Positions 1 through 52,060 of a DNA stretch of 52,060 nucleotides are shown here, piece by piece. Where the stretch lies: the NCBI GenBank assembly GCA_038874215.1, contig JAVZCV010000003.1, positions 1-52,060 on the forward strand. Direction: 5' to 3'. Each line of letters begins with the position of its first letter. The first letter of the stretch is position 1. The translations under genes were made by a program, and so were the position numbers. The notes below the pieces were generated by a model. That model saw only the letters and a program-made list of their open reading frames with translations. It did not search any database and was not told the origin of the DNA. The stretch comes from Candidatus Micrarchaeia archaeon. GTDB lineage: Archaea; Micrarchaeota; Micrarchaeia; Burarchaeales; JAVZCV01.

Positions 1-165
1 AAACTCTTTTCCATGCTTGGCATAGATGCAAAAAAAATAAAGTGGGATGATGCAGACAGGGATATGTTAACCAGTGAGATGAAAATCGGTGATGTTTCAC
101 CGCTATTCAAAAAAATAGAAGACAGCAAGATAACGGCGCAGGAAAGAAAACTCGGTGGCGGTTGA
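1..165 (+). CDS. metG: C-terminal fragment, probably methionyl-tRNA synthetase (end of anticodon-binding domain)
   Basis: My translation of frame 1 is KLFSMLGIDAKKIKWDDADRDMLTSEMKIGDVSPLFKKIEDSKITAQERKLGGG*. The LG...W...G....PLFxKIE pattern resembles the end of the MetRS core. 5' truncated by the window edge. Confidence 0.6.
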   Translation, partial: KLFSMLGIDAKKIKWDDADRDMLTSEMKIGDVSPLFKKIEDSKITAQERKLGGG

Positions 166-718
166 ATTGCTTTTTCCGCTGTTGGTTTTTGCAGCGAATT
201 TTATCGCGTTCTTTTATGGCGTTTTCTTCTTTTACCGCGACCAGATAACCCACACTAACCCTCTCTTAACAATATTCGTTCCCGACTGCCCACTTCACGC
301 CTTTCTTTTTGGGATTGCATTCTTAATGGTTGCACAGGGGCATAAACTAAATGAATTTTATCTCATCGCGTTTATAGGGGCATTAAAATATGGAGCATGG
401 ACCATATTTGTACTTCTTCGTTATGCTGATTACTACTTAACATATACAAGCCCTCTACTTTATTTTTTAATTTTTGTGGGGCATATTGGGCTGGCGCTTG
501 AAACGATTCTCCTTTTGGGAAAGTTTGAGGTGAAAAGGAGTGCTCTGGTGCTATCTCTTGCCTGGTTTCTCGCAAACGATGTCTCAGATTATTTTTTTGG
601 AACACATCCCCCCATGCCAGCCCATGCGGTTGGGGAGATAGCCGTTTTTACATTTGCACTTACACTTGCGTGTAGCTTTTTTTCCTATATATTAATTAAA
701 AAAATCGGAAACAAATGA
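155..718 (+). CDS. DUF1405-family membrane protein
   Basis: Multi-TM protein with FVPDCP, KYGAWT, H...E and ND..DY..GTHP motifs. Confidence 0.75.
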   Translation: MAVELLFPLLVFAANFIAFFYGVFFFYRDQITHTNPLLTIFVPDCPLHAFLFGIAFLMVAQGHKLNEFYLIAFIGALKYGAWTIFVLLRYADYYLTYTSPLLYFLIFVGHIGLALETILLLGKFEVKRSALVLSLAWFLANDVSDYFFGTHPPMPAHAVGEIAVFTFALTLACSFFSYILIKKIGNK

Positions 719-763
719 AGCGCTAACCGCTATGCTTTTATTCGTTGGCGGTATAACCTGTTC

Positions 764-1660
764 ATGCAGGCTAAAACCAACATAAGCTACATCATCGGCA
801 TACTCGCACTTCTCATAGTCTTTATGGTGGGGGTCAATATCTATTTGGTAACCAGTTTATCTTCAGCAAGCGAAGTGGAGAATGTAGTTGAAGTTGTACC
901 TGCCCAAAATTTGCCCCGCCCGCAAGATACGTATGTGAACATTTCTGGCGCTGGGGAAAGCAGCAAGCCCCACCGTATATACGTTAATGCAACAATATTG
1001 GAAGATAGGGGATGTGCGTGGTGCCTAAACGGAACTACAATAGCAGAATATCTTGATGAAAGTCAAGAGGAACTTGGCATAGATATAAAGGAGAAGCACA
1101 TCGTGGATTATACAAGCAATGAAGGAAAACGCATTGTTGATGCATACAACATAACAGAGGTTCCGACTCTCATTCTGTCAAGCGAGGCTTGGAATTCCCA
1201 AGACTTTGTTAGCGCATGGTCGGAGTTTGGAACACAAGAAAAAGACGGCTCCTTTGTTTTGCGTTATGTTTATCCGCCTTACAGGGAGGTTGCAACGGGC
1301 AGGATAAGGGGGCTTGTTGAGATTATTGAGCTGGTGGATGAAAACTGCACTGCATGCTACAACGTCTCCGAACATAAAACAGCACTTGAATTGACGTTCG
1401 GCGCAGTCATCGTAAACGTGACAAGATATGACTATCACTCCCAGGATGGCATTGGGCTCGTTGAGAAATATGGAATAAAAGCGATTCCCACTGTTTTGAT
1501 TTCGCCCGAAATGGGTGAGTATTTATATTTTGATGAATTCTGGGCTGATGTGGGAGAAAAAGCCGACGACGGCTGGTATGTTTTCAGAAATTTTGATGCA
1601 CTAGTTGATGCATACGGAGAAAATTTGACGTATGTGAATATAACAGCTTCTTCAATATAG
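764..1660 (+). CDS. Membrane-anchored protein with two tandem thioredoxin-like CxxC domains
   Basis: N-terminal TM helix. Internal duplication: DRGCAWC...DYTSNEG...YNITEVPTLILS and DENCTAC...DYHSQDG...YGIKAIPTVLIS. Confidence 0.65.
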   Translation: MQAKTNISYIIGILALLIVFMVGVNIYLVTSLSSASEVENVVEVVPAQNLPRPQDTYVNISGAGESSKPHRIYVNATILEDRGCAWCLNGTTIAEYLDESQEELGIDIKEKHIVDYTSNEGKRIVDAYNITEVPTLILSSEAWNSQDFVSAWSEFGTQEKDGSFVLRYVYPPYREVATGRIRGLVEIIELVDENCTACYNVSEHKTALELTFGAVIVNVTRYDYHSQDGIGLVEKYGIKAIPTVLISPEMGEYLYFDEFWADVGEKADDGWYVFRNFDALVDAYGENLTYVNITASSI

Positions 1661-1686
1661 GAACCACCGATTAGTAGGTTGGTTTT

Positions 1687-2796
1687 GTGAATCAGAAAAG
1701 CGGCATGAGTCCTAAGAAAAAAATCCTCCTTGTGTCGCTGGCTTTTCTTTCATTTCTTCTATCATTTTTTAGAATTGCACGCTTTGGGTGCATTGACAAA
1801 GCGTTTTTGTTTGAATGCTGTGTGGATTTCTACTGCGACTATGCGAATGGCATATACAACGAAATAATAAAAGGAGGTATCGCCGCAGATTCGCTGATTG
1901 GCATAGGTCGCGTGTTCAGCACAATGTATGCCCCCTTTGCAGTAGGGCCTTTTCTTGTAGCCCTATTGAACATACTTGTAGGGGATATTGGAAAGAGTAC
2001 TATACTACTAAGCGTTCTCCCTACCGTCTTATCTTTTTACCTTCTCTACACCTTTCAGAAGGGCGAGAACAGCGAAACACAATTCTTTTCGCTAGCGATT
2101 TTCGCATCCCACTATCTTGTAGTATTTGCATTCGCTAATAGGGGAAGCGAAGCCCTCACAATGTGTATTTCACTTCTTTTTTTCTTGTCTTTGAAAAAGT
2201 CGCTTGATAGACGTCTCTATTTTATTCCAACCCTATTCCTGGGTGTTGTTGGGGTTCTGACAAGGATAAATTTTGCGCCGTTTTTAGTTCTCGCACCCAT
2301 GCTCCTGTTTACGCGCACAAATGGCGATCGGCGTTTATCCAACTGCATGCTCGGGGTTCTAGTAATAGTGATACCCATTATGGCATATTTCCTATTTATC
2401 CACGTTTTCTCGCTCTACCAAAATATGGCTGTGTGGAAAACATACTTATATGGAGCAGATAATGAGAAGTACAAAACGCCTTTGCATATCGTTTTATTTT
2501 TAGCAATCGGGTTTCAGCTTTTTCCTATCCTTATAGTGATCGGCATGAAGGAAACTGCAAGTGAGAGGCTTGTGTATGCCATTCCCCCTATACTTCTCAT
2601 CGTTATTTTGGCTCTTTTTGGTTTGCCTTTTACTAACAGGTATATAGCACCGTTCATACCCAGCTTGGTTATCGCTTCTACGAACGGAATAAGTAGAGTT
2701 CTCAAAATGTGTGGGGGCAGGGAGTTGTTAACCGCCTTGATATCGCTAAATTATGTGGTATTCTATATAGTAACTATCTTTAACATTGCCGCATAA
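1687..2796 (+). CDS. GT-C fold (ArnT/PMT, GT39-like) membrane glycosyltransferase
   Basis: About 10 TM segments, R.SE loop and late RYIAP motif. Start could be ATG 1705. Confidence 0.55.
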   Translation: MNQKSGMSPKKKILLVSLAFLSFLLSFFRIARFGCIDKAFLFECCVDFYCDYANGIYNEIIKGGIAADSLIGIGRVFSTMYAPFAVGPFLVALLNILVGDIGKSTILLSVLPTVLSFYLLYTFQKGENSETQFFSLAIFASHYLVVFAFANRGSEALTMCISLLFFLSLKKSLDRRLYFIPTLFLGVVGVLTRINFAPFLVLAPMLLFTRTNGDRRLSNCMLGVLVIVIPIMAYFLFIHVFSLYQNMAVWKTYLYGADNEKYKTPLHIVLFLAIGFQLFPILIVIGMKETASERLVYAIPPILLIVILALFGLPFTNRYIAPFIPSLVIASTNGISRVLKMCGGRELLTALISLNYVVFYIVTIFNIAA

Positions 2797-3538
2797 ACCG
2801 ACCCGAAATCCGCTCAAGCCTCTTCAACATGTATGCGATAGCTCTTCTCAGGTTTTTCTTGTTGTCAAATCGCACAGCCCCTGCGGCTGCTCCACTTGCT
2901 TTTAGTTTAGCGATTTCTGCCGTGAGCAAGGGTATTGCTCTTGTCACATTGTCAACTATAGTTATGCTTGCCTTTTGTGATGTGCGTGAGAGAGGGTTCA
3001 GATCAATCGCTATGACATTTTTGCCAGCTTTTCTAAGAGCCTCTGTCCTATCCCCATCTTCAACCGCTACAAGAACGGTATCTGCGAGGTATATCCCGCG
3101 CCTATCAACAAGCGCACGTGCAGAAGCAGGCGCCTTCATGCGAACTTTCTTGCCAGCACCAAGAATGCTAACGCCAAATTTCATGAAATGCCTCCTTATC
3201 GCGAGTTCGCGCTTTCTTTTTCTGTAAAAAAGGTTTACCTCAATCGGCGCATGGAGGACATGGGATAGCTTAACTATATCTTCTGCACATAAGGCTGCAA
3301 CATTCCCATTAACAGAAATCACTGGTTTTGATGAGGAAACGAGCATTCTCGCCGCGGCTTTTATTGCATTTCTTGCTGGCGGTATCGTCCTCTCGCCAAT
3401 CAAGTAATCAAACATCTCCCCACGCCCTTGGGCTATGAGCCCTTGCAAGGAGGTTATGCCAGCACGGACTCCTTTCTCAATCTTGTGCCTTTCAACAAGC
3501 GAACGGTATCTTGGGTGAGACTTCGGTATTTTTTCCAT
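2780..3538 (-). CDS. Archaeal phosphopantothenate synthetase (4-phosphopantoate--beta-alanine ligase)
   Basis: IPKSHPRYRSL, GRGEMFDYLIGE, SVNGN, EDGDRTEAL and IDLNPLSRT motifs; adjacent to pantoate kinase. Confidence 0.95.
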   Translation of the reverse strand: MEKIPKSHPRYRSLVERHKIEKGVRAGITSLQGLIAQGRGEMFDYLIGERTIPPARNAIKAAARMLVSSSKPVISVNGNVAALCAEDIVKLSHVLHAPIEVNLFYRKRKRELAIRRHFMKFGVSILGAGKKVRMKAPASARALVDRRGIYLADTVLVAVEDGDRTEALRKAGKNVIAIDLNPLSRTSQKASITIVDNVTRAIPLLTAEIAKLKASGAAAGAVRFDNKKNLRRAIAYMLKRLERISGRFMRQC

Positions 3539-3568
3539 AATTTTAAGATTAATCGCTAGATTTATTAT

Positions 3569-4447
3569 TTAGTCACTTTCAATATGTGCGCCAATTGGGG
3601 ATATTCTTGTGATTACGGTGTTTTTTGAGAATTTCATCATCTCTTTTGCCGTTGCGCTCGCATCTTTTCTGTTTTTCTCAACTGCGAAAACAGTCTCGCC
3701 TAACATAGCCATGCTTGCATTTTCAATTGCATCCATTAGCTTGCGTACTTTGCTTTTTTCGCGTGCGAGCCCTGTTTTGATAGCAAACTGGCGAGAAAGC
3801 TGAATGAAATTATCAAGCGTTTTCTCATTTTCAAATTCCCGTATGCATTCCAAACCAACAGCTGTTATCTTCCGCTTCCATGCCATGCTTCGTATAACTT
3901 CCCATGTGGGTATGGGGGAGAAGAATGAGCATACGATATGCGTGCTATTCGGAACACGAATTTTTTCAACCGAAGTGAATTCCCCCGGTTTTTTTCTGTA
4001 AGCAAGAGAGCCACATAGTTCTGCAGCAACAGTGCCGAGGCCCGTGCCGCATTCAATCTCGGCAGCCTGTGCAATCTCCGCGCATTCCTCTTTTTTCAGT
4101 CCTAAACATAGCAACTTGTTTAGCGAAAGAGCGAGTGAAAGCGCACCAGCACCGCTCATCCCACAACCATATCCGATAGGCATGCTCGCCCTATGCTCAA
4201 CAGCAAGGCCATGCTTCTTCCCAGAGATTTCAATAAAGCGCTTTATAACTGCGCGCGAAGTTTTTGCGAATGCTTTCTTCCCGTTTATGCTTATATCTAC
4301 TCCCCTGCCTCTGCTTTTAACCTCTGTTCTCATCCCTTTTTCAAGGCATATCCCTGCGCCTGCCGAGCCGTTTTTGAAGATTGCAAAAAAGCCCGTTATG
4401 TGTGAGGGTGAATAAGCAGAAGCAACACGCGTGCAATCTCTTTGCAT
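3569..4447 (-). CDS. Archaeal pantoate kinase (GHMP family)
   Basis: PSHITGFF, GSAGAG, PIGYGCGMSGA, GTGLG and SMAMLGETVF motifs. Confidence 0.9.
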   Translation of the reverse strand: MQRDCTRVASAYSPSHITGFFAIFKNGSAGAGICLEKGMRTEVKSRGRGVDISINGKKAFAKTSRAVIKRFIEISGKKHGLAVEHRASMPIGYGCGMSGAGALSLALSLNKLLCLGLKKEECAEIAQAAEIECGTGLGTVAAELCGSLAYRKKPGEFTSVEKIRVPNSTHIVCSFFSPIPTWEVIRSMAWKRKITAVGLECIREFENEKTLDNFIQLSRQFAIKTGLAREKSKVRKLMDAIENASMAMLGETVFAVEKNRKDASATAKEMMKFSKNTVITRISPIGAHIESD

Positions 4448-4462
4448 GCTATCACTGATATT

Positions 4463-5668
4463 TTATCCAAGCGCATTGGCAAAACATTTTACTACATACT
4501 CTAAATCCTCCTGCGTGAGATACTGGTGGCAGCCAATATAGAAGCCCATCTTGCCCAGCATTTCGGCATTCGGCAGTCTTCCCTCATACTTTTTTCTTAG
4601 GTGGGCATATGCGGGCTGTTGTGTTGGTATGCAACCAAAAAGCGGGCGGGTTTCAACCCCCAGCTCTTCAAGCTTTTTCATAAGCCTCATGCGGGAAACT
4701 TTTTTATCCTCTACTACAAGGGGGTAGGCAAGGTAGCTAACATTCTCAGAGTATAGCGGAAGCCTTAGGATGCCTTCAAACTTTGAGAGGCAGTCGTTTA
4801 GATATTTCACGTTCTCCCTCCGCCTTTCTATTATCCACTGCGCTTTCTCAAGTTGCACAAGGCCAAGCGCAGCTTGAAACTCCATAACCTTGAAGTTGTA
4901 GCCTATCACATCATGCGTAAATCTAGGGTCGCTGTCGCTCTCTTTTTTAGGTGCGCGTGGGCAGGAGCCTTTGCTTCTCGTACAAACATGGCAGTCGCAC
5001 ATCCTTCCGTTCGCTTTTACCTTTCTAACTAAACGTGCTATCCTGCTGTCGTTTGTAACAAGCGCGCCCATTTCACCCGCCTGTATGTTGTGTGCGATAT
5101 AGAAAGAGAAATCTGCAAGAAGCGAGAGAGAGCCCGTTTTTTTACCGTTGTATACTGTTCCATGTGCTTGCGCGGAATCTTCAAAAACGATAAGTCCATA
5201 TTCGCTTGCCAGCCTGTTTATCCCGTCCATATCACATGCATAACCCATTAAATGCACGGGTAGAATTAACGAATAATCCTTAGGATCGTCTATCTCCTCG
5301 AGATGTGCCCGTATGTTCTCAGGGGTTATGCCAAATGTTCTCTCGTCAACATCAACATAAACGGGTTCAAGGCCCGAGAGCACTATTGCGTTGCTCGTTG
5401 CTATATAGGTAAGTGGTGTTGTTAGTACCTTTGAGCCTTGTTTCACGCTAAAACGCCCATCGTATTTCAAAACAGTTAAACCTGCGATTATGGCAGATGT
5501 GCCCGAACTCAGAACAACGGCGTGCTCTGTTCCGACAAAGTTGGCAAAACGTTTCTCAAACTCGCAGGTTTTTGGTCCTTCGGATATCCTGCCGGAGCGA
5601 AGCACTTCCTCGACAGCTTCTTTCTCCTCAGCACCTATGCGGAAATCCCCAACGCGAACTTTTATCAT
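4463..5668 (-). CDS. DegT/DnrJ-fold PLP/PMP enzyme, E1/RfbH-like NDP-sugar 3-dehydratase type
   Basis: SSGTSA and EDSAQAHG motifs. SFYIAHNIQAGEMG has His at the usual Lys position. Cys cluster GRMCDCHVCTRSKGSC. Confidence 0.8.
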   Translation of the reverse strand: MIKVRVGDFRIGAEEKEAVEEVLRSGRISEGPKTCEFEKRFANFVGTEHAVVLSSGTSAIIAGLTVLKYDGRFSVKQGSKVLTTPLTYIATSNAIVLSGLEPVYVDVDERTFGITPENIRAHLEEIDDPKDYSLILPVHLMGYACDMDGINRLASEYGLIVFEDSAQAHGTVYNGKKTGSLSLLADFSFYIAHNIQAGEMGALVTNDSRIARLVRKVKANGRMCDCHVCTRSKGSCPRAPKKESDSDPRFTHDVIGYNFKVMEFQAALGLVQLEKAQWIIERRRENVKYLNDCLSKFEGILRLPLYSENVSYLAYPLVVEDKKVSRMRLMKKLEELGVETRPLFGCIPTQQPAYAHLRKKYEGRLPNAEMLGKMGFYIGCHQYLTQEDLEYVVKCFANALG

Positions 5669-5680
5669 ACAACCACGCCA

Positions 5681-6736
5681 TTAAAGGTAGACACACGATC
5701 TCTCTCCAATTATGAGCCTGAGGCCCTTCTTGGCAACAGAAGATTTGCATATCATTGTGTCTGCACCGATAAGGCTCTCTGTTATTCTTGTATTGCATTC
5801 CACTCTTGTATTCTTAATTATTATACTATTCTCAACCTCTGCCCCTCTTATTATACAGTTATCCCCTATTGAAGCGAATGGGCCAATGCATGCGTTCTCT
5901 ATAACGCAGTTCTCACCTATTATAAGAGGGCCGTGCAGCTGTGAATTCCGAATTTTTGTTCTTCTGCCTATGTTTACGTTGCCCAAAATTTCCGTATTTT
6001 TCACGTCGCCCTCGTTTTTTTGGGTTATATCCGCCAGAACGAGCCTGTTTGCTTCAAGTATGTCCTCAGGCTTTCCCGTATCCTTCCACCATCCATTCAC
6101 CTTCCTCACCACGACCTTCCTGCCGTCGTCTATTAGCTTTTGGATGGCGTCGGTTATCTCAAGCTCGTTTCTCCATGATGGCTTTATTCTTTCCACAGCG
6201 TCAAATATGCTACTTCTGAACATATAAATGCCAACGAGTGCAAGGTCGCTTTTTGGTACCTTTGGTTTTTCAACGAGCCTTACGGGTCTATCCCTCTTCA
6301 TCTCAACAACACCAAACCGTTGCGGCTCTTTTACCTTTGAAACCATTATCTGTGCATCCGCACCGCTATCCTCAAATTCACGAACATACTCCCTTATCCC
6401 GCCTTTCAGTATGTTATCCCCAAGATACATTACAAATGGCTCATCGCTGATGAAATCCTTTGATATTTTAACGGCATGAGCAAGCCCTCTCGGATAGTCC
6501 TGCTCTATATATTCAACCCGCACGCCGAATTTTTTACCATTCCCAACAGCTTCCATAACATCATTTTTCGTCTGTCCGACTACGATGCCGATGCTTTTTA
6601 TCCCTGCATTCCGAACATCCTCTATTGCATAGAATAAAATCGGCTTGTTCGCTACGGGTATGAGCTGTTTCGCGGTAGTGTAGGTTAAAGGCCTTAGGCG
6701 CGTACCAAAGCCACCTGATAGTATAAGGGCTTTCAT
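5681..6736 (-). CDS. rfbA: Glucose-1-phosphate thymidylyltransferase (long form)
   Basis: LSGGFGTRLRPLT, KQLIPVANKP, ELEITDAIQ and WKDTGK motifs; C-terminal left-handed beta-helix. Confidence 0.93.
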   Translation of the reverse strand: MKALILSGGFGTRLRPLTYTTAKQLIPVANKPILFYAIEDVRNAGIKSIGIVVGQTKNDVMEAVGNGKKFGVRVEYIEQDYPRGLAHAVKISKDFISDEPFVMYLGDNILKGGIREYVREFEDSGADAQIMVSKVKEPQRFGVVEMKRDRPVRLVEKPKVPKSDLALVGIYMFRSSIFDAVERIKPSWRNELEITDAIQKLIDDGRKVVVRKVNGWWKDTGKPEDILEANRLVLADITQKNEGDVKNTEILGNVNIGRRTKIRNSQLHGPLIIGENCVIENACIGPFASIGDNCIIRGAEVENSIIIKNTRVECNTRITESLIGADTMICKSSVAKKGLRLIIGERSCVYL

Positions 6737-7629
6737 CGGTTTATACCACCCTCCTGATTTTTCATTCTTATCAGCCCCTCTTCGGGCGTGTTCATTTTAA
6801 ACCCCAGCTCTTTCTCAATTTTTTTTGTTAGAAGGCAGTTGTTTTTAGGCCTTTCCGCAACCCAGCCGATCCGGCCAAACGTAATGGGTTTGATAAGCCT
6901 CTTTTCAAGATTAAAGACAGAGGCTATCAGATTTGCGAATTCAAACCTAGTTATGCACCGCGAGCCCGTTGTATGATATATACCATTCGCATTCTTCTTA
7001 ACAACAGTAAGAATGGCCTCTGCCGCATTATCTGCAAAAGTGGGTGTTATCCGTTGGTCCGTAAGTGCGTGCACTTCGCCGCCATTTCTCATAGTTTTTA
7101 TTGCCCACGAAACGAAGTTATCGTGCTGGCCTCTCAGTGGCCATCCGTACAACACACTAACCCGCACTATCGCATAATCATCAAGTTTTGACACAATGCG
7201 CTCCCCCTCAAGCTTTGTTTTCCCATAGTAGTTTATCGGGTTTGGTTCATCTTCTTCTACATAATTGCCTTTTCTACCGTCAAAAACGTAGTCTGTTGAG
7301 ACGTATATGAGCTTTGCATCAACTTTTCTGCACGCATCTGCTACGTTTTGTGTGCCAACAACGTTTATCGCATAGGCTTCTTCCTTTTCTTTTTCGCATT
7401 CATCCACGCCTATCATAGCTGCGGAATGCACAACGACCTCTGGTTCTAATTTGCTTATGAGTGTTGCTGTCTTCTCTTGTTCCCGTATATCCAACCTATG
7501 CATTTTTTCCTCAGGAAGGAAATCAGGCTTGTTGCCAAAATAGGTAGCGTGCATTTCAAAGCCATTTTCTCTTGCAAGAAGCGCAACCCTGCTTCCAAGG
7601 AGACCACTGCCGCCCACAACAAGCATCAT
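6733..7629 (-). CDS. rfbD: dTDP-4-dehydrorhamnose reductase family
   Basis: GGSGLLG, VDECE, STDYVFDG and YGKTKLEGE motifs. Confidence 0.9.
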   Translation of the reverse strand: MMLVVGGSGLLGSRVALLARENGFEMHATYFGNKPDFLPEEKMHRLDIREQEKTATLISKLEPEVVVHSAAMIGVDECEKEKEEAYAINVVGTQNVADACRKVDAKLIYVSTDYVFDGRKGNYVEEDEPNPINYYGKTKLEGERIVSKLDDYAIVRVSVLYGWPLRGQHDNFVSWAIKTMRNGGEVHALTDQRITPTFADNAAEAILTVVKKNANGIYHTTGSRCITRFEFANLIASVFNLEKRLIKPITFGRIGWVAERPKNNCLLTKKIEKELGFKMNTPEEGLIRMKNQEGGINR

Positions 7630-7667
7630 GTTAAGATTTAAAAGCCAAAAAAATTAAATACCGACGC
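7630..7667. promoter_or_regulatory. Overlapping divergent TATA promoters in a 38-bp spacer
   Basis: TTTAAAAG (7637-7644, +) lies about 24-31 nt before ATG 7668. TATTTAAT (minus strand, 7653-7660) lies about 24-31 nt before the rfbD start. Confidence 0.5.
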
Positions 7668-8678
7668 ATGGCGATGGAAAAACCTTATTGCTTAAAGCGG
7701 ATGGAAGGAGTAAGGGCGCTAATCACCGGCGGCCTGGGGTTTTTTGGAAGCAATATTGCACATAAGCTCGTTTCGCTTGGCGCAGATGTGGTTATATACG
7801 ATGCATGCCTTGACCCGTACGGATGGAATTTCGCAAATATAAAGGAAATAAGAGACAAAGTGAAATTCGTAAAAGGGGATATACGAGATGAGGAGCTGAT
7901 GGAGAAAAGCGTTTCTGAATGCGATATAATATTCAACTGTGCGGCACAGGTTAGCCATGTTGATTCAATGAAAGACCCGTACCTTGATTTAGACATAAAC
8001 TGCCGAGGACAGATGACGCTTCTTGAGGCTTGCAGAAAGAAAAACGATGGTGTAAAAATAGTCTATGCAGGAACACGTGGTCAGATCGGAGTGATGGTTT
8101 ATTCTCCTGTTGATGAAAACCACCCCTGTATGCCAACTGATGTATATGGTGCGAATAAGCATGCGGGTGAGCTCTACCATCTTCTCTATTGCCGAGTCTA
8201 TGGGATTAAAGTATGCTCAATACGCGCGAACAACACATACGGCCCAAGGCACCAGATGAAACATGGAAGGTATGGCATACTTAATTGGTTCGTAAGGAAG
8301 GCGATGCTCGGAGAAACGATTGAGGTTTATGGTGATGGAATGCAGGCGCGCGAATATAACTATATAGATGATACTGTTGATGCGTTTATTCTCGCTGCAC
8401 AGAGTGAAAGAGCTTGGGGAGAGGTATTCCTTCTAGGTTCGGGCAGTCCAGTTAAATTCATAGATATGGTTAAGGCAGTCGTGCGTGCTGTCGGAAAAGG
8501 CTCTTATAAAATAGTCCCGTGGCCTAAGGAAAGGAAAAGCATAGAAGTTGGGGATTTCGTTGTTTCGTATGGGAAGATAAGAAAGATGCTTGGGTGGGAG
8601 CCAACAACGAACCTTGAAGAAGGGCTTGCCAAAACTGTCGGATTTTATAAAGAAAGGCTGGCTGAATATATAAATTAA
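7668..8678 (+). CDS. NAD-dependent nucleotide-sugar epimerase/dehydratase (extended SDR)
   Basis: TGGLGFFG, YGANK catalytic YxxxK and NTYGP motifs. Confidence 0.9.
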   Translation: MAMEKPYCLKRMEGVRALITGGLGFFGSNIAHKLVSLGADVVIYDACLDPYGWNFANIKEIRDKVKFVKGDIRDEELMEKSVSECDIIFNCAAQVSHVDSMKDPYLDLDINCRGQMTLLEACRKKNDGVKIVYAGTRGQIGVMVYSPVDENHPCMPTDVYGANKHAGELYHLLYCRVYGIKVCSIRANNTYGPRHQMKHGRYGILNWFVRKAMLGETIEVYGDGMQAREYNYIDDTVDAFILAAQSERAWGEVFLLGSGSPVKFIDMVKAVVRAVGKGSYKIVPWPKERKSIEVGDFVVSYGKIRKMLGWEPTTNLEEGLAKTVGFYKERLAEYIN

Positions 8679-8688
8679 GGGGTGTAAA

Positions 8689-9795
8689 ATGAAAATTCTC
8701 GTAACGGGCGGTGCTGGCTTCATCGGCTCGCACATAGTTGATGCGTTGGTGGAGGAAGGACATGAAGTTCGCATACTTGACAGCCTTGAGAAGCAGGTAC
8801 ATTTTGGTAGGAAACCTGCCTACATTAATGAAAATGCTGAATTCATGTTGGGGGATTTGCGGAAGAGTGCTGATATAAGACGAGCGCTTGAAGGGATAGA
8901 GGCAATTTTTCATGAGGCTTCTCTTGTTAGTGTTGCTCAATCAATGTATGATGTTGCAGAATACTGCAATAGTAATATAACGGCTACTGCGAGCTTAATG
9001 GAATTCTTAATTGCAAAAGAGCATGAAGTAAAGAAGCTTGTGCTCGCCGCTTCAATGTCATGCTACGGTGAAGGAGCGTATGAATGCGAGAAATGCGGAC
9101 CCCAATATCCTGAAGCCCGCACTGAGAAGCAGATAAGGGAAAGGAAATGGGAGCACTTTTGTAAATGCGGCAGGATGCTTAAACCGATGCCTACGAATGA
9201 AGAGAAACCGCAAAAACCCAGCTCAATCTATGCGCTGACAAAAAAAGTTCAGGAGGAGATGGCGCTCATGCTTGGAAGGGCGTATGGTTTGCCCGTAGTC
9301 GCTCTAAGGTATTTCAACGTGTATGGACCACGACAGTCTCTATCCAATCCTTATACAGGGGTTGCGGCTATATTTTCCTCCCGCATAAAGAACGATAAAC
9401 CACCCATTATATATGAGGACGGCATGCAAACGCGTGATTTCATATGTGTTGATGATGTGGTGCGGGCGAATATGCTCGCACTTAAAAGCAAGAACGCAGA
9501 CTATCGTTCTTTCAATGTGGGAAGTGGCAACCCAACATCTATTTTAACAGTTGCATGTGTCCTTACGAAATTATATGGTAAGAAAATTGAGCCGTTGGTA
9601 ACAAACCAGTATAGGAAAGGGGACATACGCCACGCCTACGCGGACATATCAAGAATCAGGGCTCTTGGTTTTGAGCCGAGGGTTTCTTTTGAGGAGGGCA
9701 TGAAAAAACTCGTTTCGTGGGCGGAAAAGGAAAGGGCAGAGGATAAGCTTGATGATGTGATGGAGGAACTTCGCGAGAAGGGCGTTATAGAGTGA
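8689..9795 (+). CDS. NAD-dependent nucleotide-sugar epimerase with Cys-rich insert (WbiB/4-epimerase-like)
   Basis: TGGAGFIGS, YALTK, YFNVYGPRQSLSNPYTGV motifs; insert YECEKCG...FCKCG. Confidence 0.85.
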   Translation: MKILVTGGAGFIGSHIVDALVEEGHEVRILDSLEKQVHFGRKPAYINENAEFMLGDLRKSADIRRALEGIEAIFHEASLVSVAQSMYDVAEYCNSNITATASLMEFLIAKEHEVKKLVLAASMSCYGEGAYECEKCGPQYPEARTEKQIRERKWEHFCKCGRMLKPMPTNEEKPQKPSSIYALTKKVQEEMALMLGRAYGLPVVALRYFNVYGPRQSLSNPYTGVAAIFSSRIKNDKPPIIYEDGMQTRDFICVDDVVRANMLALKSKNADYRSFNVGSGNPTSILTVACVLTKLYGKKIEPLVTNQYRKGDIRHAYADISRIRALGFEPRVSFEEGMKKLVSWAEKERAEDKLDDVMEELREKGVIE

Positions 9796-10246
9796 TTCCT
9801 GTATTTTTCAGCCTTATTGCAAACTCCCTTGCTCTTTCCAGGTCCCTATCATCGGGCTTACCCTTGTTCATTCCACCTATGTATTTCAATGGCCCGTGTG
9901 TATTGAATCCCCTGCAGGAAAACTCGCCTATAATATTGAAGCCTTTTTCAATGAGTTTTCTTTTTAGAAGCAGGTGGTCAAGGGGCATAAGCCCAAGGCC
10001 GCTCGTTGAGAATATGAAGGCTTTTTTGTTCATGTGTGGCAGTTTATCAATAAAAGAGAAAAGGCTTCTATGATGCCTCCCGAAATAGATGCCCGAGCCG
10101 AAGCCTATAAGTTCGCAGTTGGATAATAAGCTCGCATCAACATCCTCGGGTTTTGCGAAATTGGCTCTGAGAACCTCGCCGATTGCATTTGCAATTTTCT
10201 CGGTATTTTTGTGGTGGATTGAAACGCAGAGGATAAGGGTTCTCAT
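9785..10246 (-). CDS. Flavodoxin family protein
   Basis: SIHHKNTEKIA FMN loop, GFGSGIY, FSTSG and GEFSCRG motifs. Confidence 0.85.
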   Translation of the reverse strand: MRTLILCVSIHHKNTEKIANAIGEVLRANFAKPEDVDASLLSNCELIGFGSGIYFGRHHRSLFSFIDKLPHMNKKAFIFSTSGLGLMPLDHLLLKRKLIEKGFNIIGEFSCRGFNTHGPLKYIGGMNKGKPDDRDLERAREFAIRLKNTGITL

Positions 10247-10299
10247 GCCATCCCAGAAACAATTAATAAGCAGGGGGATATTAATTCTTTGGTGGTTTT

Positions 10300-11298
10300 T
10301 TGGAAATCCTTGTAACGGGTGGTGCTGGCTTCATAGGAAGCAATTTCGTGCGCTATATAATTAAGAAGTACCCCAAAGCGCGTATTACTGTCCTTGATAA
10401 GCTCACCTATGCGGGTAACATAAACAATCTGCGCGATGTTATTAAGAGCAGGCGCATCAGGTTAATTAAAGGGGATATATGCGATGCTAAAACGGTTTTC
10501 CCGCTTGTAAGAAAGTCAGATATAATTGTGAACTTCGCAGCAGAAACGCATGTTGATCGCTCAATAGTGAAACCCGACGAGTTCATAATGACGGATGTGT
10601 ATGGCGTTTACGTTCTGCTCGAAGCTGCACGCAAATCAAAAATCAAGAGATTCATACAGATATCCACCGATGAGGTTTATGGTGAGGCTGTAGGAAAGCC
10701 TTCAAAGGAAACTGATGAACTGAAGCCAAAAAGCCCATATGCAGCCTCAAAGGCTGGTGGAGACAGGCTTGTATTTTCCTATTACTGCACGTATAACATA
10801 CCTGCAGTCATAACGCGTTGCACTAACAATTACGGGCCTTATCAATATCCTGAGAAACTCGTCCCACTCTTTCTGCTAAATGCACTTAACGACATGCCAC
10901 TACCAGTTTATGGAACTGGTAAGAACACAAGGGATTGGATATATGTGATTGACCATTGTCGTGCGATAGATGCGGCAATGAAAACGGAAGGGATAGAAGG
11001 CGAAACGTTTAACTTTGGCTCTGGGACAGAGCTTTCAGTGCTTGATATAGCCGAAACCATTCTGCATGCACTTGGAAAACCGAAATCGCTCATCCGATTC
11101 GTTAGAGACAGGCCGGGCCACGTGTTAAGACATGCAGTAGATGCATCAAAGGCGCTCCGCATTCTTGGATGGAAACCAAAAATGGATTTCAAGGATGGGA
11201 TAAACAAAACAATAGAGTGGTATAAGGAAAATGAATGGTGGTGGCGCCCGATTTGGCGACCAGACCCGATGGGAATTATGCGGAAGATAAAGCGTTAG
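10300..11298 (+). CDS. rfbB: dTDP-glucose 4,6-dehydratase
   Basis: TGGAGFIGSNF, DKLTYAGN, AAETHVDRS, STDEVYG, YAASK, DRPGH motifs; TTG start with GGTGG RBS. Confidence 0.95.
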   Translation: MEILVTGGAGFIGSNFVRYIIKKYPKARITVLDKLTYAGNINNLRDVIKSRRIRLIKGDICDAKTVFPLVRKSDIIVNFAAETHVDRSIVKPDEFIMTDVYGVYVLLEAARKSKIKRFIQISTDEVYGEAVGKPSKETDELKPKSPYAASKAGGDRLVFSYYCTYNIPAVITRCTNNYGPYQYPEKLVPLFLLNALNDMPLPVYGTGKNTRDWIYVIDHCRAIDAAMKTEGIEGETFNFGSGTELSVLDIAETILHALGKPKSLIRFVRDRPGHVLRHAVDASKALRILGWKPKMDFKDGINKTIEWYKENEWWWRPIWRPDPMGIMRKIKR

Positions 11299-12314
11299 GA
11301 TGCTTTTCGCAAGCTTTCAAGAGGCGGAAGGTGCATTGTATCGGCAATCGGTATTAAATACACATACTCCTGCCCATGTATTGAGGCTACAACGTCTATC
11401 CAAATGTTTGATATCTGTCGCTGCTGAGCGTATGGACTTTCACGGTATGCTTCAAGAACGGCATTGACAACTGCAAGAAATTCCTTCGCAGGGATTGCTG
11501 TGAGAGAAGCTGGGTCTACTCTAAGTTTTCCACCAGGACCTAAAACTCCGGGTTCAGTAGGAATGTGTCTGATACGGCCATTCTCAACGATACCTACTGT
11601 GGGAATTAGCTCAACTCTTGGAGCGCCCTTTTCAAGACCAGGTTGTGCATAATAGACTGGAAGAACTTCTTCTCCGACAATAATCACTGGTGCGTATAGG
11701 CCAGTAACTTTTTGGTGGAAGTTTGGCCTTATAACATTGCGCATTACCTCATCTCCATTTGCATTGCCGTTAAGCACGCGCTCGTATTCTGCAAACTTTG
11801 GCTGTTCAACTTCTCCAAAATGATAAACGAGCGGTTTTCCTACACTTTCAGCATGCTCTGACGCCACACTTATTGCTTTAGTTATCAAAGCCCTGCCTAT
11901 GCCCTGCCTTCGTGCTTTCTTGCTTGTCGCAACATAACCATGGAAGAGAATTGACCCATTAAGAGCTTCTACGGGAATAACATCCCCAGAATACATTCCG
12001 AGGCTTCTACCAGCATCGCCTTTTGCAATATTGGCTCCCACAACATAAGAGAGATATAAGAAGTATGCATCTTCATATTCCCCCTTTGCCACTCCTCGCA
12101 TATACCCACGAACAACATTGCCATGTTCCCGCTCATCCTTAGGAAAGGCTTCACGATATACTTTCTGCGCACGTTCAAAAAATTTATTGAAAACTTGTTT
12201 TGTTCTGGCATCTCCAGAAAAATGTAGCTTTCTGTACAATTTTGTCAGGTTATGAATATTACCCCTGTTCCCCCTGCCACGAGGGTTTTTAGCATGTACA
12301 GTAGTCCTACTCAT
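11295..12314 (-). CDS. Orphan GNAT-like acetyltransferase with basic N-terminal extension
   Basis: Acetyl-CoA motif A (YVAT...RRQGIGRAL) and later GEVE. Start moved to ATG 12314, which follows a GGGGTGGTGA RBS. Confidence 0.6.
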   Translation of the reverse strand: MSRTTVHAKNPRGRGNRGNIHNLTKLYRKLHFSGDARTKQVFNKFFERAQKVYREAFPKDEREHGNVVRGYMRGVAKGEYEDAYFLYLSYVVGANIAKGDAGRSLGMYSGDVIPVEALNGSILFHGYVATSKKARRQGIGRALITKAISVASEHAESVGKPLVYHFGEVEQPKFAEYERVLNGNANGDEVMRNVIRPNFHQKVTGLYAPVIIVGEEVLPVYYAQPGLEKGAPRVELIPTVGIVENGRIRHIPTEPGVLGPGGKLRVDPASLTAIPAKEFLAVVNAVLEAYRESPYAQQRQISNIWIDVVASIHGQEYVYLIPIADTMHLPPLESLRKAS

Positions 12315-12380
12315 TTCACCACCCCATATATAATTATGCCTTGCCAAGTATATAATTTTATTACTGCGTAGGGTTCTTTT

Positions 12381-13274
12381 ATGATGCGGATAGGCTACCC
12401 ATGCATCAATCTTGGGGTTGGGTGCACTCCAAACTCAACATTCCGAAAGAAATCCTACTCAGAAGAGCGGCTTAAAAGTGCTGTCTCAAACAATTTAAAC
12501 TGCTTATCACGCATTTTAGGCTACAATAAGCGAAATAACATCTTATTCTTCCGAGTTAGTTCTGATATTGTTCCTTTTGCCTCCCACCCAATATGCAAGT
12601 TCAATTGGGCAAAGCATTTTCGTGAAGAGTTCCACAAAGTTGGAGAATATGCCCTTCAGAATGGAATGCGCTTGTCCATGCATCCCGACCAGTTTGTAGT
12701 TATCAATTCTCCAAATCCAGATGTGGTTGAAAGGAGCGTTAGGGAGCTTGAATACCACGTGAAAGTTCTGGATTTGATGGGGCTTGACGAATCAGCCAAA
12801 ATCCAGATTCATGTTGGAGGAGTCTATGGAAACAAGGACGAGTCAATTGAGCGCTTTGCTGAAAACTATAAAAAATTAAGATTGGGGGTTAAACGTAGGT
12901 TAGTCGTTGAAAATGATGAGAAACTTTTCAGCCTTCGCGATTGCCTTTTTCTGAATGAGAAAATAGGCATTCCTGTTGTTTTTGACAGCCTTCATCATGA
13001 ATGCCTGAATAATGGTGAAAGTAGGGTTGATGCTATCTCTTTGGCATCAGAAACATGGGGTGAAAAAGACGGCCAGCCTATCATAGATTATAGTAGCCAG
13101 AAGCGCGGTGGGCGCGTTGGAGCACATGCACCAACGATTAACCTTAAACACTTTCGGACCTTTGTTGAGGAGGTTGGAAAAAGGAATATTGATATAATGC
13201 TTGAAATAAAGGATAAGGAGAGAAGCGCTATGAAAGCGTTAAAGCTTTTGCAGTCGCTTAATATGAGAAGGTGA
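12381..13274 (+). CDS. uvsE: UV damage endonuclease (UVDE)
   Basis: RIGYPCIN, FRVSSDIVPFASHP, SMHPDQF, IHVGG, VENDE, FDSLHH and MLEIKDKE motifs. Confidence 0.95.
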   Translation: MMRIGYPCINLGVGCTPNSTFRKKSYSEERLKSAVSNNLNCLSRILGYNKRNNILFFRVSSDIVPFASHPICKFNWAKHFREEFHKVGEYALQNGMRLSMHPDQFVVINSPNPDVVERSVRELEYHVKVLDLMGLDESAKIQIHVGGVYGNKDESIERFAENYKKLRLGVKRRLVVENDEKLFSLRDCLFLNEKIGIPVVFDSLHHECLNNGESRVDAISLASETWGEKDGQPIIDYSSQKRGGRVGAHAPTINLKHFRTFVEEVGKRNIDIMLEIKDKERSAMKALKLLQSLNMRR

Positions 13275-13765
13275 TTGTGGATATGGGACAGGGAAGAAAG
13301 CTATCGTTGCTTGTTGGGGCAATAATCGTATGCCAGATGGCTGGGATAATTGGCTCTTTCTTCACCATCCCCGCAATTCCAACATGGTATGCTACTTTGA
13401 AAAAGCCGTTTTTCACTCCGCCAAACTGGGTTTTTACGCCAGTATGGATCTCGTTATTTACCTTAATGGGCATTTCCCTTTATATAATTCTTATTAAAGG
13501 CATCGAAAATCAGGAGGTTAGGTTAGCAGTTTTGGTGTTTGGGATTCAGCTAACCCTGAATGCCATATGGTCATTTCTGTTCTTCGGGCTTAAATCGCTC
13601 TTTCTCTCATTTCTCGGCATTAGCGCCCTATGGCTTGCCATTATAATTACGATAGCCCTCTTTTATAAGCTCTCAAAATCCGCCGCTCTTCTGCTAATCC
13701 CATACCTGCTTTGGGTTAGTTTTGCCGCTCTCCTCAATTTCGCTGTTTTCCTGCTTAACCCTTAA
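13271..13765 (+). CDS. tspO: TspO/MBR tryptophan-rich sensory protein
   Basis: WYATLKKPFFTPPNWVF..VW, LNAIWSFLFFG and LLIPYLLWVSFA motifs. Confidence 0.95.
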   Translation: MIVDMGQGRKLSLLVGAIIVCQMAGIIGSFFTIPAIPTWYATLKKPFFTPPNWVFTPVWISLFTLMGISLYIILIKGIENQEVRLAVLVFGIQLTLNAIWSFLFFGLKSLFLSFLGISALWLAIIITIALFYKLSKSAALLLIPYLLWVSFAALLNFAVFLLNP

Positions 13766-14318
13766 TTTTAAACCCGACGAATCTCTCCACGACTTTCCAA
13801 ATGAAATATGCAAGCACGCCGCCAGCGAGCGCTGTTGCAAACTGCATTACGCCCATCGCAGAAAGGAAAAGCGCTGGCACGAAGCCGAAGTTAAATAGAG
13901 CGAGAGCACTTGCAAACAGGAAGGAGGATTTTGCAAGCGCGCCGATAAAAAGAGAAACGGCGTAGTTTATTTTCTTTTCAATAAAAAGCGCCTTTATAGC
14001 AAGAATGAGTATGATGTTGCCAACCCAGATGAATGGAAGCATGAAGGCGAGAGCGGGTGTGAATGGGCCGAAGAGAACGCCACGCAAGAGGGCGCTAACG
14101 CTCGGAATCAGTGAAAGAAAAATAACCTGTCTCGCTCCTAGATTCAGGGCGGATATGACCAAGAAGGTATTTACGAGAGTGCCAACGTATACCTGTGGAT
14201 GGCCCATGATAAGCGGTATGCCGAAGGATAATGCAATTAAAAGGCAGAATTCAGCAAATTCAAATGCATACGAACTTCTGAATGCTCGCACATCAAGAGA
14301 GGCATAGAGCCACCTCAT
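13755..14318 (-). CDS. ECF S-component-like membrane protein, last gene of the hydrogenase operon
   Basis: About 6 TM segments with HPQ..VGTLVN, PFIWVGN, K..FLF and QFATAL.GG. Starts 9 nt after the hydA stop with a GAGGTGA RBS. Confidence 0.55.
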   Translation of the reverse strand: MRWLYASLDVRAFRSSYAFEFAEFCLLIALSFGIPLIMGHPQVYVGTLVNTFLVISALNLGARQVIFLSLIPSVSALLRGVLFGPFTPALAFMLPFIWVGNIILILAIKALFIEKKINYAVSLFIGALAKSSFLFASALALFNFGFVPALFLSAMGVMQFATALAGGVLAYFIWKVVERFVGFKIKG

Positions 14319-14327
14319 ATCATCACC

Positions 14328-16061
14328 TCATAAACCATAGCCTTTTTTCGGTGTATATGTTGTATGCAGAAGTTTCATAGACTTTTCCCCGAGCGGCTTT
14401 ACTAGAAACTCTTCATAGAGTTTTTTTATTGCAGGGTTTTCATGGGATTTGCGGATAGGCAAAGAGCGGTCAACCCGATATATCGCCTTTGCGCGCTCCT
14501 TTATAACTTTGAGGCGAAGTTCACGCGGTGGTATTGGCTGCCCTCCTCCTCCAATGCATCCGCCCCTGCACGCCATAACTTCCACGAAATCGTATGCCCA
14601 GTTTCCCGCACGCAGTTCTTCAAGAATCTTTCTTGCGCCCCCGAGGGTGTTCGCAATCGCCACCTTTACTTTCCTGCCATCAAAATCAACTGTGGCTTGG
14701 CGCACAAACTCAAAACCGCGCACCTGCTTGAAATCAAGCTGTTTTAGCTCCTTTCCTGTTGCTATCTCATATGCTGTTCTCAATGCAGCCTCGGTAACGC
14801 CACCCGTAGCTCCGAAAAGAGCCGCAGCGCCCGTTGATATTCCGAGAGGCTCATCAAACGGCTCTGGTTTCAATGAAGGAAGATGTATCCCCACTTCCAT
14901 CATCATGCGTGCAGCCTCTCGCGTTGTAAGAACAAAATCAACATCGCGGACTCCAGAAGCGCACATTTCGGGTCGGGCAGCCTCAAACTTTTTCGCAGTG
15001 CACGGCATTATTGAAACGAGAACTATGTCTTCTGGTTTTAGGCTGTTTTTCTCGGCATAATATGTTTTCGCTATTGCTCCGAACATCTGCATCGGGGATT
15101 TGCATGTACTTAGATATGAAAGAAGGTCAGGATAGAAATGCTCTATGAAATCTATCCATGCAGGACAGCATGAGCTTGAGAGGAGCGGCAATCCCTTTTC
15201 AACCTTCTCTGCGAGCTCGTGCGCCTCTTCCATTATCGTCAAATCGGCCCCAAAGTTTGTATCAAAGACCTTATGGAAGCCAAGCCGCCTTAGTGCAGCG
15301 ACTGTTTTGCCAGTAACAATCCTGCCTGGTGGCAACCCAAACATTTCACCTATACTCACGCGAACAGAGGGCGCAATTTGGCATATAACGTGCTTTCCAG
15401 AATGAAGTGCATTCCAGACTTCGTTTATTGATTCTCGCTCAGAGATAGCGCCTGTTGGGCAGACGATTGTGCACTGACCGCATGAGACGCATGGAGTTTC
15501 TGAAATCGGCTTATCGTATGCGGTCGTCACTACGGAGTTTAGCCCGCGTTTTGCGAAGCTATAAACGCCGACAGTTTGAATATCGCGGCATACTCGCACG
15601 CACCTGCCACATAGTATGCACTTGTCAAGGTCTCGCTCTATCGCTGGGCTTGATTTGTCTATAAAGTGCCTTTTGTCTCGCATTTCGTACTTGTAGTCCC
15701 TCATTCCATACTCATAAAGAAGGCTCTGGAACTCGCACCTTCCATGCTTTTCGCACGTCTTGCAGTCTGCGGGATGGGAGCAGAGAAGTAATTGAAGAAT
15801 GAACTTCCTTGCATCTATCACCCTTTTTGAGCGGGTATTCACAACCATTCCATCCTGCGCTGGTAGCGTGCATGAAGCAGGAAGGCCCCGCATTCCTTCC
15901 ACTTCAACTATGCATAGCCTACACTCGCTCTGCGGTGGCAAGCCTTCATAATAGCAAAGAGTCGGTATGTATATCCCTGCCTGCTTTGCTGCTTCAAGAA
16001 CCGTAGTACCTTTATTTACGGTTATCTTTTTACCATCTATTGTTAGTGATATTTTGGCCAT
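14328..16061 (-). CDS. hydA: [FeFe]-hydrogenase catalytic subunit (group A, HydA/HndD architecture)
   Basis: H-cluster motifs L1 SSCCPAW, L2 MPCTAKKFE and L3 EVMACRGGCIGGGGQP. N-terminal [2Fe-2S], His-ligated [4Fe-4S] (HPADCKTC) and 2x[4Fe-4S]. C-terminal small-subunit domain RKSHENP. Confidence 0.97.
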   Translation of the reverse strand: MAKISLTIDGKKITVNKGTTVLEAAKQAGIYIPTLCYYEGLPPQSECRLCIVEVEGMRGLPASCTLPAQDGMVVNTRSKRVIDARKFILQLLLCSHPADCKTCEKHGRCEFQSLLYEYGMRDYKYEMRDKRHFIDKSSPAIERDLDKCILCGRCVRVCRDIQTVGVYSFAKRGLNSVVTTAYDKPISETPCVSCGQCTIVCPTGAISERESINEVWNALHSGKHVICQIAPSVRVSIGEMFGLPPGRIVTGKTVAALRRLGFHKVFDTNFGADLTIMEEAHELAEKVEKGLPLLSSSCCPAWIDFIEHFYPDLLSYLSTCKSPMQMFGAIAKTYYAEKNSLKPEDIVLVSIMPCTAKKFEAARPEMCASGVRDVDFVLTTREAARMMMEVGIHLPSLKPEPFDEPLGISTGAAALFGATGGVTEAALRTAYEIATGKELKQLDFKQVRGFEFVRQATVDFDGRKVKVAIANTLGGARKILEELRAGNWAYDFVEVMACRGGCIGGGGQPIPPRELRLKVIKERAKAIYRVDRSLPIRKSHENPAIKKLYEEFLVKPLGEKSMKLLHTTYTPKKGYGL

Positions 16062-16062
16062 G

Positions 16063-17850
16063 TCAAGCCCTACCCATCCTGCATACGCCCACAGGGCATT
16101 TTTTCTCCTTTATGTGAATCAAGTATTCATCCTTGAAATATTGTAAGGTAGTAAGCACGGGGTTTGGTGCGGTTTGACCAAGCCCGCAAAGGGATGTGTC
16201 CTTTATCATTCTTCCCATTCTTTCAAGCGCTTCTATATCTTCAACTTTTCCCATTCCCTCAGTTATTCTCGTAAGTATCTCAAGCATCCTCGCCGTTCCC
16301 TCCCTGCAAGGAGTGCACTGGCCACACGATTCGCTCTGCGTGAAAGATAGGAAGAATCGTGCAACATCAACCATGCACGTCCTGTCATCCATAACGACTA
16401 TTCCGCCAGAACCCATTATTGAACCCGCCTGTTGGAGGGATTCGTAGTCAAGAGGCAGGTCAAGGCATGAAGCAGGAAGGCAACCGCCCGAAGGCCCGCC
16501 AGTTTGCACCGCTTTGAAGCTCTTCCCATCGGGTATCCCTCCTCCTACTGTGAATATAAGGTCGCGCAGTTTTATGCCTATGGGCACTTCAAATGCGCCA
16601 GTGTTGTTAACCTTCCCCGTGAGGCAGAAGACTTTCGTTCCCTTGCTCTTTTCAGAGCCAACCTGTGCAAACCAGTCGGCGCCCTTTGCGAGTATGGTAG
16701 CAACGTGTGCGAGAGTCTCAACGTTGTTTATCACTGTTGGCTTCCCCCATAGTCCTTTTTCAGCAGGGAAAGGCGGGCGTGCGCGTGGCATGGCTCGCTT
16801 GCCTTCAATTGAGGCTATGAGTGCTGTTTCTTCTCCACAAACAAATGCGCCAGCCCCGAGCCTAACGCTCACGTCAAAATCAAACCCAGATCCCAATATG
16901 CTTTTGCCAAGAAAGCCCTTTTTTCGCGCCTGCTCAACCGCTTTTTTTATCCTCTCTGCGGCAAGCGGTTTTTCTGCACGGACATAAACAAACCCTTGGT
17001 TTGCACCTATTGCATACGCTGCGATTATGAGGCCTTCAAGGACTTTGTGGGGATCGCCTTCAAGCGTTGCCCTGTTCATGAATGCGCCAGGGTCGCCTTC
17101 GTCTGCGTTGCATATCATGAACTTTTCATCGCTTTTTATTCTCCTGCAAAATTCCCACTTCATTGCTGTGGAAAATCCCGAACCGCCTCTTCCTCTTAGC
17201 CCTGCCTTTTTTACTTCTGCGATGACTTCCTCAGGAGATAGCAGAAGGGCTTTTGCAAGCCCTAAATATCCGCCTCGCGAGATATAGTGGTCTATTGACT
17301 CAGGGTCTATCACGCCGCAGTTATCAAAAACGCCTCTCCGCTGAATGGCGTAGAATGGGAGCGATGAGAGCAGAGGGACTTTATCGCCATCTGCCCATGC
17401 ACATTCGCCTCTTCTTGCGAAGCATTTTTCAACGAGCACCCTTTTTTCCAATGCAGACGAAACAAGGGCAGGAACATCTGAGACATCAACATGAGAGTAG
17501 ATTATGCCTTCAACGTCGGGTGCGCGGATTTCTACGAGCGGCTCGGCAAAGCAGAAGCCCATGCATCCTGTACTAAAAACTTCAGCATCAATACTGCGCT
17601 TTTTTATTTCATCAGCGAGCGCGGTTTTTACCTCTCCCGCACCCGAACTGAGCCCGCATGTGCCCGTGCCAACATAAAAAACTAGTTTTTTGGGATGCAG
17701 AAGGTCGGCAATGTTGCTTTTGTCTGCCTTTTTGCAGTGATAATCTTCGTGGCAGATAACACCATTTGGGGAGGTTTCTATGAAGCCCGTGCAGGGTTTT
17801 TTACCAACGCATTTGGGGCATTTTTTTATTCGTGAGTTTTTCCCAACCAT
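16063..17850 (-). CDS. hydB: NuoF-like diaphorase subunit of a trimeric [FeFe]-hydrogenase
   Basis: GLRGRGGSGF, NADEGDPGAFM, GAGAFVCGEETAL, NNVET, GGPSGG and ESCGQCTPCREG motifs. Confidence 0.95.
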   Translation of the reverse strand: MVGKNSRIKKCPKCVGKKPCTGFIETSPNGVICHEDYHCKKADKSNIADLLHPKKLVFYVGTGTCGLSSGAGEVKTALADEIKKRSIDAEVFSTGCMGFCFAEPLVEIRAPDVEGIIYSHVDVSDVPALVSSALEKRVLVEKCFARRGECAWADGDKVPLLSSLPFYAIQRRGVFDNCGVIDPESIDHYISRGGYLGLAKALLLSPEEVIAEVKKAGLRGRGGSGFSTAMKWEFCRRIKSDEKFMICNADEGDPGAFMNRATLEGDPHKVLEGLIIAAYAIGANQGFVYVRAEKPLAAERIKKAVEQARKKGFLGKSILGSGFDFDVSVRLGAGAFVCGEETALIASIEGKRAMPRARPPFPAEKGLWGKPTVINNVETLAHVATILAKGADWFAQVGSEKSKGTKVFCLTGKVNNTGAFEVPIGIKLRDLIFTVGGGIPDGKSFKAVQTGGPSGGCLPASCLDLPLDYESLQQAGSIMGSGGIVVMDDRTCMVDVARFFLSFTQSESCGQCTPCREGTARMLEILTRITEGMGKVEDIEALERMGRMIKDTSLCGLGQTAPNPVLTTLQYFKDEYLIHIKEKKCPVGVCRMGRA

Positions 17851-17854
17851 AAAA

Positions 17855-18340
17855 TCAACGTTCGTACTTCGCTATTATCTCGGCTACTTTTGATGGCTCA
17901 ACCCGTGAATAGATATCGTTGTTAATTCTAACTATAGGTCCCAAAGCGCATGCGCCAAAGCACCGCACGGGAAGGAGCGTAAAGCGTTTGTCGCTAGTTG
18001 TGTTGCCTGCTTTTATGCCAAGCACGTTCTCAAAAGCCTCAAGGACTGCCTTGGCTCCTTTCACGTGGCATGCGGTACCAGTGCAGACCTGAATTATGTT
18101 CTCGCCAGGCGGCTCTAACCTGAATTGCAGGTAGAAGGTAGCAACGCCATATATCTCGGAAAGCGGTATTTTCAATTTTTCAGAAACAAGTGCAACATCC
18201 TCTTTTCGCAGATAGCCCATCTCTTCCTGAAGCTCTTGCAGAATAGGGATGAGGGAGCCCCTTTCAGAGGCATGCCTGTCTATTATCCTCTTTATTTTTG
18301 CAGAGACATCAATCTCAACACGCTGGTCGCTGGCGCCCAT
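17855..18340 (-). CDS. hydC: NuoE-like [2Fe-2S] subunit
   Basis: LIPILQ, YGVATFY, VCTGTACHVKGA and CFGACALGP motifs. Confidence 0.95.
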   Translation of the reverse strand: MGASDQRVEIDVSAKIKRIIDRHASERGSLIPILQELQEEMGYLRKEDVALVSEKLKIPLSEIYGVATFYLQFRLEPPGENIIQVCTGTACHVKGAKAVLEAFENVLGIKAGNTTSDKRFTLLPVRCFGACALGPIVRINNDIYSRVEPSKVAEIIAKYER

Positions 18341-18357
18341 GCATTAGCATCGCAAGC

Positions 18358-18377
18358 ATTTATTAAAAGTTTTTCGC
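18358..18377 (-). promoter_or_regulatory. BRE/TATA promoter of the hydrogenase operon (likely leaderless)
   Basis: Minus strand GCGAAAAACTTTTAATAAA, with the TATA element about 21-28 nt upstream of the hydC ATG. Confidence 0.6.
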
Positions 18378-18702
18378 AGGCGGAATTTTGTTGTTGAGAT
18401 TTTTTCCTTTCTTTGAGAGTTCATCACGTCTGTGCAGCAACCGCCATACGCTTCTCGCATCTCTTTGCATCCTGAGGGCTTCGATCGCGGTGCTAATCGT
18501 ATCTTTTATGTCTGATATTCACAACGCTCCCGCTTAAGCCCGAAGTAGGGACTTCAATCTCCAGCCTGAATTCCTTTATTTCCTCCCCAACTTTATCTTT
18601 AAGATGAAAAACTGCCATTGCAGTTTCTGGCGTATTCGGCAGAATTTGGATTCCCTCAACCTTTAGACGCGGTATTCGGACTACGCCGTTTTCTCTTGAC
18701 AT
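18363..18702 (-). pseudogene. Small hypothetical gene, apparently frameshifted (or a 69-aa ORF at 18493-18702)
   Basis: GGTG RBS and ATG at 18702. The +1 frame continues ISDIKDTISTAIEALRMQRDARSVWRLLHRRDELSKKGKNLNNKIPPAKNF* to 18363. Confidence 0.4.
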
Positions 18703-18810
18703 AGAAACACCAAAAATTGCGAATATATTGTGGTTAAATTGATATTTAATATTTTTGATGCATCTATTTTTGGCGGCCTGCGGATGAGAAACTGAAATCG
18801 TTGTACATAG

Positions 18811-19644
18811 ATGGTGCTTATGAAATCCAAGTTAAAGGGGCAGATTGCGATTTTCATATCGGCGCTATTTTTCTCGCTGATGGCGGTGGGTGTTAGTTAT
18901 GGTAACCGCATGTTTGGTTTATCAGGGATGCTTGCTTCTCTCGGGCGCTTTCTTGTAGGTATTTCAATCGTCTTAGTGCTCATTCTTATCGGCGTTATAA
19001 AGCCAGAGATTAAAAACTTGAAGGGCTGGTTGTTGCGCGGTATCTTTGGAAGCGTTGCGATGGTTCTGTATTTTAGCTCAATATCATATATAGGGAGCGC
19101 ACGTGCGCTACTGCTCAACATGACTTCCCCTATTTTTGTTGCGGTATTTGCGTATTTCATATTTAAAGAAAGGGTAAGAAAACGCGAGATAATCGCCATG
19201 CTTCTATCAATTTGCGGTGGCTTTATCATTTATCAGGCGGGGAGTACAGAGATTATTGGGATTTTAACGGGCATTGGTTCAGCAGTATCCGCGGGTTTTG
19301 CTATAAACATAGTGAGAGAGCTTAGGAATGAGAATGCGGCGCTTGTTTATGCCGCAACATGCCTCAGCGGGCTGGTTCTCACCTTCGCAGAATTTCCCGC
19401 ATTGCTATCTGCCTCATACATAGAGCTCGCAGTGCTTTTGCTTGTGGGTTTTCTCGCTTTTTTAGGCCAGATTTTCATGACGTGGGCATATAGGAATATA
19501 ACCGCAAGCCAAGGAAGCGCAATATCTTATGTATCTATTCCGCTTACAGCAATACTTGCGCATTTCTTCGTAGGTGAGCCGATTGATGCGCGCTTCTTAT
19601 TCGGAGGGACGCTTATATTTGTGGGCGTTCTTGTCGCACGGTGA
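18811..19644 (+). CDS. DMT/EamA family transporter
   Basis: About 10 TM segments in two EamA halves; LLRGIFG, TSPIF..KER and FFVGEP motifs. Confidence 0.9.
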   Translation: MVLMKSKLKGQIAIFISALFFSLMAVGVSYGNRMFGLSGMLASLGRFLVGISIVLVLILIGVIKPEIKNLKGWLLRGIFGSVAMVLYFSSISYIGSARALLLNMTSPIFVAVFAYFIFKERVRKREIIAMLLSICGGFIIYQAGSTEIIGILTGIGSAVSAGFAINIVRELRNENAALVYAATCLSGLVLTFAEFPALLSASYIELAVLLLVGFLAFLGQIFMTWAYRNITASQGSAISYVSIPLTAILAHFFVGEPIDARFLFGGTLIFVGVLVAR

Positions 19645-19685
19645 GAGTGCGTTCATTTTTTATATATGGCGGCGGATAACCCTTT

Positions 19686-21182
19686 ATGGATATTTGGGGT
19701 ATAATCTCAAAACGCTCAATACTAATACCTTCCGCAGAGATATATGGGCAGTACGGGGGTTTTTACGACTATGGGCCCGTTGGATGCGCAATAAAGCGGA
19801 GAATTGAGGCTGCTTGGCGCGATTTTTTCATAAGAAGGGAGGGTTTTTTGGAGGTAGATACGAGTACCATATTGCCCGAAATAGTTTTGCAGGCTTCGGG
19901 GCATGTAGGGCATTTTGCAGACCCGCTCGTTGAATGCACCAAGTGCAAGAAGCGGTTTAGAGCAGATTATGTAATAAGAGATGCTATAGGCAAGAATATG
20001 GATGGCAGGCCGCTTGAAGAGATGAACAGGGTTATAAAAGAAGAAGGCATAAAGTGCCCAGAATGCGGCGGCACGCTTGGGAGTGCATCGGATTTTAACC
20101 TGATGTTCAAAACAACCATAGGCGCTGTTGAGGGGAATACAGGGTATATGCGCCCAGAAACGGCACAGGGGATATTCCTCGCATTTCCATCCTTATTTAG
20201 AAGTTTTGGGCAAAAGCTCCCTTTGGGAATAGCGCAAATAGGCAAGAGTTATAGAAATGAGATTTCGCCAAGGCAGGGATTGCTGCGGCTGCGCGAGTTC
20301 ACACAGATGGAGATAGAGTATTTCTTTGACCCCGAAGATCCTACGCATGCGAGGTTTGGGGAAGTCTGGGATGAGAAAATACGGATACTCACGCGGGAGG
20401 CCCAGCTTGAAGGAGGGGATGAAAAAGAGCTTACTGCTGCAGAGTGGGTTAAGAAAGGCGTTTTGCCAAATGAAATAATGGCGTATTTTCTTGTCCGAGA
20501 AACGCAGTTTTACACGATGCTCGGCATACCATATGAGATGTTCAGGTTCAGGCACATGCTCCCTGAGGAAACGCCGCACTACTCGGGCGGGAATTTTGAC
20601 TTAGAGGTGAAAACAAGCTATGGCTGGATTGAAACGATTGGAAACGCTTACAGGAGAGACTATGACTTGTCAAGCCATGCGAAAATGAGCAAAGAAGACC
20701 TAAGCGTGCTCGTTGATGAGGATGGTAAACGGAGGCGCTTCATTCCTCATGTTGTTGAACCGAGTTTTGGTGTTGATAGGCTTTTCTGGTGTCTTCTTGA
20801 AGCTTCTTTTAGGAAAAAGGGGGAGGGAAAAGAGTGGGAGTGGTTCGCCTTCTCTCCGCTTGTTGCTCCTTTTGACGCCGCCGTTTTCCCGCTTATGAAA
20901 AAAGACGGGCTGGCTGAAAAAGCGAGAGAAGTTGCGCGCGAGCTCCGAAATTCCAGCCTGAGCATAAACTACGATGAAACAGGGAGTATAGGGAAGAGGT
21001 ATGCGCGCGCTGATGAGATCGGGATACCATACTGCATTACTGTTGATTATGAAACCCTTGAAAAAAACACCGTAACACTTAGATTTAGGGACGACGCCGA
21101 ACAGGTTCGGCTGCCAATTGAAGGGCTTTCAGAAAATTTGCGCAAGTTTGCATCACAGGGTATAACGAGAAAATTAAAATAG
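19686..21182 (+). CDS. glyS: Glycyl-tRNA synthetase (homodimeric archaeal/eukaryal type)
   Basis: YDYGPVG, MRPETAQGIF, RNEISPRQGLLRLREFTQMEIE, VVEPSFGVDR and SIGKRYARADEIG motifs. Confidence 0.97.
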   Translation: MDIWGIISKRSILIPSAEIYGQYGGFYDYGPVGCAIKRRIEAAWRDFFIRREGFLEVDTSTILPEIVLQASGHVGHFADPLVECTKCKKRFRADYVIRDAIGKNMDGRPLEEMNRVIKEEGIKCPECGGTLGSASDFNLMFKTTIGAVEGNTGYMRPETAQGIFLAFPSLFRSFGQKLPLGIAQIGKSYRNEISPRQGLLRLREFTQMEIEYFFDPEDPTHARFGEVWDEKIRILTREAQLEGGDEKELTAAEWVKKGVLPNEIMAYFLVRETQFYTMLGIPYEMFRFRHMLPEETPHYSGGNFDLEVKTSYGWIETIGNAYRRDYDLSSHAKMSKEDLSVLVDEDGKRRRFIPHVVEPSFGVDRLFWCLLEASFRKKGEGKEWEWFAFSPLVAPFDAAVFPLMKKDGLAEKAREVARELRNSSLSINYDETGSIGKRYARADEIGIPYCITVDYETLEKNTVTLRFRDDAEQVRLPIEGLSENLRKFASQGITRKLK

Positions 21183-21185
21183 AGA

Positions 21186-21743
21186 GTGCAGTTGATGCTT
21201 GATTTTCTCGTTCCTTTCACTGCAATCGCAGTTGCCGAATTCGGAGACAAAACACAGCTCTCTATCCTATTGCTGTCATCTCAAACAAAGGAGCGGCTCC
21301 AGCTCTTCATTGGGTTGATGCTCGCTTTTTTGGTTGTTGACGGCATTGCCGTTCTTGCCGGCTCGTGGGCGACAAATATAATTCCAACGCATATTGTGAA
21401 AATCGCTTCGGCGCTACTTTTCATCGTTATTGGCGCAATGCTTTTTTGTGGTAAAATTGATGAAGAAAGGACGATACCGAAGTTTCAGTGCCCTTTCGTT
21501 TCGGGCTTTCTGCTCATTTTTATAGCAGAATGGGGGGATAAGACGCAGATGGCTGCTGGGATTTTCGCAACAATCTATAACCCGCTGCTTGTTCTTATAG
21601 GGACACTTGCGGCTCTCGGCTTAATTTCTCTAATCGCCCTATATTTTGGTGGGCTCGTATCGCATAAAATAGAGAGGCGTATGCTTGCAAAACTCTCTGG
21701 AATAGTGTTTATCTTAATCGGCCTTTCGGCTTTCTTATTCTAA
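21186..21743 (+). CDS. TMEM165/GDT1 (UPF0016) Ca/Mn transporter
   Basis: Duplicated EFGDKTQ and EWGDKTQ motifs. Confidence 0.93.
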   Translation: MQLMLDFLVPFTAIAVAEFGDKTQLSILLLSSQTKERLQLFIGLMLAFLVVDGIAVLAGSWATNIIPTHIVKIASALLFIVIGAMLFCGKIDEERTIPKFQCPFVSGFLLIFIAEWGDKTQMAAGIFATIYNPLLVLIGTLAALGLISLIALYFGGLVSHKIERRMLAKLSGIVFILIGLSAFLF

Positions 21744-22159
21744 TCATTCCCTTTCCATTCCTTCAATATCATTTTCGTATCGGTATTTGCAACGCCACTT
21801 ACAAGCCGCATCTTGTCAACAGTCTGGTTCAAAACTGCTATGTTGGGTGCGCTTACGAGAACTGCAATATCGTGACTGCCTGTTAGTTCATAAACCTTCT
21901 CAACGCCGTTTATATCGCTCAGATTTTTTGCAACCTCGGGAGACTGCCCTCTCACAGTTATGAAGACGATTGCACGCAGGTTGCCTACTCCCTCCTCGGT
22001 TTCTACTGTAAATTTCCGTATCGCGCCCGTTTCAACCAGTTTTTTAATCCGCTTGCGCACTGCTGCCTCGGTGAGCTTTACCTTTTTTCCGATTTCCGCA
22101 TTCGTAGTGCGCGCATTGGAGCGAAGAATTTCTATTATTTTTCTATTGGTTTCGTCCAT
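21740..22159 (-). CDS. Lrp/AsnC transcriptional regulator, LysM-like
   Basis: HTH NARTTNAEIGKKVKLTEAAVRKRIKKL and RAM domain VYELTGSHDI. The EAAVRKR helix resembles crenarchaeal LysM. Confidence 0.9.
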   Translation of the reverse strand: MDETNRKIIEILRSNARTTNAEIGKKVKLTEAAVRKRIKKLVETGAIRKFTVETEEGVGNLRAIVFITVRGQSPEVAKNLSDINGVEKVYELTGSHDIAVLVSAPNIAVLNQTVDKMRLVSGVANTDTKMILKEWKGND

Positions 22160-22212
22160 GAAAAAATTGGCGGGCCTTAATATTTAATACTTATTGCGAA
22201 TGTAAAACAAAA

Positions 22213-22227
22213 GTACGAAAAACGTAT
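22213..22227. promoter_or_regulatory. Putative Lrp/LysM operator GTACG-AAAAA-CGTAT
   Basis: 15-bp near-palindrome just upstream of the BRE/TATA (about 22181-22198) of the Lrp gene. Its first 12 bp recur exactly at 31833. Confidence 0.65.
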
Positions 22228-22298
22228 CAGAGCGCGCAACACTAATCCAAGGTTACAGACCCGTACCGAAACGCCTATGATTTTCCAGCCAAACAAAA

Positions 22299-22421
22299 AT
22301 GTCTAAGATAAAAGCTGATGTTGGGATGCATAAACGGTTTGGAATAGATTTTATAATTTTTGATAACACCGCATATTTAGTCGAATGCGGGCAGGAAGAG
22401 CTTGAAAATGGGAATGACTGA
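22299..22421 (+). CDS. Possible 40-aa small protein
   Basis: MSKIKADVGMHKRFGIDFIIFDNTAYLVECGQEELENGND* fills an otherwise large intergenic gap; no recognisable motif. Confidence 0.2.
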   Translation: MSKIKADVGMHKRFGIDFIIFDNTAYLVECGQEELENGND

Positions 22422-22469
22422 AAAACTCATGAAATGAGTTTTTGATGATTGTAGGCATTCATTTACAAG

Positions 22470-23699
22470 GTGGGGATGGTTAGGTTGAAGAAAATCAGCG
22501 AAATGATTTCCAGCGATTTTGTGATGGTTTTGCTGCTTGGTTTTTTGAGCATGGGGATAGTAGTGGGATATGATAAAAGAATTCTGCCACTATTTCTCGT
22601 TATCTTTGCAGGCTATTTCGCTGTCTCCATTTTTGTTAGAAATGAAGAGCTCGCCAGAAAAGCTAAAACCGCATTGCTACTCTCTTTAATAACGATAGTT
22701 GCGATTCTGCCAGGGGTAAGCAGGATAAATGCAACGCACAAGAGTCCAACTCCCGTATTCACCAAACACGATGGTGCAGTACAGGTTGAAGAAGCCGTAA
22801 AAATGCTCTTAAATGGAAAGAACCCTTATGTGGAGAATTATGCCAATACCCCTGTTTTTCTTTTTGGTGGCGATATGAACCCAGCGCTCTACTGCCTCGT
22901 GTATCTGCCATTTGTTCTCTACATTACGATACCTGCGCATGTCTTTTCAAATTTTCTTATAGGGTGGTTTGATGTAAGGATGCTATTAATGGCTTTCTTT
23001 ATCGCATCAATTTTTTTTATTTATGAGATTGCAGACCTTAAGAGGAAGCTGGTGGGAGTCGCTGCCTTCTCACTACTTCCCCTTGTTAATCTTTACCTTG
23101 TTTTGGATGGAAGAAACGATATACTACCTATTGCACTTTACCTCCTTGTCTTACTCGCACTCCAGAAAAATAAGTTGGATTTCGCACTCGCTTTTCTTGC
23201 CGCTGCTACAGCAACAAAACAAACTGCATGGCCTCTCGTGCCTTTTGTTCTGCTTTATGTGGCACGGGATGAGATAAAAAGCGGAAGATGGAGGACAGCA
23301 GCCATCAAGCTTTGGGTATTTTTTGCAATTCTCCTCCTGCTTGTTGCACCATTCATTCTGTGGAGCCCCTACGATTTTTTTGCAGATGTTGTTCTATATG
23401 GGTTTGGGCTGGCTAAAACATATAATATATCGCCAGAAAACTTTGGGTTAATGGGTATCCTTGTGAGGATGAATGTCATTAATGCTGGGGATGTGATTCC
23501 CCTCTGGGTTCCTATGTTTGTTTTCGATGTGCCGATTATGCTCTTTCTTCTTAGAGATCAGATGGAAGATAACAGCATAAAACGTGTAGCCCTGAACTAT
23601 CTCTATCTTCTCGCATTTCTGCTCATCTTTTCACGCTTTTTCCATATGAATCATCTTGCCCATCTTTATCTTGTTGCAGTTATATGGTATGTGCTTTAA
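22470..23699 (+). CDS. GT-C membrane glycosyltransferase (GT87/DUF2029-like)
   Basis: HDG...E, GKNPY, YLP, GRND and TKQ motifs; multi-TM. Confidence 0.7.
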   Translation: MGMVRLKKISEMISSDFVMVLLLGFLSMGIVVGYDKRILPLFLVIFAGYFAVSIFVRNEELARKAKTALLLSLITIVAILPGVSRINATHKSPTPVFTKHDGAVQVEEAVKMLLNGKNPYVENYANTPVFLFGGDMNPALYCLVYLPFVLYITIPAHVFSNFLIGWFDVRMLLMAFFIASIFFIYEIADLKRKLVGVAAFSLLPLVNLYLVLDGRNDILPIALYLLVLLALQKNKLDFALAFLAAATATKQTAWPLVPFVLLYVARDEIKSGRWRTAAIKLWVFFAILLLLVAPFILWSPYDFFADVVLYGFGLAKTYNISPENFGLMGILVRMNVINAGDVIPLWVPMFVFDVPIMLFLLRDQMEDNSIKRVALNYLYLLAFLLIFSRFFHMNHLAHLYLVAVIWYVL

Positions 23700-23716
23700 T
23701 TAGAGGAGAGGGCAAC

Positions 23717-24409
23717 ATGAGGTATTCCATAATCGTGCCAGCATATAAAAAAGAGGCAGAAATAGGAAACATGCTGCATTCCTATTTAGAATATTTCAGA
23801 AAAAAAGGCGGTAGTTTTGAGTTTCTTGTAGTGTGCGATGATGAGGCGACGGCTGGGGTAGCCAAAAAATTTAGGGAAATGTATAAGGAAGTCATTGTAA
23901 TTGAAAATAAAAGCCGTGTGGGAAAAGGTAAAGCTATACAGATAGGCTTGGAAAAGGCGAATAGTGAAATAGTCGGATTCGTAGATGGGGATTTTTCGGT
24001 GGAGCCCTATGAATTCGCAAAGTTGATAGAGGAGATAGAGAAAAATGAGGAACTGGACTGTGTGATAGGCTCGCGGTGGATGAAAGGCTCCAAGCTTGAA
24101 CAAAAAATATTAAGGAAGGTAGCAAGCAGGGCTTTTAATCTTATTTTGCGTATAATTCTGGGTTTTGATTATGCAGATACGCAGTGCGGCGCAAAAGTTT
24201 TGCGCAGAAGGGTGCTGCCAATAGTGAAGGAAGCTAAGATAGGTGGCTTTGCTTTTGACATTGAACTGCTTCTCTTGCTCAAAAAAAATGGGTGCACAAT
24301 AAAGGAGGTGCCGATAAGATGGGTAGATAGGGGAAGGTCTACTGTTACAATTTTTGATATTGCTATTATGTTTATTGACGTCCTTCGGATACGAAGATAC
24401 TATTTGTGA
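23717..24409 (+). CDS. GT2 dolichyl-phosphate hexose synthase-like glycosyltransferase
   Basis: SIIVPAY, GKGKA, FVDGD, GSR, DTQCGAK, FAFDIELL and EVPIRW motifs. Start placed at ATG 23717 after a GAGG RBS. Confidence 0.88.
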   Translation: MRYSIIVPAYKKEAEIGNMLHSYLEYFRKKGGSFEFLVVCDDEATAGVAKKFREMYKEVIVIENKSRVGKGKAIQIGLEKANSEIVGFVDGDFSVEPYEFAKLIEEIEKNEELDCVIGSRWMKGSKLEQKILRKVASRAFNLILRIILGFDYADTQCGAKVLRRRVLPIVKEAKIGGFAFDIELLLLLKKNGCTIKEVPIRWVDRGRSTVTIFDIAIMFIDVLRIRRYYL

Positions 24410-24423
24410 ATATTTTGGCTTTT

Positions 24424-26586
24424 TTATGCACAAGTCTTACCGTCTGTGCTGCACCTCTGCTTTGCGCATGGCACCTGAGTAGTGCACGTGCACCCACCAG
24501 TTACCGTGTCAAAGTAGCAGCCAGTGTAGAAAATTCCATCCTTGCAGTATTCATATTCGCATGTTGGGGTTGCTTCGCATACCTGTGTTCTTGGGTTGCA
24601 GTACTGGCTGCAACACTGCGTAGAATTCACGCATGCTGCACCGTTGCTGGCACATGGGGCACAACCCCTGTTATCTGAAGTGCATTGGCCGCTCGTGCAT
24701 TTTACTTCAGTGGGGCATACGCACCGCATTGCCTGCGAATTATAATAGCACCCTGAGTAGAATACACCATTCCTGCAGTATTCATATTCGCATGTTGGGG
24801 TTGCTTCGCATACCTGTGTTCTTGGGTTGCAGTACTGGCTGCAACATTCGGTGCTGTTGCTGCACTTTTCTCCGTTCTGGTAGCATGACGGACCGCACGA
24901 CCTGCCATCTCTTGAACAAATTCCGCTTGCACATTTTGTAAATGAGCAGTTGCATTGGTTTGTTCTTGTGTCAAAGTAGCAGCCAGTGTAGAAAATTCCA
25001 TCCTTGCAGTATTCATATTCGCATGTTGGGGTTGCTTCGCATACCTGTGTTCTTGGGTTGCAGTACTGGCTGCAACAGTCTGAATTCGCACCACACCTTT
25101 CCCCATAACCGACGCATGTTGGTTTAGAACCGCATGTATTTGTTCTCAAATCGCAGTAGCCACTGCAACACTCTGAATCAAGCTTGCATCTTCCTCCATC
25201 GGTTGTGCAGTTGGGCACTCTCTTGCAGTAGCCGCCAATGCATGCCATGCCAGGGCAACAGGTCATATTGGTGGGTATATTTGCGGTTGCGCCCGTTGTT
25301 GCAACGCACCTCTCACCCTCCAAGAGGCATGGTTTTGTTTCTTTGCATATGTTCTCAACACAGTAGCCTTTGCAGCAATCCGTGTCATTAAGGCATTTGT
25401 CCCCCATTTCCCTGCATGGAAGGGCTGGTGGTTGGCAAGTGTATCGCACCTGCCCAACAGAAGCTGCTCTCGTAATAGGCACGCCCGAAACAGGCAGACA
25501 CTCAAGCCCTGGGCAGCAGACTGGCACTTTGCTTAGGTCTGGCAAGGCGAGTGTTCTCAATTCCACAATGGGTCTGCACTCACTGCCCTGCTCAATGCAC
25601 TTGTATTTTTCACACTCCCCTTCACTTGCAATTTTAACTCCAGCACACCTTGCGTAGCACTCATTCGGGTATGTTCTCCCATCAACACCGCAAACGGGCT
25701 TGTAGTATTCTGGGCAGACGCAGTCCTTATTGCAGTAGAGCGGGCAGTCTCCTTTATTATTAACTATAAGCCCATTCCAGCACTCGTATACTATTCGCAC
25801 TGCATTGCTTGGCAAAACCGCGGCTACAGCAGTGCTCGGGTATTCGGGTTGCGGGCATGGAGCAGAGCAGTCTGCCTCATCTTTTACTCTTCTGCCATCA
25901 GAGCATATGTAATAAACGAGTATATTTCCCTGCCCGCATGCACTTGGCGTAGTGACTATTGTTCCATCACTGCATTTGTATCTCTTTTCTACATAGTATA
26001 TGGCGCATTTTGACTGCGCCACGGTAGCGGTGAACTGGCACCCGCATTCTGCCTCACTGCTCACTAACCTGCCGTCAGAGCAGTAATAAAGCGTCTCCAC
26101 AACCGCACCGCAGTCAGTTGGGTCATCGGTCTCTCTTCCGTTGGGACAGACAAAAACTTTTTTAACAGCATAGTAATCGCATCTGGTGGCATTTTCACAA
26201 TCGCCCTTGTTTTTCACAATTCTACCGTCTGCACAAAGATATCTTGTGAGCGGTTCGGGTTCTACGCACGGCTTTTCTTTCTCCTGTGGGCAGCAGTTGC
26301 AATTGCAGTGGCAGATGGGCGTCGTTGGGCTTAGAGTTGAAATTACCTCAACTCGCGTATCTGCAGTGCGTATTATCGTGCCGTTTTCAAGCTGATAGGC
26401 ATCTCCAGATATTCTCGTTGCAGTAGTGGTAATTTCCTTTCCAGTTGCATTATCCGAGAATTTTATTAGATATGCATTGTTCCCTTGCTTTTCCACTTCA
26501 ACCATGACTTTTTCGGGAGGGGAGGTACATCCAAGTAAAAAGGCAGCCACAAAAAGAAGGCAGGCAAACACAAACCAACCACGCAT
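24424..26586 (-). CDS. Secreted Cys-rich lipoprotein with CxDG repeats, a Kazal domain and knottin-like repeats
   Basis: Signal peptide with lipobox LLGC. Six (Y/F)xCx(D/N)G...C units. Kazal [37 protein letters not shown] (25612-25722). Seven C-C-CC-C-C modules. Confidence 0.85.
24506..25077. repeat. Three intragenic tandem repeats, 231-bp period
   Basis: 73-bp identical core at 24543-24615, 24774-24846 and 25005-25077. Outer copies are identical over 110 bp (24506-24615 and 24968-25077). Confidence 0.9.
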
Positions 26587-26683
26587 TTATTTCACCCCGC
26601 TTTAATATTAGCAATATATTTTTATAACTAATAGTATGCGATTGTTCTCATTCGGTTCGTTTTTCGGAAATAAATGGTTGTTC

Positions 26684-27499
26684 TCATCCGATTCCCAGAA
26701 TTTCCGCAATCCCATATATCCTGCCAGGTTTTCCGTTTTTCGCAAGCCAAAGTGCGCTCTGGATAGCACCCGATGCAAACTCGCTCCTGCTGTACATAAG
26801 AGACTCTATTATAAGTCTCCCATGCTTGCCTACGACACGCAGCTCGTGCTGCCCAGGCGTTCCGCCAAGCCTCAAAACGCACATGTCAAGCTCGCCTTTC
26901 TCCTTCACCCTCATCTCCTCTTTTCTGTATATCACTTTGTCACAAGCCTTCGCCCCAATTACCATGTTCGCCATCGTCTTTGCGGTTCCTGAAGGCGCAT
27001 CCTTCTTACCAGTATGGTGCTCTTCTATTATGCCGAAATCATATCCAAGAGGTCCGAGTATCTCAGCTGCGCGCTTTGCAAGGTATATCTGGGTATTAAC
27101 GAGCGGTGAGAAATTTGAAGCGATTACAGCGCACCCCTTGCTCCTTTCAATCGCTTTTCTCACAGTGGAAAGCTGCGCCTCATTCATGCCCGTCGTTCCA
27201 ATAACTATGTTTTTGCCTGCCGCAGCTATCACGGGCACATTGCTTGCTTCTGCTTCCGGGGTAGTGAAGCTTATAGTGCAGTCCGCATCTGCGATTGCCT
27301 TGCTTAGTTCAGATGGGGGATAAAGTGGTGCATTCGTGCCAGCAACCTTTGCGCCTTTTTCAAAAGGCTCTGCCGTCACGCCAGCCACTATCTCCACTCT
27401 TCCTTTATAATTAGAGTTTATCTCCGCTGCCACTGCGCTCCCCATCCTCCCCGTCGCCCCCAGAATGCACACCCTGAGAATTTTCTCACCACCAGCCAT
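26684..27499 (-). CDS. dapB: 4-hydroxy-tetrahydrodipicolinate reductase
   Basis: GATGRMG, VIGTTG, ASNFS and EEHHTGKKDAPSGTA motifs. Confidence 0.95.
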   Translation of the reverse strand: MAGGEKILRVCILGATGRMGSAVAAEINSNYKGRVEIVAGVTAEPFEKGAKVAGTNAPLYPPSELSKAIADADCTISFTTPEAEASNVPVIAAAGKNIVIGTTGMNEAQLSTVRKAIERSKGCAVIASNFSPLVNTQIYLAKRAAEILGPLGYDFGIIEEHHTGKKDAPSGTAKTMANMVIGAKACDKVIYRKEEMRVKEKGELDMCVLRLGGTPGQHELRVVGKHGRLIIESLMYSRSEFASGAIQSALWLAKNGKPGRIYGIAEILGIG

Positions 27500-27510
27500 T
27501 TTACCACCCC

Positions 27511-28374
27511 CTATTCGTATTCAAATTCGCCTTCATACACGAATTCCGCATTCCCTATCAGATATGCGCATGAGATTTCATCTTTTTCAGCAGAAAGCAT
27601 GATTTCAAGCTCCCCGCCAGGAAGACGTGCCGTAACATGTTTTCCTGTCCTTTTTGTGATATAGCCAGCAGAAACGCTTGCCACTGCTCCTGTTCCGCAT
27701 GCGAGCGTTGCGCCTGCACCTCTCTCCCATGTCCGCATGATTATGCGTTTTGGTGAAACGACTTCAACGAAATGGACGTTTGTCCTGTTTGGGAACAGCG
27801 AGCTATTCTCAATCAGCGGGCCGATTTTCTCCAAGTCAATTTTCTCAACATCTTCAACAAAAATGACGGCATGGGGGTTGCCCGTGCTAACAGCGGTAAG
27901 CGTGATTTCGCCAACACCCTCAATTTTCACCTTTTCCTCTATGCACCTATCTTTTGCAAATTTCATTGGAATTTTTAAGCACTCAAAAATTGGCTTTCCC
28001 ATCATCACCTTAACCCTGTCCCCAACAATTTCGGGCTCAACTATTCCCGCAAGAGTCTCAACGCGCATTTTTTTTGCTACGCTATCCCTTTCAAGGTAGC
28101 GTGCAAAGCACCTAATTCCGTTTCCGCACATCTCCGCCTCGCTTCCATCCGCATTGAATATGCGCATGCGCGCATCGTTCTCGCTCTTTATCGCTTTGCA
28201 TACGAAGATTAAGCCGTCTGCGCCTATTGAGAATCGCCTCGTGCAGAGCATTTTTGCAAGTTTAGGCTTCAGCTCTTCTGAAAAAATCTCGCCTTTTCGT
28301 TCATCAATTATGATAAAATCGTTTCCCGTACCATGCATTTTTGTGAAGTGCACCTTCACGGAACCACCAGTCAA
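27511..28374 (-). CDS. dapF: Diaminopimelate epimerase
   Basis: FTKMHGTGNDF, NADGSEAEMCGNGIRC, GNPH and ERGAGATLACGTG motifs. Confidence 0.97.
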   Translation of the reverse strand: MTGGSVKVHFTKMHGTGNDFIIIDERKGEIFSEELKPKLAKMLCTRRFSIGADGLIFVCKAIKSENDARMRIFNADGSEAEMCGNGIRCFARYLERDSVAKKMRVETLAGIVEPEIVGDRVKVMMGKPIFECLKIPMKFAKDRCIEEKVKIEGVGEITLTAVSTGNPHAVIFVEDVEKIDLEKIGPLIENSSLFPNRTNVHFVEVVSPKRIIMRTWERGAGATLACGTGAVASVSAGYITKRTGKHVTARLPGGELEIMLSAEKDEISCAYLIGNAEFVYEGEFEYE

Positions 28375-29531
28375 ACGGCTTTTTCCATTCTCTCCAAAGC
28401 TTCCTTTATTCTCTCAATCGGTTGCGTTAGCGCAAACCTCACAAATCCTTCACCATACTCACCGAATCCTATGCCTGGCGTTGCGACAACGCCAACATCA
28501 AGCAGCTTGTTGACAAAATCCACAGAACTGCCTCTCACACGAAGCCATATGTAGAAAGTTGCCTTGGGCTTTTTGCACTTCAACCCAATTTTGTTAAGGC
28601 CTCTGACAAACACGTCCCTCCTTCTCTCGTACTCCAGCATTATCTCATTTACGAAGGGTGGTCTTTCCTTACCTTTGTAAGAATTCAGCGCTGCGATCGC
28701 AGCCCTCTGCACATATACGGAAGGACCTGAGTCTATCTGTGTTTTCACTTTCCTAAGCCCTTCAACGATATCGGCATTTCCAACCGCAAAACCTATTCTA
28801 TCGCCCGTCATAGAGAAAGTCTTTGAGCAGCTGTGGAATTCTATGCAATCCATTCCAAATTCAAGCGCAGAAGGTGCAATGTAGTCATCAAATGTGAATT
28901 CAGAGTAGGCATTATCATAGCATAGTATTATTCCCTTCTCTTCAGCAAAATGAACGGCTTCTTTGAGAAATTCCCTTGTTGCAACCGCACCGGTTGGATT
29001 ATTCGGGTAGTTTAGGTACATCATCTTCGCATTTTTCGCATCAAGCGAGTCAAGCACAGGCAGGAAATCGTTCTCTTCAAGAAGCGGGAACTTGACGGGA
29101 ACGCCGTCGCAGAGGGTTGTTGCCCCCTGTGCATAAACAGGATATGCTGGATCTGGGACGAGAACTACGTCTTTTGGGTTTACGAACGCCCGCGCTATGT
29201 TTGCGAGCCCTTCCTTTGAGCCTATGAGGGCTATAACTTCTTTTTTCGGGTCAAGAGAAACGCCGAAGCGCTTCTTGTACCACTCTGCAACCGCTTCCCT
29301 GAACTCCTCCTCCCCCTGCGAGAGCGAATAGTTGTGTGTATTTGGGGCGAATGCTTCCTCTGAAAGTTTTTTTCTTATCGGCTCGGGCGTTGGAATGTCT
29401 GGGTCTCCGATGCCGAGAGAGATTATATCGACTCCTGCTTTCTTTTTTTCCGCTATTTTTTTCTCTATATCTGCGAAAAGGTATGGTGGGAGTTTTTTCA
29501 GTCTTTCACTATACTCTATCGGAATTCCCAT
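28371..29531 (-). CDS. dapL: LL-diaminopimelate aminotransferase
   Basis: LPPYLFA, LGIGDPD, LIGSKEG, NYPNNPTG and SKTFSMTGDRIG motifs; located in the dap operon. Start moved to ATG 29531. Confidence 0.88.
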   Translation of the reverse strand: MGIPIEYSERLKKLPPYLFADIEKKIAEKKKAGVDIISLGIGDPDIPTPEPIRKKLSEEAFAPNTHNYSLSQGEEEFREAVAEWYKKRFGVSLDPKKEVIALIGSKEGLANIARAFVNPKDVVLVPDPAYPVYAQGATTLCDGVPVKFPLLEENDFLPVLDSLDAKNAKMMYLNYPNNPTGAVATREFLKEAVHFAEEKGIILCYDNAYSEFTFDDYIAPSALEFGMDCIEFHSCSKTFSMTGDRIGFAVGNADIVEGLRKVKTQIDSGPSVYVQRAAIAALNSYKGKERPPFVNEIMLEYERRRDVFVRGLNKIGLKCKKPKATFYIWLRVRGSSVDFVNKLLDVGVVATPGIGFGEYGEGFVRFALTQPIERIKEALERMEKAV

Positions 29532-29532
29532 T

Positions 29533-30795
29533 TCATCTCCTCTTTTTGCCTTTTTTAAGCCAGCTGGCAACCTTCTGGTTCTTCATGAGCTGCCCAAAGG
29601 TTTCACGCTCCCTTACTATCTCGTATTTTTCTCCGTTCACAAGAACTTCGCATGCACGGGGGCGCATGTTGAAGTTTGAGCTCATCGCGAATCCGTATGC
29701 GCCAGCATTCATGATTGCGAGCAAATCGCCTTCCTCAATTTTGGGGAGCTTCCTGTCTCTTGCGAGCAAATCGCCCGACTCGCATATAGGACCCGCAATG
29801 CTGTATGTTTCTTGTGGAGGTGCTTTCTCTTTTCCTACAACAACAACCTCGTGATATGCCCCATACATAGTCGGCCTTATTAAAGTATTAAAACCGGCAT
29901 CAACGCCAACGAATTTTTTGAAAGGCGTTTCTTTCAAAGTATTCACGCGCGTTAAGAGTATGCATGCGTCGCATACTATATACCTGCCGGGCTCGGTGTA
30001 TAGGAAAGGTTCTCCCAATCCGCTCTCTTCGCAGCGAGCTCGTATTATTTCTGTTATCGCACGAGCGAACCCTTCAACATCAAGCGGCTTATCATCTGGT
30101 TTGTATGGCACCCCGAGACCGCCACCTATGTCTATGAATGAGAAATCTATGCCGACATTTTTTGCTACGCTTGCCGCAATGCTCATGAGCTTCTCAACCG
30201 CCCTTAGAAAAGGCGAATAATCAAGTATGCCGGAGCCTATGTGCATGTGAATTCCGAACTCGCGGACGCCAGCCTGCTTTGCACGAGTGTATGCACGCAC
30301 CGCATCGCTTTCCCATATGCCGAATTTTGATTCTTTTCCACCAGTTATTGTGTGGTCATGATGGCCAGCGCCAACCTCGGGGTTTATGCGGAATGAGATT
30401 TTTTCAGGTACTTTTATTGCGAGCAGGCGCTCAAGCTGGGATAGGGAATCTACGTTTATCGTTATCCCTTTATCAAGCAGAAAACGAATTTCATCGTTTC
30501 TCACCGATGTGCCCGTGAACATTATCCTGTCTGGCGAGAAGCCCGCCAGCAGAGCAGCCTCAACCTCAAAAGGAGAGACAGCATCTATGCATGCACCCTC
30601 GCTTTCCAGTATTCTGAGCACGGATATGTTTCCGTTCGCCTTCATTGCGTAAAGCAAACGGAATTTTGGGTAGTTTTTCTCAAACGCATTCTTCACGCAC
30701 CTGAAATTCTCCCGTATCCTCTGTTCATCAATTACGTATATGGGTGTGCCGAACTCTTCAGCAAGTTTTTCGCAGTCAATGTTTCCAATCCTCAT
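29533..30795 (-). CDS. lysA: Diaminopimelate decarboxylase
   Basis: YAMKAN, SKFG, HMHIGS, DIGGG, EPGRY, GPICESGD and GAYGFAMSSNFN motifs. Confidence 0.97.
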   Translation of the reverse strand: MRIGNIDCEKLAEEFGTPIYVIDEQRIRENFRCVKNAFEKNYPKFRLLYAMKANGNISVLRILESEGACIDAVSPFEVEAALLAGFSPDRIMFTGTSVRNDEIRFLLDKGITINVDSLSQLERLLAIKVPEKISFRINPEVGAGHHDHTITGGKESKFGIWESDAVRAYTRAKQAGVREFGIHMHIGSGILDYSPFLRAVEKLMSIAASVAKNVGIDFSFIDIGGGLGVPYKPDDKPLDVEGFARAITEIIRARCEESGLGEPFLYTEPGRYIVCDACILLTRVNTLKETPFKKFVGVDAGFNTLIRPTMYGAYHEVVVVGKEKAPPQETYSIAGPICESGDLLARDRKLPKIEEGDLLAIMNAGAYGFAMSSNFNMRPRACEVLVNGEKYEIVRERETFGQLMKNQKVASWLKKGKKRR

Positions 30796-30821
30796 GCTAA
30801 CTCACCAGTATGGCTGATTTG

Positions 30822-30837
30822 AAAATAAAAAATAAAA
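30822..30837 (-). terminator. Possible intra-operon oligo-T terminator between dapA and lysA
   Basis: Minus strand TTTTATTTTTTATTTT lies just after the dapA stop. Confidence 0.3.
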
Positions 30838-30844
30838 GTCTGCT

Positions 30845-31738
30845 CTATTTTATGAGCCCGTATTCGCTGATTACGCTCCTTATTTTCTCCCTGTTCTCTT
30901 TGCTCGTCTCGCACATTGGAAGGCGCATTCCGCTTCCGCACAACCCCATCATTTTTGCCGCTTCTTTTACGGGTATGGGGTTGGTATCTATGAAGAGAAC
31001 CTCAAAAAGCTTGGACAGCCTTGCGTTTTCCGCCTCCATCGCAGGCCAATTCCCATCTAAGCCGAGCTTTATGAAATCAACCATCATTCTCGGCGCTATG
31101 TTTGATGCTACAGATATGACGCCCAAACACCCATAGTTGCGCATGAGCGTGTATGTCTTGTTGTCGTCCCCGGACAGGATGATGAACTTATCGCCGCAGA
31201 GTTGCCTCGTCTTCTTCCATACCTCTTCATTGCCCGTCGCTTCCTTTACCCCAATTATGTTGGAATATTCGTTCATCAGTCTTGCGATTGTTTCTGGCTC
31301 TATGAGGCGCGATGTCCGGCCGGGTATGTTATACAGCACATGGGGTATATCAACTGCCTCGGCAATAGCGCCGAAATGCCTGAAAAGCCCCTCTTGGCTT
31401 GGCTTGTTATAGTAGGGACATACTTGAAGCGTTGCGGTTGCGCCCGCATCTGCAGCGTGCTTGCTCATCGCTATTGCCTCCCACGTGCAGTTTGAGCCCG
31501 TGCCTGCTATCACCTGCCCTTTCGCCCTTTCAATAACCTCTTCAATCACTTTGTTGTGCTCTTCGTGTGATAGGGTGGGGGATTCGCCAGTAGTTCCGCA
31601 TGGCACGATGCCAGCAACTCCGCCTTCATTTTGAAAATCAACGAGACGCGCGAGCGCATCCCAGTCTATGCGGGACCGCACTCCTGTGCCCTTAAAGGGC
31701 GTTATTATTGCAGTATAAACCCCTTTCAGCTCAACCAT
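30845..31738 (-). CDS. dapA: 4-hydroxy-tetrahydrodipicolinate synthase
   Basis: CGTTGESPTL, GTGSN, PYYNKP, YNIPGRT, GVKEA, SGDD and NPIPVK motifs; GAGGTGG RBS. Confidence 0.97.
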   Translation of the reverse strand: MVELKGVYTAIITPFKGTGVRSRIDWDALARLVDFQNEGGVAGIVPCGTTGESPTLSHEEHNKVIEEVIERAKGQVIAGTGSNCTWEAIAMSKHAADAGATATLQVCPYYNKPSQEGLFRHFGAIAEAVDIPHVLYNIPGRTSRLIEPETIARLMNEYSNIIGVKEATGNEEVWKKTRQLCGDKFIILSGDDNKTYTLMRNYGCLGVISVASNIAPRMMVDFIKLGLDGNWPAMEAENARLSKLFEVLFIDTNPIPVKEAAKMMGLCGSGMRLPMCETSKENREKIRSVISEYGLIK

Positions 31739-31806
31739 GCAACCACCTCACATTTAATTTTTCTAATTTATTTCCAAAAGTTCGTAAATAGTATGGTATA
31801 GATAAA

Positions 31807-31824
31807 TTAATATAACTTTTTCGC
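31807..31824 (-). promoter_or_regulatory. BRE/TATA promoter of the dap operon
   Basis: Minus strand GCGAAAAAGTTATATTAA, with the same BRE octamer as the hydrogenase promoter. Confidence 0.6.
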
Positions 31825-31832
31825 AAATTTAG

Positions 31833-31847
31833 GTACGAAAAACGAAA
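31833..31847. promoter_or_regulatory. Putative Lrp/LysM operator GTACG-AAAAA-CGAAA upstream of the dapA BRE
   Basis: 12-bp identity to 22213-22224. A second degenerate site, GTTCGTAAATAGTAT, lies at 31780-31794. Confidence 0.6.
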
Positions 31848-31959
31848 AGAATTCGCCAAAGTAGTTGAGGTGGAATGTAAAATGTCTAATGGCATAGCGT
31901 ATGGGTGCGTTTAGGTTTTGCAAAACATTTTTTTATTTGTTATAGCCTTTTTTTGTAGG

Positions 31960-32829
31960 ATGTTGGCAAAAAGAATAATACCCTGCCTTGACTGCGACCT
32001 GAGCGTGAAAGAGGGCCGTGTCGTGAAGGGTGTTGAATTCAAGCAGATTCGGTATGCTGGAGTACCATGGGAACTCGCCGAAAGATACTATGAAGAAGGC
32101 GCCGATGAAATAGTGTTTTTGGATATAACGGCAAGCCATGAAAGAAGAGAAACGATGGTTGAGGTAGTTAAAAAAACCTCTGAGAAGGTTTTTGTCCCGA
32201 TAACGGTTGGCGGGGGGATAAAAAGCGTTGAGGATGCACGCAGGATATTTGAAGTCGGCGGGGACAAAGTATCCGTTAATACTTCGGCAATTAAAAGACC
32301 ATCTCTAATAACTGAGATTGCCGAACACTTTGGCTCTCAAGCCTGCGTTGTTGCGATAGACTGCAAAAGAAGGCGGGCAGAAGAAAAGGAGGAGAAGAAT
32401 ACTAATTTGGTAAGGGAGTTCGGAGCATACGTGGAAACAGCAGGGGAGAGGCATCCAATAAAAACGCCAGAAGGGGAATTCTGGTTTGAATGCTCTGTAT
32501 ATGGGGGGCGGACATTTACGGGCGTTGATGCGATTGCGTGGGCAAAGAAGGCGCAGGAATTGGGGGCGGGCGAAATTTTGCTCACATCTATGGACAGGGA
32601 CGGGACAAACAAGGGATATGATATTGAGCTCACGCGCGCTGTCGCAGAAAGCGTGACTATACCCGTGATAGCATCGGGGGGTGCGGGCACTGTGGAGCAC
32701 ATACGCCTCGCGCTTACTGAGGGGAAGGCGGATGCCGCTCTCCTCGCAGGCCAGCTGCACTTCGGAAGGCTTAAAATAGGTGAGATAAAAGAGTATCTCG
32801 CAAAAAACGGCGTGGTAGTGCGGTGTTAG
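31960..32829 (+). CDS. hisF: Imidazole glycerol phosphate synthase cyclase subunit
   Basis: [39 protein letters not shown] and PVIASGGAG motifs. Start moved to ATG 31960. Confidence 0.97.
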
Positions 32830-32830
32830 A

Positions 32831-33478
32831 ATGCGGATGAGTGAGGAAGAGGCGAAAAAAGTTGCGGATTCGCTCAATTTTGAGAAGGGGAATGGCTTTG
32901 TTGTCGCAGTAGCGCAGTCGGAAAGAAGGGAGGTGCTGATGGTTGCGTTCCAGAATAAGGAGGCAGTAATCAAAACCCTCACAACAGGCAAGATGTACTA
33001 CTATAGCAGGGAGAGGAATAGATTATGGAGAAAAGGTGAGGAAAGCGGCAATGAGCAAACACTAATTCGTTATGCCGTTGACTGCGACCGCGATGCAATG
33101 CTCTATACTGTAAGGCAAAAAGGGGTGGCTTGCCACACTGGGAGGAGAACATGCTTTTCAGAGACTGGCGAAAATGAAGAAACTAAAATTTCGCTTGAAC
33201 GCCTTTATGAAATAATCCGAGACAGGAAGGATAACCCGAAAGAGGGCTCATACACGAATAAACTGCTTGAGGACAAAGAGATGATTATTAAAAAATTAGT
33301 AGAGGAGAGCGGAGAGCTTGTGGAGGCGGCAGAAAAGGGGAAGAAGGAAGATATAGTTTGGGAAACGTGCGACCTTCTATACCACCTTTTTGTTCTTCTC
33401 GTGCACGAAGGGATAAGCATTGATGAACTTGAAGTGGAATTAGGAAGAAGGCATGCAGAAAAGGAGAAAAGAAGGTGA
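32831..33478 (+). CDS. hisIE: Bifunctional PR-AMP cyclohydrolase / PR-ATP pyrophosphatase
   Basis: LWRKGEESGN, DCDRD, ACHTGRRTCF, then SYTNKL, KLVEESGE and E..DLLYH motifs. Confidence 0.95.
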   Translation: MRMSEEEAKKVADSLNFEKGNGFVVAVAQSERREVLMVAFQNKEAVIKTLTTGKMYYYSRERNRLWRKGEESGNEQTLIRYAVDCDRDAMLYTVRQKGVACHTGRRTCFSETGENEETKISLERLYEIIRDRKDNPKEGSYTNKLLEDKEMIIKKLVEESGELVEAAEKGKKEDIVWETCDLLYHLFVLLVHEGISIDELEVELGRRHAEKEKRR

Positions 33479-33482
33479 TTCT

Positions 33483-33983
33483 ATGGTTGGCGAGGAGGAT
33501 GTAGAAAAACTGACTGACGAGACTATAAGGGATGGCGGTGTGCTCGCTCTTCTTTACTTTGATGTGCATGGAAGCGATGCCGAGCAGATAAAGAACATGC
33601 TCGTTGACCTGATAGCGAGGATTACAAAAGCAAACGGTGTTGTTTACGTGCGTGGGGAAATAGACGAAGCCCTGAAAATTGAAGGGGAGCACATAACATC
33701 TGCCGAAGTTAGCGTTTTGACAAAGGATTTTTCTTCCCTCGTTGGCGTTTGTCTTGAGTATGCACCTTTTGGGGTAGAGGTGCTGAGGCCTGAGAGGATA
33801 GTGCTGAACCTCGGGGAGGCGCAGTCTCTTCTTCTGAACGTTTCGCAGGTAAGCCAAGAGTATGCAAAGTTTGTGCTCAGCAAGATAATGAATGCAGAGG
33901 AAAGGAAAAAATTTGAGGAAAACCTGAAAAAGCGCGCAGAGCTGGGCAAGATGCTGCGCGAGAGGCAGGGAGAAAGAAAGTAG
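33483..33983 (+). CDS. Conserved-looking hypothetical protein
   Basis: Co-oriented and tightly packed with its neighbours; GGTGA RBS before ATG 33483; YAPFGVEVLRPE motif and coiled-coil C-terminus. Confidence 0.7.
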   Translation: MVGEEDVEKLTDETIRDGGVLALLYFDVHGSDAEQIKNMLVDLIARITKANGVVYVRGEIDEALKIEGEHITSAEVSVLTKDFSSLVGVCLEYAPFGVEVLRPERIVLNLGEAQSLLLNVSQVSQEYAKFVLSKIMNAEERKKFEENLKKRAELGKMLRERQGERK

Positions 33984-33991
33984 GTGATTGC

Positions 33992-34876
33992 ATGCGTCTT
34001 GTAGTCCATGGGGATTTTGACGGTGTAGTATGCGCAGTCCTCATAACTTCCATGGAGGATGTGGTTGAGATAGTTTTTGCAGAGCCTGCTGAGGTACAGA
34101 ACAGGGAAATTGAGATAACCGCTGAGGATATAATAGCAGATTTGCCGTACCACCCAAAATGCGCCCTATGGTTTGACCACCACTATACGAGCAGAACAAA
34201 TACAAAATTTGAGGGTTCGTTTAAACTGGCACCGAGCTGCGCCCGTGTGGTTTTTGATTACTATGACAACCCGTACCTTGAGAAATACCGTCCGCTTGTT
34301 GATGCGGCGGATAAAATAGATGGGGGGAACATTACAAAAGAGCAACTTTACAATCCAGATGATTATCAGAAGCTTTCAATGACCCTTGATTCTGATGATC
34401 CGAAGAAGGATGACGAGTACAGGCTGGATGTTATAAAATGGCTCAAAAAACATAGCATTGAAGAGATAATCGGCTTTCCAGAAGTTAAGAGAAGGTACGA
34501 GGCAAAGCATGCGATGTTTGAGCGGTTTAAGGAGGAGGCAAAGAAGCGCGCGCGTATGGAAGGCGATATAGTAATCGTTGATTTGAGAGGAGTTGATAGA
34601 AGCGTCGGTGTTGGCAGCAATTATGCAGTTTATGCGGTTTTTCCAGAATGCAAGTCTTCAATAAGAATTTTTGAATCGGTTGATGAGAAATATGTTTCAA
34701 TAAGCGTTGGGCACAACATACTAAAAAGGAGCGAAGGGATGGCTAATCTCGGAGAATTGATGAAGAGGTATGGTGGCGGCGGGCACGCTAATGTTGCTGG
34801 ATGCAGGGTTGAGAAGGAAAAGGCGGATAGAACGCTTGCCGAAATAGTGGCGATTCTTCGCGAACCTACGCAATAG
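33992..34876 (+). CDS. DHH/DHHA1 phosphoesterase
   Basis: HGDFDG, WFDHH, PSCAR and GGGGHANVAG motifs. Confidence 0.9.
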   Translation: MRLVVHGDFDGVVCAVLITSMEDVVEIVFAEPAEVQNREIEITAEDIIADLPYHPKCALWFDHHYTSRTNTKFEGSFKLAPSCARVVFDYYDNPYLEKYRPLVDAADKIDGGNITKEQLYNPDDYQKLSMTLDSDDPKKDDEYRLDVIKWLKKHSIEEIIGFPEVKRRYEAKHAMFERFKEEAKKRARMEGDIVIVDLRGVDRSVGVGSNYAVYAVFPECKSSIRIFESVDEKYVSISVGHNILKRSEGMANLGELMKRYGGGGHANVAGCRVEKEKADRTLAEIVAILREPTQ

Positions 34877-35885
34877 GCGTCTGCTCTGCTGATGCTTGCA
34901 TATTCTCGTCCACGAATCTGTATGCATGCGCAACCAAAAGCGCAAGCCCGATAATATCGCTAATGCGCCTTCTTAATACTCCGTCTCCGTCAGCATCGTA
35001 AATTCTGCAACTATGCACCCCTCTCCCCATCGCGAAGATAGTTTTTACGGACGCATTGCTTTCTTCCAAGATTCTGGCAGTGGCGGTTACTTGGTCGGCA
35101 GGAATGAATGCGTCGTCAATACCATGTAGAATTAGCACGGGAAAGTTTGCGGGCAAAACGGGATTTTTTACTGATCTGGCTGAAAGCTCGTCCATTGTCA
35201 ACTTTTCCTTGTGGTAAATTCGCATATAGCGCAGGAGGATTTTGTGCGCTTTTATTGGGCTTTTCTCTGCGAGTTCCCTAATCGCAACCATGTCCTGTAT
35301 TGGCGAAATAAAAATAGCAAATGCGGGCGCGTTTTCGTTATTTTTTGAGATTTCTGAAATTGCGTGTATCATTGCGGTTGCACCGTGGCAGACTCCGATG
35401 AAGCCGATTCTACGCTTATCCACAAAGCTGAAGGATTTGAGAAAATTGAATGCCGCAACGATATCGTCTGCCTCACCCTTTGTTATTTCTATCTTTCCCT
35501 CAGAACCATTCACCCCTCTCGTATAGGGAACAAAAACGATGTTGCCCTTGCTTGTAAAGGCATTTATCACGGGCATATAAGTTTCGGATTTGATTCCAAT
35601 GCCTACAGAAAAAATGAGCGCGGGCATAGGCTTCTTTCTAACTCTCGGCAGATACAGCTCGCCACACAGTCTGAGCCCATTTGAAGCGAAGAAAACCTCG
35701 TGGCGCTCGGGCTTCCTGAGGCACGCTGAAATATAATGGCAAAATAAAGATGGGAATATAGCTAAATGAGCTTTTGTTATCGGCTCTGCAAGTGGCTCAT
35801 TTCTGCGAAACGCATCCGTTGTACCGATGCGTGTTTTGCCAGAGCTATTATTCCGTGAAGAACGGTAAAAAATGGGGAAATGCAT
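34866..35885 (-). CDS. Alpha/beta hydrolase with a Cys nucleophile
   Basis: RG...SEG, VDKRRIGFIGVCHG (GxCxG elbow), LHGIDD and GVHS motifs. Start uncertain. Confidence 0.75.
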   Translation of the reverse strand: MHFPIFYRSSRNNSSGKTRIGTTDAFRRNEPLAEPITKAHLAIFPSLFCHYISACLRKPERHEVFFASNGLRLCGELYLPRVRKKPMPALIFSVGIGIKSETYMPVINAFTSKGNIVFVPYTRGVNGSEGKIEITKGEADDIVAAFNFLKSFSFVDKRRIGFIGVCHGATAMIHAISEISKNNENAPAFAIFISPIQDMVAIRELAEKSPIKAHKILLRYMRIYHKEKLTMDELSARSVKNPVLPANFPVLILHGIDDAFIPADQVTATARILEESNASVKTIFAMGRGVHSCRIYDADGDGVLRRRISDIIGLALLVAHAYRFVDENMQASAEQTPIA

Positions 35886-35939
35886 GGGTATATTTTTTTA
35901 CATACAAATATTAATAAAACGAAATCCTAAAGGATACGT

Positions 35940-36656
35940 ATGCAAAAGCACGAACTTATAAAATCGGGCATTCCTGGTTTTGATACTCTGGCGGGCGGGG
36001 GAATACCGCGCGGCTCAATAATAATGCTGAGTGGGGATACTGGATGTGGTAAAAGCACGTTTGCAACCCAGTTTCTTGCGAGAGGCGCAAGGGATTACGG
36101 GGAACCGAGCCTGTACGTTTCCTTTGATGAGCATAAAGAGCGTTTTTTTGCGAACATGGGGAATTTTGACTTCGGGCTTGAGGAACTGGAGAGGGAAAGA
36201 CTTTTTGTTTTCCTAGAATACCCTGCGTACGAGCTTGAGCAGTTTGTCTCCCAGGAGAGCGCGATAAATCAACTAATAGAGGAGATAGGGGTAGAAAGGC
36301 TTGTGATAGACTCTGTAACCTCCCTGCTTTTTCTTTATGAGGAAGGGTGCATTGGGAAGAGACATAGGGTGATAAAACTGATAGAGAAACTTAGGGAGTG
36401 GGACTGCACGACGCTGCTCATCGCAGAAGTTTCTCCAACAGACCACGCAAAAACAGAGCACGGGATAGAATACCTCTCTGATGGGCTGGTGTATTTCTAT
36501 AACACGCGCGTAGGAGATTCGCGAGAGAGAGCGATAGAGGTTATAAAAATGCGCGGGATGCATCATAAAACGAAAATATGCCCATTCCGAATAGGAAAAA
36601 ACGGGATAACGGTTCATGCAGAAGGGCACTCGTTTGAGCATGCGCACATAAAGTGA
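35940..36656 (+). CDS. KaiC/RAD55-family RecA-superfamily ATPase
   Basis: SGIPGFD..GGGIP, Walker A GDTGCGKS, LVIDS and IKMRG motifs. Confidence 0.92.
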   Translation: MQKHELIKSGIPGFDTLAGGGIPRGSIIMLSGDTGCGKSTFATQFLARGARDYGEPSLYVSFDEHKERFFANMGNFDFGLEELERERLFVFLEYPAYELEQFVSQESAINQLIEEIGVERLVIDSVTSLLFLYEEGCIGKRHRVIKLIEKLREWDCTTLLIAEVSPTDHAKTEHGIEYLSDGLVYFYNTRVGDSRERAIEVIKMRGMHHKTKICPFRIGKNGITVHAEGHSFEHAHIK

Positions 36657-36660
36657 GAGG

Positions 36661-37776
36661 ATGGCTTTCGTAGTAACTCCTTGGAAGGTAAGGGGGGAAG
36701 TTGATTACGAAAAGCTCATACGGGAATTTGGGGTATCAAAGATTGATGAGAAGCTTGCCGAGAGGATAGCTAAACATGCAGGCCATATGCATCTTTATCT
36801 TCGCAGAGGGCTTTTTTTCTCGCACAGGGACTTGGACAGGATACTTGAGGAATACGAAAATGGCAAAAAGTTCGTTCTTTATACGGGGAGGGGACCTTCT
36901 GGGGACACGCACATAGGCCATCTTGTCCCGTGGCTATTCACGAAATACCTCCAAGACGCATTTGATGCTGATTTGTATTTTCAGATGACGGACGATGAAA
37001 AATTCCTCATGCGCGAGATAAGCCTCGAAGACGCAGAGAATTACAGCAGGGAAAACGCCCTTGATGTCATAGCGATTGGGTTTAAGGAAGGAAAAACAAA
37101 GATTTTTTCGGATGTGGAGTACATAAAGGAGCTTTATAGGATAGCAATTCAGGTAGCGAAGAGGACGACCTTCTCAACGGCGAAGGCCGTTTTCGGCTTT
37201 ACGAACAGCTCAAACATAGGCATCATATTCTTTCCCGCAATACAGGCGGCTCCCGCATTTCTTGCGCAGATGAACGAAGGAAGAGATGTGAATTGCCTCA
37301 TTCCTTGCGCAATAGACCAAGACCCGTATTGGCGCATAACGCGCGATGTTGCTCCCCTTCTCAAAATGCCGAAGCCTGCCGCAATACACTGCAAGTTTAT
37401 CCCGGGCTTGCAGGGAACGAAGGGAAAAATGTCATCTTCGGAGAAGGATAGCGCAATATATACGACTGACAGCAAGGAGGAGGTTTTTAGGAAAATAGGG
37501 AATGCTCTCACTGGCGGAGGGGCAACCATAAAGGAACATAAGGAGAAGGGGGGGAAACCTGAGATATGCGTTGTGTACCAGTGGTTTTTCTATCTTTTTG
37601 AGGAAAGCGACGAAAAGCTTCGGGAGCGATTTGAGAGTTGCAAAGCAGGGGAACTCATGTGCGGTGAATGCAAGAAAGAACTCTCTAAATGCGTCTGGCG
37701 CTTCCTTGAGGAACATCAACGGAGGAGAAAGGAAGCGGAGAAGAAGATTGAGAAATTTTTTATAGGAAAAAAATGA
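36661..37776 (+). CDS. trpS: Tryptophanyl-tRNA synthetase (archaeal type)
   Basis: VTPW, YTGRGPS, HIGH, DQDPY and KMSSS motifs. Confidence 0.97.
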   Translation: MAFVVTPWKVRGEVDYEKLIREFGVSKIDEKLAERIAKHAGHMHLYLRRGLFFSHRDLDRILEEYENGKKFVLYTGRGPSGDTHIGHLVPWLFTKYLQDAFDADLYFQMTDDEKFLMREISLEDAENYSRENALDVIAIGFKEGKTKIFSDVEYIKELYRIAIQVAKRTTFSTAKAVFGFTNSSNIGIIFFPAIQAAPAFLAQMNEGRDVNCLIPCAIDQDPYWRITRDVAPLLKMPKPAAIHCKFIPGLQGTKGKMSSSEKDSAIYTTDSKEEVFRKIGNALTGGGATIKEHKEKGGKPEICVVYQWFFYLFEESDEKLRERFESCKAGELMCGECKKELSKCVWRFLEEHQRRRKEAEKKIEKFFIGKK

Positions 37777-37785
37777 AATAATATC

Positions 37786-39267
37786 GTGTTTCTTATGGTG
37801 GGCATGATAAGAAACCAACAACCGCAGCAGAAACCTGCACGGCAGCATGGGGCACGTACTTATCAGCCTAGGCTACCTGGGATGGATGAATTTTTAGACC
37901 GCTGTAATCCCCGCAACGAGGGGATGACGGATTACCTCTTTTCTCGTGTTGAAATGAAGATGAAGGCGAATGGGGAGAGCTTTAACTGGATGAGAGAAAC
38001 ACATAGCAGAATGGTTATTGATGGAAAAATTGTGGAGCCCACTGTAATAATCAGAGGAAGCATGATAACAGGCTATGAGAGCAGGATAAACCCTGACAGG
38101 GCAAGGAGAAAACTAGCACCTAGTGAAAGCCGAATTGAGCATGTTGAGGAATGTCCATTCTGCCCACAGAATGTTTTTTTAAAAACTCCGAAACTTTCGC
38201 CAGAGGCGGTTGAGGCATTCAGCCGCCTTGTTGAGCAGGGCATCACCGATGCGCGTCTCGTTGATGGCAGAATAGTTCACAGAGCTTTTGAAAGCGCATA
38301 TGTCTCAGAGGGTTGCAGAATTTCTCAGAGTGCTGTAAGCTTTCCCAATCTTAACGTTTTTGCGCCCTTTCATTTTGTGACTGCCTATCCAGCTATACCT
38401 GTGGGTGGAGGAAACAACGGAAGACACAAGCTCTATTTATCAGAGCTTTGGTTTGATGATGCGAGGGCACTTATACATTCAGAGTATGACCTTGCTCTTC
38501 TTGCAAGGGAAATGGGTTATAGGATGTTTGCAGATATAATGAACTGGCACGAAGCAGCGGGCGGTTCAATCCAGCATCCACATTCGCAAAGATTCAGCAT
38601 AGATATGGGCTCCCCTGAACAAGGCAGTCTTTCCACAGCAAATGAATTATTGCATATAATGCGGAGGGCGCGCGAGTTTTACGAAAAATATGGCATTAAC
38701 ATATTTGACTTTTTTATACGCACAGAAGAGCGGGATGGCTCGCGTGTGATATTCAGCAATTCGGATGTTTATGCTGGTGTCCCGTTTGCCGCAACATCAA
38801 ATTTTGAGGTGTGGGTTGTCCCGAAAAAGCCGATAGCGAACATAGTTGAAACAACGCCGGAGCAGAGAAATGCTATAATAGAACCCGTCACAGGTATATT
38901 TCCCGCACTCTATTTTTTCGGTGCAGCCACAAAGGCAGGTGAAAAAGTTGAGACTGCTGGCATAAACGCCCTCAACATTGCAGTTTATATGGCGCCTTTT
39001 GGCGAGCCCGATGCAAAGAATTATTTCAGGTGGCACATGGTGATAACGCCTCGCAGGGAAACAAGAACTTCTGATAGGGCAGGCGCAGAAATAGGCTTCA
39101 ATGTATATCCGATAAGCATTGCGCCCGAGGATGCGGCTGCTATTATTAGACAGTGGTTTATAGGGGAGTACAAAGGTGAAAGGGACCCAAGGCTTGAGCT
39201 TCTTGCCACAGAACCGCTTAGAGAACAGGCAAGGAACTGCCTTGAAAACAGAGAACAATGTAAATGA
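37786..39267 (+). CDS. GalT-like (HIT superfamily) nucleotidyltransferase with long extensions
   Basis: RARR, CPFCP, FPNL, NW...AGGSIQHPHSQ catalytic motif, WH..I.PR and PEDAA. Confidence 0.8.
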   Translation: MFLMVGMIRNQQPQQKPARQHGARTYQPRLPGMDEFLDRCNPRNEGMTDYLFSRVEMKMKANGESFNWMRETHSRMVIDGKIVEPTVIIRGSMITGYESRINPDRARRKLAPSESRIEHVEECPFCPQNVFLKTPKLSPEAVEAFSRLVEQGITDARLVDGRIVHRAFESAYVSEGCRISQSAVSFPNLNVFAPFHFVTAYPAIPVGGGNNGRHKLYLSELWFDDARALIHSEYDLALLAREMGYRMFADIMNWHEAAGGSIQHPHSQRFSIDMGSPEQGSLSTANELLHIMRRAREFYEKYGINIFDFFIRTEERDGSRVIFSNSDVYAGVPFAATSNFEVWVVPKKPIANIVETTPEQRNAIIEPVTGIFPALYFFGAATKAGEKVETAGINALNIAVYMAPFGEPDAKNYFRWHMVITPRRETRTSDRAGAEIGFNVYPISIAPEDAAAIIRQWFIGEYKGERDPRLELLATEPLREQARNCLENREQCK

Positions 39268-39270
39268 GAG

Positions 39271-40029
39271 TCAATGCTTCATCGGTTTTCTTTTGTTTCC
39301 CCTTCCAATCGCCCTACGATTATATATACGATTACGTGGGGAGATTACACTAAGAAGCTCTTTTGTAGTTTCCATGAATAGTTTAAAGGCTTCTGCAGTC
39401 AGTTTTCCTCTTATTTGGGATAAACATTCCTGGAGGAGCAGGGCGTGGTTTGGTCTTGCGTTTTCCCTTAACACCCATACCAAGGTAAATTGCGCAGTTC
39501 CGTCTGTTATCTTCCCAGATTTAAGTGCTTCAAGAGTTAAGGGTATGTGCTCTGGTTTTGCCAACTTTTCAAAAGCCCATGCAAGCCGCTGTTGAGCCTC
39601 ACCCCTCACAACCTTTCCAGAGAGGAGTAGTTTTATTATACCCGAAGCGTGCTCGTCTTTTGCTTGTTCCCATATCATTTCCACAAGATGCCACATAGCT
39701 CTCTCTTCTCGGATTGCACCTGATAGAAGAAGATCTATAACCTTACCTATATGCTCTGGTGCACCATATGCTCTTACCGCTAATGCCAAGGTCTCGCCTG
39801 CTTGGGGATCGGTAATCATCCCGCTTGCTAGCAGATTAATAACATCGGAAACATACTGTGTGCCCATGTGGTTCCAAACTTCGTTTGCCAAGCGCCTCTG
39901 CTCATCAGCCCCAGCGCCCTCCGCCAAACTTTCAAGCATTTTCGGAACTCTTGATGAAAAATAGCCTCGAAGCATCTCCATAAGGAGAAATTTCATGTTA
40001 TATTTCCGAATTTCTTTCTTTAAAAGCAT
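39271..40029 (-). CDS. Orphan helical-repeat protein (34-aa repeats)
   Basis: Repeats of xxPEHxxxIIxLLxSGxI....A...L. Start placed at ATG 40029, just after the coaD stop. Confidence 0.65.
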   Translation of the reverse strand: MLLKKEIRKYNMKFLLMEMLRGYFSSRVPKMLESLAEGAGADEQRRLANEVWNHMGTQYVSDVINLLASGMITDPQAGETLALAVRAYGAPEHIGKVIDLLLSGAIREERAMWHLVEMIWEQAKDEHASGIIKLLLSGKVVRGEAQQRLAWAFEKLAKPEHIPLTLEALKSGKITDGTAQFTLVWVLRENARPNHALLLQECLSQIRGKLTAEAFKLFMETTKELLSVISPRNRIYNRRAIGRGNKRKPMKH

Positions 40030-40031
40030 AT

Positions 40032-41048
40032 CTACTGCAATTGCGGTGCGAATCTTCTTGCGAGAAGCGGAATGAAAGCGCACAAAACGCACTGCTCAGT
40101 CATCCTTTCTCGTGAGAGGATGCCGCCAGAAAGAATGCTTATTATTCCACCTTTTCTGCCTATGCCCCTCTCACCCGTGAGCTCCCTGTATGCGTCGCTT
40201 ATGTCAAAAGCCGAATTGCCGTGCGTGCGTATCTTTTCTGTTATCTTCAAGGGAAGCTCAAAGCCCATGCTGCAACCGAGGAATGTTTCACTCCCGTCAA
40301 AAATAGCACACCATTGTATATCAAAATTCTTTTCCCTTATTCTGAATATTCCGCTTTCTATTCCAAGAGCAAAATCAAAATCGCCCGTATCATATGCCTT
40401 GCGCGCCCTGTTTATTGCCCCGCCTATCGTTTCTTCACCTATCGGCTGTTTTGATATGTCTGATGAGACAGCGATTGGGTAAATTTCAAGCTTCGTTTTC
40501 CCGAAAACTTTTTTCAGAGCGGATTTCGCGCCTTTTATTTTCGTCTCGTTTTCACTTCCAATAGCGATTTTAATCGGGGTGAGCCTCTTCCCCTCTTCCG
40601 TGATAACACCGCTCCGTATTCTTGCGCAAGATATAGGCTTAAAGTCTTCAGCAAGAACCACGGGGATGATTACTATATCAAGCGGTTTCAGCTTCCTGTG
40701 CGCACGCTCGCGGTTTATTTCTTCCGCACGTCTTTTTGTCTCTTCGCTAACAACGATGGCATCTATCTGCGCCTCTTTTACCGCAATTCCGAACGGGTCG
40801 CTCAGTTCCACTATGCCTGCCGAAACGGAGCGTTCATGGAGAAACGATTCAAGGGCGCTCTTGCGCTCTGGAAACGGCTTCACTTCATGCTTTTTCATCC
40901 TCTTTGCAAACGCATCGCTCGTAAGCCCAACGGTTATACGTTTTCCCAGCGATAGCGCAGTCTCTAACATCTTCCTATGACCAGCGTGTAGCGTATCAAA
41001 AGTGCCCGCAACGATTACATGCTCAAATTTTTTGCCTTCTTCACCCAT
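40032..41048 (-). CDS. coaD: Fusion of archaeal phosphopantetheine adenylyltransferase and YjjX-type non-canonical purine NTPase
   Basis: AGTFDTLHAGH, GLTSD, VVSEET, ISCARIR, followed by GSENETK, QPIG.ET..GA.NRA and GIESG. Confidence 0.9.
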   Translation of the reverse strand: MGEEGKKFEHVIVAGTFDTLHAGHRKMLETALSLGKRITVGLTSDAFAKRMKKHEVKPFPERKSALESFLHERSVSAGIVELSDPFGIAVKEAQIDAIVVSEETKRRAEEINRERAHRKLKPLDIVIIPVVLAEDFKPISCARIRSGVITEEGKRLTPIKIAIGSENETKIKGAKSALKKVFGKTKLEIYPIAVSSDISKQPIGEETIGGAINRARKAYDTGDFDFALGIESGIFRIREKNFDIQWCAIFDGSETFLGCSMGFELPLKITEKIRTHGNSAFDISDAYRELTGERGIGRKGGIISILSGGILSRERMTEQCVLCAFIPLLARRFAPQLQ

Positions 41049-41610
41049 AGTGATCAACGAAATTTCGCAGTATTTTTTTTCCTTCTTTTGTCATGACTGA
41101 CTCTGGATGGAACTGCACCCCTTCAAGGGGAAAGCGTATGTGGCGTACTGCCATGACTAATTCATCACTCATGCTTTTAGCACTTACACTCAGAGATGGC
41201 GGAACCTTGGAGATGACAAGCGAGTGATAACGGGTTGCCTCAAACGGATTTTTCACATCCTCAAATATCGTCCTTCCATCATGCGTTATTGTGCTCGTTT
41301 TTCCGTGCATGATGTTCGGTGCGATGCTTATCTCGCCGCCAAAAGCGAGACCTATTGCCTGATGCCCCAAGCAAACGCCAAGGGTGGGGACCTCCAAAAA
41401 GTTCTCCAGAACGGGGAGAAAGTTTGAATCTTTCGGGTGGCCTGGGCCTGGGCTGAGAACTATATAGTCGGGGTCAAACTGTTTTATCTCTTCCACTGTG
41501 TATTTATCTTTTCTCACGATGCGAACCTCCAAGCCCATAGCGCCGAAGTATTGGTAAAGCATATAGACAAAACTGTCATAGGCATCCACTATGAAAACTT
41601 TCTTCGCCAT
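41041..41610 (-). CDS. trpG: Anthranilate/aminodeoxychorismate synthase component II
   Basis: YDSF, LSPGPGHP, GVCLGHQ, RYHSL and QFHPES motifs. Confidence 0.92.
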   Translation of the reverse strand: MAKKVFIVDAYDSFVYMLYQYFGAMGLEVRIVRKDKYTVEEIKQFDPDYIVLSPGPGHPKDSNFLPVLENFLEVPTLGVCLGHQAIGLAFGGEISIAPNIMHGKTSTITHDGRTIFEDVKNPFEATRYHSLVISKVPPSLSVSAKSMSDELVMAVRHIRFPLEGVQFHPESVMTKEGKKILRNFVDHYG

Positions 41611-41618
41611 TTTCGCAC

Positions 41619-43094
41619 CTAACTCTCATCCATTTCTTTGCCCGTTACCGCTTTCACGCAGGCGTTTAGTTTTTTCCTTGTTTCAACCCATTCCGCCTCT
41701 GGCTCCGAGTCATAAACTATGCCCGCGCCCGCCTGCGCATACGCGATGCCATCCTTCATTATGAGCGTTCTTATCGTTATGCACATATCAGAATTTCCCT
41801 TTACATCAAAATAGCCGACAACACCCGCGTAAGGTCCGCGCCGCTCCTTCTCAAGCTCCTCAATTATTTCCATCGCGCGCACTTTCGGGGCTCCGCTAAC
41901 CGTCCCAGAGGGGAATGTGGCTCTGAAAACATCAAAGGCATTTTTATTCGCTCTCAAATTCCCCGTTATATGCGAAACGAGGTGCTGGACATGGGAATAC
42001 TTTTCTACTGTGAATAGCTCGGGTTCCTTCACACTGCCGAATTCTGCAACTCTGCCTATGTCGTTTCTGCACAGATCAACGAGCATCGTGTGCTCGGCAC
42101 GCTCCTTCTCGCTTTTTAACAACTCTTCTTCTAACTCTCTTTCCTCGCTTTCCGTCCTTCCTCTTCCACGCGTGCCCGCTATCGGCCTCATCTCTATAAG
42201 GCCTTTTTCAACACGCACATGAACCTCTGGAGATGCACCTATAAGCTGAAAATCTCCAAAATCAAGGTAGAACATGTAGGGGGAAGGGTTTATCTTTCGC
42301 AAGTCAAAGTATATCCTTATCGGGTCTCTCCTTGTTTTTATACCTACGCGACGCGAAAGAACAACCTGGAATATGTCGCCAGAGCGCAGGTATTCCTTTG
42401 CTTTTAAGACCATTTTTATGAATTCTGCTTTTGTAGTGTTTGATTTTATCTCACAAGTTTCTCGGGCATCCTCCCCCAACTCTGCCTTTTCACCATTGTT
42501 TGCAAGCTCAACGAGATCACCGACAAACGCATCTTCATCTTCATACGCATGCACAACATATAGAACTCTGTTAGACGCGTGGTCAAAAACGATTGCGTTT
42601 TTATGAAGAACGAAGTACATTTCTGGGAGGTTAAGAGTGTCAGGCAGTCTATCAGGTAGCTTTTCAAGGTAGCGCACAACATCGTAGGAGATGTAGCCTA
42701 TCGGGCCGAAAGAGAATCTACTCAATCCCGTTTCTGCGCCGAGCATACCTACAACAGAATTAAGAAAATGAAGCGGGTCCTTGCCATCAAGCAAAAACCC
42801 ATTATCATATTCAAATGTGCCAGTTCTAACTATTTCTTCAGAAATAATCCGTGCGAACTTTCCTTCAAGAAAGCACCTTCCATTCTTGCTCATAATTGTA
42901 AGTATCGGCTCACATGGGATTATTGAAAGGCGTGAAAATCTCTTTGCGAGAATCGTGGATTCTTCGTCAAAAATTGACTCAAGAAAAAAGCTATACTTTC
43001 TGCCGTATTTTTTAACTATTCTCAGATAGGCATCAGTAGGCGAAAGCCCCCTCGCAGGCATTTCTGAGAGATGCGCCTTAAAATTGAGCACCAC
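41619..43094 (-). CDS. trpE: Anthranilate synthase component I family
   Basis: FLES, GDIFQVVLS, NPSPYM, PIAGT, EHTMLVDL.RND and SGAPKVRAM motifs. Start moved to GTG about 43094 to avoid the divergent gene. Confidence 0.9.
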   Translation of the reverse strand: MVLNFKAHLSEMPARGLSPTDAYLRIVKKYGRKYSFFLESIFDEESTILAKRFSRLSIIPCEPILTIMSKNGRCFLEGKFARIISEEIVRTGTFEYDNGFLLDGKDPLHFLNSVVGMLGAETGLSRFSFGPIGYISYDVVRYLEKLPDRLPDTLNLPEMYFVLHKNAIVFDHASNRVLYVVHAYEDEDAFVGDLVELANNGEKAELGEDARETCEIKSNTTKAEFIKMVLKAKEYLRSGDIFQVVLSRRVGIKTRRDPIRIYFDLRKINPSPYMFYLDFGDFQLIGASPEVHVRVEKGLIEMRPIAGTRGRGRTESEERELEEELLKSEKERAEHTMLVDLCRNDIGRVAEFGSVKEPELFTVEKYSHVQHLVSHITGNLRANKNAFDVFRATFPSGTVSGAPKVRAMEIIEELEKERRGPYAGVVGYFDVKGNSDMCITIRTLIMKDGIAYAQAGAGIVYDSEPEAEWVETRKKLNACVKAVTGKEMDES

Positions 43095-43161
43095 AATAAA
43101 ACCACGCTCAACCCATATACCCCTGCATAGATTAATAATTTTATCGTGCATCTCCGAATTC

Positions 43162-43395
43162 ATGGAACCTGAAAACTCGCGCGAGCGCGTGGAGAAAGAC
43201 ATAAGGGAATTTGAAGATGCCGTTTCGCAAATTTCTCCGAAGGGGAAGACGGAAACAGGCCTGGTAGAACTCGCAAAGCGATACCGTGATGATGCAGAGT
43301 TTTATCTTAAAAAAGGAGACTTGCTAACTGCCTTTGGCTGCATAAACTATGCATACGGAATAATTGATGCAATAAAAGTTCTCAGTAAAGGATAG
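43162..43395 (+). CDS. DUF357 family protein
   Basis: LAKRY..DA.FYL.KGD..TAFGCINYAYG.IDA pattern; start ATG 43162. Confidence 0.85.
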   Translation: MEPENSRERVEKDIREFEDAVSQISPKGKTETGLVELAKRYRDDAEFYLKKGDLLTAFGCINYAYGIIDAIKVLSKG

Positions 43396-43466
43396 ATTTA
43401 TATAATTAAAACGCGTAGTATCTTTGCTATTTAATAGGTAAATGTGAAGATTATGGGTGTTTTTTA

Positions 43467-44894
43467 TTGTACAACGATAGAGAAGCCATAAAAAATGCTA
43501 TTGCCTTATTATCGCGGCAGGAACAGTCGGAGGTACTGGCAGGAGTAGAGATTCTAAAAAAACTTGTTGCTGGAGAATATTTGTTTAATGTTTCTGAAGA
43601 TGTTCGGCTATTTGCCCTAGATAAGTTGGTTGAATTATGCACGGTTGGGGCTGGAACGGACCCTTTAGAGACTTCTATGCGGGCCCGCACGGCTATTGTT
43701 GAATCAGGACCTTATACCGGCGTGCTACTAAATGTTGTTATTAGGAGGGATATGAGAAGGTGGGAGACGCTTTTTTCTTTGGACACCACATTAACGGGGA
43801 TAGAAGCGTCCAATATAACAAAAGCACGCCTTGTAAACCTTCTTGGGCTACTCGCAGAAACAAGCATACGTTGGGCGGGGCAACTGCCTTCCAAAGTTTT
43901 AGAAGAAAACTGTCGGATAATATCAAAGGCGAAGGTAATAGACCCTCAGATATACCTGCAAGTATTAAACTCAATGATTGCCCTAGTAAGCAATGGTGTG
44001 CCAGGTGCTATCGACGCCGTTATTGAGAGGTTCCTTTCAGACCAAAAAAATTCGCCATACATGGTAGGTACTGGGCTTTGCATTATTAGAGAGGCTTATG
44101 ATATTTGGTTTTCTGACCTACTTAATCCTTTGGAGCATCCACTGGTGTCGGACAAGATCATTGGAAGCATTCGGGGGTTGATTATGCGCCCTGAAAGCGA
44201 CATATCTAATGATGCAAGAGAACTTTATGAAAAACTTATGGTAACCAGAGACATGATAGCGAAGTCGAGGGAAATGAAGCCCGTGGAATTTTTGGACTTG
44301 GTAAGGCGCTTTGTTGCTATAAGAAGGGGGATGGTAAGGGAAGATGCAAATTTGGATTTGCAAGTTGTTTTGGGGATAATATTGGTGGGCAGAATACGCC
44401 ATAATACTTCTAGACTTCCGCAGGAATTTATAGATGGCGTTTCTGAGATTTTATCTACTACTATGAACGATAGGGTATCAGAAGTAAGGCGCATATCCTT
44501 TAGTTTAACAGTAAGTCTTGCCACAACAGGAAATAGAGATGCTGTCTCGCTAATCCTTGCACATATGCATGAGGGCAGGAAAAGCAATGATAAGGTAAAA
44601 ATTGTGGGTTCCCTTATTCTCATAGAGAATACAGTCAGTTTGATGAGGGATATGGGTTTTGAAAGGTCGGATCATCCTATGATTTCTAAAGAGGTTATTA
44701 GCGCCCTTCAGAATCTTGCTAAAGATAGGCAGGAATATAGTGCATTTGCAGAAAAACTTTTAGAGTCCATAAGAGAGATGATGAGAGTTGCTATGGCAGA
44801 GGAGAAGAAACGAATGCCAAAGGGGCAGGACTTGGGAACAAGAAAAAACGATCGAGGAAGGCGGAAAGGTGGGTCAACACTAAACTCAATTTGA
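43467..44894 (+). CDS. Orphan ARM/HEAT-like helical protein with internal duplication and basic C-terminal tail
   Basis: Duplicated segments LEHPLVSDKIIGSIRGL and SDHPMISKEVISALQNL; tail KKRMPK...RKNDRGRRKGG. Confidence 0.7.
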   Translation: MYNDREAIKNAIALLSRQEQSEVLAGVEILKKLVAGEYLFNVSEDVRLFALDKLVELCTVGAGTDPLETSMRARTAIVESGPYTGVLLNVVIRRDMRRWETLFSLDTTLTGIEASNITKARLVNLLGLLAETSIRWAGQLPSKVLEENCRIISKAKVIDPQIYLQVLNSMIALVSNGVPGAIDAVIERFLSDQKNSPYMVGTGLCIIREAYDIWFSDLLNPLEHPLVSDKIIGSIRGLIMRPESDISNDARELYEKLMVTRDMIAKSREMKPVEFLDLVRRFVAIRRGMVREDANLDLQVVLGIILVGRIRHNTSRLPQEFIDGVSEILSTTMNDRVSEVRRISFSLTVSLATTGNRDAVSLILAHMHEGRKSNDKVKIVGSLILIENTVSLMRDMGFERSDHPMISKEVISALQNLAKDRQEYSAFAEKLLESIREMMRVAMAEEKKRMPKGQDLGTRKNDRGRRKGGSTLNSI

Positions 44895-46169
44895 TCATTG
44901 CATGCTGATGTCTACGCCCAACTTTTTCAAATCTTCAAAGAATTTTGGATAGGACTTTGAAACGCATTCTGCATTCCCTATCTTTGTTTCTCCTTCCGCC
45001 CCAAGCGCAGCAACTGCGCATGCCATGGCGATTCTGTGGTCATTATGCGGGTCTATGGTTGCACCATGCAGTTTTGAGCCATTTATAATTAGTTCGTCTT
45101 GTCTCTCCTCTATTTTGGCGCCCATTTTTCTCAACTCGCTTGTTATTGCGCTCAACCTGTCGCTTTCTTTCAGACGGAGGCGCGATGCGTTGAATATCCG
45201 TGTTTTGCCTTCCGCATAGCATGAAGTAGCGGCAAGAACAGGAACGAGGTCTGGGATATTGCTTGCGTCTATTTCTGTTCCTTTAAGCTCTGATTTTTTT
45301 GAAGAGACAAAACCATCTCCTGTTTTTATATCCGCTCCCATTTCTTTCAGAATACTTACGACTGCGCTATCCCCCTGCACTGAATTTGGGTTTAAAGATG
45401 AGATGGTGACTTCTCCAGCTACTGCCGCCGCACATAGCAGAAAGGCGGAGGAGGAGAAATCTCCCTCTATTTCGTAGTTTATGCCGTTGTAATCCTGCGG
45501 CGCATCAACCTCAAACTCGCCATAATCTGTGGAAAGCAATACAGATATTCCGAAGGAGTTCATCACTTCAAGGGTTATATCAACGTATGGGCGCGATTCA
45601 AGCTTGCTCGTGAGTATAATTTTGGTTTTTGCCCTTGCTCTCGGTGCAACCATCAGCAACCCACTTATGAACTGCGAGCTAACATCTCCCCGTATAGTTG
45701 CAGTGCCGCCCCTTATGCTTCCGTCCCCATGCAATATTGCGGGAGGGAAGCCGTTTTTGGATTCGCATTCTACTCCGAGCATGCGCATCGCTTCAATGAG
45801 TGGCCCTATCGGCCGCTCAAGCAGCCTTCCTTCCCCCGTTATCACGGTTCTACCTTTTGCGAGAGCTGCAAGCGGAATAACAAACCGAAGCGTGGAGCCT
45901 GAGAATTGGCAGTTTATAGGCTTCTCGGGCGCTCTTAATTCTCCCGCAGTGCCTTCCACAATAATAGCATCTGCCGATCGTCTTATCTGAACTCCAAAGC
46001 TTTCACATGCCGAAACAGTGGCATCCACATCATCGCTTTTTAGAAGATGCTTGATTTTTGAGCGCCCGCGCGCAAGCGCTGCGCATATGATCGCTCTGTG
46101 TGAAAAGGACTTTGAAGGCGGTGCTTTTATTTTTCCATTCAACTCGGATTTGCGAATTAAAGCAAGCAT
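44895..46169 (-). CDS. aroA: EPSP synthase
   Basis: PPSKSFSHR, SGSTLRF, SSQFISG, RLKESDR, DHRIAM and KSYP motifs. True start is ATG 46169. Confidence 0.97.
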   Translation of the reverse strand: MLALIRKSELNGKIKAPPSKSFSHRAIICAALARGRSKIKHLLKSDDVDATVSACESFGVQIRRSADAIIVEGTAGELRAPEKPINCQFSGSTLRFVIPLAALAKGRTVITGEGRLLERPIGPLIEAMRMLGVECESKNGFPPAILHGDGSIRGGTATIRGDVSSQFISGLLMVAPRARAKTKIILTSKLESRPYVDITLEVMNSFGISVLLSTDYGEFEVDAPQDYNGINYEIEGDFSSSAFLLCAAAVAGEVTISSLNPNSVQGDSAVVSILKEMGADIKTGDGFVSSKKSELKGTEIDASNIPDLVPVLAATSCYAEGKTRIFNASRLRLKESDRLSAITSELRKMGAKIEERQDELIINGSKLHGATIDPHNDHRIAMACAVAALGAEGETKIGNAECVSKSYPKFFEDLKKLGVDISMQ

Positions 46170-46257
46170 AGAAGGAATATTACATCCAGAGTATATATGT
46201 TTATTTTGGCTGGCCGCCCCCTTCAATTTATAAAAATTCCCTTTCATATTTTGCTTG

Positions 46258-47748
46258 ATGGTTAAGACGATTGATGAGATAAACAGGAGAATAGCGAATG
46301 GGGATGCAGTAGTGGTTACTGCGGAGGAGATGACGGAAATAGTACACGATGAGGGAGCAGAAAGAGCAGCGAAGGAAGTTGACGTGGTTACTACGGGAAC
46401 GTTCGGGCTGATGTGCTCTTCTGGCGCTTTTCTAAACTTCGGGCATGCAGACCCACCCATAAAAATAGGTGGAGGCGAGATAACTCTTAACGGAGTTCCT
46501 GCATATGCAGGCCTTGCCGCCGTGGATACATACATAGGCGCAACGCAAATCTCTCGCGAGCGGGAGCGCTATGGCGGGGGGCATGTAATAGAGGATTTGG
46601 TAGCAGGTAAAGCAGTAACGATGGAGGCAAGCGGATATGGGACGGACTGTTATCCCAGAAAGCGAATAAAGACAGATATAACGCTTGAAGATATAAATCA
46701 GGCGATATTGCTCAACCCAAGAAATGCATACCAAAGGTACATGTGCGCAGTTAATTCATCTGATAGACCTATATATACGTACATGGGCGCTCTTCTTCCT
46801 AATTTCGGGAATGCAACGTACAGCGGCGCGGGCGCGCTGAGCCCGCTAAACAACGACCCCGAGTATAGGACAATCGGGATAGGAACGAGAATATTCTTGG
46901 GTGGTGGAGTAGGCTATGTTATCGGAGAGGGGACGCAGCACAACCCGAAAAATGCGCTTGGCACGCTTATGGTCAGGGGAGACATGAAGCAGATGGATGC
47001 GCGTTTTGTAAGGGGAGCGTATGTAAACAATTACGGTGCATCGCTCTACGTAGGCTTGGGCATACCAATACCAGTAATTGATGAGGAAATGGCACGAAGA
47101 ACTGGCGTATCCGATGCGGAGATTTTCACAGACATAGTAGATTACAGCGTGCAAAGCAGAAATAGACCTTCTCTAGGTAAGGTTTCTTATGCGCAATTAA
47201 AATCTGGGAGAATAGAGGTTGGGGGGAAGAGAATTAAGTGCTATCCGCTTTCAAGCCTGCATATGGCACGTGAGGTTGCTGAAGAGCTGAAGAAAATGAT
47301 TGAAGGCGGAGATTTTATGCTTTCACAGGCGGTTGAGAATCTACCTAGGGAGCGGGAGTTCAAACCGATGAAGCACCCAGCCTGCCTTGTTGGGGAATTC
47401 ATGAGAGAAGCAGTTACTTGCAGGGAGAATGAGGATGTGAGAGCGGTTGCGAAATTACTTGTAGAAAAGGGAATAAACCATGTGGTTGTTGTTTCTGAAG
47501 AAAATAAACTCATCGGAATAATAACTTCATGGGATATCGCATCATCGCTACTGCTAAAAAAAGATAGAGTAGGGGACGTGATGACGCGGAAGGTGATAAC
47601 CACAAGAGCTGATGAGGAGATTGAAATAGCAGTAAGGAGAATGGAAAAAAACAACATATCTGCCCTTCCCGTAATAGATAAGGATGGGAAGGTAGTTGGG
47701 ATAATAACGAGCGAGGAGATAGCCTCCCTCCTCGGTAAAAACAGGTGA
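46258..47748 (+). CDS. Aspartate-semialdehyde sulfurtransferase (DUF39 plus CBS pair; MA1821-like homocysteine biosynthesis)
   Basis: KTIDEIN, VDVVTTGTFG.MCSSGA, YGGGHVIE, GTDCYP and GTQHNP motifs; C-terminal CBS pair. Confidence 0.92.
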   Translation: MVKTIDEINRRIANGDAVVVTAEEMTEIVHDEGAERAAKEVDVVTTGTFGLMCSSGAFLNFGHADPPIKIGGGEITLNGVPAYAGLAAVDTYIGATQISRERERYGGGHVIEDLVAGKAVTMEASGYGTDCYPRKRIKTDITLEDINQAILLNPRNAYQRYMCAVNSSDRPIYTYMGALLPNFGNATYSGAGALSPLNNDPEYRTIGIGTRIFLGGGVGYVIGEGTQHNPKNALGTLMVRGDMKQMDARFVRGAYVNNYGASLYVGLGIPIPVIDEEMARRTGVSDAEIFTDIVDYSVQSRNRPSLGKVSYAQLKSGRIEVGGKRIKCYPLSSLHMAREVAEELKKMIEGGDFMLSQAVENLPREREFKPMKHPACLVGEFMREAVTCRENEDVRAVAKLLVEKGINHVVVVSEENKLIGIITSWDIASSLLLKKDRVGDVMTRKVITTRADEEIEIAVRRMEKNNISALPVIDKDGKVVGIITSEEIASLLGKNR

Positions 47749-48161
47749 TGCTCATGCCAAAAAAAGTGCAGCTGATATTTCCCCCAGAAATATCAAAGGA
47801 GCCTATAACATCAGAGACAATACTAAAAACAGGAACTCCGTTCAACCTTCTCCGTGGCGAAATCGGGCTTGCGAAAAGTGAGATAATAGGGGAGATAATG
47901 GGGGATGAAAAACGAGCGCGTGAGTTCATATCCGAATTAAAAAAGCGTGGGGTTATAGTAAATGAGATAGAATCGCTCATAAAGCACGATAAAGATAAGT
48001 GCGTCAACTGCGGCTATTGCATTTCTCTCTGCCCGACCGATGCGCTTACGATGGATAAAGAGGTAAAGCTTAAAGTTGACTTCTCAAAATGCGTGCTCTG
48101 CAGGATGTGCGTGAAAAACTGCCCTGTGCAGGCGTTTGCATACTCTAATTTATATGAGTAG
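47745..48161 (+). CDS. NIL domain plus 2x[4Fe-4S] ferredoxin (MA1822-like)
   Basis: FNLL in the NIL domain; CVNCGYCISLCP and CVLCRMCVKNCP. Confidence 0.9.
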   Translation: MMLMPKKVQLIFPPEISKEPITSETILKTGTPFNLLRGEIGLAKSEIIGEIMGDEKRAREFISELKKRGVIVNEIESLIKHDKDKCVNCGYCISLCPTDALTMDKEVKLKVDFSKCVLCRMCVKNCPVQAFAYSNLYE

Positions 48162-48176
48162 GTAAAATATGAGCTT

Positions 48177-48872
48177 ATGTTATACGAAAAGACAGTAATT
48201 CTCAAGGAAACGAATGTTATGATAAAGGCTAATACGAAGAGGGCTGTTGCTAATGCTGAAAGCGCACTGATAAGATGCAGGCAGGAATTAGAGAATTACA
48301 TAGAGCGCGACAGAACATTCCTGACTTCGCTCGCTCCTGTTGATGTTTCGCCTTCTGCGCCAGATATAGTTAAGGGCATGGCTGAGGCGGCAAGGGAAAT
48401 GAACGTTGGGCCTATGGCATCTGTCGCAGGAGCGATAGCCGATGCAATGCTTGACGCTGCATTATCGGCGGGTGCAACTACGGCTATCGTGGAGAATGGA
48501 GGGGATATAGCAGTCTATGTTGGAAAGGGTGAGGGTGATATTGAAGTAGGGATATACGCTGGCAATTCTCCTTTTTCCGAAAAAATAGGGCTTAGAATTA
48601 GGGATGGAACTGGGAGGATGGGGGTATGCACAAGCTCAGGAACTGTTGGGCATTCTCTTAGCTTCGGTAAAGCTGATGCAGTAGTTGTTGTTGCCGATAA
48701 CGCAACCCTTGCGGATGCAGCCGCAACCTCAATAGGCAACATGGTTTCAGAAAAGGAGGACATAACCACAGCGATAGCGCGCGCTAAGAAAATGAGGATC
48801 CATGGCGTTATCATAATAATTGACAATTTTATGGGTGTTTGGGGGAATCTTCCGCAAATTGTGAGGGTTTGA
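48177..48872 (+). CDS. UPF0280/ApbE-like protein (MA1715-like, sulfide assimilation)
   Basis: VGPMASVAG, ENGGD, TSSGTVGHSLSFG and ADAAAT motifs. Confidence 0.9.
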   Translation: MLYEKTVILKETNVMIKANTKRAVANAESALIRCRQELENYIERDRTFLTSLAPVDVSPSAPDIVKGMAEAAREMNVGPMASVAGAIADAMLDAALSAGATTAIVENGGDIAVYVGKGEGDIEVGIYAGNSPFSEKIGLRIRDGTGRMGVCTSSGTVGHSLSFGKADAVVVVADNATLADAAATSIGNMVSEKEDITTAIARAKKMRIHGVIIIIDNFMGVWGNLPQIVRV

Positions 48873-48884
48873 TTGTATTAAGAT

Positions 48885-51800
48885 TCATCCTCGCCTTATC
48901 CAAATGTACACCAACTCCACGAGAGCAACAACCAGCCCCGCAGCAGGGAATACAACCACCCCCAATATAAGAGGGGCTGAGAATAGAAGGAGAGCATAGA
49001 ACCTGTTCCTTTTTGCGGAGTAGTACAGATAAGCAGAGATTGAGGAGAGGAAGAGAAGCGCAAGCCATAGTGAATCGCAAAGAACTTTGCATACAAAGCC
49101 GCTGCACTCAAAAGGAGCACAGCCCTGCTTTGGCGCAACAGTTTTCACAATTTCGAAGATAGGGGTGGGTTTGACTATCTGGCAAATATAGTCTATGCAT
49201 CTTCCTTCTGCGCAATCCTCATCCCTTATGCATGCCTCGTTCAGTTTTCTTTTTTCTGGGGGCTTTATGATTATTGTAGTGCAGACTGAGTTGTTGCAGA
49301 AACCTTCCTCGCATTCCACAGTTGTGTTGCACGGTGAGCCAAGGGGAGCTGGTGCCCTTTTCATCGGCGGAATTGTGCATACCCCATTCATGCATATCCC
49401 ATCGCAGCATTGAGAGGAGGAGTTGCATGGAAACCCACTTGGAAAGCAGGGAATGCACCTGTTGTTGACATATTTCCCTATGCAACAGATCTTTTCGCCT
49501 TCACTTAGATTGAGGGCTTTCCTTATTTCCTCTGGCGGGACAACGCATGCGGCCTTCTTCCCCACATCAGCTGGAGTTCCGCCTGTTTGCGATGGAGTTC
49601 TGCTACATATGCTGTTTATGCATTCGCCTCCAGGGCAGCATGGGAGGATTAAGCAGCTTGCATGGAGAGGTGCGCAGAGAGATGGGGACATGCACATGCC
49701 GTTTATGCATATGTTTGGTGAGCAGCAGTCTGCATCAGAGCTGCATTCTCCACCTTGCTGGATGCATAAGGAACACCTGCCCATTAAGCACACTCCCTCG
49801 CAGCACTGCATGGAGCTTTCGCATGCATCGCCTATTTTTCTGCATGAGGTGCATATGGAATTCCTGCAGAGAAGGCCTTCGCAGCATTCTGCATCAGTGG
49901 AGCAGGAGCGATTTTCCTTTCTGCATGCTGGAATTATGCTCAGGCTCCATGTTTCTGAGGAGTATGAGATGCCTGATTCATCTTGGCAAACAACCTTCCA
50001 TGAGTAGTTTCCAGTTTGCAGGAGGAGAGTGAATGAGGTTTGGGTTTCGCTGTTTATGTAAAGTGAGCAGTTATGCAGGTTTGTGGAGTATGTGAAGGAT
50101 ACCTGCGTTCCTTCTGAGAATGATGATCCATCTGGGGGAGAAATGAGGTTAACGTATGGAGCTGGCTGCTCGCATGAGATGATGGTTATTTGGATTTCTT
50201 TTTGTAGATAGCCTGGCTTGAAAAACCTCATCAGGTATGTGCCTCTCTGGAGGAGAGTTGATGCTATGCCTTCTGAATTGGTGAAGAGGTCTGCTATCTT
50301 CTCAAGGGGTGTTGTTTTCAGGTATATTGAGATGAGGACGTTTGGGAGGGGCGATGAGCCATCGTATGTAGTGATGTTTATTGGGTTGTCCTCGCATCTT
50401 CCATCCACTCTAACTGATATTGTTCTTTCTGGCTCCTCTTCTGGCGGTGGTGTAGGAGGCGAGTATGTGAACTCCGCATGAGCTTCTCCAACGTTCCCAG
50501 CAGTATCGTTCGCATATACCGTGAGGTTGTTTACACCCTCCACCGCTGTTATGGTTGTGTTTGGCGTGAAGGTTGTGTTTTCTCCTCCATTCAGCGAATA
50601 CCACCACGTGTCAATATCCTCGTCTGCTGATACGTTGAGCTGAATTGTTTGCGTGGTATATGTGGTATTCTCGGGTGAGTGGATTGTTATCGTGGGTGGG
50701 GTGGTATCTGGGGGTGGTCCTCCTCCAAAGAGTATCATGTTAACAGTCTTGCTCTCGTTTATCGTCTCGTTCGTTGAGTTTGTTTCATAGCCTGTTTTGT
50801 TTGCTGTGAAGTTGTGGAGAGAGTAAACTATGTTTCCTCCTGCTCCTCTAAACATCGTGTCGTTCAGGATATACCAGTCGGTTAGCCCATTCGCTCCTGT
50901 TGTTCCCATATCTTCTGTTAGTGATTGGTTGTTCGTGTAGTTTGCAGATGCGCTTTCTATTGGAGTTCCCTCAGGTGTTGTTATGTTCAGCCTGACATAC
51001 CACTGGACTGTTACGTTAAATGCTGCTGTCGGGGAAGTCCCGTATGCTATTGCTGAGCGGTTCAGGTTTGTGATGTTGAGGAGGAAGTTGTTGCCAGCAG
51101 AACGTATATACGTTTGGTTTACCGATTGTCCGAGGAATGTGCAGTTGGAGATTATGTTGTTTGATGCGCTGTAAAAGTAGAGTTTTGGTACACTTGTCCG
51201 TGTCGTGTTGAGTATGCAGTTGGAGAGGGTGTTGTTGTGGGAGGAGGAGAGGTAGGTGACGTAGGCGTAGTAGCCGTTTGTGGAGATGTTGAAGTTGGAG
51301 AGGGTGTTGTTGTGGGAGGAGGGGAGGTAGATGCCATAGGCATAGTGACCTGAGGTAGATATGTTGAAATTGGAGAGGGTGTTGTTGTGGGAGGAGGGGA
51401 GGTAGATGCCATAGGCATACTCGGCTGAGGTGGAGATGTTGAAGTTGGAGAGGGTGTTGTTGTGGGAGGAGATGAAATGGATGCCATAAGAATAAGAACC
51501 CGTTGTAAATGTGTTGAAGTTAGTGAAATATGAGTTAGATGAATTGTGGAGGTTTAGGGCCCTTCCTGGTGTTGTAAGGGTTATGTTTGTTGCTTTTGCG
51601 CCATTTGAGAAGGCGAATAGAAGTCCATCTGTTATTGTTGAGTTTTCAAGCACCACATCAGGACAGCCTGCAAAGCCTACGAATGAGGCGTTGGAGAAGT
51701 TGAGGGGAGAAGTTGGGCAGTCAAGGGAGTAGCCTGTTGCGTAGTAGTAGATTGGGATGTCACGTATTGAAACGTTGGTGAAGTTGTGCTGGTAGTGGGA

Positions 51801-52060
51801 AAGTTCTGTACCTGTAAGGTATAGGCTGTTTGATTGGGTTGAATTTAGAGAAAAGTTTAGGAGGGTGTTGTTGTGGGAGGAATCAAGATAGGTGGCGTAT
51901 GCGTAGGAGCCGTTTGTGGTGATGGTGAAGTTTGAGAGGGTGTTGTTGTGGGAGGAGATGAAATGGATGCCATAAGAATAAGAACCCGTTGTAAATGTGT
52001 TGAAGTTAGTGAAATATGAGTTAGATGAATTGTGGAGGTTTAGGGCCCTTCCTGGTGTTG
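48885..52060 (-). CDS. Large cell-surface protein (5' truncated): beta-helix/NosD-like repeats, Ig-like domains, Cys-rich knottin-like region, C-terminal TM helices
   Basis: I read the frame as open from 52058 to the stop at 48885. GIYLxSSHNNTLSN repeats, DTTPPTITI.SP Ig-like domain, C-C-CC-C-C modules and many NxS/T sequons. Confidence 0.85.
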   Translation of the reverse strand, partial: TPGRALNLHNSSNSYFTNFNTFTTGSYSYGIHFISSHNNTLSNFTITTNGSYAYATYLDSSHNNTLLNFSLNSTQSNSLYLTGTELSHYQHNFTNVSIRDIPIYYYATGYSLDCPTSPLNFSNASFVGFAGCPDVVLENSTITDGLLFAFSNGAKATNITLTTPGRALNLHNSSNSYFTNFNTFTTGSYSYGIHFISSHNNTLSNFNISTSAEYAYGIYLPSSHNNTLSNFNISTSGHYAYGIYLPSSHNNTLSNFNISTNGYYAYVTYLSSSHNNTLSNCILNTTRTSVPKLYFYSASNNIISNCTFLGQSVNQTYIRSAGNNFLLNITNLNRSAIAYGTSPTAAFNVTVQWYVRLNITTPEGTPIESASANYTNNQSLTEDMGTTGANGLTDWYILNDTMFRGAGGNIVYSLHNFTANKTGYETNSTNETINESKTVNMILFGGGPPPDTTPPTITIHSPENTTYTTQTIQLNVSADEDIDTWWYSLNGGENTTFTPNTTITAVEGVNNLTVYANDTAGNVGEAHAEFTYSPPTPPPEEEPERTISVRVDGRCEDNPINITTYDGSSPLPNVLISIYLKTTPLEKIADLFTNSEGIASTLLQRGTYLMRFFKPGYLQKEIQITIISCEQPAPYVNLISPPDGSSFSEGTQVSFTYSTNLHNCSLYINSETQTSFTLLLQTGNYSWKVVCQDESGISYSSETWSLSIIPACRKENRSCSTDAECCEGLLCRNSICTSCRKIGDACESSMQCCEGVCLMGRCSLCIQQGGECSSDADCCSPNICINGMCMSPSLCAPLHASCLILPCCPGGECINSICSRTPSQTGGTPADVGKKAACVVPPEEIRKALNLSEGEKICCIGKYVNNRCIPCFPSGFPCNSSSQCCDGICMNGVCTIPPMKRAPAPLGSPCNTTVECEEGFCNNSVCTTIIIKPPEKRKLNEACIRDEDCAEGRCIDYICQIVKPTPIFEIVKTVAPKQGCAPFECSGFVCKVLCDSLWLALLFLSSISAYLYYSAKRNRFYALLLFSAPLILGVVVFPAAGLVVALVELVYIWIRRG
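51220..51520. repeat. 75-bp (25-aa) tandem beta-helix repeats
   Basis: TTGGAGAGGGTGTTGTTGTGGGAGGAG recurs at 51220, 51295, 51370 and 51445. Confidence 0.9.
51448..52060. repeat. Exact direct repeat of at least 127 bp, 486-bp period
   Basis: 51448-51574 is identical to 51934-52060; the second copy runs off the window. Confidence 0.9.

Follow-up and report, generated by a model that had tools for sequence, protein, structure and literature searches.

The hydrogenase locus of Candidatus Micrarchaeia archaeon (Micrarchaeota; genome G000, 91% complete) is a four-gene unit. We tentatively read it, at slightly less than even chances, as an A3-type, H2-evolving [FeFe]-hydrogenase without canonical electron bifurcation, combined with a small membrane protein, hyd6TM, that would replace HydEFG by importing the [2Fe] cofactor or a late precursor of it. 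The unit lies on the minus strand of the window (the whole stretch analysed, 52,060 nucleotides). The first-pass annotation had described a hydC-hydB-hydA operon, which was confirmed as three intact, tightly spaced open reading frames with gaps of 4 nt and 1 nt. hydC (17855..18340, 161 aa; PF01257, 174 bits) encodes a NuoE-like [2Fe-2S] subunit with cysteines 86, 91, 127, and 131. hydB (16063..17850, 595 aa) encodes a NuoF-like FMN/NAD(P)H subunit, as assigned from domain matches and a cysteine alignment. Starting 1 nt past the hydB stop, hydA (14328..16061, 577 aa) encodes an M3-type catalytic subunit, according to its profile matches and H-cluster motifs. The fourth gene starts 9 nt past the hydA stop and encodes a HymD-like membrane protein of 187 aa (13755..14318), characterized here by a structural model and by co-occurrence. 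We equated it with the hyd6TM of Greening 2024 (PMC11216029) by position, size, and motifs compared by eye.

HydA carries a [2Fe-2S] domain, a His-ligated [4Fe-4S] domain, a 2[4Fe-4S] domain, and an H-domain. The three H-cluster motifs claimed earlier (L1, L2, and L3) were all found, with the five cysteines C298, C299, C354, C498, and C502 in place, and also K358. NF040763 matched at 836 bits (cut-off 765) and TIGR02512 at 500 bits (cut-off 406). These motifs, cysteines, and profile scores are those of a group A catalytic subunit, and hydA adjoining nuoF-like and nuoE-like genes is the genetic definition of group A3; the enzyme is thus A3-type, as classed by gene neighbourhood. The extra residue reported in L1 turned out to be an artefact of aligning on the proline. 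The loop is one residue shorter, having 18 residues between the conserved EE and the first L1 cysteine as compared with 19 in most homologues. G030 and G265 likewise have Ser in place of Thr in L1, whose Thr is retained in P0155 of the same clade. L1 was rejected as a special feature, this being ordinary variation among homologues. An assembly error at L1 or at the HydB end was ruled out by the orthologues and by run X1, which listed no change there.

The literature already describes A3 operons in archaea that have no maturases, so the first-pass annotation overstated the surprise value of this one. In its available parts, Greening 2024 (PMC11216029) counts 44 archaeal A3 enzymes, the most widespread archaeal type, and reports a full maturase set for 5 of 130 archaeal genomes, the other 125 being without one. 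It tabulates hydC-hydB-hydA-hyd6TM for Micrarchaeota, as the group A3 HydABC of DPANN archaea. The same gene set and order appear in its Table S2 (Micrarchaeota Supp_MAG36, Altarchaeota, Woesearchaeales), and M3 HydA and the absence of maturases are common to those systems and ours. Those parts report no assay of an A3 enzyme. They treat A3 as electron-bifurcating and leave hyd6TM uncharacterised, whereas our HydB is without B3/B4 and our hyd6TM is predicted to fold as an S-component and occurs in alternation with hydEFG.

HydB ends 5 residues past C590, with no C-terminal 2[4Fe-4S] domain (B3/B4) and no Fer4 match, and four orthologues are alike. Residues C457, C492, H579, C585, and C590, which we take to be the Zn/B2-site ligands, align with that site of bifurcating HydB. 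The B1 cluster (C509/512/515/555) is present. The thioredoxin-like domain (B5) has three cysteines (C65, C96, and C100), the first canonical one being missing, likewise in 9N5U NfnB. The Pfam families found in HydB and HydC (PF01512, PF10531, PF10589, and PF01257) presumably correspond to the InterPro domains of the BfuABC definition. They match the BfuB/BfuC domains of Schut 2022 (PMC9304861), but HydB has no C-terminal ferredoxin domain (B3/B4; IPR017896) and was not filed as a member. T. sibiricus NfnB carries Zn at the B5 site, according to the accessible part of its description.

Comparison with the bifurcating HydABC/BfuABC enzymes (T. kivui 8A6T, A. woodii 7Q4V, T. maritima 7P5H, A. mobile 7T2R; Schut 2022, PMC9304861) gave 8A6T as the best PDB match for HydA (635 bits) and 7T2R for HydB (702 bits). 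FMN/NAD site signatures, B1, the Zn/B2 ligands, and C1 are common to both. Unlike these enzymes, HydB has no C-terminal 2[4Fe-4S] domain (its alignments stop at residue 536–539 of their chains of 597–602 aa), and it has an extra N-terminal Cys/His motif. The ferredoxin motif was found in 0 of 22 HydB of relatives vs 70 of the 81 HydB-like ORFs taken from bacterial loci. In the Greening table, C-termini beyond Micrarchaeota were judged from the domain columns of nine rows. Because the B3/B4 domain is missing in all 22 relatives, canonical bifurcation is unlikely, and there is a good chance, around two in three by our judgement, that the enzyme does without it.

A trimer that still bifurcates or confurcates is the strongest alternative, although we think it unlikely. 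A free 2[4Fe-4S] ferredoxin would dock at the place of B3/B4, or the N-terminal Cys/His motif would hold a substitute cluster. All five long-type HydB retain A256/M258, the FMN-site Phe, GGPSG, and the Zn/B2 ligands, which speaks for this reading. Moreover, reduced ferredoxin needs a sink in G000, as the genome encodes PFOR-like genes and small ferredoxins (C2:43283-43456 and C16:24731-25018), and a search for NiFe or other hydrogenases found none. On the other hand, deletion of the HydB C-terminus or of the B4 cysteines sharply lowered bifurcation in two enzymes, according to the available parts of PMC10021017 and PMC12018979. The Cys/His motif is a poor candidate for a substitute, since G166 and G287 are without both the motif and B3/B4, and P0053 has both. 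The motif (17734..17820; C-x2-C-x5-C-x12-CH-x4-C, residues 11–39) is a candidate metal site by its conservation: it is kept in G001 and G009, and a related form occurs in P0053, P0082, and P0091 and in HydB rows of the accessible Greening Table S2. HydB residues 1–44 were modelled with pLDDT under 50, and a word-based search with residues 1–110 returned the self-match only. This alternative bears on the enzyme only and would fit whatever role hyd6TM has.

In the available text of Losey 2020 (PMC7311640), S. wolfei Hyd1ABC and S. aciditrophicus HydAB likewise have fewer beta-subunit Fe–S clusters and no ferredoxin domain, and a predicted NAD(P)H-to-H2 function is common to them and our HydB. 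HydB is without the residue signatures given there and keeps the thioredoxin-like domain and the Zn/B2 site. Instead of T/S at TmHydB 232 and K/S/A at 234 it has A256 and M258 (an offset fitting GGPSG). For the Tyr replacing Phe near FMN (TmHydB 367), whose numbering maps imprecisely, Phe stands at the candidate positions 336, 361, and 394, and for the GGPSG-free SLBB domain, GGPSG is present at 451–455. Eighteen short Micrarchaeota HydB do fit these signatures, with T/S-F-K in 17 and GGPSG in none. A Phe/Tyr difference in RPP-x-P (Phe here, Tyr in four orthologues) was rejected as the second signature; it maps to another site.

The fermentative H2 sink proposed by the first-pass annotation remains plausible with PFOR-like genes and no NiFe hydrogenase in G000, and the hydrogenase is likely to discharge electrons from fermentation as H2. 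HydB would oxidise NAD(P)H at FMN, and the electrons would reach the H-cluster by way of B1 and the clusters of HydA. NAD(P)H-driven H2 production in HydABC would work only at low H2. Less firmly, PFOR-reduced ferredoxin might feed HydA, directly or via free ferredoxin. AFOR and GAPOR were searched for in G000 and not found. Judging by HydB, the sampled Micrarchaeota enzymes seem to be mislabelled as 'electron-bifurcating', and HydB here offers a natural test of B3/B4 indispensability.

The first-pass annotation had seen no hydE, hydF, or hydG near the operon, and a search of the whole G000 genome (91% complete) extended this result. HydE and HydG had no match, and HydF only GTPase-domain-level scores (at most 42 bits vs a cut-off of 326). 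hyd6TM occurred in 74 of 80 sampled Micrarchaeota genomes bearing the hydrogenase domain PF02906, vs 1 of the other 321; this one (G267) has hydB/hydC at a contig edge. It accompanies monomeric and trimeric HydA alike, within 6 kb of hydA in 53 of the 74, far apart on one contig in 4, and on other contigs in 17. A metagenome scan gave only two hyd6TM loci, each directly after a close hydA; P0342 had no plasmid match.

Among HydA genomes, hyd6TM and the maturases tend to exclude each other. An intact gene was present in 73 of 76 HydA genomes without HydF, vs 0 of 4 with HydF and HydG (Fisher p 2e-5, which overstates the case because the four maturase genomes form only three lineages). The maturase cassette sits in the hyd6TM slot in two genera, and the gene is interrupted in a third. 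In G107 and G274, hydG-E-F occupies the slot that holds hyd6TM in four congeners; this site of genus g59 is not linked to hydA, which in G100 lies at a distance of 601 kb. In G325, hydE-F-G is followed by only the last 30 hyd6TM codons, where the congener G255 has the whole gene, and in G356, hyd6TM is split by about 320 bp. Exceptions were found as well. Three incomplete genomes (G022, G220, and G238) have HydA with neither maturases nor hyd6TM, and G009 has a HydG-like gene together with intact hyd6TM. In the accessible Greening Tables S2 and S3, GCA_013330595.1 has HydE, F, and G plus an adjacent hyd6TM, and none of 16 group E rows has an adjacent hyd6TM. Among Sumerlaeota, a homologue is missing in 10 of 14 HydA genomes without HydF, and the exclusion is not significant (0/4 vs 4/14, p 0.52). 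Two further bacterial HydA genomes without HydF (G407 and G410) also have no hyd6TM.

The AlphaFold2 model of hyd6TM (pLDDT 93.9) predicts a six-helix ECF S-component fold. Compared with 48,161 chains, its top 15 rows were all ECF S-components, the best at Z 14.4 (rmsd 3.0, 155 aligned) and the first other protein at Z 7.1, although Z values near 13–14 for all-helical proteins call for care. RibU (3P5N) scored Z 14.4 and BtuM (8OVV) Z 11.6, and identity to solved S-components was 7–18%. The top five Foldseek rows were also S-components, none reaching E<=0.001. PF12822 matched 5 of 32 aligned family members, and hyd6TM of G000 had no Pfam match. Q42, N50, N101, K130, Q159, and T162 are invariant in 32 of 32 homologues, from archaea to Bacillota. 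The annotation of a homologue from Clostridium swellfunianum reads 'ECF transporter S component', and Atlas neighbours carry the names HymD and ECF S component. Unlike solved S-components, hyd6TM is tied to [FeFe]-hydrogenase and not to a vitamin pathway. A literature search, mostly without subscription papers, came upon no paper that ascribes the role of an S-component to hyd6TM/HymD. The S-component fold is also found in sensor domains, according to the part of the source available. EcfT (PF02361) was absent from G000 (91% complete) and found in 11 of 14 control genomes, so hyd6TM would have to be solitary.

Since hyd6TM trades places with the cofactor genes in related genomes, it is likely to be an importer of the missing cofactor or of part of it. 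That it functionally stands in for the maturases is probable; that this happens through import of a [2Fe]-type unit has a little less than even chances. Apo-HydA would receive its [4Fe-4S] cluster from general Fe–S assembly. hyd6TM would capture a small organometallic unit from neighbours or a host and move it across the membrane without an ECF module, completing apo-HydA. Such import is plausible in the light of two published observations, seen in the accessible parts of the papers: HydA becomes matured inside maturase-less cells when a [2Fe] mimic is supplied in the medium (PMC6243476), and the solitary S-components BioY and BtuM transport without the module (PMC11109136). The full combination is somewhat more tentative still. 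Here, hyd6TM/HymD would be a solitary S-component taking up a ready-made [2Fe] subcluster or a HydE/HydG product from other microbes, and the Micrarchaeota 'A3' enzymes would not bifurcate; in this lineage, nature would have deleted B3/B4 from a bifurcating core.

If true, the H-cluster would be a shared vitamin-like cofactor, most DPANN hydrogenase owners would be cofactor auxotrophs, and the importer would disappear from lineages with hydEFG, in two genera from one and the same place in the chromosome. The available text of Greening 2024 (PMC11216029) poses the cofactor source of maturase-less [FeFe]-hydrogenases as a question, which a single 187-residue gene alternating with hydEFG makes testable. 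hyd6TM could also improve semi-synthetic hydrogenase production.

The exclusion and the swaps would also be accounted for by a membrane-bound maturation factor or scaffold, which helps to assemble or hold [2Fe] out of simpler components (iron, CO, CN, dithiol), or brings in only one of these, within an alternative pathway. We consider this improbable, at about half the weight given to [2Fe] import. An alternative pathway is argued for in the available parts of Greening 2024 (PMC11216029), and our literature search found no record of natural [2Fe] units outside cells. However, hyd6TM has no Cys and no soluble domain, its predicted fold is typical of small-molecule binders, and a search of G000 turned up no radical SAM enzyme resembling HydE or HydG.

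Slightly less probable again is that hyd6TM is a membrane anchor or accessory hydrogenase subunit, unrelated to cofactor supply, its loss beside maturases being chance or insertion damage. Such a role has reportedly been proposed for HymD. This reading would agree with the usual position of hyd6TM beside hydA, with a Dehalococcoides annotation that calls it a hydrogenase subunit, and with the one published genome carrying it alongside maturases. But an anchor would still be needed with maturases, yet each of the 4 such genomes has the gene missing or broken, and the g59 swap took place away from hydA. Complex prediction for HydA(135-577) and hyd6TM scored 0.00, giving no answer either way.

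It is quite unlikely that the proteins are never matured in vivo, the complex serving as a diaphorase or ferredoxin:NAD(P) oxidoreductase only. G000 is without known maturation genes, and the literature found, in its available parts, shows no in vivo activity for any DPANN enzyme. Against this, all H-cluster ligands and E279, E282, C298, and S318, presumably the proton-path residues, are invariant across 36 aligned HydA, and some congeners with the same kind of HydA have full maturases.

A mis-assembled or mis-binned bacterial insert has a negligible chance and is largely refuted already: although the closest non-archaeal homologues are bacterial (55–59% identity), G001 and G009 share the gene order within different flanks, codon usage and GC3 are host-like, the contig carries CoA and GlyRS genes of archaeal type, and a strain contig covers 12268-18131 at a depth of 7.6 vs 9.6 and 8.8 in the flanks. 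The operon is almost certainly real and native to the archaeon, as the first-pass annotation had placed it. The orthologous operons in the two same-order genomes are 72–74% identical. The strain contig, which reaches across the left flank and almost the entire operon, may stem from the same site. The bacterial affinity of HydA is borne out by its top named non-archaeal matches, Atribacterota and Bacillota; acquisition from bacteria itself rests on these and on Greening 2024, since our quick HydA and HydB trees are unrooted, with no named A3 references in the former, and we claim no donor.

Of the archaeal BRE/TATA promoter claimed earlier, the site is present (18359..18376, minus strand, about 26 nt upstream of the hydC ATG), and its status as a promoter is unproven. 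A scan for sigma-70 promoters and terminators gave chance-level results. The BRE/TATA-like pattern, defined post hoc from the site itself, occurred at 17 of 322 divergent gene heads vs 11 of up to 5000 coding windows, an enrichment consistent with a promoter. If it is used, the hydC mRNA would be leaderless or nearly so.

The genome G000, of which the window is contig C3, comprises 1.13 Mb in 38 contigs, with 91% completeness and 1.1% contamination. Three intact ORFs on the minus strand at 14328–18340 confirmed hydC, hydB and hydA; by Pfam and NCBIfam the subunits are NuoE-like, NuoF-like and of the group A [FeFe] type, respectively. The order hydC-hydB-hydA-hyd6TM recurs in G001 and G009, two genomes of the same order, with other flanks and at 61–74% identity. 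Codon scores placed the operon between the 42nd and 66th percentiles of the host genes and hyd6TM at the 21st. The nearest named bacterial HydA matches were from Atribacterota and Bacillota. A mis-assembled bacterial insert, the alternative raised in the first-pass annotation, was also argued against by the coverage check: in one public DNA run (X1), a near-identical strain, which may share its sampling site with G000, yielded a single contig across 12268–18131 at a depth resembling that of the flanks.

The genes uvdE and tspO (12381–13765) are convergent with the operon, and tspO overlaps the 3' end of hyd6TM by 11 nt; the X1 strain diverges most from the window around the tspO start. In G009, the operon is followed (L009:9291-11543) by ORFs resembling, from their translations, Fur, peroxiredoxin, superoxide dismutase and a ferritin-like protein. 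The biosynthetic range of G000 is broad for a 1.1-Mb DPANN genome. Amino-acid synthesis genes at 26684–33478 and 41041–48161 cover lysine (DAP aminotransferase route), histidine, anthranilate synthase, EPSP synthase and methanogen-type homocysteine. At 2780–4447 lie genes for a phosphopantothenate synthetase of archaeal type and for a GHMP kinase that is probably a pantoate kinase. The 923-aa ORF at 48885–51656 combines a beta-helix with Cys-rich repeats and probably encodes a surface protein.

The lack of maturase genes, seen at first in the window, extended to the whole 91% complete genome: a search of G000 found no HydE, HydF or HydG, while both maturase-bearing controls scored above the cut-offs. 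The description of the operon was largely right; its headline, an archaeal A3 operon without maturases, was already known. The tables and text available from Greening 2024 (PMC11216029) give 44 archaeal A3 enzymes spanning at least six DPANN phyla, a full maturase set in 5 of 130 genomes, assays for groups A1, B and E and not for A3, and hyd6TM as an uncharacterised neighbour in 32 copies. Since A3 operons of DPANN are already in print, the present one adds another example to a class already described. Our results add that the B3/B4 domain is missing throughout the sampled Micrarchaeota HydB, together with lineage-level evidence of hyd6TM and hydEFG as alternatives.

HydA is laid out as an M3 type with all five cysteines of the H-cluster, and its closest solved structures are the T. 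kivui and A. woodii HydA. The motif L1 had been read as carrying an extra residue; the loop turned out to be shorter, with 18 residues from the conserved EE to the first Cys versus 19 in most of the 36 aligned HydA. The short loop is common to the whole clade, and the Thr/Ser position of L1 is variable. In a quick unrooted tree, HydA fell into a 10-row clade (SH-aLRT 99) with G001, G009, G166 and a Micrarchaeota-named protein, separate from the remaining Micrarchaeota HydA. L1 of most of the nearest bacterial HydA (P0161–P0271) and of 7Q4V_A reads C-S-P instead of C-C-P; Micrarchaeota HydA retain both L1 cysteines.

Alignments of HydB with bifurcating beta subunits stop at residue 536–539 of chains of 597–602 residues, and the window HydB ends five residues past the matching Cys, one base ahead of hydA. 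The missing C-terminal domain belongs by definition to the Bfu family core, as described in the part of Schut 2022 (PMC9304861) available to us. HydB matches were present in 22 of the 401 sampled phylum genomes. We inspected 22 ORFs from relatives (21 of the matched genomes plus G028), and the ferredoxin motif was absent from all 22, one of which is cut by a contig end. Four were of the long type found in the window, with A-F-M, GGPSG and the Zn/B2 ligands; the five long Micrarchaeota HydB formed one clade (FastTree support 95). The other 18 (L012-L014, L123-L130, L133, L135, L136, L140, L150, L155 and L011) are short NuoF-only forms of about 370–440 aa without GGPSG, 17 of them with T/S-F-K. 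T/S-F-K without GGPSG is described as the non-bifurcating pattern in the consulted portion of Losey 2020 (PMC7311640). Loci with this minimal HydB carry a "bifurcating A3" label in print despite that pattern, and Woesearchaeota A3 enzymes are likewise termed bifurcating in the accessible text of Huang 2021 (PMC8421398).

Among 81 bacterial HydB-like ORFs from 80 loci, 70 had two ferredoxin motifs, five another long tail, four no tail, and two were cut. Tail-less forms were also seen among 150 distant representatives; the truncation is therefore not unique. In a bacterial locus, L079 of G411, two tandem hydC-hydB-hydA sets come after a hyd6TM homologue; one HydB is short and of non-bifurcating type and the other long without B3/B4; HydF was not found in the G411 genome.

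The excerpts consulted report low bifurcation upon deletion of the HydB C-terminus (Katsyv 2023, PMC10021017) and 0.76 versus 17.2 U/mg for a B4 mutant (Xiao 2025, PMC12018979). We infer that the trimer is an NAD(P)H-linked, uncoupled enzyme. Docking of a free ferredoxin on the trimer in trans is a live rival to this reading. G000 has small ferredoxins, PFOR-like genes (read from translations) and a type II GAPDH of archaeal kind. Neither a NiFe hydrogenase nor a complex I-type subunit was found in this genome.

Directly after hydA, hyd6TM encodes a 187-aa membrane protein, for which a Pfam search gave no match. Its predicted structure matched ECF S-components above all else, its language-model neighbours were HymD and S-component clusters, and its distant sequence homologues bear PF12822. 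Across 32 homologues, eleven positions do not vary; six of these are polar, in or next to helices, and a binding pocket may form around these residues. The 401 genomes contained hyd6TM in 75 cases, the HydA marker PF02906 in 80, and both in 74. Because hyd6TM was found with every HydA architecture seen, its role most likely concerns the H-domain, the part common to all HydA types. One genome has two hyd6TM matches (G307:C61 and G307:C2), possibly a duplicate or a binning overlap.

HydF and HydG were searched for in 80 genomes (79 HydA-bearing relatives and G267). HydF occurred in G107, G274, G325 and G356, slightly below the cut-off in the latter two, and HydG in the same four and G009; the three HydF-bearing genomes checked for HydE (G107, G274 and G325) all carry it. 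Intact hyd6TM was present in none of the four HydF+HydG genomes versus 73 of the 76 HydA genomes without HydF. A profile search did not find hyd6TM in G107 and G274, whose hydG-hydE-hydF cassette end adjoins a CxxCxxCC gene; the same gene precedes hyd6TM in their congeners G085, G100, G234 and G243, at a site unlinked from hydA. In G325, hydE-F-G diverges from hydA, and behind it only the final 30 codons remain of hyd6TM, a gene that is whole at this place in the congener G255. In G356, hyd6TM is interrupted by about 320 bp. The four genomes represent three lineages, not four independent events. The present state may have arisen by insertion, or by reciprocal loss after an ancestor had carried both systems; either course would imply redundancy of hyd6TM and hydEFG. 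The Greening 2024 tables (PMC11216029), whose genomes may overlap ours and are not counted as independent, list four of five full-set genomes without adjacent hyd6TM; Supp_MAG29 lacks it at the site where its congener has it, and GCA_013330595.1 retains both systems.

In G009, a contig begins with a gene that scores as HydG (L167:1-1257, G009:C88), and feoB and a ZIP-like transporter gene are its neighbours; hyd6TM is intact, HydF was not found, and hydE/hydF may lie past the contig end. ZIP-family metal transporters, Fur and feoAB often adjoin hydrogenase or maturase genes (L132, L166, L167; Greening Table S2), and Table S3 of Greening 2024 (PMC11216029) includes HydE/HydG pairs without hydrogenase in Micrarchaeota.

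Cofactor import is plausible because a [2Fe] mimic enters Synechocystis, for which the authors suggest transporters in the text available (PMC6243476). The same entry indicates that uptake at high concentration does not strictly depend on a dedicated importer. EcfT was not found in the G000 genome; the consulted part of PMC11109136 describes solitary transport by BioY and BtuM, and use of the S-component fold by sensors as well. Group A HydA occurred in 18 of 46 genomes of Sumerlaeota, the phylum of G411: four had HydF without a hyd6TM homologue, four a homologue beside hydC-hydB without HydF, and ten neither. Exclusion of hyd6TM by HydF had the same direction here and was not significant. Cofactor routes beyond hyd6TM and HydF must exist.

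In Greening Table S2, Lokiarchaeia A3 and B hydrogenases have a membrane ORF with ecfA2 and ecfT alongside, which could be a complete ECF form of the hyd6TM function. The pair ecfT-ecfA2 flanks the A3 loci in four of five rows and the B loci in two of ten (Greening 2024, PMC11216029).
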